DNA of 64,000 nt from Takakia lepidozioides. Its lineage: Eukaryota > Plantae > Bryophyta. This document shows positions 1 to 64,000 of this stretch, piece after piece; positions within the stretch are counted from its first letter, which is position 1, and every line of letters begins with the position of its first letter. Made by a program: the position numbers and the translations under genes. The stretch is taken from positions 23,684,001-23,748,000 of the forward strand of contig CM060733.1 of assembly GCA_030704615.1 (NCBI GenBank), read 5' to 3'. The notes below the pieces were generated by a model. The model had not been told where the DNA came from. It saw only the letters and a program-made list of their open reading frames with translations, and did no database searches.

Positions 1-541
1 GAGTGTGTTATAGGGGTCTGTTGTCAGGTTGCGGAGTTCATGGTTGGTGGTTTCAGGGTCCCTCAAGATTGTGAGGAATGTGTCTTTTTCGGGTCTGCAG
101 CAGGCTTGCGTTAACGTAAGCCTGGTTCATGACAGCCGTCAAAAGCCAAAAGCCAAAAGCCAAAAAATAAAAAACGCCTTCCCGAAGGGTAGCCATTGCT
201 TTTGTTGAGGTGACAGGGAAAACAACTTCTTGGGTATCAAGGCTCATGTTCCTGACCCGGGATCAGGCATCAAACAAGTGTTTCTGTCTTCTTCTCCATC
301 GATGGCTCAAATCAAGGTCTGTCTTCAATATCCGGAGATCGATGTCATGGCTCTTCTAAAAGGAGACAGGGCATTTGTTCTGGAAATGCCCACTGGAGAT
401 AAAGTTCAAGGGAAAGTGGAGAAAAGCTTTGAGCTAGACAGTAATGGTGACTACCTTACACTATACATCAAGGGAGAGACTTTGGAAGGACAGCTTGCCA
501 CACAAATCACAGCGACAATCATCTACGATGCATATCAGGCT

Positions 542-682
542 TGTCGTGCGCATACATATCACTACACAACTACATCGCTGTCCAAAACCACACAACACAT
601 GTGCACATCAAACACTAGTCTATCACTAGTGCACCACTAGGCTGCCACTAGCGACCACTAGTGCAGCCACTAGTCCACTACT
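542..682 (+). repeat. Dispersed repeat fragment, probably a TG-initiated LTR end, with CCACTAG sub-repeats
   Basis: 544-607 (tcgtgcgcatacatatc...cacatgtgcac) is nearly the exact reverse complement of 28254-28316. It starts TGTCG and interrupts the coding-like ORF 230-541. Confidence 0.6.
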
Positions 683-717
683 GTGTTGGAATCTCGTGGT
701 CACACCTCTGCCAGGGT

Positions 718-2290
718 TAAGTAGGGCGTTCGCCCTCTTTCTTGTTATCCTTCTTCTTTCCACCCTTTTTTTTCGGGCTCGGATTCACAACCGGTTCCTT
801 TGCTCTCAAAAGCCGGAGATCTTTCAACTGTAGCTACCTATCCGTAAGAGGTGCAAGAGCCTCGGCATTGTCATTCAAGTTCCGAAGGACGTTCTCCGCC
901 CAGGGTGTGGATTGTTTGGGGCAATCCAGGTACCAGCCACAGTCTTTCAAATGGGACCTGCTCCAGTCCTCCAGAATTCCCGATGTGTACATAGTTGTGT
1001 CCGGATTTGTCTTTGCCCAACTGTCAATGAAGAATGGGTAGGCACTTAGAAACCCCCTTGGAAAAAGCACTCCGTGGATATATCTGTGGTGACAACCAGA
1101 AAAGAAATCAACATATGTACAAGACATACATGATAGCAGGTAACAAACCTTCGTTGCAACTATCTAAATACAGGCTATACCCATTCTTGCGTCCCATGAA
1201 CAACCCGCGTACATTCACTTGTCAATGCCGGATAATATCGATGAGGATTGGGATTGATTGAAGTAGCGGCGACAGTCTTGTGCACCGTAGTGGGGTAGAT
1301 GGCATCATGGGCCATGCACATGACAACTTTTTGTTTTTGCTAATGCGGCGGGATGTGTAGTACATGACTAATTGTTTGCTCGGGGCTAAGCACCAAAGGG
1401 TACCATGCATGCTTGCATTGTGGCGATGATCTTGATGCACATAGCTCCCGCCATCTTCACAAGATGATGTATCCCAACTACCGCAAATTTCTTCCTATAA
1501 CCAGACCAGGTGGTAATGTCTTGTTTTTGCCTAAAGACAGAGATTGGGTGGAGGACTGTTGTGCCCAACTGGATCTTCATGCGAACCGGGATTTTGTCAT
1601 TGCCAAGACATCCTTGCAAGCCATTTTGTGACCTTTTTCAAAACGAATTAGAATTTGGTATCCATCGGGAAAGACCAATGAGGAGGTCAATTTCGGTACC
1701 TTTGGGAATCTGAGTGAAGTGAAGAAATTGCCCTGGCTTGTCATCTGGCCTACGCGAAGGGTAGAGCGACTGAGGAATGTGCGGGAAAGCTTTGGGACTT
1801 GTTATAACAATCTCCCAACATTCTTCTTGTGGGACACCAAGCTGGAGTAACTGGTCGATTGACCGAGTGTCTTCAATAATAGGGGTGTCTAGCGCAATCG
1901 CCAAGCTCTCCATGGTCTGAAAGCCCATCCATAAGTAGTACATCGTGGGTTCCAATGGTGTACGTTGGGGGAGATGTTCACTGCGGCCTCTTTTGTTTGG
2001 CGCACTGGCCTGAGTAGATTGAGTGCTATCAGTATCGCTGGTGGCTCTCTTGGCAAGTAGAGTTTGTGTGACATCTGAGAAATGATTATCGCCAAGCTTC
2101 AGCTCCTCCAAGGTGTGTCGAAATGCAGAGGAGCGTGAAGGAGTTGGACTTTGCTCCAAAGGAACGTCGAGTTGCATTGTATTAAGTAGAGCTGCGTCAA
2201 ATGGGTCGAGTGGCGATAGTGTAGCAGCAAGACCTGTAAGCTGTATCGTTCGGGCACAAGTAGAGGCTGGAAGAGAGGTGGTCATTGTAC
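718..2290 (-). pseudogene. Decayed ~520-codon ORF of unknown, probably TE-derived, origin
   Basis: Protein-like segments in successive minus ORFs (1638-2822 from MTTSLPA, 1386-1619, 834-1127) separated by stops/frameshifts, ending in a basic KKKGGKKKDNKKE tail. No recognised domain. Confidence 0.35.
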
Positions 2291-5200
2291 TGAGTGTAGT
2301 TTGAAGAGAGGCTGCACTGTACTTGTACTTAGATGTTCGTGTAGTGTAATGTACAGTCTTACCGTTGCGGCAGGGTGTGGCGTAACGGCTAATTGTATTA
2401 GGTGCAGTAAATAGGATGAGGTGACTGGGTTTGCAAACTGCTGGGCCCAGGTCAAGATGATCGTGAGGTTTGTGGTGGCGAGTGATATGGAGGCTAGAGG
2501 TTGTGCTGAATTTATTGACCTGCTGGGACGTGTGCGCAAGGGATATGAAGTTCAATGTTGGTGGTTGTGGGTACAGCTGATGGGGTGAGGTTGTATTCGT
2601 GATATTATTAGTGACTTGATTGAAGGTGTTAATGTCACAGTTAGTATCTATTCTTGGATAACTGCTGGCATAAGAGTGACTTGGTGGTGTCCATGTGTCC
2701 TCTGTGTTGGTTGTCTCAAAGAGGTAATGCATACAGGAGTTGGAGCAAATTCCTTTTAGCGGTAGGCAATGCCAGGATAAGTAGGAGTCGCTGGTAGCAA
2801 CCCGTCTGTAGGATGATTTCAATGCCCGCTCGTCCTGCCTTGACGGGGGATATCAGGAAACTCCAGGGAGATTTTGAATCTATGAGGTGGTTGAGTTCTA
2901 GTAGGTGCAGATTATAGGTAATTCTTTGAATGACTTTGAGCAAAGAGGCAGGGATCTTGGATCTGGGTCTGTGCACCTGTATATATATATATTTTCCCCT
3001 AATCAAATTTGTTGTAGAAGTTATTAACATGAAGGGGTAGCTCTGTGAGGTAATCAGGTTGCGTGGTATAGAGGAACAAGCTTTGATTTTGGTGATTACC
3101 GTAGAGTATATTTCACTGTGAGGTACGTATTCGTAGTTTGAATAATTGGGCTGGGCATTGTATCTGGTAATATTGTATAGTGGGCATGGTGTGTAGTAGG
3201 AAAGCAGTAGAAGGGGTAATGGATTCCCTGGTTATTTTGCAGTTTTGAGAGTGAATGGTTTGCTTTTAGGGTCCGAGCCATCACAAGTATAAGGACCAAC
3301 ATTGTGTTAATATGAAAGTCAATGTTAGAAGCTTAGAAGGTGAGTGGCCACACCTATGATGGGTTGGTATTATTAGGTTAGAGTAGATCCCATGTAGAGA
3401 AACAGTTCCACTCTTAGTATGTTATCCATGCACTTTATCTCCAAGAAATTTGTTGTGGGGATTATGCCTAGATGAGTTGTTTGTAGCTTGCAAAGTAACA
3501 TTGGCGGATTTGAGTTATGTTCACGTAGAGAGATAGTTCAAGTAGAGATGAGCCTGCAAAATTTTTCCATTAATTGATGGCAGTTGCCTTGGTGGCTTCG
3601 ATGTGTGAGGGGAGCGTGCAGCGGGGGAAGTTTCGAAAGGGTACTTTTAATTTGTCGAGTGGGTCTACTCAACGGATTGGCTAAGGTGTGGGTGTGTCTA
3701 AATAGAGGCTGCTGTTTGGGATGTAGAGAAAGTATGTTGTTCAGTACGTGTACTTGATTGCAAAAAGCAAGGATACAGAGCCTTTGATAGCATGGGGATT
3801 CAGTTCAATTGTGTGGTGTGCACAATGTGGGAGATTGGTGTTATCATATGGATGCAAAGGTATTTAAAAGGGTTGTCTGCTGACAATTGCGGTTTCTTGA
3901 CGTAGATGTAATCATGAGATGGTGTAGTACTAAAGTTATGAAGAGGGGAGGCTATTATTAGTTTGGAGCAACATTGATATTTGTAAGGGGGGCAGGGGAT
4001 TGTTGGTATGTAAGGCAGGGCGTGGGTTAACATCTCTAACAGGGGTAATTGTCTGGGAAGGGTCAGCAGGAGAATTTCGTGTTTGTGGATATGTGGTTTT
4101 TGATGAGTTGTATATTTAGGTTTTGCATAGCACTTAGTTCTGCTTGTAGCCTTTGTTGATGTATTGTTATTGCTTTGAAATTTGCTGTTACATGTTTGTA
4201 GTTGTTTGTTGCAGCCAGAATCGCAAGTGGATGTGGTTATTTGTTCATGGATGTGTTGTGTGGTCAATTTTGATGGAATGCAGGGTGACATGTATGATGG
4301 CATCTTAATCAATCTGAAAATGCATGTCTTCTCTTGTCCTTATGGGCTAAGTTGTAGCAGGGGTGCAAGTTAGGGGTATGTTGTGGTAGTTGTAAGTGTC
4401 ATGTAGATATACTTTTGCCCAGGCATGTATATTTGGGAAGCTCGTCTTTTTGGATGGAATTTATTTTGTTAGCTGTGGTATTTTCACAAGCAGGTTGGGG
4501 CTGGACAATATAGGCTGGAGTATAGGCGCAGTGCAATTGTGGGTCTTTCATGCTGTTTACAGGTATAACTCAGTGGGCATATAAGATGGTGGCAGGGGGT
4601 GACTCCATGTTGGGTAGTATTTAAATTTCTTGGGGTTATCTGCACACAGTAGTGTGGAGCATATTTCCAATTATGGTGCTTAGTATATGTACTAAGAGGG
4701 GATGTCAACAAGAGTTTGTGGTGGAGATGAGCGTGTTGGCAGAGGGGTTGACTTGGTACTGTATGTAGCATAGTAGTGGCAAGGGCAGAGGAGGTTAGCA
4801 GATCTAGCTGCAGTAGTGTAGTTGGGTAGCAGTAGAGTGGTGTCCACTCACGAATTTGGTATGGGGGAGTAGCTGATAAATTGGTACAGTGCCCGATAAC
4901 AGTGAATTTGTAATGGTAGGCCGGTGAAATGGAAGGCAACATGTGGGCCAGGAGGTGTTGTGTGAAAAGGGTGAGCAATGTAGCAGTGCTAGGGCATTCA
5001 GCCTGGCAGGATGGTGGGGACATGGATGCATCAAAGCCCAGAGCTGAACTGTAGTGGTGTTGGTGTAGTGTAACGTGCTTGGTCTCCAGATTACAGGGGC
5101 ACCCACTTATGAATATATATATAGTGGTGTGTGTGATACAGGTGTATGAGGTACTAAATGCAGCAGTTGGGACCATTTCGAATTGCTGGTAGGTACTTTG

Positions 5201-7787
5201 CAGGGACCTTATAAGTGGTGGGCTGTGGAGATGGTGATAGTAGAAAGAAGTGGTCATGCATTCATGGTGCCAGACAGAGTTACTAGAAGCAATAAGTTTG
5301 TAGTATTGGGTGCTACAGGGCATTTGTAAGTGGTAGTTAAAAGATTATACCGAGGAGAGAGAAATGGTCGGGTATTTGAAAGATTTTGGATTAGCAGATA
5401 GGTGGCAGATTGAGGAAATATGTGGATCTCGTGGCTGCACTTCTGAGAATGGGGTTGGATCGTGTATGGATAAGGGTACTGTGTCAGTAGAGTGTTGGTA
5501 TTCCATAGTACAATGTCAGGTGGATTGATCAGCTCAGTCTTTGTATATTCAGTTCGAGGCGCAAACAATGGTGTATATTGTCGTTTATAGTAGTAACATG
5601 GGTAGAGGGACTTGTAATTTATGCAACATTGGCAGAGCTGTGAAGTGAGTTTGTGTAGCATAGAGTAGCTAGAATTTGCGGGGGTTAAACCGCTTCGCCG
5701 TGCTTTGATAAAATACTTCTCATAGTAGTTTGATTTGATATGTGATGGTTGAGTGAGTGAGAGGTGATTTAGCGGGAGGCGAGGTAAAGTATAGCTATGC
5801 AGGTTTGGAGTATTTGTTTTAGTTGGGACAGAGTATGTAACTGTTGAATGCATAGCGGGTTGGGATGGGATGTCAAGTCGTATGCTGTGACGCCGTGTGT
5901 TGGGGCAATTAATAGGAGAAACATGAGGTGGAATATCAAAGACATATTTATAGGGTAGCGAAAGCTGCGATGTTTGAGATAGGCACCATACAAAGGATAG
6001 ACAAAGAGAAAGATAAATGCATACACAGTACTATATACAGATCTGACTATAGTTTTACACATGATAATTGAGCAGATTGTCCAGAGTTGGATGTGCTGGA
6101 AGTATGATTGACAGAGTTGTTGCTTGTAAGAGAGGAGTGTGAAGCATGATTCTTGAAAGCTTGTGTTAGTACACAGTACTTGCAAGGCGTGCCTAACATA
6201 AAATTTGTTAGTAGCAGTAGCAGTAAATTGAGTAGCAGTTTGACAATCTTGATTCAGAGCACGATTTGCGACCAAGATGTTATGATAGGTAAAAGTATGA
6301 GTCACATGCAGTAGATGAGTGGGGGGGGGGGCCACCACCTCAGGGGCGTGGGGATCACTATCCCATGTACGTAAGGGGGGACTGCTCCAGGGCAGCCGGA
6401 CATCCACCACACCGGCGGTGACATTCACGAGCCTCCTCAGGCTGGGCCCGCTTCCATGTACCGTCTGAAAATGTTTGCACAGCATCGTAGGTAGATCGCT
6501 CTGCAGGCTAACAGGGCGAGCTGCAAAATTTTGTACATTCAGTCTTGCTGCTATGGGGAGAGAGCGCCCACATACATAAGGCAACATAGAGCGATAGAGT
6601 AACAAAATCGCATAGCAAAAGAGAACAAGGAGTGTATGCTGCATCAAATTCCTTTGCCTCTGTCGACCATAGCGGGTCTTCATAGGATCTTTCTTGCAGG
6701 GGGCCCTTCGAGTGGATGTGCGGTTTTTCACTTAGCAGCAGACATCGTCCGAGTAGGAAGGGGGGGAGGGGGAAGCTGTTTGATAGTCCAGTAGGTCGAG
6801 AAGAAGCTGATTATGATTGTCGGCTGTTTGCTTGGAGTGCTTGTAGCGTGAGAGTCCAGTGGTCAATTTGAGTTGCGCGCGTGTCTTTAACCAGATAGAG
6901 TGACACTACATACGATGACAGTGTTTCCATGCCGTGTCGTCTCGAAGGAGTCGAACGCGCAGCAAGAGAGAGACTAAACCTGAAGAGTATAAGATAGTTG
7001 CATTTGTTGCCATAGCTGGGAGGTAGCGGTAGATAGGCCGAGCTGCTAAAAGGGAGTTCATGAGATGAAGCAAAGGGGCATGTTTCCAGAAAACCCTAGC
7101 TTTAAGCTGGTAGCTGTGATATTGGCGGAGGCAAATGCGGGAGGGAAGGCGGCACTCCGTCCTCTCCATCCCGTCCTTTCGGTCTTTCGTTAGAAGCAAC
7201 TAGTCAGTTGCTTCTTACCGGACCGTTATATTAGTAGAAGTATCTACAAACTGGAAAGTCAACTAGATATAGAAAGTCAGCTAGAACTAGAACTATCTAG
7301 AAAGCCCACGCAAGAAAGTCAATCCTTAATTTTTGGACCTTTTATTTCATTAAATAATACAAGTGGCCTTAATCCTCTTTTAACTCCTGGGCCACAATAA
7401 CTCATGGGGAGCTGCGAGACGACTCCCAACGGTCGTCTCGACCTTTCCGAAGCTTGTTTCTAACCCTGCTCAACCCCGTAGCCACTGCAGATCACTCTAG
7501 GCATCCCCACCCCATGCGCAGATCTCCTTTGATATACTTTTTAAGTTTTTCCTTAGTTTTTTCAAGATTAGTTCCTTCAGTTGTTCATCCTTTCAACCCT
7601 CGTCCTTTCATTGCTCGCATAGTTACACGCATCATCCCTAATCGGACAGCGCCGTCTCTAACTTAAGGAGATCACCTTCTCAAAGACCTTTCCCGCTTTT
7701 CTCCCATATTCTTCGCGTTAGTTCTTCGGAACCCACTTCATCAGTTTCTTCCAGTGTTGCAGTGTTCTTCCTTATTTGATTAGTGCA

Positions 7788-10543
7788 ATGGCTCCTGGGA
7801 ACAACCAATTTTGCAGCAGACAATCAATGGAGGCTCGTCGGGGGTTTCCAGAATGGACAGAGAAGACCCAACATCTCATCTGGGACAGGCTTCTACCTCG
7901 CACATCAAGAGCGTTCCAGGACTGCTACGACCAACGGGTCTGTAAGGAAACCCCCCCCCTTCCTTTCCACTTCAGTCCTCTCTCTCCCCCCCAACCCTTC
8001 CTTAAATTTCCCAGGCTGGATTCACCTCCAACAGTTCCAAACTGCTCAAACCCACCCATTTTGGAAACTCCACCTATACAATGGGTGGAAGAAAACATTC
8101 TCAATCAAGCCGACTTGGACAGGGACTATCCAATGATTAATATGAACATCCCAAATTTACAAAAAAGGGTTACAACCATGGAGGAGTCTGGTATCCTCAT
8201 TCACTTTCCAGGGACAAAAATGGATAGAGCTACTGTTAGAGACTGGGCCATTAAACATCTTGGCGGCCCTGGAGAACTGCGTCAACAGTTTTGCCATGAG
8301 AAGGGTCGAGGTTTCTTTTCAATCCTGTTTGAAACCCAAGAAGCAGCAAACCACGCCTTGCTTTTCAACCCCCACACAAAGGGATACACTGTCAACATAT
8401 TCCCTTGGTCATCCAAGATGTGAAACAAGAATGGTAAACTTTGGGGCCCACGCATTGTCTCTGTTCCTTACATCCCAGATCAATATCTGGTTAACTTGGC
8501 GGACATTGCGAATCATTTTGGATCATACCTTGGATGTTTGGCGGTATTTGATCCCCAAATGTGTACACAGAACTTAAGGTAGGACCCAGCTTGGAGATCA
8601 GTGACTATTGCATCACGCCTTCATGAGACTGGATGTGCCAAATTCGTGTTGATGATGCCAGATGAGGATGTTCTGCCGCAATTCGTGAAAATGCCAATAG
8701 ATGAAGAAGACAACTATTTCATGATTCAGCTCATAGAAGACACTACCTATGCAGCTTGCTTCAACTGTGGTCAGATTGGTCACTTTAAAATCGACTGCCC
8801 CATAGCCAAACGCAAGCGACATCAGCCCGTTGTCCCCTTCAACCTTCAGCAGCAACAACAAGGGGTACCCTCAACAGCGGAGGCGAATCAAAGGCAAAAA
8901 ATGAACAACCCCACCGTGGGCTCCATGCTTCCACCAAACGCTCATGCTGCCCAGGCCCTTCAAAGGGTTCCCAACGATCCTCTGCAACTCAGATCTTGTC
9001 CACAACATAATACTACCAAAGGAAATAGCAGCAAGGATCCAATGCAGGCAAAATTACTGGCTCATCATCATACGGGGGGTTCTATTTCCAAAGGGAAGGC
9101 AAAGCAGATTGAACATCAACAACTGGTGGCTACCGAAAAAAAGAAGACAAAAGTACAGGATGGACAACAGCTGAGATAAGTCAGACTGACACTTCCAACC
9201 AGCAACACTTTTCCAAAAATTACCACCAGCATCGCATGCAACTCCACCTTTGCCAATGCCAGCCTCCAAACCTGCTCATTCCCTCACCTGGATCTAAAGG
9301 GTTGCTCAACATTGGAGATGGTTGAAACACCAAAGGCTTCCTGTGTCACTCCTCTCATATTCCGGAAAAGTATTCCCCCAGCTATTCTAATCACATCAGA
9401 TGATTTCGAATGTGTGGAATCACTTTGGATTACTACTGCAGACATCAAACACTTCATGCAATCAAACCCTCCCAATAGCAACCCTCAGATTTTGTTCAAA
9501 TACAAAATTCAGGAGTTCTTCCACAAATCGCAGCCCCACTATTCGCTTTCACCATTTACAAAAATCTCGCGGGGAGCATATCTGGAGGAACACCCAGGGC
9601 TAAGTGTCAAACCCTCAACCCATATTCTTGCCCTTGTAGAGGATGCAGAAATCTACTCTGCACCACCGCCAACAGAGGCAATTTGGACTTACCAGGAATG
9701 GCTATCTGCTCCGGGAGGAAGCCACAGATTGTAGATCCGTAATCAGGACACATTAGTCAGTGGGTTCCAGCTGCTTCAAGCTCACTTGGATTCCGAGGTT
9801 GACCATGACAATTACAGAATGGAAATTCAAAGAACCAGGGAGCACATCAACAAGAACAAGCTATTCGGATCTCCAAACGTATCCTCGGACTCTCAGGAAT
9901 CAACAAACACCTCAACTCAGGAGGAAAGCAGCAACTTCAACCCTGCAGCCGAAAGTCTGCAAATATCGCCTCCAACAATACCGGTCTCCACTCAACTCAT
10001 CGCCCAGGCCAGCTCGCAAATCACCTCTCCACCTAGGGTTTTGACACCTACCCTCCCCTATTCAAGTGCCCATCTCACCCTCACCCTGTTTCATTTACCA
10101 GCTTCAATCAGGAAATACTAACAGATGCTGGATGTTATGTAGTAAAAGTAAACATCTCAGCCAAAATAAAGATAGGAGACACATCCTACCAGCATGCAAT
10201 TTGCCTGACAGCATTCCCTCTGGAAATCTGCCTTCGGATGGTTCTCTTCTCCAAAGATATCCAGAGCTCCAGCACCTGTTTTCAGCTGCTTTTTTCCCAG
10301 GCTGTCACTATATCCACTGTTTCAAAAGAGCAGTTTCAACCAATACCAGATAACCAATATCCATACAGAACTAGGGGTGTATTCATAACCATCCTCAACA
10401 AAACCCGAAAACCCCCGAACAACTTCATCTGGGTCAACTCAGTGCGACCAAAAGATCGTAGGGTAAAATTCGTTTATTATACCAAAGGGCTATCAAACCT
10501 GGTTTCCAGTCCAGGCCCTCCATTCCCTCTCAATGACCTTTAA
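7788..10543 (+). pseudogene. LINE ORF1 (nucleic-acid chaperone), fragmented by stops/frameshifts
   Basis: KGRGFFSILFET...VNIFPWS (DUF4283-like) and a CX2CX4HX4C knuckle at ~8756-8797. The last fragment (10238-10543) overlaps the ORF2 ATG by 11 nt. Confidence 0.65.
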
Positions 10544-11490
10544 CCTTCACTCCTGGAACATTAGGGGCCTTGGATCAGATCCTTCCTCTCTCAAAAGGCT
10601 GAGAATCAAAACTTGGATGGCTCCCTTCCTCTCTGGTGACTCTATAATATTTCTACAGGAACACAAGCTAGACCAGACCAAAATCGACAACCTTTCAGAC
10701 TATCTATGGCCTATAACAAACTCTCTTTGGAAACCAACCTCTTCAGGCACCAAAGGAGGGACGGCGATATTATTATCTCCTTCTTTACAACCCTTTCTCG
10801 CAGCAGAAGATATATGGATAACTGGCAGACTGCAGCTCTGCGCAATAACCCTACCCAACGCAGCTGGCTCGATTGGGTTAGTGAACATTTACGCTCCAAA
10901 CTCATCTGCAGAAAGGTCAGAATTCTGGAGACTTTTCAATGCAAGAATGAAAGATCAACTAAACATAGATAGCTGGATTGTAGCAGGTGATCTTAATATG
11001 GTTGAGGTCCAGGAGGATAGGCGAGGGGCTGGAACCTTCACCCCAAATTCAGAAGAGATGGACCAATGGTTCAACTGTGCTCAAACACATAGTCTCAAGG
11101 AGGCAACGCCTATTTTTGGTCAAGCTTCCAAATATCACCTTTACATGGTCCAACAATAGAACCCTCACCGACCTTAGCATGGCTCGTCTTGACAGAGCTT
11201 ACCTTTCCCTCAATTTTGTTCAATTCTCTAAAAGAGCCCCCGCAGGAACCCATTCCCTTGGGATTTGACCACGCTCCAATCACCCTTTCTATCTCAATCC
11301 CTCATTCATGCCAACGAGGTAGAGGCCTCTACAAGCTAAACAATCTCCTCCTCAAATTACCCTCCTTCAAACAGGGTCTTTTGCAGGCTTGGTCTCAGGC
11401 TGGCAACCCTGACCTAAATCCAACTGAGCTTTTCCTGGCCAAGCTAAAAGCGGTCAATACAGAAAGCCAAAAAATGAGCCGGGAATTGGC
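10533..11490 (+). pseudogene. LINE ORF2 apurinic-like endonuclease domain, frameshifted
   Basis: APE motifs SWNIRGL, FLQEHKL, GGTAILL, NIYAPN, AGDLN, TWSN...ARLDRAY, DHAPI, YKLNN spread over three frames. Confidence 0.9.
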
Positions 11491-12524
11491 TGTCAAGTTA
11501 TTTTACCACTAGTGTGAAACTAGCTAGGAAATAGCTAGCTTTTACATATTGACATTTGGGATTGGCCCAAGCGTCAATCCAGGGGTCAAGACAGATTTAG
11601 GCCCTGGAGTGGTTATCTTCACGGCAAGCGCGGGAGGCTCATCTTTCTCGAGTTGAGCCTCACCGCGCCTAGCTATGGCGCCGTAGTGTGGATTCCCCAT
11701 GGCGTGGGGTGCACTTGGCTTGACTTGTATTTGAGTGATGAAGTTATATATGCATGAGTTTATGCTTCAGATTTGTGAGCTCGTGCTTGTATTCTTCTTC
11801 TTTATCACTCGAGAAAGATGAGCTCGTATCTGTGAGTGCCAGATACGAGTTAGTTGTAGCACTTGTGGTTTTTGCTTGAGAATGAGAGAAACCAAGTTGT
11901 TATGCAAGAGCACCGTGGAGCTCTTGGTTGTTAGAAGCGGAGGCGATGTGGGTACGAGGTGGTAGACCTTGGCATTCGATCTTCAGCTTCAGAGATGAAA
12001 GCACCATGCTGCAGGTAATTCCAGAGCACCTTGATGGTTTCAAATTGTGTACATGCATGAGCAAGCACGATTGGGCAGATGACCAGTCAAGAGCAGGTTA
12101 TAGTGGCTTTGGTGGCAAAGCTGAGAACTGGACTTGGGAATGCGAGCTTTCATTGTGTGAAGGATTGCAAGACCAAGCGAAAGGGCTGATTTGGCTTGGG
12201 GCAAATCAGTGCACTTTGTGGAATATGGTGAGATTGGGTTTCAATCTCGAGCTTCAGCATTGAGAGGGCTCTTGTCATGGCAAGAGCAGGGCTGGAACAG
12301 GAGCTAAGAGGTGCGGCAAGGCCATGGAATGTGCACCTAGGGTTTCAGAGCTTGGAAGAAGAGCTCTTGCACCACAAGAGAAGTGTCTTGTGGCTGGAAA
12401 TGTAAGCCTTAGGGTTTCAGGAGCTGGCAAAGGTTGTGGAGTGCTTAGTCTTGTCTTAGAGAGCATCAAGGAGCCAAGGAGCCAAGATAGGGGGCTGATA
12501 TCTCTTGTGTGAAGAGGTTGCATG

Positions 12525-12965
12525 TGTTGAGCATGTATTCAGCTCATTGAAGCTTCCATCTTCAAGCTTGGAGGACAAGCAAGGAAGAGGGAAGGGCTGA
12601 CTTCCCTTATGTGAGGGCAATGCGTGTGTGGAGCATGCTATCAGCCTGGTGAAGGCTTGTACTTTCAGGTGTGGGAGTGCAAGAAAGGAAGGAAGGGGCT
12701 GGTTTCCCTGTAGGGCATGTGGAGCATGCTTTCAGCCTGTTGAAGCTTGTATTTTCAGGTTTGTGGGTGCAAGAAATGAAGCAAAGGAGCTGATTCTCTT
12801 ATGGTGAGAGTGGGGCATGTGTGGAGCATGCCTTCAGCCCATTGAGGCTCTTGTTTTCAAGCTTTAGAGAGCTAGAACGGAAGGTCTAGGGCTGGTTTCC
12901 ACTTGGAGTGAAAGAAAAGCACTTGTAGGGCCTATGTGAGTTGGGGTTTCAACTTCAAGCTTGAA
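12525..12965 (+). repeat. Degenerate ~90-100 bp tandem repeat inside the LTR/leader
   Basis: Recurring gagcatgc..tcagcc..tgaagcttgt..tttcagg..gcaagaaa..gggctg units starting near 12529, 12631, 12721 and 12823. Confidence 0.6.
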
Positions 12966-13338
12966 GGGAGCGCAACTCTTGAAGCAGCAGGTGTAGGGGG
13001 CTGGAATAGGCTCTAAGACAGATGCTATGGCCAAGGAAAGTGCTTGAATGAGTGCTCACAAGGGCTGGGAACCAGCAGGGCTTGGTTGTTTGCCATTGAG
13101 TTTAGTGGCGTGTTTGGGAGGCTAAGTGAGAAAGAAGGCTTGGTTTGTGGCAACCACCTCATGGCTTAGGGCTACTATGGTGGTGTGTGGGAGCCGAAAG
13201 AGCAAGAATACCTTGCTGATTTCCTCACAGCCGCCATAGCTCGGTGGAAAGAAGCCTAGAGTCCAAGAGACACAAACCCTAGCTTGGCGTGGCTAAACCC
13301 CTTGGAGAAATGGCTAAACTGCCAGAGCGGCCATGGAT

Positions 13339-13830
13339 GGGGCTGTGATGGGCTGTCCCTGTGGCCTTGGGGGCTGTGATGGGCTGTGAGGGGCTGTGCC
13401 GGTGGCCTTTTGGGGCTATGACAGGCTGTGCCCATGGCCTTTAGGGCTGTGAGGGGCTGTGAGGGGTTGTGAAAGGCTGTGCCCATGGCCTTTGGGGCTG
13501 TGAGGGGCTGTGAGGGCCTGTGAGGGCCTGTGCCGGTGGCCTTCGGGGTTGTGACGGGCTGCGCCGGTGGCCTTGGGGGCTGTGATGGGCTGTGAGGGGC
13601 TGTGATAGGCCGTGCCTGAGGCCTTCGGGGCTGTGAGGGGCTGTGACAGGCTGTGCCTAGTGGCCTGTGGGGCTGAGACGGGCTGTGACAGGCTGTGGCG
13701 GGCTGTGCCCTGTGGCCTGTGGGGCTGTGACAGGCTGTGGCGAGCTGTGACGGGTTATGAGGGGCTGTGACAGGCTGTGCCCAGTGACCTGTGGGACTGT
13801 GACGGCTGTGACCAGTGAGCTGTGTCGGCC
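13339..13830 (+). repeat. G-rich 10-bp tandem array (GGGCTGTGAN) with a higher-order ~40-60 bp period
   Basis: Dozens of gggctgtgag/gggctgtgac units punctuated by gtgcc..tggcc(tt) spacers. Confidence 0.9.
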
Positions 13831-14508
13831 TGTGCTGACTCGTGGAGGCACTGGTGAACTGCCTAAGGACTGGCATGTGGTCTTGAAGGCCGAATTTTGA
13901 AGCTCGTGGAGGGCGGTTTGAGGAGTATCTTCATGATATTCCCATGGTCATGCAAGTGAGGGAAGAGAGGAGAGGAAGAGTGTTGGGATGAGGGCATGCT
14001 AGGGTTAGGCATTGCTTTAGCTTCTCTTCCTCGTAGTTTCCACCCTCTCATTAGGCCAAGACCTTTCCGTAGGTGGAGGCAAGAGTCAGTCCAGGTTTGG
14101 GCTGGGGTGTCCTTGCAGGAGCAACACCGTGGAGTTGTTTTTGGTGTGGGGGAGTTGTCGTTCTGATTTCTTGTTTTTGGATCCCCTCCATACCTGCATG
14201 CTTGACTGTGCGCCATGCTAGTTTTGTGTGGGCGCTTGTTTTTATAGGTGATTGGTCCGGATTTGATCACCGGCCAGTCCTAGAGCATGCTGTCGATGGT
14301 GAGGCTGGGGTGATGACCAGCCAGACCATCATTGTTTCTCCTGTGGTGAGGTTGGAGGTGATGACCAGCCAACCATAGGAGTGCTTGCGGTGGATGCAGA
14401 TACAGGTGTAGGCTACGTTAGGAACTTAGTATTCCAAACCATAAGCCGCAACAGGTTCTCTACCCGGTGACCTTGTGGAGAGGGGGTTAGGGACATGTTC
14501 ATGACTAG

Positions 14509-15770
14509 TTGAGTGTCAACACGGAGGTGCCACTAGTTGCTGGGGACAGTGCCGGTTCGAGCACTAGCGATACTAGTGGGTACACGAGACGAGGTTTGCG
14601 GTTTAGGCCACCTTCACCTCCTGTGTCTTCTACGGAAGTTTCTGATTCGGATTGTGAATCAAGAGGATTCATACCGGCGGTGCAAGTTGTTTCTTTGCCA
14701 TTGTTGTGGGACACAATGGAGGAGATGTATGGAGCTACCAAGGGGCCACGAAGGTACTCTGGGGCGGTGGACACCATTGAGTTGGATGATTTTATCCAAA
14801 AGTTTGATAGTTGGTGTGATTTGCAGCAAATGCGCAATCCACAACTATTTACACCTTTCATGGCATGGAAGGGGCTGTTTCAGCACCTTGAGGGGCCGCC
14901 TATGGATGATTACCATGAGTTCAGGCGGGGGCATGAGGTTGAGATCGAGGAGTGGAGGATGTACTGGTCACCCGACTATGTCTCCATCACTAGGGGCACT
15001 AGAGCCACGAGGGCATTGGCTACACCTGCCGCTGCACCGGCAGCTTCAGCAAGTAGCAGTGGGACTAGTGGGACTGGTGGTATAGTAGCTACGACATCCA
15101 CCCAAGCCACTACCGCACCAGCACTAGCACCGTGCCTGCCTTCAACCCTGTTGTGGAGTTCTTCGAAGAGTTGAGAGGAAACTACCAAGGGGTGAGGACA
15201 GAGAAGTTGCGGAGCTTGCAAGAGTTCCAACGGAAGCCGACCGAGAGCTTGAGGAAGGCTTTCACTCGCATGAGGCGCTTGATAAATGTAACCCAAGGGG
15301 TTACAGAAGCTCAGGCAGTCCAATTTTGGTATGGGATATTGGACAAGGAGCTGAGGAGAAGGGTGCGGGATGCAACTCTCCTACAAGCGGCCCAACCCAC
15401 CTTAGCAAATGTATTTTTGCTGGCAGAGCGGATAGAGCTCAACATGGTGGAGGAACGAGTGGTCATGGTGAGATTTGCTAAGGAGACACCACGGGGTAGT
15501 GGTGCTCCTAGCCAACCACTACCTCAACGTGCTCAAGGCAACAAGGGGGCTTAGGTGAAGCTTAGGAAGGGCAGAGAGGACCTTAGATGCAGGGGTCTCT
15601 CCCTTCATTTGCTGGCCAACAACGGGCGGATGTGGTGTGCTGGACATGTGGAGGACCCCATGTCAAGAAGGATTGCCCAGAGGGAGGCAAAGGGCCGGCA
15701 CATGCACAACCTGCACAATTGCAATGTGGGCATTGTGGCAAGCACGGGCATGGAGAGGCCCAGTGTTATG
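14509..15770 (+). pseudogene. Gypsy gag (capsid plus two CCHC nucleocapsid knuckles), frameshifted
   Basis: LDDFIQKFDSW, FQRKPTESLRKAFTRM (retrotransposon gag major-homology-like region), CWTCGGPHVKKDC and CGHCGKHGHGEAQC. Frameshifts at ~15130 and ~15554. Confidence 0.85.
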
Positions 15771-16639
15771 GTTTGCATCCTGAGTTGCGTCCAGGTCAGT
15801 TCCAAGGGAACAATGGTGGCCGGGGGCGAGGTGGAGCAGCCCAGAGAGGACGAGGAGGCCAGCCACGAGGTGTAGGCCAAGGGCAAGCTCAACATGGCCA
15901 AGGACGCGGAGGTCAGGGTGTTGACCAAGGCGTGGCCAACCGGCTTCAGCAGCTAGAGCAGAGGCTCGCTGCCATGGCTATAGCTCAGGTGGTACCGGCT
16001 CTAAGGCCGGATGGTCCACCTCCTGCTCCTGAGGGAGGAGATATGGGAGGCATGGGATTCATGTGTGGAGCAGCAGTACCACTAGTGCAAGTGGAGTCTG
16101 TTGCAGCCGTGACTCGAGGAGCAGCACGAGTTCCTGAGCCACGAGGTGCAGAGATGGAGTTGGATCCACAGCATGGGGAGGCAAGCCATCAGGCTAGGCT
16201 TCCTCAGTCATTCACATTGGCGGAGACAGTGTCGACGCCATCCATGGCACCTAGCTCTCGCCCGACTGTTACCAAGGCGGAGGTTACTATGCCATTGGGG
16301 AGAGCTACACGGGTAGCACCACTACCTAGTGTTGCCAAGGCTACGGCAGCTATTGTGCTGCTAGGAGCGGCCACATCTGTGTGCCAGGCTCCATTGTTCT
16401 CGGCTACCATGATTGCGACGCCGGGGGTAAGACCAGATGAGGTGTTCAGGCTGGCAGCTACACTCTGTGAGAGTGGGGAGGTTACTTCATCTTCTGCGGA
16501 GATAGTGGGAGGTGTAGTGCCGGAGGGATCCTCAGATTTGAGGGTCAAGACTGCTACGGCGGCGCCATGGCAAGCTGCAGCTGCCAGGTTGATGGAGCTG
16601 CCAGCTAGGCCAGCCATTGAGCGCGCCATGGTGACACCT

Positions 16640-17040
16640 GAAGTTGTCATGTTAGACAACCAGGATGGCATTATCTGTTTGAGTGGACCGGCAGGCAAGA
16701 GGTACCAGCCACTGCGGGTCTTGTTGGACTCGGGAGCTCAGCCACTGATGCTGGGCTGAGCTGCTATTGCAGGCTTGGGCCTCACGGAGGCGGATATGGA
16801 GCCTTGTCCTTTCCAGATACAGACGTCTCTGGGAGGATCGGAGCAGGCTTGGGCATGACACGGCGTGAGTTGGCTATCAGACTACGGCCGGATCATCCTA
16901 CAGATGGCTCAGTGATGCGAGCCAAGGCCATTGTGACAGACGTGGTCTCCTACGATGTCCTGGTTGGTGGGGCAGTGTTGTACCCCATGGGCTTCACCCT
17001 GGATTTTTTGGAGGAGTCAACTTCCTATAGGCCTGCATGG
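16640..17040 (+). pseudogene. Retroviral-type aspartic protease, copy 1
   Basis: VLLDSGA catalytic motif and YDVLVGGAVL C-terminal motif. TGA at 16757 and a 1-bp deletion at ~16850 relative to copy 2. Confidence 0.85.
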
Positions 17041-17439
17041 CAGTCAGGGGAGGGCCGACGTGTGCAGCTCCCTGTGACGTTCATAGGAGGAGTTGCGGTT
17101 GCCCAGCGAGGCAAGATGCCGACACTAACAGCATTCACAGCGGCAGTGAGTTGGCCTACAAAGTTGCTTGAGGGAAACGCTCATTCAGAGGATGTGCCAC
17201 CTCCGGGAGAGCAGGATGACAAGTATGGTATGGCGGAGTTGCCTACCATGGTTGCTCAGACTCCATTGTGGGGCACGAGCAAGGATTTGCAGCGGGATGC
17301 TGATCGACGGGTGCAACAAGCCTGGGTGGAGGTTTTTGTACCATCAGGAGAGGAGGAGAGTGCGGGGATTGCACCAGGACCACCTCACTTGTCTCCATTG
17401 GACACCACACCTATTGTGTGGCAGTATCCGGATGAAGGC

Positions 17440-18290
17440 ATTTGTCTTCTGGACTTGTTTGGCAGGATCAGCACCGGATTGGCTGCTGTGTTACAGGCAG
17501 GTGTACGAGTTCGGCATTACATGTATGTGGAGAGGGATGAGACTGCACGATGCGTTTCACTTTGCCATGTTGCTCAGTTGGTGCAGCGGTACCCTGAGTT
17601 GTTGTCGGTGTCTGCAATTCGTGGATATCAACAGGCCTTGCCAGCAGACATTTTGTTGCTGGGGGCGCAGGATTTGGAGCGGGTTGGCTCCATTGATCTG
17701 GTAGTGGCAGGTTGGCCCTGCCAAGGGCATTCATCAGCCGAGCATGGCAATGGATTGCGAGACTCGAGGTCGGGTCTGTTTTGGGAGATGGTGCGGGTTT
17801 TGCGCCACTTGCAGCTTCATCAAGCTGTATCTCCAGCATACATCTTGGAGAATGTGCCACTGATGGGCGATTCTCGGGCCAGGGTGATGGCCAGTGTGCA
17901 TCAAGTCCGGTCGTGGCTTGGGTCAGCAGTGTTGCTAGATGCAGCTACAGTGGGGTCACGGGCTCATCGTCCACGACTATGGTGAACTAACTTGATGCCA
18001 CCCGCACTGCTCAAGCGTGCATTTGATGGGGTGCAGCGGCCAACACATCTCACAGTGGATAGCATCCTGGACACAGGGAGGCAGTCTCAGCGTGTGAGAC
18101 ACGATGACCGTTCGCCTTTGGCAGTGGTCAACAAGGTGGGTCAACCACGAGCATCATTACCTACACTGCTCAGCTTCCCAGGATCGCATGCTTTCTGGGA
18201 TAGTGGACCTGGCCTCCTGTGGGATGCTCAGTTGCAGCAGTTAGTGGAGCCTAATGCTGACGAGCGTGAGCGGGCAATGGGTTTTACCAC
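17440..18290 (+). pseudogene. C5-cytosine DNA methyltransferase domain (DNMT3-like) in the Gypsy polyprotein, copy 1; motif X missing
   Basis: I LDLFGRISTG, II YVERD, IV DLVVAGWPCQ, VI YILENV, VIII AHRPRLW*TN, IX ERERAMGF. Confidence 0.9.
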
Positions 18291-18291
18291 T

Positions 18292-18412
18292 TGTACTATA
18301 GGTACTTTCTATAGTCATCACCTACTTCTAATCTTAAGGTCCAAGCTACTTTTAGCCTTAAGGTACTTGTAGACCCAAGCAAATACGAAGCCCTTGCCTT
18401 AGGGCATGGCCC
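18292..18412 (+). repeat. Dispersed repeat fragment joined to the broken end of Gypsy copy 1
   Basis: Reverse-complement homology to 39243-39366 (tgtactatagg...cttaaggtccaagc...gcatggcc). Confidence 0.7.
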
Positions 18413-19223
18413 AATATCTGATGCTTCTTCATTAAGGTATAAGATACAGGTGGCAAGGTGTTGGAGCATTCTGTATGTAGGTCAAGACATTATTACCTAC
18501 CGCTATCAGTAATTATCACATGATCTTTACAGAGATCTTGTAGCAAGGAAAGGAAGGTCATTAGAAGGTGCCTGAGTTCGTTGATCGGTAAGCTTAGGTA
18601 AAGATCAGTGTTGTGTGTGTAGAGCCTATTAAAGGAGGTTGGGTAGCATGTGAGCACGCTCATGTTGGTGTGAGCAGATAGGCATATTCTGTATATTCCC
18701 TAAAAATCCTAAGAATATGCGATAGCAAAACCAAACAACGCTCATGCGAAAAACATTCCGAAATTATCCAAAATCTCATGAAAACCGTGCTCACGTGACA
18801 AAACCTATGAAATTAATTGTCCAAAGTTGAACTCAGGTGAGGACAAACAACCACAAATATTTCTGCCGGAACGCAAAGGTCTGCAACTTAAATAATGTGC
18901 CATTAAAAACCCAATATATGAATTTCTACAAACATATGTGTGTAAAACATCCGTAATAACCACCCAAAAATTGGGTTTCGTCAGCGAAATCAGTTTTAAT
19001 TTTTTTTTAGTTTTTTTAGTGGTTTCTCCCTTTCAAGCTTTAGTTTTCAGGTGATCAAATATGCCATGTAAGGTTTTCTATAGTTTAAAATTATCTTTAC
19101 GGAGCATGTGCTTCTCTTCTATATGTTAAAATTATATTCACACGCCATGTAGACCCTATTAACGCACAAAGACCCTATGTCAGTCTATTATATGTATTTT
19201 CGCTTGCATACATATCACCCCAA

Positions 19224-19440
19224 TAACCGTGGATTCTACTTACGCGGTTTTTTTTTGCCTACTCACGCCATACCAATTCCCCTATTTAAGGAACCCGCCG
19301 TATCCGGATTTGGGATTATCTTAGGAACCAAGTCTAGGTTTTTGAAAGGGGAAAGCCGGGTCCGGGTCCGCATAGTTGCTGGAAAATATTAGCGAGTTCA
19401 CCGGTTCGAATCCCGGTTCTAGTTAATTAATTAAATAAAC
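19224..19440 (+). repeat. Dispersed repeat, probably a DNA-transposon remnant
   Basis: Similar to 40574-40765 (ttaaggaaccc...tctagg...ttttgaaa...tagttgct..aaatattagcg). 20191-20225 also matches 40915-40945. Confidence 0.55.
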
Positions 19441-21632
19441 TAGGAAATGAAGATTAATTAGAAATAAAACCATTTTTGGTTAAAAAAGAAAACAAAATCC
19501 GAATGGTGATTTTTTTATTTTCTTTTTTTTAAAGAGGTGACTATTATTGATGTACCAGTAGTGAATGGGGCTTATTCAGCTCAGCTGTTCTATTAGTCAA
19601 AACAGCTATGGTTCAGTTTGCATCTTTTTTTGGGGCCCTGCATATGCAAAACCCACTAAAGTAGGTACTAACTTAGTGGTGCACTAACTTAGTAAGGAAA
19701 GGAGAGCGCTCTTCTCCTTTATATATCCTCTCAGAGCGGCGGCCCGACCCTTCAATCTGGCAGGACCTTTCCCCCACACATGTCACCCCTAGAAACCACC
19801 TCTGACACCTTTACTCTACTAACCCCAATTTGGCGCCCCAACCGTCCTCCATCGTGTCTGCTTCCTCTCCCACAGTCTTTTTTTTGGAGCCCCTTACACA
19901 GGGGTTATTTCTTCAAGTCCTTTTGTAGCTTATATGTAGCTTACTATATACTCCCCCTTCTCAATTCCTATACATCCTCTAATGGACAGGGCCCACGCAA
20001 ATTTGGGGGCTTTTTTAGCTCCTTCACAAATTGCATACACGGTGAGACAAGAATTAGACTGGCTTTTTAAAAAAAAAGAGAAAGGGGACAGTGGCCCTTT
20101 TAATCAAATTAAATAAAAGGTGTCACAGTTGATGGAAAAATAACCACCAAAGGGGTCTTGTACGCTTACTGTGGGGGTACATCACCGCAGGAATTTGAGA
20201 TTCACCCATCAATTTCAATTCTTTGAAAACATGTTAAGAACAAGGTAAGAATAGTAGTATGCCTCATAGTCTATAGCAAGAAAACTGCACACCACACCCT
20301 AAGCAAATAAGAAACCTAATGAGAGAGAGGGAGGAGATTGAAGCCTCCAGCTTTCAGGCTCTCTGCTCACTTGCCACATTTCATTTTTGTTTTCAAATTT
20401 TAATGAAAGGGGACATAAGGTCGAAAAACATTTTATTATTACTATTATTATTTTTGCATACCTATATATGTATCTAGTTATTAAACTTAAAACCCGGACC
20501 CACCTAGTTCACCGGTGGTATGGTGGGTTGGGGCCCGGGTTCATTTTAGGGTATTTGGTCATGATGTGGGTAACACGCCAGGTACCTGGGGTCCGCACAA
20601 GACCCGAAAGTGGCTATATACCTATATACAAAGAGTGAAATATGTTAAGAGTAGGTCTTACTGTTGTCCGTGTCTCGTACATCGATCGTGTGGATCTTTC
20701 CTCCGTGTTCTTTGCAAAAAGACTTACAGAGTAAGGTCCTCTAACTTAAAGTGATACGGTCTTACGTAAAGCTATTTGGTAAACTGAAAGCTTGTTGACC
20801 TCTGACGTTCCACCTGCCACTTTCGCATGATCAAAGCACGATGCTTTGTCAACAGCACTGCCGTCTAACGCCGTAGCAAGTAATCTCCCAGCTTCGAAAT
20901 TCCTGGAAGTAAAGCAACTGAAGAACCCAATTGGGCATCTCTCCCAAGATGCCATTTGCGGTAAGCCTAGCGGCAGATCCAGATACACAAACTAGTCTGT
21001 TGCACCTCTCTTTCACCAAATTTCCGGCTTTGTTGTGATAATCGAGACTATTGTGAAGTTTTAGTTTTCATGATAGTTCACTGTAGCAGCTAGAAGACGA
21101 CAGATCCGAAGGACTGAGCAACACCTGAAGTTACTCAAAAGCCTCTACTTGTTCTCTAAATCTCATTCAGCAATGAGGATGACCCCCGACTTTTAGTTTA
21201 GGAACTAAAATATGTCAAACAACCTGTTTGACTGCTGCAGCACTTGCCAATTCATCAGAAAATACTCCCATGAAGCCGCTTTTGCAACGACTCGGTAATC
21301 GGGTTGTTGACTTGAGCGAAGGTGTTCTCCTGTGATTTGACAGAGGAACCATAGGGTTTCATAGTCTGGTCCAAATTAATTATAGCTAGCTATGTATGGA
21401 CTCCAGTATAAGTACTATGCTCTATGTTGTTTTCTAGTCATCACGGTGTTTCGTGACCTGAGAGATGAGCTGCAGCCGAATCTCGCTTCAGTAGGGCCTC
21501 TACCGTTGTGTCTATCGTTTAGCTTGAACATTGACCTCTCAACATTTTACAAATACTGGGCTGGGAAGAGATAAATATTCTGGACCTATTCTGGAGTGGA
21601 CCTTAGCTTGAGTGTCCCACCAACATTTTCCC

Positions 21633-22709
21633 ATGGCGACACGAGCGAACAGCCGAGGTGGAGGGCGTCTCCAGCAGGTGGCATTTACGATTATGCTGCT
21701 GCTAATACCGACAGATTTTCTGCAGCTGACTTCTGCACAAGCTGAGTGTGGGTCGGGAGCAAGCAACGCCAAGTGTGCAAACAATTTGTGCTGTAGCCAA
21801 TATGGGTACTGCGGAGATACAAGCGCTTACTGTGGTACCGGGTGTCAAAGCCAGTGCTCATATGCAGCTCCCAAGGGTATCTTCCCGGGGCACATGCTAT
21901 ACGATTACATTGGAGCCAATGGCATCTCTATATACTTCACTGATATACCGATCACCAACAGCGCAGTGGATTACATTCTGGGCTTGTCATTCGCCATCGA
22001 CATGAACTCGACTGGAGCCACACAAAACGGAATTCATTCAGTTTATTGGAATCCCACCCTGAGCACGACTGCTGCTAAAGCCTGGAGACAAGCTCATTCG
22101 AACGCCAGAATTGTCATCGCCATTGGTGGATCCGAGTTGTACGGATCTAACGGAGTATACCCTGTCAACTGGTATAACCCGGCCAACTCCACAAAGTGGC
22201 TGGCGAATGCTGTGTCGTCCCTCACCACAATCATCCAAGCCTATGGCGCCGATGGCATAGACATCGATATTGAGAACTTCCCCAATGGCTCCACCAACTT
22301 CGTCTCTCTCATTGGCCAGTTGATCACGACGCTCAAGAACAATGGAGTGGCCAAAATCGTCAGCATCGCCCCTGGCTACGATCAGCTGGCGCTGTACACA
22401 ACACTTTACAACAGCTACAGCAACTACATCGACATTGTGAATTACCAATTCTATGGCGAAGGTCTCGACACTTGTGCGAAGTACGAGGCAAGATACTACC
22501 AAGTGATTCAATCCCTGCCGGTGACCAAAGTGGGACTTAGCACCCAAGTGGCTGATCAAAACACTACCATTTCCGGAACTACTTTTGTCAATTGCGTGTC
22601 TACGATCAAAAGCAACAATTCAATTCCTGGAGTGTATTTGTGGAACGCAGATCTTTCCAAACAGAAGGACAATTTTACCACAGAGAAAGAGGTGGCCGCA
22701 CTGTTTTAG
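21633..22709 (+). CDS. Secreted chitinase: signal peptide + hevein/CBM18 domain + GH18 (class IIIb/narbonin-like) catalytic domain, intronless
   Basis: Hydrophobic N-terminus. 8-Cys hevein [40 protein letters not shown]18 motifs [18 protein letters not shown] (DxDxE intact), [14 protein letters not shown]. Confidence 0.92.
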
Positions 22710-23269
22710 ATACAGCAGTAGGCTTTCTCGTTAGGAATATACTTACTAGGAGGCCAAGTCGGAAATCGATCCACTCGAACTCCTGCCAAATACGAAATAG
22801 ACAAAGTCACAGACTAGGGTTGAGGTCGCTACAGCAAGGGAAGTGAAGAGAAGTAGATGGTGAAGGTCTACAAATAAGTTCGAGGTGTGTAAGGTTGGAT
22901 TTATTAACCTAAAGTGTGAGTTAGTAACACATCACTACATACTCTTACACGAATAAAGAATCGACTACGTTTTCAAAATATCACATTGAAGTCTTCTCGA
23001 GATCTCTCCCTACAGAGTCTACAATCATTCTGTGTCTCTCTGGTTTATGCTCCCACTGAGTGTGTCCTTTTGTATCTCTAAGCCTCTTGGCACACCCTTT
23101 CAGATCTTTGACTATTTTACTAAGAGAGGATTTCATCCTTACTTCACTCCCACTAGTGCTATGTTAGTTGATTCGGATATTGTTTCTTCACACACGCGAA
23201 CCCCAGCTCTTCCGTGCAGCAATTGTGTTTGTCTCTTGAACAGCTTTCGTTAAGAAGTCTCCAATAGAA

Positions 23270-23575
23270 ATATATTCCTTGGAACCATATACTTGCTCCT
23301 GTATATTATAGTGGTTCTTCGGCAGAGCGATGGCACTTTGATATGAATGGCCGTAGGTTTCTCTTATACAAATCCTAGGTCTGATAATAACCTCCACATC
23401 GAAACAGCTTCTGCAGTTGCTTTCGTTAATGCCATGTACTCTGATTCAGTGCTAGATAAGGGAACTGACCTCTGTTTCTTGCTTAATTATAACACCTCCA
23501 GCTTGCTCTGAAACAATATCCGGATGTCGACCGTCCGAGTATCGACATCGCCTGCCCCACAACATCTGAAAGCAT
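23270..23575 (-). mobile_element. Ty1/Copia RNase H fragment
   Basis: Minus strand reads AGDVDT / RSTSGYCF / SKKQRSVPLSSTESEYMALTKATAEAV..LLSDLG / QSAIAL, the Copia RNase H signature, with frameshifts. Confidence 0.8.
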
Positions 23576-25973
23576 AGTAGTACTTCTCCACTTTTGGACT
23601 TGACATATTGAATTCAAACCGGTGGGTTTCCTTTTATATTCCTCGATACTCATTTCAATGCCTGCCAATGTTTTGCTCTAGATACAATGATGGTTTTATG
23701 TCGTTTCAATAAGTCCTCATAGTCCTATTCTTTCTCTCTTACCGTTTTGTTGTGGTGTCCCCCCTATTGTGAATAGCCTTTTAATACCATTTCTTTGACT
23801 CAAAGTAAATTCAGTAGATGTGTCTCAACTAGTGACCTTTGTAATAATTCAAACCCAATTTGTATAGGCTAGTAGAAATTATGGTTGTTGGTGTTGGAAA
23901 AACTTTAGAACTTTCTAGGTTCTCTGTTTCTAGTCATGCTCTTGGCTGCTCTAAGGTTGGGAGCAAGATTGAATGCTTGAAAAACCAACACTACAATTGA
24001 TCCCATATTCTTTCTTTGCATGTCCAGAGAAAATAAGAGTTTTAAGTTCTTTTCGTTAAGCTCACTTTGTGGCCCTTACGCTTCCTAGTGTCAAGCTTAT
24101 GTCAAGTTATTTTACCACTAGTGTGAAACTAGCTAGGAAATCACTAGCTTTTACATATTGACATTTGGGATTGGCCCAAGTGTCAATCCAGGGGTCAAGG
24201 CAGATTTAGGCCCTGGAGTGGTTATCTTCACAGCAAGTGCGAGAGGCTCATCTTTCTCGAGTTGAGCCTCACCGCGCCTAGCTATGGCGTCGTAGTGTGG
24301 ATTTCCCATGGCGTGGGATGCACTTGGCTTGACTTGTATTTGAGTGATGAGTTTATATATGCATGAGTTTATGCTTCAGCTTTGTGAGCTTGCATGAGCT
24401 TGTGCTTGTATTCTTCTTCTTTATCACTCGAGAAAGATCAGCTCGTATCTGTGAGTGTCAGATACGAGTTAGTTGTAGCACTTGTGGTTTTTGCTTGATA
24501 ATTAGAGAAACCAAGTTGTTATGCAAGGAGCACCGTTGAGCTCTTGGTTATTAGATCGGAGACGATGTGGGTTACGAGGTGATAGACCTTGGCATTCGAT
24601 CTTCAGCTTCAGAGATGAAAGCACCATGCTGCAGGATTGTAAGACCAAGCGAAAGGGCTGATTTGGCTTGGGGCAAATCAGTGCAGAAGTGGAGTTGGAT
24701 CCACAGTGTGGGGAGACAAGCCATCAGGCTAGGCTTCCTCAGTCATTCACATTGGCGGAGACAGTGTCGACGCCATCCATGGCACCTAGTTCTCGCCCGA
24801 CTGTTACCGAGGCGGAGGTTACTATGCCATTGGGGAGAGCTACACGGGTAGCACCACTACCTAGTGTTGCCAAGGCTACGGCAGCTATTGTGCTGCTAGG
24901 AGCGGCCACATCTGTGTGCCAGGCTCCATTGTTCTCGGCTGCCATGATTGCGACGCCGGGGGTAAGACCAGCTGAGGTGTTTAGGCTGGCAGCTGCACTC
25001 TGTGAGAGTGGGGAGGTTACTTCATCTTCTGCGGAGATAGTGGGAGGTGTAGTGCCGGAGGGATCCTCGGATCTGAGGTCAAGACTGCCACGGCGGCGCC
25101 ATGGCAAACTGCAGCTGCCAGGTTGATGGAGCTGTCAGCTAGGCCAGCCATTGAGCGCGCCATGGTTACACCTGGAGTTGTCATGTTAGACAACCAGGAT
25201 GACATTTTCTGTTTGAGTGGACCGGCAGGCAAGAGGTACCGGCCACTGCGGGTCTTGTTGGACTCGGGAGCTCAGCCATTGATGCTGGGCAGAGCTGCTA
25301 TTGCAGGCTTGGATCTCTCGGAGGCGGATATGGAGCCTTGTCCTTTCTAGATACAGACGTCTCTGGGAGGATCGAAGCAGGCTCGGGGCATGACACGGCA
25401 TGAGTTGGCTATCAGACTACGGCCGGATCACCCTACATATGGCTCAGTGATGCAAGCCAAGGCCATTGTGACAGACGCGGTCTCATACGATGTCGTGGTT
25501 GGTGGGGCAGTGTTGTACCCCATGGGCTTCACCCTGGATTTTTGGGAGGAGTCAGCTTCCTATAGGCATGCATGGTAGTCAGGGGAGGGCCGGCGTGTGC
25601 AGCTCCCTGTGACGTTCATATGAGGAGTTGCGGTTGCCCAGCAAGGCAAGATGTCGACACTAGCAGCATTCACACCGGTAGTGAGTTGGCCTGGAGAGTT
25701 GCTTGAGGGCTACGCTCATTCAGAGGATGTGCCACCTCCGGGAGAGCAGGATGATATGTATGGTATGGCGGAGTTGCCTACCATGGTTGCTCAGACTCCA
25801 TTGTGGGGCACGAGCAAGGATTTGCAGCGGGATGCTGATCGACGGGTGCAACAAGCCTGGGTGGAGGCTTTTGTACCGTCAGGAGAGGAGGAGAGTGTAG
25901 GGATTGCACCAGGATCACCTCAGTTGTCTCATTGGACACCACACCTATTGTGTGGCAGTATCCGGATGAAGGC

Positions 25974-26915
25974 ATTTGTCTTCTGGACTTGTTTGGCGGG
26001 ATCAGCATCGGATTGGCTGCTGTGTTACAGGCAGGTGTACGAGTTCGGCGTTACCTGTATGTGGAGAGGGATGAGATTGCATGACACGTTTCAATTCGCC
26101 ATGTTGCTCAGTTGGTGCAGCGGTACCCTGAGTTGTTGCCGGTGTCTGCAGTTCGTGGATATCAGCAGGCCTTGCCAGCAGACATTTCGTTGCTGGGGGC
26201 GCAGGATTTGGAGCGGGTTGGCTCCATTGATCTAGTAGTGGTAGCTTGGCCCTGCCAAGGGCATTCATCAGCCGGGCATGACAATGGATTGCGAGACTCG
26301 AGGTCGGGTCTGTTTTAGAAGATGGTGCGGGTTTTGCGCCACTTGCAGCTTCATCAAGCTGTATCTCCAGCATACATCTTGGAGAATGTGCCACTGATGA
26401 GCGATTCTCGGGCCAGGGTGATGGCCAGTGTGCATCAAGTCCGGTCGTGGCTTGGGTCAGCAGTGTTGCTAGATGCAACTACAGTGGGGTCACAGGCTCA
26501 TCGTCCACGGCTATGGTGGACTAACTTGATGCCACCCGCACTGCTCAAGCGTGCATTTGATGGGATGCAGCGGCCAGCACATCTCACAGTGGATAGCATT
26601 CTGGACATATGGAGGCAGTCTCAGCGTGTGAGACACGATGACCGTTCGCCTTTGGCAGTGGTCAACAAGGTGGGTCAACCACGAGCATCATTACCTACAT
26701 TGCTCAGCTTCCCAGGATCGCATGCTTTCCGGGATAGTGGACCTGGCCTCCTGTGGGATGCTCAGTTGCAGCAGTTAGTGGAGCCTAATGCTGACGAGCG
26801 TGAGCGGGCAATGGGTTTTACCACTGGTACCACGGCGATGTCGTCTCTTTCTGAGGCATCACGTCGTCAGGTGTTGGGGCAAACAATGGATCTCAATTGC
26901 TTGACCTGGATTATC
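25974..26915 (+). pseudogene. C5-cytosine DNA methyltransferase domain (DNMT3-like), copy 2, spanning motifs I-X with two premature stops
   Basis: LDLFGGISIG, YVERD, WPCQ (Cys codon 26253), GLRDSRSGLF, ILENV, AHRPRLWWTN, ERERAMGF, RRQVLGQTMDL. Stops at 26082 and 26316. Confidence 0.92.
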
Positions 26916-27289
26916 AGCTTGGCTATGGCTGGGCAACGTAGAGTGCGGAGTGCACTTCCCTTGACGGTCTCTCTGCCTACCGAGACGGTACAGGCAGCGA
27001 GTGGGGGTGAGCCGGTGAGGACCATGGGGTGTAGACATCCATGGCACACGTGGGAGGTGCTCGAGGTCCAGAGGGAGTTGGCAGCCAAGGCAGCTGTGAT
27101 GGATGAGGTTGGGGATTCTTCTCGGGTTGAGGAGGTTCTCAATGATGAGATGATGGGGCAGGATGAGGCCTTGTCATTGACTGAGCAGGAAGGGAGTACT
27201 GCTCAAGAGGTTGCAGCATAGCAACCACGGGACGCGTCCTCTACCTCTAAGCCCACTGGACTTAAGGTTGCAGTTACGGAGGACAATTG

Positions 27290-28162
27290 GGAGCCTGACA
27301 TTGGACCCATTGTCACCGGAGGAGAGAGACGACGTATGCGGCGGTTCCTGAGGGCTTACAGGAATTGCTTTGCCTTCAGTTTGAAGGACTTGGAGCACTG
27401 AAGGGTCAAGAGATTCGCATTGAATTGGCTACTGACACGCCAATCTTTCGGAGACCCTATAGATACAGTGACATGGAGAGGTCCTTGATCCAGATGAGAA
27501 CTCAGGATCTTTGGGAGGCAGGTTTGGTGGAGCTCTCTGGTGGAGAGTATGCTTCAGCCACAGTGATGCCAGTCAAGAAGGATGTCTATGACAATTGGAC
27601 GGAGAGACGTATGTGCGGTGATTACCGGCCTGTAAATCGTCAGACCAAGTCCGATAGGTATGCCATGCCAACACCAGAGGAGATCTTTGATGCCATTGGG
27701 CATTCCAAGGTCTTTAGCACGTTGGATTTACGACCCGGATATCACCAGTTGCCGATCAAGGAGGCGGATAAGCAAAAGACGGCATTCTGGGGGATCAATG
27801 AGCACGGGAAGGATTGCCTATACCAGTGGCGGTTCTTACCATTTGGGCTTAAAAACGCTCCTGCTGAGTTTCAAAGGGTCATGGACAGGATTCTAGCAGG
27901 GGTGGAGTTTGCTCGGTGCTACATAGATGACATCATCATCTTTAGTGCTACGGTGGAGGAGCATGAGAGACACATTCAGGGGGTATTTGAGCGCTTGAGT
28001 ACGCACGAATTGAAGTTACATCCGGGAAAGTGCAAGTTTTTCCACAACCAGATTGAGTATCTGGGTCACATGATATATCCTGGAGGATTGGGGGTACAGC
28101 AGACTAAGGTAGAGGCCATTGCACAAATTCCACGCCCCACGGATGTGAGCCGACTTCGAGCC
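27290..28162 (+). pseudogene. Gypsy reverse transcriptase
   Basis: RRPYR, RMCGDYRPVN, STLDLRPGYHQ, KTAF, LPFGLKNAP, YIDDII, KCKF, YLGH. One frameshift at ~27393. Confidence 0.95.
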
Positions 28163-28318
28163 ATAGTGGGCAGCATAGTGGTAGCCTAGTGATTGACTAG
28201 TTGTAGCCTAGTGGTTGGATTAGTGGTGGACTAATGATATACTAGTGTGTGGCGTGCACATGTGTTGTGTGGTTTTGGACAGCGATGTAGTTGTGTAGCG
28301 ATATGTATGCGCACGATA
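28163..28318 (-). repeat. Second copy of the 542-682 repeat, abutting the truncated RT
   Basis: Reverse-complement match to 544-680, including the CTAGTGG sub-repeats. Confidence 0.7.
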
Positions 28319-29617
28319 CCTATGAAGATGGCGCAAAGTGTATACTTTTTATTCGCAGGTTCCATATGGAGGAAATGTTATTGGTATACAATCAGCACGA
28401 GGCGTACCGTGTGTTCCTACTAAATACATGTTGCTCTATACACACAATTGTCTCATTGTCTAAGTTCTTTATATTGCCAGTTGTAGTGTATATTATAGTA
28501 GGAAGACCTCTAGGATTATCACCACTATTTTTGTAGATCATGTCCGTTTCGACTGCTATTGGTATGTATTGACAAAATTACATGAAATCGTCAACTTCAT
28601 GAACTTGGTTTATGAGACGAAATCAAGTGAGGTCAAATATCATCATATTGCACCATTTCCCTAACCTTCCAAAATCACCTTTAAAGTTTACATTGATGGA
28701 GTGATAGAGGTAGTATATTGCAATGAAGCGAGTAGTAAGAGGTGATATGGGCAAGGCGGTTAATGAACAATATTAGATACACTAAAGCAAAACAAAGAAC
28801 CAACTATATTAATACAAAGATATGTGCATAATCGTAAATATCATGTAAACACAAAATACAAAGACACACATATGTAGAGAGTTTCAGCAAAAAGGAGACA
28901 AGTATGTATATCGAAGGATCAAAATGTTGACATCTTCATATCAACAAATTGAGAATTTTGGATTTCAGTATGTGCGCCTAGTGCACATGATCATCAATAG
29001 TGCTATAATAGCAAGCGTGAAAATGAAGACTAGTACAGTGCGTGATTAATTACACTATATTCTTGTCTATATTTGCTTTAGTGTTATATATTATTGATCT
29101 TGAGCAACAGAGGTTGCATAATGAGAATGTTCGAAATCAGCTTGATATCCATCTTATCATAAACTATAACAAACTATAAACATAAGTATACTCATGTATT
29201 AACACTCCTGTACTGATTGCCAGAAGTTGTCAATGAAACTGAACAAATTGATCTTGTCACATCTAGTTTTGGTTGACCTCTGAAATACTATTCTTGAGAG
29301 ACAATTCAGTGTGTAGAAGAAGGTCAAGGTGTTAAGGCGCAACTGAGAACATCATGATTTCTGCTGGTTCAGTCACCACAATTCATTTACATCAATTGAT
29401 ACTCCAATTTTTTGAAATGTGGTTCTGGCCCGAGTTAATCCAAATGATCCCTGTATTTGAATCCCGCCCAATTTATAACATCAAAGTGTCTCTATGTAAG
29501 CATACTGGCCATTTGCTAGGCTAAAGAATCATGAATTTTGTGTGCTAGCGATCAAAAATGGTACATAGTGGTATCTTCAACCATTTTGGAAGGCGCCTAA
29601 TTAGCTAAGATTTCTTT

Positions 29618-31723
29618 CTACACATCACAATTTGACTCTCGACTGGACCTATTGCCAGAAGTTGTTTGATCCACAACTCTTTGAAGCGCTTCCTGCACCT
29701 GACCGATGCTCTGGTTTTGCTCCCTGGTCATCTTCACACACCCAAAACACACACACGATGAAGAGCCATGAGCTACATGCTGCAAGCTGGTCATCCATAT
29801 TTTGAAGAAAAGTATGCTCCAGCGACTATCTGGGTTCAATCTAGGGCCCTGGATATCGGAGATGAAATCTTCATCTCCTGGATACTCTCCTGGATACTCT
29901 CTCCCGACTGGGTGAGGTCCACTTAATCAACTGAACTCAACTTACTATCGAACCATTGCAAGAAAAGAGAAATTTACTAGTGCAGCACAAGGGAAACCTA
30001 AGAATGTGCACAGTTGCGAGAGGATATTAGAGGACTCACCATAACTGTCAAGGTAACGTGAATCCGACCGTCTGTGCAATTGGAATTCACAAAGAGTACC
30101 TTCATCTGAAAGTCCCTTAGAACAGTCAATATTCTAATCAGTGTTTGTGGTTGGTCGTTGGCCTCCACTTCGATGCGCACAGTCAAACGACCTGAGCCGT
30201 CAGGGGACTCATCTACTCTTAGGACATTCGCTCCTGTGGAAGCTTTTGATGTGCTTGAACCTGCATGGATTGTAGAAACTCCTTCCACTTCTGGAACCGT
30301 GGGCGTTTGAGAACCTCGTGGAGCGCTGGTACAGCCCACTTCCTGTCTTGAGGGGACCGAGGACGACATTTGATCAAGGAGAGCCTGGGGCATTCGCTTT
30401 TGTAACTGTTCTACCGTAGTTGTCAGCTGATGTATAAGCTCGATGGTTTGAGTAAGTATTGATACCTTGTCTTTCTGTTCAAGCAGTGACCGCAGGTTAG
30501 GATGCATGTTCAGCTGAAAATAGAGAGAACTTCCCGTTTTCTTACAAAAGCAACAGAAAAGTACATCCGATTGTCCTGGCCACAGCCTTGAACAGCGCTA
30601 TGACAAAAGGGCAATCATGGGAACCAACTGTACATAGGGATTTGAAGCGATTTACCTTTTTGATAGTGGGAAGTAGTTGGGAGAGAACAGCGATTTTGTC
30701 ATTGAGTTTCGTTCTTCTTTGTCGCTCTGCCAACTTGTGAATGCGTGCAGCTTCATCATGGGCTGGATTCGAGAATCCCCTCGTAGTGCTCCCAGGACTG
30801 CTTACATTACTCTTAATTTCATGACTTACCCCGGATGGTACCCTATGTCGGCCTAAATATTCCTGTTGTTGATTCTCTTCAATTATCAATGGAGCCAAAC
30901 GTTCTCTCCATTGCAGAAGCAGCGACCGACGTCTTCTGGTGCATTGAGAATGCTCTGATCCCTGCAAACGTGCCCCCAGGCCTTGAAAGGGGGATGTGCG
31001 GGAGTGCTGAAAAGCCACAGGCCGCATAGAGACAATGAAGCTTGGATCACGGCTACGCACAAGCGGGGCCTCATAGGTGGGGATGGTAGCAGTTGTAGAC
31101 GCCAACACAGTAGGGTTCTGTCCCAAGGCAGAGTCTCTGCTTTCAGTTTGTTGTGGTGTAGATACCTGGCTCGTCTGAACGCCATGAGACCTTGCTTCGA
31201 GTAGTTGGGAGACAGATGATGGAAGTGAAGGAGTTAAAGGTAACTGCGGTTCAGAATATGGTCCAATTGGGTTCTGCATGGTAGATGCCAAGAGTAAGTC
31301 TTCGGCACTTTGATCGACGGGCAAATCCCACTGGAAATCTAGCAGTGATGTACTAATCGGCAATCTTCTTGCATTCAAATCGACCTCGTTCAAAACTGTT
31401 GGGGCCTGCCCAACTGTATTTCCAAACTCTACAGGCTGAAAGTCCTGAAATAAGTTCAGGCACCCAAGAGTATCATTGAAAGTGGAAGGCCGACTAGATT
31501 CTGGAACCTGTGCCATTAGGTTTGGGTTCGACACAAGAGCGACACTAGAAATGCTGAACGCCGGGTCCCTCGTGCCTTGATGTTCCAGAATTGACCCATG
31601 TCTTTGCTCCTGGAGGAGGCCTGCAGTGGAAGTAGAAGCTCTGGAATCGATAGTGGATCCTTGTCCCTGGGAGATTCGAGGAGAATTTGGGAGACCCTTG
31701 TCGTCAGATAGAAAGCTTTTCAT
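29618..31723 (-). CDS. bHLH transcription factor with C-terminal ACT-like domain; exons 31723-30656, 30474-30040, 29731-29618
   Basis: HKLAERQRRTKLNDKIAVLSQLLPTIKK|KDKVSILTQTIELIHQL is the bHLH, with an intron in the loop. VRIEVE..QTLIRILTVLRDFQMKVLFVN is ACT-like. GT-AG junctions keep the frame. Additional 5' exons cannot be excluded. Confidence 0.85.
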
Positions 31724-32982
31724 ATAGCTTATAATTTCCTCGGTTTCAGGTACCTACCGCGCAATATCCATTAGTTAGCACTTTTGAGTGTCCCCTTCAG
31801 AGTTTCAGAACCAGCTGTAACTTCAACTCTACATAAATTGCTATTGCTCTGGCCTCTGAACCTTGATGTCTAACCTAAGCTTATAGAACAAGTTTAGCAC
31901 TTTGAGTGATTGGACCGAAGCTTAAGCATTCATGACCGATTCCCTGGAGAGCTGCTCGACTGTCCAGATAATGAAGAGCTAATTCAAGTTGGCATCAGCA
32001 ACCTGAGTTCAAGAGACTATTTCCCCCCTAGTTCGTGATTGTTTCCCCGTTGAGAATCCTTAGAAAATCACATATTACTTGTCAAGTAAGACCTGGAAGG
32101 CAAACAATCTTACAAGAGCAGTGGTTGCCAACTCCACACAGCATCTGCCATCAGCTCCAAGTCCTGGAATGCACACAATCGTCTGTTCATAGCAATGAAC
32201 GATGAACCGTCAAATTTCAATATTGCATGTTCCCATAGGTGCGAGCTCATGTTTATTTGAATTGTAGAGATTGTACACGGTCAGTGCACTCAGAACGCGT
32301 TGACAATGTGCTCATCACTTAAAATGCTACCTAGAGACAATTTTAAACTGACTTGTACATAAGTGAGCACTATTTTTGTTGTGCTAGTGCCTCTAGAGAC
32401 AATGTCCAGTCGCCACTTTCTGTGTCAAATAGTACAATGCAGAGGTCTACAGTGTCCAAAAGATGGTGTCTCAGTTTCAATTTCTCGTGAAAGTGACCTA
32501 TACATTCAAACAGATTTTCAAAGGTGTCAAGTACACGAGCGCATACTGACCTGAATCTGGGCATCCTGTGTTTCAGTCGACCGCACATTATTTGAAAAAG
32601 ACAAGCAGAATCGAAAGTCAGTGGGAGCGAAATATTGAGGGAATTCCACGATACTTTGATTCTTATGCATACACACATCACTCCTGGGCATGCCGAAGGA
32701 CTAGTACAACATTAACACAATCTATATATTCACAAACGTCCACTTATGATGATGATACACAAGATTTTCATAGAGAGCACTTGTAGAAAGGGATGTCCAA
32801 AGGTCTTACCTGTAAGAACCGAGTTTTCATTTCGTTGGTGGGAAACTCTACCATATTTCGTGTCCACCAAAGAGGGGAACCCCGTTGTAAGGCGAAGGCT
32901 GCATAGCTGCAGGTGTGGACAACATAATATACGTTAGGTTCCAAAGCCGGGGGTGCTCAGGAAAGTAAGTACTCCCGAAAGA

Positions 32983-33115
32983 GAAATGAAATGAAATGAA
33001 ATGGTGCTTTATAACGTCCGCGGAAAGCTCGTAGAGCTTATGGGACAAAATGGAAGAAAACATGAGAGAGGAACAAATCCAGAAACCACAATTAATGTTC
33101 TAGCGATTGTCTAAG
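32983..33115 (-). repeat. 5'-truncated RTE-type LINE 3' tail
   Basis: Reverse complement of 35173-35305, including the (CATTT)n tail. Shorter pieces at ~33703-33754 and ~35776-35815. Confidence 0.85.
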
Positions 33116-34129
33116 AGAAATGCGACCTGGAATGTGCACAAAAGCAGAACTTAGGGCTGATCATGCCTGGTATGATGGGTTGAGATTTGTTCTGGTGATT
33201 CAAGTAGAATCTAGACTCGACTACTTCTCATTTGAAGAACTTCGCATGTAAGAGAACCACACGATAACGCAATAACTTTGCACACTTCAAGGACTTCCAT
33301 TCAAGCTTTAGCTACAAGAATGTAGACGGGTTCAAGCCATGGGTTAGTATACATACCCATGGCCAGGTTTCAAGCGACAGGATCTGAAAACGAGAGTGAA
33401 GTATTGCTCAAGTCGACGTTGGTTCCCGTACTCCACGTTTCCACCGAGATACCAGCCTTCCTTCCAAACCAGCTCCCTGAAGGTGTACCCAAGGGAAGAC
33501 TTTCTTTAGCTCTACCATCACTACAAACTGCCATAACAATGCACAGTACATCCAGGTATGAGGAGAATTCTTGAAAGAAACGTATTATTGGCCGGGAAGG
33601 GCCCCATACCAAGGAAAAGAGAATGTACTCATAAGACGTTGTTTGCCGCAGCCTTGTGGCCATAGAACCCCGCGCTCAGTTTGGGCGAAACAAGAGGAGA
33701 AGAGAAATGAAATGGTGCTTTATAACGTCCGCAGAAAGCTCATAGAGCTTATGGGTATTTTCCATCGTGGACATTCAAGGTGCAAGTTATGCCTCTTGAA
33801 GACGCGTTCACGTATCGCTGGGACCCATTTGATTTGACCAAGGTACGTCTGCTCGTCCTTCTCTGTTGTTTGTGGAAATTACATCAGTGATGGAGAATAT
33901 GGTTTGCGACCCGACGTGAAATGGATGTGGAATAGTTTGGATCTGTTTGATACCAGCTCGCAGAGTCGCATTTGATGTCATACTCTTCTGGTTTCTGGAG
34001 GTACTCTACTCTGGCCATTAATGGACAATGTATGTGCAGGTGTGGCCTCACAAGGATTATCCGTTGAGAGAAGTTGGAAAACTCGTTCTCAATAGGAATG
34101 TCACAAACTACTTCGCAGAGGTAATCTGA

Positions 34130-35305
34130 TCGGAGATTCATCTTCAACCAGCAGGAAATTGAGATTGTGAAATCATACCGGTACCTGGGTCTGGTTATCC
34201 ACTCCCCCAAGTTTCACTTTGCAACCACTGCCTTGGACAGATTGACTAAAGGTAAGGCGGCCTCCGTCCGCCTTCAGGCCAAATGCAAGCAAATACATCT
34301 GCGGCATCCCCCGACCAAAAAGTGGCTGTTTGACACCGTCGTCAGCCCTGCTACCATCTATGGTTGTGAGTTCTGGGCACCTGGTGTCCCTGTCTCCTGG
34401 TGGGAAAAGAATTTGGAACCATTAGTCATCTTTTCTCCAAGCAATGCTTGGCGCCAGGAGCACAACTCCATCTCAGATCCTAGGTGCAGAGTTCGCATGT
34501 GTACCATTGCAATCCGAGGCCCTCTTCAGGCTTACAATCTTTCTCCACAGATTGCAGGCCCTTCCACCCAAAGGGCTAGTGGCAAGGGCCCTCACAACAT
34601 CTATGAGGCTCAAAGCTGCAGGTTTCAGGAACTCCTGGTATGCTCGAGTGGACAGTTTATTTCAACGTAACGGACTTTCTACTGCTTTCCTATTACCAAT
34701 GAACCCAGATGAGGTGGACATCACATCCAGACATGACCGCAACAGACTCATTAGGAGAGAGCTTATGGAATTACATGTCAAGAGAACTTGGAAGCTACCC
34801 AATCTCACGACAAAGCTCCACTTCTATCGAGAGACATTCTTGGTGCTCCGCGATGAGAGAATCTTGAGACCAAATTACCTTTCAGCACCCTTCTCTCCTT
34901 CCCTCCTGAGGGCATTGGGGCGGTTCAGGGTGGGTTCCCACAACCTACGGATAGAGACTGGCAGATGGGAAAACCTGCAACGGGAGGACCGCCTATGTCC
35001 AGCTTGCATATGGCGCAGCAAGGAAATTAAAACTGAAGAACACTTCTTCTTCGACTGCTACGAGATCCGTGGGAGATTCCACTGTTTATTCAGTGGAACC
35101 CAAACTCTCACTGATGTCTTCCACTATGAGGATAAAAAATGCTTGGCAGCCTACCTACACGAGGCCTTCACCCTTAGACAATCGCTAGAACATTAATTGT
35201 GGTTTCTGGATTTGTTCCTCTCTCATGTTTTCTTCCATTTTGTCCCATAAGCTCTATGAGCTTTCCGCGGAGGTTATAAAGCACCATTTCATTTCATTTC
35301 ATTTC
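34130..35305 (+). mobile_element. 5'-truncated non-LTR retrotransposon (RTE/RTEX-like): RT thumb, C-terminal zinc motif, 3'UTR and (CATTT)n tail
   Basis: YRYLGL, LFDTVVSPATIYGCEFW, RFRVGSHNLRIETGRW..CPAC..EEHFFFDC. Stop at 35196 and a microsatellite tail. Confidence 0.85.
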
Positions 35306-36030
35306 CCCGGCGCACATGGTACCTGGTATTGAAGCATCACCAGACCGTGTGCTGCAATCGCGCTTGTTTGCTTACGATGATACCGCCCGGTACCGATTGG
35401 GAGCCAATTACTTGCAGGTGAAGATCCCTGATTGCCCTACCAATTTCTGCTTGCATTGAAATACACAAGTTTCATATACATGTCAGCTAGATTGTCCTTC
35501 TCCGCTCCGAAGTTGCCATTGCTTGACATTGATATTGGGTTTTACAGACATAAGTTCTGCACATGGAGGTTTCTTTAACTCCAGAGCGGTCTTATGCTGC
35601 AGATTCCTAAGCGTGAATTTGCTTCGTATTCTTACTTCAATCTGAGTTGTGATTTCATGACGATGATGGTATAGTCGACCTGTCTGAGGAAAAAGTAGGC
35701 TAGAGTACAACTGAATTGTCTTTCTTTATTCACTGTGTGGGCAAATTGTGGCTGCAGATTCCTATCAATCGATGTAAATGGAAGAAAACATGAGAGAGGA
35801 AACAAAACCAGATCCAATAATAAAAACTATTGCTCGAGTGTTTGTCTACGGGTGAAGGTCTCGTGCAGGTAAGCTGCCAAGCATTTCTGATCCAGAGAGA
35901 GAGAGAGTACTCATAAGACGTTGTTTGCCGTAGCCTTGTGGCCATTGACCCCGTGCCCAGTTTGAGCGGGAACAAAAGGGACAGAACCTACCTCTGTCAG
36001 GGGCTGACGTTGGTAGTAAGACTTACCTTC

Positions 36031-36095
<65 letters not shown>
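36031..36095. repeat. Compound (AT)n(AG)n microsatellite
   Basis: Directly visible. Confidence 0.95.
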
Positions 36096-36098
<3 letters not shown>

Positions 36099-39000
36099 GC
36101 ACAAAATTCATGATGAGACGGCAATCAATTATTGCTCAAGACATGTGCATTCATAGGGAGAGGGACATTTTATGGGAGATATCCAGAATAAAAAAACCTG
36201 GCATCCCGTGTGAGCTTCCAAATGACGGCGTACGACCATTGCAGAGACTGCATCAGAGCTAGCACACACTGCTCCAAATGCGCGTCCCCTGCATCCGTGA
36301 TCTCTACCGAACTGCCAGACCTTTCCCCCATTGAGGGCCGGGAGATTGTCTGCTAGCCTCCGTCGACACCTCGATGAAGAAAGGGCATAGTTCAATTAAA
36401 CATTTAAATCCGGGCCTCGCCTCTCTTTGCCGGGATGTGGGCAAAAGCTCCTCAACATTCAAAAGACGTTGTTTGCCGTAGCCTTGACGCAAAATCCGAA
36501 AGAGAGAGAACTGACGGGGAGAATGACAGAGATGAAATCGAGGAACTTCGCGACTGTACAGAATCTGGACAGACACAATAACTTCGCTCTCATATACATG
36601 CTGGCCTCTTTATCTGCGAGCATTAATTAGGTCTGATCTGCAACTCAGCTGCCCTCTCTGTAGTGAAGAAGGTCCCAGACAGAGCGAAAGGGAAGGAAAA
36701 CATTTCAAGCGCGTTCTGCGAAGTCTGCGGTGGAATGGAGCCGCATTACCGGGGAAAACCGCGCGGTCGCCGGATGTCCCCTCGCCGGGATTCTTTTCCG
36801 TCACGTGACCAATACGCACGCCTTACTTTCTCCTTCCACTCAATCCAAAATGAACCTTTCGTCATCCATCCTCATGCTGTTAATTAATTAACTAATTACT
36901 TAATTATTTATAAAGGGGACCATATTGAAGCAATGATTTGTTTTTCTCAGTTTTTTCCAAAATGCCTTCGCCATTAAGTTTATTATGGGGGAAAAAAGAA
37001 ACCCCATTGATGCCATAAGGCATTAAACACATCCATCGGACCAAGCCCAAAGGGAAGCAAGAGGCGATGATCAATTACGAAGAGGAGTTGCTCCCAAGTG
37101 TTTCCCTTTTGAAAGAAAAATGAAAATAAAAAGATTAAAAAAACTAAAAAAGAGGCATTCCATGTAACTTGGCCGCGTAACATAGGCTTACAGATTTGTT
37201 GTTGTTCGTAGAAAAAGGTGCAGAGCGAAATCCCACAAATTGTATGGCGTACCAAAAGGGGAAGAGGCTCTTATTACACTAATAAGGGTGGCATTCTCTG
37301 GTGCTCTCTCTCTCTATATACTCTATACCTCAACATCTTTTCTTCATTCGCAAATTGGTTTCCAACAAAGGGGACGGAGAGACCTTTTTAGTCAAATTAA
37401 GAGGGAAAGTTGACGGATGGATTACCGACATATGTATGGAGGTTTGGTGGAAACGCGTAGGGACATTAGCGCGCATCTTTCGCTTGTGTCTTAGACTGAA
37501 TCGCCTCATTTGCGACGTGACTTTGTAATCTTGTCTAAAAGATGAGAGACCGGATGGTGTTATTTTCTTCCCCCTTCCCTTCCCTTCTCTTGTTGGGCAG
37601 TGTCTGTATGATCGCTTGGCGAGGATTTGAAACACCCTACTGTAATCAAGGGCCTGATTTGTAAGCGGGTGATTCCCTTTACTCTAAAAAAAAGAAAAAA
37701 GGAAAAGAAGAAAAAAAGAAAAAAGAAAAAGAAGTCACAAGAATTGGTCGTGTTGCATTGCTGGAATGCTCCTCGTGTGCGTTTTGACTGGGGTCAAGTG
37801 ACGTTGTCCTGACGCCACTCCTGGCATGTGCTACTGCACGAGCATGCCTATTAGGCACGTGCACCCTACATCGCAAGAGTGCTGGTTTTGTGACACCTGG
37901 CGGAATGGCAGGCATGATGCAACGTGGTGGCCCCGACATGACCTCAGAGTTCCCGACTTGCCGACAAGGGTACGGACAATACAAAGTCACCGCATTCATT
38001 GAACATTCCTTCCCGGATCTTTCCAAAGGGATGAATATGATCACCCCAAAGGGATGAATGTTCCACATGATCGATGAATGTGGAGGTCAGGACGACCACA
38101 AATCATCCACATTGACTGGCGATCGAGCATCCAATTTGACTGAGCGACCTCGTTCATCCCTTTGACTGATCTATCTGCTCCTGTAATAAGATCTCTTTGC
38201 GATCTCTTTGACTAGAGCTGGTCTTCAGTCGTTAAGTCAGAGTTTGAACCAACAACTGGGTGGACTTTGTATTCCTGGAATATGCTTTCGAGATGGAGAA
38301 AGAATCGAGATGGATGAGCTTTCCTATACAGATGGGACAATACGCGCTGTTACCGATGCTCTTTTCGTCAGGTTGGATGCAACTGACGTTAACGGAATCA
38401 GGGCTCCGTCCAGTTTGCTTGGTTGAAGAGAGAGAGTCCCACGCCGCCACCCTGCAGCCGCTCTCTCGATATATCCGTTGTTGGGTCCCAGTGGGGCTAC
38501 AGTTTGTGGATTTCTCCATTCCGATGTCTGGCCCCTGTTTATTTTTATTTTTATTTTTATTTTTGGCTGCCCTGTTCGTACACGCTCTCCCTGGTTCATA
38601 CATAGTTCATACACGCTCTAGATATTCCTGTTTCATGTCTTTGCTGGGTCCTCCTCAAGTTTAGGAGGAGACTAGTGCAGAACCAGTTTGATCATGTTGT
38701 ACCTTCTCCAAGTAACACCTTCCAGTGTTCTTTTTTCTGAAATTTGGAGAAAAGCGGGAGTGGCTACAGAGTTTGGCAGAAAATAGCCATACATTCTGTT
38801 CATTAGGACCATTAGGACAGAATCATCCACCTCCGTACTTAAATCCATTTATAGCATCCATATTTGGTGAATTCATCCATAATTTATTTTCATTAGAGAA
38901 ATTTGGCAATTTCATCCATGAAAAAGGAATTTATGACAGAATATTCCATTTTATTTCCTGAGGTCGAGCGAAAACTCGCCAGCAAAGAAAACGCTGACAC

Positions 39001-39220
39001 TTTCTTGAACCATTAGTGATGAAAAACAATGGAGAGAAAGGTGGACCACAATGATGGCGTTTTTGAACAATTCAATATGGATGGATGCAAATCTCTCTAT
39101 TCACAATAGGCCAGGAGGATTAGCCATTGAACAGTTGCTAGTCCTTAGATCTTAAATGGGTTGGAGAAACCGTTATTGAGAACTAAAGCATGAGGACGTA
39201 TGAACATGATGCATTGAGAA

Positions 39221-39365
39221 GTACTATAGGACTAGGTTCTTTTGGCCATGCCTTAAGGCAAGCACTTGGCATTCGCTTGGGTTTACAAGTACGTACCTTA
39301 AGGCTAAAAGCAGCTTGGACCTTAAGATTAGAAGTAGGGATGACTATAGAAAATACCTATAGTAC
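39221..39365. mobile_element. Possible 145-bp MITE
   Basis: 10-bp terminal inverted repeats GTACTATAGG/CCTATAGTAC, with a partial copy at 18292-18412. No convincing TSD. Confidence 0.4.
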
Positions 39366-39805
39366 AACTAGCTTAAAGCTGAATAGTTTGGATTTGAAAT
39401 AGGTAGTTCATTTAGACTTTAGGAGGTTGTGGGTTCAATCCGTAAATCTACAAGAGACGCCATAAATTTATGCTTTGGGCCATTAACATGATTTAGCTTT
39501 GCTTGTGGCACTAAAGAAATTAAATTTATGTAATATTTATGGCATCGCCCTCGTGTAATTTACACATTTTTTATGCAACACAAGTAAGTTAGATATGGAT
39601 TGCCCAAAATCTTGATTTGAACACATATACCATCAATTTTATTACAATGCAAAATAGTGAGAAGATGTTTTTGGGATTGAACAACATGTGTCTGTATGTA
39701 CAATAGTACAAGGGCTATGGCTATAGAGCTCTAAACACAATGGAAGAATATTTTGAACGTTGTCAAAATAACTATGGCCAAATGAATAGACAGGGAGTAA
39801 GACGG

Positions 39806-40214
39806 GTGCCATTAACATAATGCCTCACCAAGTCAAAAACAAGCGTCGTTGATGTTCCACTCGTATTGCATAATAAATGGATCGATGTTAGGTCCCATGC
39901 CCGCATAAGGGTCTATACCGACGAGGTAGCTGGTGTTGGATGGGTTGTTGTAGAAGTAGCAGTTGATCTCTGCATACACATTGTAGTGAGAATTGGGTGT
40001 CACAGTGAAAATTAGGTGCTGATACACCACCACAGTTTGCTCTGGGGTTTTGCCACCGGTGATTTCATTGATGCAGATGAAGGTGATGTTGGTTCGTGAT
40101 TCTCGATAGTTGTTGAACTCTATGAGCATTGGCACCATGTGATATGCACTGCAAGTTTATCCCCACGGCCAGCAAGAGGACAAGAGCTGTGGTCAACCCC
40201 ATGGACTCTTGCAT
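39806..40214 (-). pseudogene. Small secreted protein pseudogene, SPH (S-protein homolog)-like
   Basis: Signal peptide MQESMGLTTALVLLLAVGINLQCISHGANA in one frame, then a frameshift at ~40125 into IEFNN..ITFIC..LIFTV..INCYF..IDPY..YEWNINDACF*LGEALC*W. Spacing resembles the SPH pattern. Confidence 0.45.
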
Positions 40215-41132
40215 TTTTCTGAAACAACTTGATGATATGAGTAAGTGAGGGAAGGAGGGACAGACGAAAGAGCAGGATGCAAGAAATGAGAGCTCTAGAC
40301 AATTTGGCTCTTACAATATTGCAATATTATGTCTGTCGGCTCGCAAGGCCATGAGATCCCTCTTAACCACTTCAATATACTCTTTGTCTATCGTAGTAGT
40401 GGGTCACAAGCCCATGAAATCCGGTTATCTACCATTTGAGTAGATCACGATCTCTTTGCAAGCCCTAATATCCGGTTGCAAGCCCATGAGAAAGGGTTGT
40501 TACCAGGAATTCAGCCACCAACTCACAACAAACCAAACCTCGTACAGTTGTATTGTTGTGTAGGTAGTGCCTTTTTAAGGAACCCATCCGGTCCGGTTTA
40601 GGTTTTTATCTAAAGCCAAGTCTAGGTCCGGATCGGGGTTTTTGAAATTGGGAAAATCTGGGTTTGGGTTTGGATTGCGGTATTTGAACATAGGGACAAA
40701 TCAGGGTCTGGGTAGTTGCTAGTAAATATTAGCGGGTTTCACAAGTTCGCCTAATTTATTGATTAAATAATTTAAAAAATTAAGAATATCTGAATAAGTA
40801 TATAATTGGCTGGAAAAACTAGTGGCAAATTTTATTTTAGGACATGTTGTTTCAAGATGTACCATACATAGATATGTCTCCTTCACAAATTATATAACAC
40901 AAGAATTAAGATATAATTTGAGATCCACCCATCAATTTCAATTCTTAAACCTGGTAAGAAAAAAATATGCCCCATAGGAGGTTAGAAGGCTCATTACTGC
41001 TCGTTACATAGTTTTGAAATAACCAGTGTGAAAACCGTCAAAGATCCGCCAAGGACCCAACGGTTAAAAACCCGACTGCTCCTTGAGGTTCTTAAAATTA
41101 ACCGGAACCAATGGTTCTTTCCATAGAAAAGT

Positions 41133-42290
41133 ACTAGGGTAGCATGTGGCATTGGCCCAAGTGTCCAGGTAAGCCCAAGTGCAATCTCCTATGCATTCAA
41201 GTGAGTCTCCTATGTCTAGGCCCAAATATGACCTCCAGGGTAGCCTTTGCCGTTGGCACAAGTGTCCAATCAATATATCATTTTTTTGCCACAGAATCTC
41301 TGACCTAATTTGAACCGGAGAGCTTTCCCTTGATATCTCTCCTGTGGAGGCTTCCACCATTGTCCCAGGAAGCCACTTTGCTATTTTTTGCGAATTTCCA
41401 GCGACCAAAAGTACTTGAAATTCCACATCTCCCACACCGCAGGTCCAAAAATATGAATCGAGACGTTTGTTTTGTTTTGTCACGTTGAGATGTCCCAAAC
41501 CGCGGGGCGTCAACCTTGGTGCTTGGTACCCTTGGAAAGCTCTCGGTGAGGAGGGGTGCACGGGCTTGGTCTCATAATTTTTGGACCTGTGGTGTGGGAG
41601 ATATCAAATTTCAAGTACGTTTGGTCGCTGGAAATTCGTAAAAAATAGTAAAGTGGGCATTTTTGGGACAATGGTTGGAGCCTCTATAGGAGAGATATCA
41701 AGGGAAAGGTCTCCGGTTCAAATCTGGTCACAGGCTCTGTGGAAAAAAACTTACTTAGATGACATTGGACACTTGGGCCAACTGCAAAGGCTACCCTAGA
41801 GGTTGCATTTGGGCCTCACATAGGAGACGCACTTTGATACATAGGTCATTGCACTTGGACTTAGATGACACTGGAGCCGACGGCATAGGCTACCCTAGAG
41901 GTCATACTTGGGCCTAGACATAGGAGAGGCTCTTGAATGCATAGAAGATTGCAATTGGGCTTTCCTAGCACAATGATCGGAGGCTCCACCGGAGAGATAT
42001 AAAGGGAAAGATCTCCGGTTGAAATCAGGTCCTACATTCCATGAGAAGAAAATGATTATACTTGGATGACTTAGATGACATTGGACACTTGGGCCAACGG
42101 CATAGGCTACCCTACAGGTCATACTTGGGACTAGACATAGGAGATACACTTGAATGCATAGGAGATTGCACTTGGCCTTACATGACCATACTTGGGCCTA
42201 GACATAGGAGATGCACTTGAATGCATAGGAGATTGCACTTGGGCTTACATGACCCTGTACACTTGGGTCAAGGGCACAGGCCACCCTAGT
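41133..42290. mobile_element. Foldback-like non-autonomous element with long inverted arms and modular sub-repeats
   Basis: 41133-41456 is the inverted counterpart of 41572-41898, and further modules repeat to 42290. Termini ACTAGGGTAGC/GCCACCCTAGT. A related copy lies at 53161-53665. Confidence 0.7.
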
Positions 42291-43399
42291 TGATATGAAA
42301 AACCGGAATTCATTCATTCTTTCATTGCATTTCATTCTAAATTTTGAAAAACTGGAATTGGAGCCTGGTTATGATAGAAATCAAATAACCGCCCAACACT
42401 AGTATTTATATGGAGGCAAGACGCCCGGGCCTACAACCCATCCAAGTTGCCAAGGTGGGGCAGCGGGCTGTGAAGACTGCCGGGCCTACAGCCCCACCCA
42501 AGTTGCCAAGGTGGGCCTATGAGCACACGAACATTGAACCAGCACCAACGTCAACGTCTCGGAAAACCAAAGCCTTGAGAAAGCAGGGGAAGAGCCCTTG
42601 CAACGACGACAAACAATGTCAATGTCTCAAAAAAAACCTCAAGCCTGGACAAATCCGAAGGGGAAGAGCCCTTGCAAGGACAACATTTCCAGGGGTTGAC
42701 TGCATGTCCGGCTTGATCGGACCTTTTGGTCTAGTGTATAGTCCAAGGAATCGGAGAATGAACGTGTTCCTAAGTTAGTGGAAGAGTGTCATCTGCGCTG
42801 CTCACCCAACAGAAGCTAATTTGTTGACCGAATTTGATACATTCAATTGTATGAAAATATGCGAAGCGGCCCGAAGGTGCCTCTTGAAGCTCACGCTCCC
42901 ATTTAGAGCAGCCTTCCATGTACCGGGGCCACCGTTCAAGGGAGAAAAACGAGAAAAATGGCCGAGTTACACTTCTCACTTCCATGCATGGGGCGGGGGG
43001 CGTTGATGAGTTCCGTAGGGCAGCCCGATAAAATGGGAAGAGAGCTGCGAATTGAATGCAGTCCCCAGTTATCTGCCACGTCGTGCTATCACGTCACGCT
43101 GAAGTCCAAAAGAGGAGCTCGGCCGCCGAGCTCCACGTGACATTGGAAATGCTCGAGGGAACTCAGCCATTTGTTTTAAGCACTCGGCGAACTCCTTTTT
43201 TTGCGGGCTGGGCTCCTCCCACATGAAAGGCTGCTCTTAGAGGGGGTTAGAGGTCTGATTTAAACGATCAGGAGGGTTGTGATGGTGATGGAGAAGCCGA
43301 GCTGCACAAGGATCGTTGGGATTCAGAACCTGGGTGGTACACAAAACAGTTGTTCACGAGTGGGGTGACGATTTCCTCACGAGCAGTCACGGTGACGAG

Positions 43400-43995
43400 G
43401 ATGATGACAGCAGCTTGGCAGCGGCCAGCCCGCCTCAGAATTTTGTGTGGCCTCGTCGTAATGAGGCCGCAGGGTGCAGAGGGGACAGGGACCTGACAGC
43501 GGCCCTGCTACATTAAGACAATCCCTATTCCCCTGTTTCTCTTATAAGTTATATGAAAAAAACTACAGTTTGTTGGCACGGTGGAGGTTGTGGTTTGGTG
43601 GTAGGTCGATGGCGATGCGGCGATGCACGTCTTGAATTCTATCCCTGATTGTGGATCACGTGGTAGGCGCTGACTGAAATTACCTCGATGGAGGTAATAT
43701 GTAGCTACCCTCATGCAGGTAGTTTCAGCTTCGTTTTGCAACTACCTTCATGTAGACAATCCTAAAATTACCTGCATGGAAGTAGTTGTAAATTTCATAT
43801 GCCAAAAAAATTCTAAGTCCTGGACGCATGAAGGTAGTTTGGTCCTATATTAATGAGACGGCGGGCCCCATCGTCTGACCAGCCTCATTATGACGAGGCC
43901 ACACAAAATTCTGAGACGGCCAGCCCCAATAACGGCCTCCAGGATATGAGCTGACAGACCGCAGATGTGGGCCTGCTGCAAGCTTTGTCGTCATT
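43400..43995. mobile_element. MITE-like element with imperfect inverted ends
   Basis: 43430-43470 (ctcagaattttgtgtggcctcgtcgtaatgagg) is inverted at 43880-43921, with outer arms at 43400-43426 and 43969-43996. Confidence 0.5.
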
Positions 43996-45426
43996 CAGTC
44001 GTCATTGCATGCTCAGGTGGAAACTGTAGACCTCCTTATCAATTCGCATGTTGTCATCACTACGTAGTTCCACTTGTAGCTCCGTCGGTAGAGAGACTTT
44101 CCACGTGATCACTTTCCCTAGAGAGAGCTAGAACATTCCGGGCTAAACGACTTTCGACGACGTGGGGCTAACGCTTCGTTGGTGTCGCTCAATGAGACTT
44201 TAGTTCGCCACGCATTGTGAGGTCAGTTGAATTGTAGCGCAGCAGACCTGCTGTCCGGGACGAACCGGTGGAAGTCGGCTGGTGCATTTCGCATGTTTCA
44301 TCAGCGCTCTAGCAATCGTTGTCGGGTACGTGGTCCTCACGTTTCCTCTGTGACGGGATCATTCCCACATTCGTACAAACAACCGCTTCTGGCTTTCCAG
44401 ATTTCCTCTATAAACCCCTTCACACAAGCATCAATCTGCCTGCCCAGCAATTAGACCTCAACAGGCCAGGATCTACCGAAAGTTCCTCTCTGCATCTGTT
44501 TATTGTTCGATGGTAGACTCCCCTCCCTGTCAAGTTTAAACACTTCAGTCCTGTGCCGAGGTTAGCTAGGCCCTTCAAATCATCCTTATAATCCGCACCC
44601 TTGTCACCAACTGCAAATAAGTTCAGGGGACATTCTTCTTGAAAGACACTTCAGGCTCCAAGTTAGCTTCATCTGGCAGGGTCAGTATTGGGCTACTAGA
44701 AAATCTCCTCTTGCCTTTTTCCAGACTTTGGCCTGTTTAATGGATTCTGAAGTGGGATTGAGAACAGACTTATGTCAGACCATGCTGAGCCAGGTAGAGT
44801 TGGATGGAGATCCAAACAAACGGACGTTGAGGGCTTGGCAGTGGACAATAAATGTGGACATTATAGCTAGTTTTCAAGCTGAAGCCAGAAAAGCATGCAA
44901 TTTGTGACATCAAACTTGGCTTGGGGACTCCAGCAAGCAAATCATCACTTCACAACTTAGGTGCACAGTTTGTAGCAGGTATCATGCTTGAATGGCATCA
45001 ACCTGGTTGGCACCCAAAATACTCGTCCTTGGTCATGTCCTCTTTGTGGTCTTAGACACCTCATGGACCCCTATGAAATTCATTCAAATTCATTAAGGAT
45101 GCCAAAAGGACACATGCCTACCCAAATTTGAACCTCCAAAATGAAGTAAGTTGGAGCAACTAAAATGCTCATCAACAGATGAACTCCCCTCTTCAAAAGT
45201 AGGGAGCCATCCATGTATGGATACCAAAAAATGAACTTGTGGACAAACCTCCACCTCATTAAAAAAACTACTGCAAGTGTAGTGGTTCAAATGAACACCA
45301 AAGTTGAGAGAAGGTCGTATCTGAAGTATTTGAGAGAGGCTGTTAGACATCCTGGTGCATCCCAATCAGTCATGTTCATGGTAAAGAAACCTCACTGCAT
45401 GCAACTATCGTGTGTAAGAAAGCTTG

Positions 45427-48400
45427 TCAATCGTAGCTGGCATTTAAAAACTTGAGAAGCTCTGTGCGGTTGCTTTCGGCCAGTTTGTCTTCCTTGGTCT
45501 TTTCCACTTTCATCTGTATCTGCAACCGCCCAACACTTGACACATTAGTTGCTTCAGCAAAAAGACTAACTTAGCATTTCTGCATTGTTATGGAGTTTCC
45601 TGTTGTGTTTTCAGCCAGATACAACACCCAGCCGATCAATCGGAAAAGTCTCTTTTACAATGATTCCAACAACGCCTGTGGTTAAAGAAACAAATCAACC
45701 ATTAAATTATACAAAGACTCCAGACAGAGATTCAAATTCAACATGTGGAACAAATCGTGAAATTAAATAAGTACAAATGTTCAACCTGATAACTGTAGGG
45801 CAATCTCACAACCATATCAAACACCTCATTCATTCTCCCTCTCTACCCCTAGTTCGTTGACTATACACCTCGCTTGTAAGCAAAACTCCAGCCCCCCACT
45901 CTCTCTCTTCAAGGTCAATTATTTGGTTGAGATACAGGATCCAGCACAGAAGTTTCTTTACGGCAAGCTCAATCACTGTACATAGCCTTGAATGTGAAAT
46001 ACTCCCAAAGCTCCCACAAAAGGTCCATGTTCACGGCCCCTTCAAAGACACCTAATACAAATAAGACCTTGCAGAAACAACTCCAGGTACTAAAAAGTGA
46101 TCCAAAGGCGGAAGGGACTTGGAAATGCTTGTCCTCTCCAGCAATTGATATTAAAATAGTTCACACTAATGCACTATAAGTTTCCAGCAAGGGAGAGTAC
46201 CTTTTTGCCAGAGACAACACTGCGCTGGACTCCATTATCCTTATCTCTGCCAAGAAACTGCACAAGTGGAACGAGAGAATATTGTTCGGTTCCCAATGGT
46301 AGGTGAGAAACCTTGTAGGACCAACTTTTTAAGCCAGCAAGCATAAAACTCTGAAACAGTCCATGCTAACACCTTCACAGATCTTCCAGCATACTCACAT
46401 TGCAAGCCTTGTTAGCAAGCAACCCCTCACCTAAGCTTCACATCTACCTATTTTACAGAGAGTGAGATGACGCCGGCCAAAGCCAGCATAAAAAAAAGAC
46501 TCTTCCTCTTGCGGGTACTACCGCCTTTCAAACGAAAGATGTGAAGTTTGAACAAAAGCCATAGAACACCGACATTGTGTTAGAACTAAGTTTTCTACCG
46601 AAGCAATAGATCCTAAATTTCACAAGACAAGAAAGTCTTTAGACGACACAGCACTCTTCATAATCTTGCTAGGCAATGAGGTTTGAAAGAATAACAGTCA
46701 CCTTTGAGAGCTGCACAGGACCAGAGTTGTCTTTGCTAGACTTCTACATGAAGCTCCAGGGCAGTAGCCAGGATCCCCCGCAAAGTCACAAATCAACCAA
46801 TGGCACCGCAGGCCAGGAACGGCAATCCAGCCAAGGAGGACAGAAAGGTGGGGAGTAGGCAGGTCGCAGACCGCAGCTCCAATTTCGGAAGGGCCCAATC
46901 CACATGCAGGCAGCAAAATAGTATCAGTATCCCCCTAGTTCCCTTCAATGACTGTAGTGTGTACAAGACCACAGCCTACATACATTATTGGTGCAGTCTG
47001 CATCAGCAAACACTTTCCAACATATGCTTCACTTTACTGCTCTATTAACCACCAAGTCTACAAAACCAAAAACCAGGGAGGTAGCTGCCAAATCTGCACT
47101 CCAATCTTCTTTGAAGCAGACGCTAAATCACCAAAGCACTGCGTTGATCCAACTTACCGAGAACATGGGTTGTCGACCCACATGAAACAATCAAGTTCTA
47201 CAGCTGTCTACACCTGATGTTCAGTAAGTTCACATACCACAGTCTATCACAACCTCCCATGTCAGGCACTACGCCAGAAATGAGGGACAAGGTGACCAGC
47301 AAAAAGGCTTACCTCTTTGTGTCTATGTTTCTTCTCCTTGTGTCGGTGGCTCTTCTCTTTGCGTTTCTCCTTCACCTGAAAGAGAAAAGTACAATTCAGT
47401 TCTAGGTTAAGAGACATACACAGACTAAACCAGAAATTGACACATAAATCTTGCAAATGAATCAAGCCATAGCCAATCTGAGACATTGGTTGAAGTGAGA
47501 AAAGCTTGTATTTGACACCAAACCTGCATGGACCTGCGGAGGAAGATGAACGTAAGGCTGAAATGTTGGCATCCAAGCCAACACAACCAGGACAGACCGG
47601 ATACAATAACTGGACTCCAATCTCTGGGCATCCTTGGTTCCTCTCCCTTGGTTCCCAATTCAGAGTACCGAAATTCATCTTGGACTCTGCCAGATTGAGA
47701 CTCTAATAAATGGTCCGTCTATGAAGACTGTTCCCCACTTCCAGTCGTCCTGTGCAGATTAAGGATCGACGTGCCTGACAGCATACTTTGAGATTTTCAC
47801 ATGGCAACTACCCAACAATGGACTCACTATGTAGGTGATTGCAGTGCGTATTGACAACATGCGAGATCAGTCTTTTCTCTTCGACTACAATGGAAGAAAG
47901 TAAATACACAGAGACAGCAGCAGATTTCACCTTCTTATGTGATCTGTCTTGTTGCCGATGCTTCTTTGACCTCTCCGAGCTCTTCATATCACTTTCACTC
48001 GAGCTTTCTGCCCTGCATCATCAACAGTCGCTTGTGTCTTAGCCTTGGATTTGGAGTCAGAGATAACCATCATCACCAGCCAGAAGCTAAATCTGAGGGG
48101 CCACGGCAACACTTCATTCCTAACAATGTTTTGCTGTTTTGTCGTTGTCACTTTGGAGCAATACACGACCATGCAGAAGACCAGATACTAAAGCTCACTG
48201 AAGTAATGCTTGGAAGCTTACCTGCACAAGGCCTTCACCCTTAGACAATCACTCGAGCAATAGTTTTTGTTCTTGGCTCTGGTTTTGTTTCCTCTCTCAT
48301 GTTTTCTCCATTTTGTCCCATAAGCTCTATGAGCTTTCTGCGGACGTTATCAAGCACCATTTCATTTCATTTCATTTCATTTCTTCCATTAGCAGCCCCT

Positions 48401-49137
48401 GGCAAGGCAAGCGCTCCTCACCCATGCTGGCATTGGTTTCAGGCACTTCACTTTATTATAGATGAAAAGTGAATTGAAGTATGCTTCTCTGATTGCAGAT
48501 ACTTCTGTAGGGACGATCAGACTAGGCATGGAAAAAACCATTGATTGAAGGAACACCAATTAAGACTAGGTTAACAAAGGAAGCCTCCAAGTAGGAAGCT
48601 GATCATGCTAGTGCTAATCAGTCATCCCTTGCAATACCAACCACAGCAGTCCACTACTTTGGCTCTGAAAACTTCAAGTTACTCGAGCCAACAACGACAA
48701 TGAGTTGATTTGAAAGCGCTTGGGAGGGGGCTAATCCCACAAACCCCGCATAGCTGGGGAGTATGAAAGTCCGGGTAGTGGCCATTTCGAGTCCGACAGG
48801 ATCGCAGAGGTACTGGAGCCACAAGAGCTATCTCAACCAGTTCAAACATCACGACAAATTGCGAATCCTCATACCTATTCTTGCGCTTGCTTGATCGATG
48901 CCTCTGTCTCCTATGGCCACTGCTCGGACTGTCCATCTCGCTTCTGCTATTGGTCTCACTGTCGGACGACGAAGCGCCACTCCCGGAGCTACTCTCGCTT
49001 GCACCGCTCTGAGATTGCTTCTTGTCGATGAGTCTGTGTCTGCGCTTTCTCTGCCGATCGTCGCGATGGCGATGGCGATGTCGGCGGCGATGCTTGTCTG
49101 TGGATTCCGATGTGGCAGGGGATGAGGATGCTGCCAT
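45427..49137 (-). CDS. Lys/Arg/Ser-rich protein (199 aa) of unknown function, likely nuclear; exons 49137-48875, 48012-47931, 47375-47313, 46743-46702, 46257-46201, 45519-45427
   Basis: Six GT-AG exons sum to 600 nt in one frame. Low-complexity N-terminus and an ordered C-terminus GPVQLSKFLGRDKDNGVQRSVVSGKKIQMKVEKTKEDKLAESNRTELLKFLNASYD*. Confidence 0.85.
48208..48383 (+). repeat. RTE-type LINE 3' tail in intron 1 of the K/R/S-rich gene (antisense)
   Basis: Matches 35141-35305, with a (CATTT)n tail. Confidence 0.85.
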
Positions 49138-49381
49138 AGCTGGTCTTCAAGATCAAGACTCGCCCGGCTTCAAGATCAACACCTTCCGAGGGAGAGGAAG
49201 GCCACACCCCCTGATTAGTGTAAATACTGAACACACTGCACTGGTTAGAACCATTCAAGTTTAATTAGTGTCTGTCCACGAATGAATGAGTTGCTTCATT
49301 TGCTTTGGTGTGGATATTGCTGTGGTTGTTCTTCCTTCTACCCGAACAATCGAACACACTAACACTTCAACAGCGTCAGCG

Positions 49382-52300
49382 ATGGTGGTGGCTCTGGAGC
49401 AATGGAGATGGAGCCATGTCTACCACGCACCTTCTCTGCCCCTGTCAATCTTTTGTCCCCGCTCCAACATTAAATGTCCAATTCTTTCACTGCGCTGCTG
49501 CGCTGTGACCCCGAGGCTACAAGTGCAAGCACCTCCCGACGACTACGACTTCAGATCAGAAACTCAGGCACAGACTTTGGAAATTGTGAAAAGCATGTAT
49601 CCGGATCTCCTGGATCTTGTAGAGGACGGCACACTTGTGGTTGTGCGGAGACCTGCTGACTATGTGGAGCGTCGCAGCGATGGCTACGTCCAACCGGAAG
49701 TGGTGTTCGTGGTCGGAACCGCGCATATGTCTAGACTATCAGCTACACAGGTTTTTCAGCTCTCTTTTTGCATACGTTGAAGATTGAAGATTGTATGTGT
49801 CCTGTGTACATGTCTGTCTTCTATCTTGAGCAATGGGAAGATAATTCGGTGTCTTTACGTGCCACTTTTTACATGTTTTCCAGAGGAAGTATTCTTCCTG
49901 CTCTGACTCCCCGGATTTCGACAGACAGTTCACATCAACAACTAAATGCTATCAATTCAAACTTTAAATAATTCGCTTAAAGCCGGATTTTCCTGCCGCT
50001 TTGAGATAGAGAGGAAAGGTCAGTGTCATATATTTCACTAAATGTTGACATTCAAACTCCCTGATCTGTATTTTGAAGGAGACAACAAGACGTTCTTCAA
50101 GCTAATCGTTATGTGCAAACTGTGAAATGGTTGGAATGGTCTTGTTACCATCTATACATTGTGCTTCCTTAGTGCTTTTGAAACCCCTGTCAAGTTCATT
50201 TCCTTACATCCAACATAATCACGTAACCTAAGCCAATCTGGCCAACATTTCCCCCCATGCATTTCTAGAAAAACGTTTGTACAAAGTTCAGGTTTTTTCG
50301 GAACTTCTCCTAACTGCTGTGTAATGTGCAGGTAACCCGAGTTGTAAACTCAGTGCGCCCTGACAATCTGGTGGTGGAGCTCTGCAGAAGCAGGCAATTT
50401 GTTCTTACATTGTCTCCAATCAAGTTGTATGAGAATAGCTGTCACAATCTAAATTGTGAACTGGAGAGCATTTGTAACTGCTCTACTCACGAAACTGATT
50501 TTGTTGATGCTCAATGCCCACCAGATCCATCAATCCGATTTAGACGGGTTCAAAGGGGGGGATGACGGTAAACACTTGAGCCAATTTCACCTTTTACTCA
50601 GGGATGAGAAACTAGATACAACCCTTTCTCGTGCTTGAGAATGTGACAAACAAATACGGAGTGATGAATGAGGTGGCAGGGCAGGCATTATGTATGATGC
50701 GTCCCCAACCACGGATGAAGAGGAACAGGGTGCTGCAGGCAAACAGAAACAGTTGAATTTAATGTCTTTAAGTGGTGCCAACTTTGGCTCAGCTGTGAGC
50801 CGCAGCCTTCAGCTTGGTGAGTAATGGTTTTACTGTTATTTTTATAATCTGGTGAATTGCCTAGGATGTCTAGGGAACTTCTGGGGCAGGAAAGAGTCTA
50901 GCATGTGCTCTTAAGAATATCAGGTCCACTCATTGATTTGGGTTCTTCTATATGTAGATCTTAACATACTAAGGTGGGTCCTCATATACTCTCTTTTCGT
51001 GGAACTGTAAGGCAGGAGGCAGGTCAGCATTGGCCCTTCGGTTGCTTTTGGCAGGCATGTCAAAACGAATCTCCACGTCTGCAGGTGTTGCCACTGGAGA
51101 AGAGGTAGCCAGATCTTCTGCCTCTACGATTCATCCGCTTTATTTGTTTTGTTTCTTCACTGGCTGGTTTTGCTTGATGAGGTTTTACTTGATAACTCTT
51201 AGAGCTTCCACTTGCAATTGAGCATGGCAAGGTACTAGAGAGGCTTCACATCATTCATTGTGATGGTGTGGTTTGATAACGTGGTGTAGATCAGGAGTCT
51301 CACCAATATTTCAAAGGTTATAAGGGTCTCCTTGAAATCCTGCCACAATTGATCCAAAGCTGATCCCCAGTAGCAATGTGTCTGTTGGAGTAGAGACATC
51401 ACATGATCTTGCTTGTGAAAAGTTTGCAGTTCCGTGCGGCCCGCAAAGCAGCTGAGGATATTGGAACACAGATTGTCCTCGGAGATCGCCCTATTGAAAT
51501 AACAGTGAGGCTCAACCCTGGGTTTAATGCTAGTCTCTTCTTGAAGAGTCCAGACTTTTCTGCTTGGCCTGGGAGCCATGGTGCTCAACCCGGCGTGTGG
51601 ATCTCATGCTCAGCGAGTCACCAAAAACCGATGTGGAGTTCAGGCTGTTCTTGTGTCCTTGGTTAAACTTTGGCCTAGCAATTGGCCTGCAGGTGCAAGG
51701 CAGCATGCATGCATATTTCCTTGTGCAGGAGTTTCGATGAAAATGAAAGTGCTTCTATGAGTGTTCATCTGCCTACGGAGAGACTTTACACTACTGTTTT
51801 CCATCAGAATTTTAACAAGAACATAATGCCGTGGTGATATTTCATTTGAGTATCTTTCAGCTGCAAAGGGCATGGGCTGCGTTGAGGTGGGATGAGCAGT
51901 TTCGGCTTGTAGCCACTCTACTCCAGGCCATGATGGCTTCAAACATTGATGCTTCAGAGGAAACCCTCCAGGTTTGACGTATCCTTGGACCTTGGATGAC
52001 ATGAGTTGTTGATTTCAATGATTTCAGTTTGCTTATTTTGTCATGGCCAGCTTACAGCGTGGGTTTTCAGGGTTCCATGGTTTTAGAAATAATGAGGATT
52101 CTAAGGCCATGAAATCCTTGCTGGAAGTTTTTGAAATGCTTGAGTTGCCTTTACGATGGAGAATCTGTTCTGTTGTCGCAGGCTTTACAGAAAGATGATG
52201 CTCTCTCTGCCATGTTTCTGGAGATAAGTCAACGGTTTCCATCATTGTTACAACCCCTCATTCACGAACGTGACATGGTATTACAGCTTTTACCTCTTCC

Positions 52301-52683
52301 TTCAGTACATGTACGATATTTGGCTTCCTTGCACGAGATGTCTCTCTTGCAAGCTTAACTCAAGATCTTGGTCAAATTGTTTCCAGATACTAACTCTGTT
52401 TGGCCACTTGGCTCAGTACCTTGCATGGTCACTGAAACGAAGCAAGGCAGTGAATGGGTGTGCAAAAGTGGTGGGCGTCATTGGAAGGGGCCATCTTCGC
52501 GGAGTTGTCTATGCTCTCATGCATGACGAAGAGCATTTACGCTTCCGGGATCTTGTCGGTGTCCGAGGGTCCAGTGAGGAAGCCCAGAAGGGCCGGCAGA
52601 TCCGAAACTTTGTCAAAAACCTTCTAGTTGAAACTGCCATTGGCAGCATGCTTTGGTGCGCATGGGATGTATTTCATCGTTAA
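49382..52683 (+). CDS. TraB/PrgY-family protein, possibly plastid-targeted; exons 49382-49750, 50332-50393, 50680-50816, 51016-51104, 51430-51504, 51861-51971, 52182-52277, 52417-52683
   Basis: TraB motifs VVGTAHMS, RPDNLVVELCRSR, GEEFRAA, IVLGDRPIEITLQRAW, LIHERDMYLAWSL, VVGVIGRGHLRG. Exon phases are consistent. Confidence 0.9.
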
Positions 52684-53160
52684 TGGGCAGGACTCTGACA
52701 GCAAGCAGGGATGCTGTATTGACCCAACATGCAGCAAGCAAAGCAATCAATACAAAGAAGACTAACAAGACAAAATATGACATGCACTGTATATTGGTAG
52801 TGGTTCTCCATCTGCACATTGCTCCCCATCATTGAGCCTGCTAATTGGACAATGTTGGGCCTCAGATGTGGTAAACTGAGTATGGTCTGTAACAAGCTGT
52901 GACCCTTCCACTGCTGCAGCTCATGTCCTGTGGTGCCAACTGCTGCTGCTGGTGTTTCATATTCCTTTACCTGTGAAAAGGAAGACTTCTTCACTCTTCT
53001 GTAGGTGTTTTACATCAATCCACTCTTGGGACCAAGGCTCGAGTGCATTCTTCAACAAGTGTCACCAACCACACAAGTCAATTGATGATGTCTCCTCTGC
53101 GCAATTTGAAAAGTACAGAAATTTGTAAGTCATAGGAAATTCTTTTGTATCTTCACTATA

Positions 53161-53665
53161 ACTAGGGTAGCCTATGTCGTTGGCCCATGTGTGAAGAATT
53201 GAAAAAAACGCTTGATTTTGTACCTCGCTTCATATATTGAGACCAAAAATTATGAGACCAAGTTGGTGCACCCCTCCTCATGGAGGGCTTCCCAGCGGTA
53301 CCAAGGCTAGGGCCCTGCGGTTTGGGAGATCTTAACTCTACAAAATAAACAAACAAACTAACTACCTTGCTTCATATATTGAAAAAACCAATTTACTTTT
53401 TTTTATGGATTTATTGAGTAGTAATATATCCAATCATTGTTCCAGGAAAGCTACTTTGCTATTTTTCATGAATTTCCAATGACCAAAAGTACTTGAAATT
53501 CCATATCTCCCACACCTCAGGTCCCAAAATTATGATACCAAGTCAGTGCCCCCCTCCTCACCGAGGGCTTTCTCACCGTCCAACGGTACCAAGCACCAGG
53601 GCAGGGCTGGCCCTGCGGTTTGGGAGATACACTACAAACAAACAAACAACCTTGCTTCATACATT
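53161..53665. repeat. Partial copy of the 41-42 kb foldback family
   Basis: actagggtagcc start and aatttcca..gaccaaaagtacttgaaattcca.atctcccacacc.caggtcc shared with 41393-41446. Confidence 0.7.
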
Positions 53666-56457
53666 GATCTTCCTTCAATCTTCCTATAAACCCCCCTAAT
53701 ATATAATCTTTGGGTTGTGGATATTGCACGGACAAAAGCATGCATTGACCACACACAGGGATAGTACGAGAGCCTCTTCCTTGTGGCCTACCTATCTGCC
53801 TGAGTGCCTCTTCCCCAGTCATCTCTGACCCCCTCTGACACCCACTGTTAGAAACGCTGAAGTGGGAAGCACAGTAGCTCATAGACTTCACCTGGATTCG
53901 AAATCAATTGATCAAGTATCTATTTAACAAAGGATCCCAGTGATCTGTACCTTTCTATGGCAAGAAGAGTGCTCTGGCAGCAGAAGGTGACTGTGATTGG
54001 ATCAAAACTCCAGCAAAGTGAGCAGTGCTCCTGAATTCCTCGATTCTGCCTGCATGCTTCAGATCTTTTTCAGCTCCCTATGCAAATGTGTCAAACCCTT
54101 AACGAAGAATCACACAAGCTAGTGTGAACCTTCGACAACCACGTTCACTATCATGAATCAAGTTGGCTCCCAACCAAAATCACCTCCACTCCTGCAGAGA
54201 AAGGGAGAAAGAAATTTAGGGTTAGGGTTTATGGCCAGCTGCTAATAGTGATAACTAACCATCACCACACACTGTCTACACTAACCGTAGGTTGTAAGAC
54301 CTATTATAGATGCCCCCATAATAAACTCCATTAAGTATTTGTATTAAATGCTTTCCCTTCGTTTTATACGGATTTGCATACAGCCTACCTAGCCTTCTAC
54401 CCAGAAAGGTACCATCACAGACAGGTAGGTACCGTGTTTCTCGTTCTATTATATGTGCAGGTACCTGTACAGTACCTCCTGTGGGTTATTAGTGCTGACA
54501 GGAATTGACAGGTGAGTCCAAGCTCAGGGATGATGAGTCATTCCGCATCCGTCGCGATATGAACGTCATCCGTTCAGTCGTCATCCAGTAGGAGAAGGCG
54601 CCATTCCCAAAGGGCGAGATCGCACGTGCGGAAATCTAGGCCTTGAGCAAGCCAACATTGTTGGACTGCAGATCCGCCCCGCCGCTAGCCCGCAGCCACG
54701 CGCCGCCTTGTCCCGCAGTGCTGCCGCCGCGCGCTGCCCTGCAGCTGCCACGCGCCGTAAGCTGTCACCCGTACCTCTCTTGTCGCCACTCTTTTTTTAG
54801 TATTACTCTATATATATACATATATAATTATTAGTTTTTTATGCTTATTTGTGTCTGGATAATACAGCGCACTCGTCATTGGTGCACAACCCCAGTTCAA
54901 ACATTACTACTGTCCTTTTTCCCTCACCTTATTACTATAACTTCTCTAACTGTACCTTAAGGTAAGACAAGTCTTTAGAATTTTGGATGGATGACACATT
55001 TCACCCGCGGGTTTCATCCGAGATCAAATCCGGACGACGTGGCATCCGGCGTTGCTATTGGTTGTTCACCACATTCAGACACGTGTCAGAATCTCATGAG
55101 CTTGCCCCCGCTGACTAGTCAAGAGAGAGCGGCTGTAGTTTTGCCACGCCCCAACCTAACGATTGAGGGGTTTTGATGAAAGTTGGTTCTGTTCTGAAGT
55201 CATCCCTAGAGGAGTGAAATTACGATCTTGCCGAGTGGATGAAGTCTGCATGTGTGGATGAGAAACGATATCCCCGTGTACAGTATCTATGAGAGAAGTG
55301 GAAGATTCAATGCTCTTTACCACAATTACGACCACGGTGCGTTAGTGCCTATTATAAAACGACTTAACTGTATGTACCACTAGACTTTACTTACATCCAC
55401 CGGGCCGAGGAGTTATTAAGCGATCAACGGTGTGTCAAAAGGGGAGTAAATGCACAACCTTTCCTTTATTAACGTGTCTTAACTTTCGTCTGTAAATACT
55501 CGGACTTTAAACGTAAGACCGTGGATGGATGATGGATGGGACATGGAACCCTAATTCGCGCTGACTGGTCAAGGCTCTCCAGGCGGCATTAAGTCCCGGC
55601 TGTTTCTTGGATATGACCGCGGTTGAAAAGTCTAGACTCTACAGTTCTACTTACTGCGCGGTTAATTAATTTCGCCAGCTTGTGGGAACGAAAGGACAGG
55701 TTTTGCCAGAAGGGCATGGAATGTTCCAACATTCTTTGTTTTTCAAATAGGGTATAGCCAGTGAAAAGCCAGGGTCCGGGTGGGGCCGGGCCGGTTAGGG
55801 TAAAAGTGTTGGATCTCGGGCCGGGTTTAGCCGGAGACGTAAATGACAGCGAGGCGGGCCAGAGAAGCGCGCGCAAGGGACGGGAGGGAAGAGAGAGAAG
55901 GTCCAGAGACGACGCAGGACAAGATACAGAATTGCAGGGAGGCAAAGGGAGGCTGAAGGAGTACAGTGTTCGGCTGGATGCTGTAGGAAGACGCAGGCTG
56001 CGTTACCTATTGGTAAGTAAAAGCTTCTGTAATCTGTAATGCAGTCGAATTTTGTTTCTTGTGTTGCGGCGGCCATTGCTGCGGTGTTATGGAACCCTTG
56101 GCTCCCTTGGCTTCGTCCGGGGGCTTCTCGGGCGTGATTTTCTAGACCGGGCTTTTGCAAGCTCTGATTAATGTATCTACTGTATTTCGCTGGCTGTTCT
56201 GGCTATGTGCTTGGTCGTCGTGCCGGCGGGGCCGGGGTAAGTTAAGTGTTGGTGTTTCTTGCTGGTGTTTTTTTTGGTGAGGAGTTGGTGTGCTGAAGAG
56301 CCTCCACCTGATGACAGATCTTACAGTTGCGATGGTGAGAGCGGGGGCTGCTGGTGCAGCTATTCCCTCGGGCATAAGGCTATGGCATGCTCTTCAGTGG
56401 GTGTTCGTCACTGTGTGGTGTGGCAACAGATGATGGTTCTGTTGATGGTTGTTTAGG

Positions 56458-59400
56458 ATGGCGACCTCTGTGGCTCTTCGACAACCTGTGCAACAGGCCG
56501 CCATGCACGTGCTCCCCGGCCACGGTAATAGCGGGTGTGTTCAAGTGGCTTCCCCGATTGTTGAGTTTCTCTTCTTTCATAAAGCAATTCGTGCGGAGCT
56601 TGAGCGCCTGCACCAGGATGCACTGGCGGTGGAGAAGGGAAGTGAGCGGGAGATTAGCGCTCTGCTCGACCGCTACTTGTTTTTGCGCACGGTTTACAAG
56701 CACCACAGCAGCGCAGAGGATGAGGTAATATCTCCCTTCCTACAATTATTCCGTAAATCGGTCTTTACGCATGAACAAACGAAGAATCGCCAGTATCAAC
56801 CAATGCAAGTGGTGAGCTTAATGGTTTCTTGTAATAATTCCAACAATGTTGTTTGTTTGGTCGTCTTTCTCAATATGTTGAGTTGGGGCAGGGACCAAAA
56901 ATTGAAAATTTGTGGCTTGCACTGTAGTCATCCTCTTTTTTGTGTAATTTAAGTGTAGCATAGGCTAGGGTCAACGGGTGCTTGTGAAATTTAGGAGCAC
57001 CAAGAGCTGTACGATTTAGGTTAGTACAGACGTCAACCTCGTGAATTCTTCAGGGGGTATATGTCTCATCGAGGATTGAAATCTAAGTCAAAGAAGGAGA
57101 GACCAGTTCCAGGCAAGCCAATGTAGAAGCCTAGCCCTTAATGATTCTAACCAAAGATGAATCCCTCAAGACCCATGGCAAGTCAATTGGAGGGGGACGT
57201 AGCCTAGCATGCAATTTCATCGTCAATATGGTATCAGTCATGTTCTCCTATCTTCGCCTCCTCCTGTATAATCACAGGACACGGTAACCTGGACAATAAA
57301 ATAATCTCCCACAAGTTTTCCTCCCTACCCCATTGTTCCACAATTTCAGTTTCACTAGAATCAATGTCTCATTAGTGACTTAGAATTGCTGCAGCACTTC
57401 AGTCTTTCCTTTTCTTAGTAATGGCTCTGTTGCAGCCTGTGAAAGCAAAGCATTGTTTCTGGCAGTAAACAGTTGTAGCTTTAGCTCTTGAGAGAGATCA
57501 CATAGACAGTTTTGAGGTGTGAGTATAGGGGAATTTCCCCCTAATGTTGTTTATGCCACTGCTGTTCATCCATGTCTCATTGTTAATAACATAAAAGTCT
57601 TTTTGGACCATCAGAACCTCAAGGCAGACTTTCAACTCATTAGTACTGACCGGATGTCACGTTGGCAGGTAATCTTCCCTGCTCTTGATGTGCGTGTCAA
57701 GAATGTGGCACATGCCTACTCCTTGGAGCACAAGGTGGAGAGCGACTTGTTTGACCAGATGTCAGAGCTTTTGCACACTGCCCTGCGCGATAAAGGAAAT
57801 GTCTCATCAAGTGTGCGACGGGAGCTTGTCTGCTGCACTCAAGCATTACAGACTACTCTTTGCCAGCACTTGTCAAAAGAGGAGGAACAGGTTTTTAATC
57901 TATCATCTATCCCATTCTTCTTCCCAAACAATCTGGGCAGTGGTCTTTGGGCTCAGAAAAAGTGCAAGCACTTCATAGGAGCGCATCTTTATGTTTTCCT
58001 TCTATCTCACTTGTATCATCCTCTCTGTCATGTCCTCCACCTGTCTCTGTGGAGAAATTGCCGAGTTTTTAGTATACTCAGTATGTAAGCTTCCGTGGTA
58101 CAACACAGCGTGACCCCCTTGTTTAAGGACAGCGACAGAACTTACCTGGCTATTTGGTGTGTGCTGGCTGCAATGAGTCCCAGTCCTACATGTTCTGCTC
58201 CGTCTGCGCTCATAGCCTCTTTGTCTACAACTGTTGTTAGTGTACAGAAAACTATACTAAAGTTGTGTTCCTAGCCTTGTCCCTGTTTGACACAGCTGTT
58301 GGCAAATCCCTGGTCCATCCTTCTCAGATAAAGCTGGATTTCTTGTACATCTGCAGGTTTTTCCCCTGCTGATGCAGCACTTCAGCTTTGAAGAACAAGC
58401 TGCATTGGTTTGGCAGTTTATGTGCAGTATCCCTGTGAACCTCATGGAGAAGTTTCTGCCATGGCTTGCCTCCTCCCTCTCTCATGAGGAGCGCGAAGAG
58501 ATGGTGATATGCATGCGTAAAATCGTTCCCAGAGAGGAGCTCCTCCAGCAGGTGCACTCTGCAGTAAATTATGCTCCCATTTTTAACGTTGATGTGGGCC
58601 CTCAGTAACAGAGAGAGAGAAAGTAGAAGATTTTGGCTTCCTGAAGTTCTGGTGGAGCAAAGCTCTGATGTTTAGGGCTTCATTGAAATTTCCTAATTTC
58701 CCCTTTGAGCTTCTCAGTATTGGTCTCATGTAAGTAGGTAGGATGCTTCCATGTAAAAAACTCCCTATGTAATACTTTTGAGCTGGCTCTGGAAGACATG
58801 TAAGTACACCTTCAGTTATATTATGTTGCTATTAGGAATTATCAACATTCTGTAAATTTTACCCTTTATGTAAGGCAGTAAATGTTGGCAGTAGCTAAAA
58901 CAGCAGCAATCATCTGATCATTTGCGTCAGGGAAACTCTGTAGATTTGTCCACTGTATGGGACTAGAGTAATGACTCTCTGTATGTTATATCTGGTGTGG
59001 AACAGGTGGTATTTGCGTGGCTCAAGGGAGGGAGCATAACCACAGAAGCCAAGGAGTACCTTCAAGTGGATGATAAATTGTTCGATTGGTCTGCAATGGA
59101 CACAATGGTAATAGGGGACTTAGCAAAGGTGTGGGTTGAAGGAGAAGATGCTGCTTGTTTTCTCAATGGGTCTAGGGCAGATGGCAGCCTTGATCAGTCT
59201 CGAGACATGCTGTTGGACAGGAAAAGGGGTCAGCTGGACACAGGCCAAGAAGGTGGGGGAGGCAAAGGTGTGTCTCGAAGGTTCCCTATCAATGAGCTGC
59301 TCTATTGGCACAATGCAATTCGCAAAGAATTGACAGAATTTGCAGAGGAAGCTCGCCGAATCCAGCTCTTGGGTGATATGTCAGCTCCAAACTTGTCACC

Positions 59401-62400
59401 ATTTGTCGAGCGGTTACAATTTCTGGCTGAAGTCTGCATATTCCACAGGTGTGCTAAGCCCATGTTTCTACTCGCGTACTTATTTTTCTTTACTCATCAC
59501 CAAACATGAGATAGTTACCTTAGCCCGCAACCAATTTCTTCAGCTTATCAGAGAGGTGGGGAAGTTATTCAAGAGATTATTTGAGGTTTGGCAATTTATC
59601 AAAATGAAATGTTCCTACCCTCAAGATCTCAAAATTTAACTATTGGGTCTGTAAACTGCAAGGTGACAAATATTTTACTCTTCATTCGGCCTGGCCCATG
59701 TTGTCTGCACGGGTTATTCAACATGCCATCAAGGGGGCCAAGCAGCCTGTTTGTTGAAAGCCCTAATCGAATATTTGTTTTCCACTCGCCTTTGAAAAGA
59801 CCCTTTGGGTTCTATGGCAAGCCAGGAGTGGTATTCCCCTTGTGGTTTCTAGTGTTTTCAGGGCCTTGACTAATTCCTATTCAAGGAGATAACTTGAAAG
59901 ACACTTCCTGGCAGAGAGTGATGAAGCACGTGTTGATGAATGTGACTGGTGGCAGTGCTGCTGAAGATAAGGTGGTGTTTCCTGCTGTTGATCGGAAAGT
60001 CAAAGAGCGGGTGTCATATGAAATGGATCATGCTGAGGAAGAACGCCAGTTTGATGATGTCCGTAGATTGCTTGAAGGAGTTCAGGCAGCTGTCAACAGC
60101 AGTTCCACAGCTGCCCAGTTGTATGGCGAGCTGTGCGTGCAGGCTGAGCTCATAGTAAAGACTATCCAGCAGCATCTTCTGGATGAGGAGATTCAAGTAT
60201 GTTGGCATCTTTACGTCACTTCATTTGCTGCAACTGCACAAGGCTATATTACATTGCAAAGACTTCAACAAGTGAAGCTAACTAGAGACTGCCTGTAGCA
60301 GCTGTTTTGGTGGCATCTTACTCCTGGCACCACCTTGCACCTCTGCATTGTAATGGCATAACATCAGCCCAATCAATGTGTGCTTTGTGCTCCTTGCAGG
60401 TGTTGCCGCTGGCACGGGAGCACTGTACCGTGGAAGAGCAGCGAGTTATTTTGTATCAGAGTCTGCGAGTTATGCCACTTAAGTTGCTTGAGCGAGTTCT
60501 TCCATGGCTAGTTGCGGTGCTCAGTGAAGATGAGGCCAAGGACATGCTTCGAAACATGCGTCTGGCTGGTCAGATGCCTGGCCTCTCTCTTTCTCTCTCT
60601 CTCATCCCCACAATCCATTCAGCTTTTGATCTCAAAGAAAGCATGCCAGCGTGCTCTAGAACAGCTAAATGGCTGTTCAGGGGGAATTTGGTAGACCATC
60701 CTTGAGCTCTTGGCGTGACGAGCTCAAGGTCAGATGGTGGGGTCAGTTGAATCGCATGCCAGATACCTTAGTATGATCAACTCTATTTCTTGGAAGCAAG
60801 ACCATCCTGTGAAACAGGTTAGGTCCTGGAAAAGTTAAGAGGAGATCAAGTACCTGCATACTAGGCATGAAGAACCGACCCTGTTAGATGAAGCTGACTT
60901 GGAGGCTGAAGTGTCTAAGGCCATGTTGGAAGCACCAAGAATGTCCAAACAAAACAAAGTTAGGCATGATTCTTCCCTGAACTTGTTTCCAGTCTGTGAC
61001 ATAGGTGAGGACCTTAAGGATGATCTGAACGGCCTACCGACCCTCGGCACTTGACTGAAATTTAAACTCAGGGTGGCATCTACCTTGAAAATAAACACAT
61101 ACAGAGAGAAAAGGGAGATTGTCAATGCCAGATGTTCAGGCGGCCTGAAGACAATATCCATTTTCTGGATACAATCTCCATCAGAGAGCGGCCCTCGTCA
61201 GGACCATCAAGAACATAGTCCCTGCACCTCTGTTCACCAACTTTCAAAATCTCATGGCTGAGCCTAAAGCCCTGGCATTGTTGGGGTCTAATTGCCGGGC
61301 AGCTCAGACCCAGCAGATTGATGCTTGTGTGAAGGGCTTTCTAGAGGAAATCTGGAAAGCCAGAACCAATTGTTATTCCAAGGTAAGTCCCACATTTGGA
61401 GCCCCCCTTAGGCTGTTCCCTATTAACCTGGGTGCAGGATCTATGACCATAAGGCTAGGGCGAACACCGTCCAAGTAGATTCTCATATCACGACCCCAGT
61501 TGATATTAGACAGGCTAAGCCCTTGGAGGGTATCTCATAGCCCAAGTTTCCAGGAAATGGTCAATGAAACTTTTGCCAGAGTGTTCCATTAAGTCAATTT
61601 AGCTGATACATGTGCAGGGTCCACTCGAACCACCCATGGATTTTATCCTCAACTTGTGGAACTGAAACGTAATCTTTGATACTTGGTACGAAAGAAAGTG
61701 ATTAAGGGATAACCAAGAGGGTGGACTTGAAAGCCACCATCCTTTAAATTGATCAATTTATAAGATGTTTTACGAAAGCTACAATTGGAGGAATGTTTTA
61801 TGTTTTCTGTTCAGTTTTCTCCGTCACTGCAAGCAACTAAGTATGTGTGCACCTTTGCAGCTCCTGTCACGGACAATGCCTTGGTTACCCTCTTCTCTGG
61901 ATGGGCATGTAAGGGCTACCCACAGAACATTTCCAAATCTGGGGATTATCGGTGTATCTCATCGACTGGAGTCAATGAATGCCCTATGATGAAAATGAAT
62001 TCTGCAATACCGTTGGAAACAGAGGGAGTGCTTGATCATGCAGAGGTCCCAGTTGGGAATGGGAAGGTGTGTTCAAATGAAGTGGGTGGTGCACATGGCC
62101 CAGAAGATCCTCTCGAGAGCCTCGATAGTAGACCCCTGAAGCGATTACGTGGGGAGACACTGGAGGTAGAACAAACAGACGTTGAGAAAGGGGGCAACTT
62201 AGCTGAAGGGAAACCCAGTAAGGTTTGTGGTGCAGGAGCAGCTTGTTGTGTTCCAGGGCTGGGTTGTGGGAGCATTGGTGCACGTGCATCAGGGCCTTCT
62301 TTACGTTCCTACTCACTTGGCACAGTGAGTCCGCTTGTTAGCAGCTCATTGGGTCCAGGTCTCTTTGGTTGGGGAAGTGCATTGGGCTCATTTTCTGGTC

Positions 62401-64000
62401 CGGGCCCTAAGCCCATTGATCATATTTTCCAGTTTCACAAAGCAATTCGGAAGGACCTTGAGTACCTGGATGTGGAATCAGCCCGATTGGCTGACTGTGA
62501 TGAAGAGTTTTTGCGGCAGTTTAGGGGGCGGTTCCAGTTTCTTTGGGGGCTTTATCGTGCCCACAGCAATGCAGAGGATGATATCGTATTTCCTGCGCTG
62601 GAAGCCAAAGAGGCACTTCACAATGTGAGCCATTCGTACACTATTGATCACAAGCAAGAGGAGAAGCTGTTCCGCGACATAGCACAGGTACCAAATGTCC
62701 CCAGTTTATGGGTCTCATACATATTGTATTTCTTCATATTGCAGCTTCATTGTTTTATGTGGGGTTTCTCCTATGTCATCACTCCTGCACGGATCACCAT
62801 CTCTGTACATTCTCCTTGTGTTCTTTCTGTACCCTTAATTTGGAATGTTTTGGATTATGATATCAGACAGTGGGGGCACAGAGTTGTGGCACCAGATTCA
62901 AGAGTGTTTCTTGTTACCAAATCTCTCTGACAATTGTTACGACAGAGTTGGGGTAAGCAGTGTCTTGAATCTGGTCTACACTAGCAATCTCATACTCAGA
63001 TGCTATCTGTGAAGGAACTGGCGGAGCTTTCACACCTACACAGCCACATGCATTGCCAAGGCCCATCAGTCTCTGTATCATGCTTGCCACCATCAGAAGC
63101 AGAGGGAAGGCTCCTAATTGCATGTGATGGTCACGGTGAAGGGGAAGTAACTCAGCAGCGAGCTCTGGCTGCAAAGCTGCAGAGAATGTGCAAGTCTGTA
63201 AGAGTTAGCCTTGACCAGCATGTCTCCAGGGAGGAGCTTGAGTTATGGCCATTGTTCGATGTCCACTTCACCATCGAGGAACAGGACCAAATAGTGGGGC
63301 GTATCATTGGGACCACAGGGGCTGAAGTGCTGCAGGTAGGTCAGAAGCTTCGCTTTGTCCCATGGTTTCGGCAGTCCTGGATAATACTCAAATATGATGA
63401 GAAATTTACCACCTTGTATCTTAGAAAGATTTGAACTTTTCAAGCTGTAGAGTGGGCCTGGCAAGATGCAACGTGCATTTGTTCAATGTGGGTTGAAATC
63501 AAACTGCCATTGGTGCTAACATCCTTGTTGAGTGCAAGTGTAGATGCAAAGAGCATTAGCAACTTTTGAGACTTGAACATTCCTATTACTCGGCATGTCG
63601 CATACTGTCACGTGGAGCAACGTCTAGTTTGAGACACTCTCATGGGCATGGGCACTTGACTATGAACCTGAAATCTTGCTGGGTGCCTTGCCCATACTAG
63701 GATACCATGTGGAGTGGCAGTAGTTATGTGCTATGAATGTAGTGTATGCATTGCTTTGCAGATTTACTACTCCTGTTTAGCAATGGGTCAATATGGTTAC
63801 GGCAATAGCCAGTGGTCCTTTTCTGCAGGCTATGCTGCCATGGGTGACAACTGCCCTTTCTGAGGAAGAACAAAACACGATGATGGATACATGGCGACAG
63901 GCTACCCGCAACACCATGTTTGATAAGTGGCTGAGCGCTTGGTGGAAAGACACCCCAGGGTCCGCTCCCCATTCGCCCCCAACAGCTGATCCTGCAATTC
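56458..64000 (+). CDS. BTS: BRUTUS-like hemerythrin (HHE) domain protein, iron-sensing E3 ligase family, 3'-incomplete; exons 56458-56724, 57669-57890, 58357-58551, 59006-59448, 59956-60196, 60400-60568, 61861-62687, ~63000-63335, 63829->64000
   Basis: Three hemerythrin repeats: [79 protein letters not shown], plus [19 protein letters not shown]. The CHY/RING fingers are expected beyond the window. Confidence 0.93.

Follow-up and report, generated by a model that had tools for sequence, protein, structure and literature searches.

Two degraded retrotransposon copies

The window, meaning the whole 64,000-nucleotide stretch of Takakia lepidozioides DNA analysed here (contig CM060733.1, positions 23,684,001 to 23,748,000), contains two dead copies of a very abundant moss Ty3/Gypsy-type retrotransposon (Table 1). 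Copy 1 (11491–18296) retains gag and its zinc knuckles, stops before motif X of a cytosine methyltransferase (DNMT) domain and is without reverse transcriptase (RT); copy 2 (24100–28318) has lost gag through an internal deletion and terminates inside RT. RNase H, integrase and PHD finger were not found within the window. The gag of copy 1 matched Retrotrans_gag at E 0.002, below the cut-off, and its knuckle was read from the translation; Asp_protease_2 fell below the cut-off even in the intact relative L048. The predicted self-priming duplex of copy 1 (17 nt, as long in 0/200 shuffles) has its 3′ arm directly behind repeat A. In a host-gene tree the flanking BRUTUS gene was placed with mosses (support 100/99), and 44,305 contigs of one sequencing run mapped onto the 4.4-kb copy; summed contig depth does not equal copy number.

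Table 1. Coordinates of retrotransposon features in the window
Feature	Position	Strand	Remark
Lone repeat B fragment ending GACA	544..688	-	84% match to 28171-28316
Copy 1 5′ repeat A, starts TGTC, inside LINE remnant	11491..11807	+	93% match to 24100-24430
Copy 1 predicted self-priming duplex	11637..11823	+	11637-11653 is exact reverse complement of 11807-11823
Copy 1 long 5′ untranslated region	11824..14715	+	tandem arrays at 12579-12839 and 13339-13834
Copy 1 gag and two zinc knuckles	14716..15800	+	frameshifts and one stop inside; 60-77% identity to Marchantia P0124
Copy 1 aspartic protease, broken	16640..17060	+	LDSGA at 16724
Copy 1 C5 methyltransferase, motifs I-IX	17422..18296	+	another repeat starts before motif X; PF00145 E 6.5e-11
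Copy 2 left target-site duplication CTTA	24096..24099	+	right is CCTA at 28319-28322, one mismatch
Copy 2 5′ repeat A, starts TGTC	24100..24426	+	
Copy 2 predicted self-priming duplex	24250..24438	+	24250-24262 is exact reverse complement of 24426-24438; 13 nt, 0/200 shuffles
Copy 2, two deletion joints	24635..24685	+	most of 5′ region and all gag gone
Copy 2 aspartic protease with stops	25170..25590	+	LDSGA at 25258
Copy 2 full-length C5 methyltransferase domain of 327 codons	25956..26936	+	stops 26082, 26316; frameshift directly upstream
ORF1 C-terminal tail, open, in DNMT frame	26937..27218	+	
In-frame TAG then CAA CCA	27219..27227	+	predicted readthrough signal, ORF1 (Gag-PR-DNMT) / ORF2 (RT onward)
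ORF2 remnant, linker and RT	27228..28160	+	YIDD at 27920; frameshifted near 27391; truncated at the end of RT; RVT_1 E 3.5e-31
Copy 2 3′ repeat B, ending GATA (family form GACA)	28161..28318	+	

The methyltransferase domain and its relatives

The Pfam profile PF00145, named as a check in an earlier note on this DNA, gave the domain of copy 1 a score of 42.7 bits, where the cut-off is 22. In copy 2 the DNMT motifs begin at 25992 (FGGI), 26250 (PCQ), 26382 (ENV), 26496 (AHRPRLWWTN), 26796 (ERERAMGF) and 26862 (RRQVLG), and these, like LDSGA and YIDD, all lie where that note had read them. Its statement that both copies carry the domain is right as to presence, but the full motif set is missing in copy 1, where FGGI is replaced by FGRI, motif VIII contains a stop and RRQVLG is absent; copy 2 is interrupted by two stops. 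The domain is indeed non-permuted, unlike DRM, and the proposed DNMT3 likeness was supported by profile scores (DNMT3A 100 bits, five phage enzymes 68–75, DRM 53, HhaI 37) and by the predicted model (pLDDT 95.5), whose fold is closest to DNMT3B/3A (DNMT3B Z 28.5, rmsd 2.7 Å over 275 residues; M.MpeI 24.9; HhaI 22.6). With single sequences, and settings that were not identical, five phage methylases scored 33–46 bits against the window domain and DNMT3A 35; phage methylases matched at E down to 9e-13. Among filled rows of the family alignment the catalytic C is kept in 63/64, the E of ENV in 63/65 and the motif-VIII arginines in 62/65 and 58/63. By PF00145, motifs I, IV, VI, VIII and X, and predicted fold, the domain is a genuine C5 cytosine methyltransferase, with methyl transfer itself putative.

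The only families that Pfam detected in ORF1 were DNA_methylase, the protease and the knuckle; neither DUF3444 nor a targeting domain accompanies the DNMT. The observed/expected ratios of CpG and CHG in the element gave no hint of the enzyme's target. Cluster atlas searches brought up nothing but generic clusters of chitinases and methylases, and of the three highest-ranking methylase clusters two were from phage.

Relatives are present in Marchantia, Calypogeia, Riccia and Sphagnum. In total 425 clusters were matched at E 1e-10 or better, and among the best 150 most long matches were retroelement polyproteins; the DNMT varies in its position within the polyprotein, yet always lies within the element. 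Two close relatives sit in contigs labelled as bacterial MAGs, both of which are whole retroelements, and no relative was found in viral contigs. No tracheophyte or Physcomitrium name occurred among the matches listed (120 of 175; 53 of 53), a minority of matches being named. The order gag-CCHC-protease-DNMT-RT that had been described is whole in the relatives L048 and L081 but in no single window copy; likewise, full-length copies with RNase H and integrase exist as these relatives, and not in the window. ORF2 of L048 holds RVT_1, RT_RNaseH, Integrase_H2C2, rve and PHD by Pfam, with the D, D and E residues visible and no tyrosine recombinase family, which gives the Ty3/Gypsy order protease-RT-RNase H-DDE integrase in this relative, outside the window itself. 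In the family, Pfam found no chromodomain after the integrase and a PHD finger instead.

Loci were selected by their DNMT, so members without one cannot show up. Parallel DNMT and RT trees, which the earlier note had suggested, each separate the stop-bearing elements described below and support co-inheritance; this clade joins Closterium-type single-ORF elements (100/98), and Marchantia P0126 was assigned to the stop group from its protein ends alone. The dN/dS ratios, another suggested check, were low in part: 0.13 for L047/L048 at dS 0.25, and about 0.07–0.25 between lineages, where dS is near saturation and many saturated pairs gave no ratio, but 0.40–0.51 for peat-moss-type copies and 1.7 for the two window copies, as decay predicts. 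The window copies differ at 18/170 CG, 26/286 CHG and 28/750 CHH sites. Judged from these ratios and trees, the DNMT domain is under purifying selection and co-inherited with RT.

The stop codon and the element ends

DNMT and RT do not share one open frame. The DNMT ends the Gag-protease frame and an in-frame TAG (27219–27221), followed by CAA CCA, parts it from RT-RNaseH-integrase-PHD. The stop is kept at 47/50 related junctions, a set that includes duplicates and is dominated by one family; forms with DNMT and RT in the same ORF exist in Closterium P0161 and in P0175 and P0256. A CAR-YY context follows 45 of these 47 stops, compared with only 5/399 upstream in-frame stops. CAR YYA is the readthrough consensus of TMV (PMC2754532), and its full form stands at 8/47 junctions; the window and five other sub-lineages have it, with all four YYA codons in use (CCA, CTA, TTA, TCA; three amino acids). 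In 34 peat-moss-type copies the stop is followed by CAACCC and then an ATG, two codons after the stop; the window, L020, L045, L047, L048, L056, L069 and L081 are without that ATG. Positions 27217–27227 showed zero variants at a level of at least 5% among 1505 contigs of run X1. In both L048 and L081 an uninterrupted, long ORF1 is followed, after one TAG, by an ORF2 of 1047 codons that continues its frame; the frame is retained over tails that measure 100 to 137 codons, and six Marchantia ORF1 proteins terminate 98 residues past motif X.

It is likely from this conservation that the UAG is occasionally read through to yield RT, RNase H, integrase and PHD finger. Since the DNMT stands at the end of ORF1 before a conserved stop, the enzyme would likely be produced at Gag level and not at Pol level, which alters its expected dose; packaging alongside RT, as the earlier note had pictured it, is not expected at 1:1, because the DNMT is encoded with Gag and protease and not in Pol.

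Paired identical terminal LTRs, also foreseen in that note, were not found in the family, which has split direct repeats instead, arranged A...B-A-B in L004, L015, L042 and L063. The termini are TG...CA with a short target duplication, as in Ty3/Gypsy elements, the window duplication having one mismatch; among seven two-ended elements the 4-bp duplication is exact in L010, L057, L063 and L066, has one mismatch in L029 and L038 and is ambiguous in L032. A purine tract precedes repeat B, and the ends include a palindromic GACA-GC-TGTC junction; L082 has no GACA-NN-TGTC junction. Behind repeat A there is no TGG site for a tRNA primer, and a self-complementary site occurs instead. The resulting duplex of 12–17 nt is formed by differing but matching (covarying) sequences in the window, the peat-moss type, L048, L081 and L065; of the peat-moss-type loci, 3/17 were without a usable end motif, 2/14 gave no signal (6 nt) and 3/14 a weak one (8–9 nt). 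Folding of the 3′ part of repeat A also gave a second, weaker pairing, with an exact match further upstream.

Self-primed reverse transcription would likely produce cDNA with B-GC-A at both ends. The split repeats, 4-bp duplications, purine tract, self-priming duplex and palindromic junction together suggest an integrase opening a circular intermediate, and point to a replication route of self-priming and split repeats in which a DDE integrase would cut the junction. That the integrase opens the end-joined palindromic GACA-GC-TGTC junction in such a circle is plausible, with the balance slightly against it; the A-B-GC-A form predicted by a symmetric circle model occurred at 0 of 21 5′ ends. 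In the literature searched, such an end structure was found mentioned solely as a repeat layout. LTR finders requiring paired LTRs are expected to miss the family.

Function and relation to known elements

We propose that ORF1 encodes Gag, protease and a DNMT3-like methyltransferase and terminates at the conserved UAG, that rare readthrough would supply RT, RNase H, integrase and PHD finger, and that the particle would take up as much DNMT as Gag, the enzyme then likely methylating the new cDNA of the element before or at integration. Release of the DNMT by the protease and its packaging are probable. Whether catalysis on cDNA would be the selected function is evenly poised, and the chances are equally divided for the whole chain from Gag-level DNMT via the leaky UAG through particle loading to cDNA methylation, the circle step not included. 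A wider reading would see these integrase retrotransposons as a clade of the green lineage whose members self-prime, join their cDNA ends and integrate via an internal palindrome cut like circle-forming insertion sequences, with a land-plant leaky stop through which a DNMT3-like enzyme, catalytically active, would match the capsid protein in dose; all new copies would then be pre-methylated, and the element would by itself write methylation into moss and liverwort genomes; perhaps methylation also marks which of two identical junctions gets cut. Taken as one, this wider reading is tentative and rather unlikely.

Other readings were weighed against a DNMT that is packaged and acts on cDNA. The stop might be bypassed by splicing or reinitiation, leaving the DNMT in ORF1 with ORF2 coming from another RNA or start. 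Ogre elements splice between protease and RT. The TAG is a possible splice acceptor (peat-moss-type copies read TTTTTGCATAG), and public Marchantia and Sphagnum gene models fuse DNMT to RT across the stop; however, these models join at four differing places, as annotation work-arounds would, and the single contig from run X8, a run whose RNA nature is a guess, spans the TAG without a joint. Reinitiation could use the ATG of the 34 peat-moss-type copies, but the window and the seven loci named with it have none there, and the frame is kept over the long tails. A bypass of either kind is improbable to much the same degree as, and if anything a shade more than, a DNMT acting chiefly in trans, which we also hold to be unlikely: once released from Gag, the enzyme would move to the nucleus, and its targets there would be the host's chromatin, competing elements or older copies of the element itself, limiting damage or favouring new insertions. 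Placement in ORF1 would give a large excess over RT and integrase, beyond the expected need of one cDNA, the integrase bears a PHD finger, and for the algal elements self-limitation has been considered as one role (PMC5890265). Against a trans role, the DNMT itself is without a targeting domain, it shifts position in the polyprotein and never leaves the element, which fits a role in cis, and the CG, CHG and CHH decay between the window copies fits ordinary host methylation.

Retention of the domain as a DNA binder or covalent clamp that joins or protects cDNA ends, with methyl transfer secondary, is distinctly improbable. The unusual ends need an end-joining step in the proposed model, and the Klebsormidium enzyme was inactive in yeast (PMC5890265), but the family retains motif I, which binds SAM, together with every catalytic residue, the predicted fold is complete, and related SymbioDIRS-Dnmt3 enzymes methylate CG in yeast (PMC5890265). 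A single capture event that brought in a methylase fragment from the host or from bacteria, or contamination with algal or bacterial DNA, which the earlier note had listed against itself, would agree with the phage methylase matches and the MAG-labelled contigs; the breadth of the family, its retroelement polyproteins (both MAG contigs included), the mapping of so many contigs onto one copy, the moss placement of BRUTUS and the lack of DUF3444, the marker of host plant DNMT3, rule this out for practical purposes.

Among known elements the closest is KnitGypsy-Dnmt3 of the alga Klebsormidium nitens (de Mendoza et al. 2018, PMC5890265). Like the moss family, it combines the Gypsy domains with a DNMT3-like domain that is intronless and non-permuted and evolves under purifying selection, and its repeats follow the DIRS-type A-coding-B-A-B layout. 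Its DNMT is described within the Pol ORF, the same ORF as RT, whereas the stop places the DNMT of the moss family, whose relatives occur in liverworts, at the Gag-protease end. It did not methylate DNA in a single yeast assay that its authors call inconclusive; the words PHD and readthrough are absent from the main text of that paper, and no match among the relatives found was named K. nitens. The idea of an element-encoded system in an embryophyte stands as a land-plant Gypsy family with a C5 methyltransferase, but the family looks like a land-plant branch of the described algal kind and not a separate embryophyte invention. What is new here is the DNMT on ORF1 with a conserved stop in the land-plant form.

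Other systems share single features. Tf1/sushi (Tcn1) chromoviruses resemble the family in the self-priming duplex between the RNA 5′ end and a site behind the 5′ repeat, and Tj1/Tosmo in an in-frame stop lowering Pol (10.1101/2022.12.06.519325, PMC6317226); their stop is a TGA between Gag and protease, not a TAG after protease and DNMT, and they have ordinary LTRs and a chromodomain in place of split repeats and a PHD finger. PAT/Ngaro elements have A1-B1-A2-B2 split direct repeats (PMC4157794, PMC5890265) and SymbioDIRS-Dnmt3 carries an active DNMT3 (PMC5890265), yet both use a tyrosine recombinase, in contrast to the DDE integrase, protease and 4-bp target duplications found here. TMV-type (type I) readthrough likewise has UAG-CAR-YYA in frame between two ORFs (PMC2754532) and differs from the CAACCC of the commonest peat-moss-type copies. 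The host plant DNMT3 of non-flowering streptophytes (PpDNMT3a/b, PMC6453930) has a non-permuted DNMT3-type catalytic domain but bears DUF3444, whereas the family domain lies, without it, inside a retroelement ORF.

The earlier note knew of no described land-plant family, and our literature search agreed, finding no description of a DNMT-bearing Gypsy family in land plants; the family is absent from PMC11982613, 10.1101/363937, PMC11096116 and 10.1101/2021.11.30.470311 in the parts available. An opinion paper gives such elements as absent, in the wording 'land plants, such as tracheophytes' (PMC6338049). Methyltransferase-carrying retrotransposons are now extended to land plants. The genetic model Marchantia polymorpha has intact-looking ORF1 copies, which its annotation lists as hypothetical proteins, and the role of a transposon DNMT is therefore testable in a plant.

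Element copies and their host

The methyltransferase-bearing feature is real and belongs to the already described DNMT-Gypsy kind. New relative to that kind are the land-plant host, a conserved and likely leaky stop that shifts the DNMT into the Gag ORF, and an end structure suggesting unusual replication.

Copies 1 and 2 are 95.5% identical across 2152 bases, transitions accounting for 72 of the 94 differences, and both are dead. Each holds part of the element, so the order gag-CCHC-protease-DNMT-RT given in the earlier note is a composite, pieced together from both copies and whole in neither. The DNMT domain is present in both as claimed, but truncated in one and interrupted in the other. 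Gag was lost from copy 2 through two deletions located after repeat A (A and B being the split direct terminal repeats). The first, at 24635, corresponds to 12016-12157 of copy 1, a stretch starting GT and ending AG, and may reflect either splicing of a 5' intron or deletion at a microhomology.

An algal or contaminant contig was ruled out using the neighbouring BRUTUS gene, which in a tree of nine exon pieces and 25 rows (no known hornwort row) was sister to Physcomitrium plus Sphagnum, inside the mosses (support 100/99). In the host this is an abundant family: 44,305 contigs of sequencing run X1 align to the 4.4-kb copy.

Features of the window
Feature	Position	Strand	Content
GC-skewed region	2000-6700		about 4.5 kb, very marked strand asymmetry (GC skew 0.39-0.46); long low-complexity minus-strand frames
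LINE remnant	7722-11490		zinc knuckle, then endonuclease (PF03372, 10467-11156); insertion target of copy 1
Copy 1	11491-18296		repeat A, extended 5' region, gag (broken) and two zinc knuckles, protease, methyltransferase truncated ahead of motif X
Chitinase gene	21612-22709	+	single frame, apparently intact; chitin-binding domain plus GH18; between the element copies
Copy 2	24100-28318		repeat A, protease, whole methyltransferase domain with two stops, tail, in-frame TAG, RT, repeat B
bHLH gene	29998-31753	-	ACT-like domain; shortly downstream of copy 2
Short dispersed repeats	32983-35980; 48200-48380
Possible LINE tail frame	34125-35196		no Pfam match
Repeat cluster	41100-42300; 53240-53670		nested direct and inverted repeats, 67-bp units; probably another mobile element
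BRUTUS-like hemerythrin gene	56446-64000	+	basis of host placement among mosses

The methyltransferase and its relatives

C5 methyltransferase identity was confirmed by a PF00145 match of 42.7 bits (cut-off 22), and the catalytic residues are almost invariant across the family alignment. The proposed likeness to DNMT3 is suggested by profile and predicted fold: a 65-row family profile searched against solved structures scored DNMT3A at 100 bits, DNMT3B at about 89, DRM at 53 and HhaI at 37, and the predicted structure (pLDDT 95.5) matched DNMT3B (Z 28.5), DNMT3A (27.1) and M.MpeI (24.9). Single-sequence scores cut against the label, as the window domain matched five phage methylases at 33-46 bits and DNMT3A at 35; the same five scored 68-75 bits on the family profile. 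Values of dN/dS, raised in the earlier note as a check, were 0.13 for the related metagenome loci L047/L048 and 0.07-0.25 between lineages (pairs with estimable dS). The DNMTs of the two dead window copies differ at 5 synonymous and 25 non-synonymous sites.

A one-off capture is contradicted by the 50%-cluster search, in which 425 relatives had an E value of 1e-10 or lower. Named relatives come from Marchantia polymorpha, Marchantia paleacea, Calypogeia, Riccia and Sphagnum, most of them sharing 55-72% identity; those from Closterium and Monoraphidium are more distant. Long matches, usually ending in a C-terminal PHD finger, carry the DNMT in one of two positions, protease/DNMT/RT or RNase H/DNMT/integrase. 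In the RT tree (33 rows), one branch (100/98) set the RNaseH-DNMT type (20 rows) off from the rest; the 7 stop-bearing rows formed a clade (100/99) next to single-ORF elements, that of Closterium among them. A DNMT tree of 48 rows, built by a quick method, split in the same way, so the domain moves together with the element. The large RNaseH-DNMT sister group includes the proteins P0162, P0164, P0248 and P0270 and the loci L065 and L082, among others; its sole named member is Monoraphidium, and no published account of chlorophyte DNMT-Gypsy elements was found.

KnitGypsy-Dnmt3 of Klebsormidium is described, in the accessible text, with DIRS-type repeats and its DNMT in Pol (de Mendoza et al. 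2018, PMC5890265), whereas the moss family has it at the end of the Gag ORF. Later papers, as far as excerpted, say 'streptophytes' without naming land plants (PMC12344493; 10.64898/2026.05.21.726589); one passage denies the presence of these elements in land plants such as tracheophytes (PMC6338049), and the available portion of a plant LTR survey (PMC6317226) mentions neither methyltransferase, PHD nor Marchantia. Among papers in the open literature, no land-plant DNMT-retrotransposon family and nothing on a conserved ORF1 stop of DNMT-Gypsy elements was found, and split repeats with an integrase appeared only in the 2018 paper (PMC5890265).

The stop between ORF1 and ORF2

Many related proteins terminate about 100-150 residues past motif X. 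Among 80 metagenome loci, 50 had the RT-side linker visible, and 47 of these junctions have a stop codon in frame at one shared position (36 TAG, 11 TAA); the remaining three comprise one TAC and two frameshifts. CAR-YY follows the stop in 45/47 (full CAR-YYA in 8/47), against 5/399 upstream in-frame stops. The loci contain duplicates, and 34 share one context of the peat-moss type (CAACCC ATG); independent evidence is supplied by the types that diverge from it: the window (CAACCA), L020, L047/L048 (CAGTTA), L056 and L081 (CAATCA) and L069 (CAATTA). Host contigs showed no variant at ≥5% among 1505 across 27217-27227, while 27215, 27216 and 27229 vary.

This in-frame stop lies between DNMT and RT, which the earlier note places in succession. 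In the intact relative L048, a single TAG divides one frame into ORF1 (1369 codons; protease and DNMT) and ORF2 (1047 codons; RT, RNase H, integrase and PHD), an arrangement repeated in L081. CAR YYA is reported, in the part of the source available, as the essential 3' context for TMV readthrough (PMC2754532). From sequence context and this analogy we infer that the ORF1 stop is read through, so that the DNMT would be made at Gag level; splicing or reinitiation are the rival routes past it. At L029:6960-6962, TAC (tyrosine) stands where relatives have the stop; tyrosine is the residue reported for TMV-type readthrough in the same excerpt (PMC2754532), and its occurrence here may be chance.

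Element ends and proposed role

Instead of the expected paired LTRs, split A...B-A-B repeats were found, with B-A-B at the 3' end in four loci. Elements start with TGTC and finish with GACA, flanked by a 4-bp target duplication that is exact in 4/7 related elements with both ends, has one mismatch in 2/7 and is unclear in 1/7; that of the window has one mismatch. Joints of both kinds occur in host contigs: A to B and, with a two-letter spacer, B to A. The latter consists of the palindrome GACA-GC-TGTC or a decayed version of it, and is shared by L048, L081 and the more distant L065. Immediately in front of B, but not of A, there is a G-rich tract. No tRNA primer site was found behind A; the 12-17 bases there are perfectly complementary to a site within A, each of five lineages having its own matched pair of sequences. 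Shuffles equalled this duplex in 0/200 for both window copies and ≤2/200 in 9/14 testable peat-moss-type loci. The layout is that of Tf1-type self-priming, as described in the accessible part of 10.1101/2022.12.06.519325.

These ends suggest an unusual replication route. Use of the self-primers would give a cDNA with B-GC-A at either end; if those ends were joined and one internal palindrome cut, exactly A-internal-B-A-B would result, and a one-repeat circle would yield the common A-internal-B form, as in copy 2. The B-A junction presumably resembles IS3/IS30 circle junctions. Against end-joining, the mirror product occurred in 0/21 5' ends; A-internal-B could also arise by B/B recombination or assembly collapse, and the circularity of contig L081 may reflect a collapsed repeat.

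For the DNMT, the most likely course is that a particle is assembled from Gag-PR-DNMT, that the protease releases the DNMT within it, and that the freed enzyme would methylate the cDNA made there (a putative activity). Methylated new copies would resemble host chromatin or arrive quiet, with the PHD finger steering integration. Rival readings have the DNMT acting in trans on chromatin, or working non-catalytically at cDNA ends. According to the available text of PMC5890265, the KnitGypsy-Dnmt3 enzyme was inactive in a yeast assay that its authors regard as inconclusive, and SymbioDIRS enzymes methylated CG.

Like the stop-bearing elements, L065 has a purine tract, a palindromic junction and a self-priming duplex. 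The polyproteins P0171 and P0330 combine a related C5 methylase with a Dam-like methylase, resembling the dual-methylase elements of a 2026 preprint as excerpted (10.64898/2026.05.21.726589). Two contigs labelled as bacterial MAGs contain whole eukaryotic retroelements, L081 and L082; the former is intact, and a 45-base overlap makes it circular.
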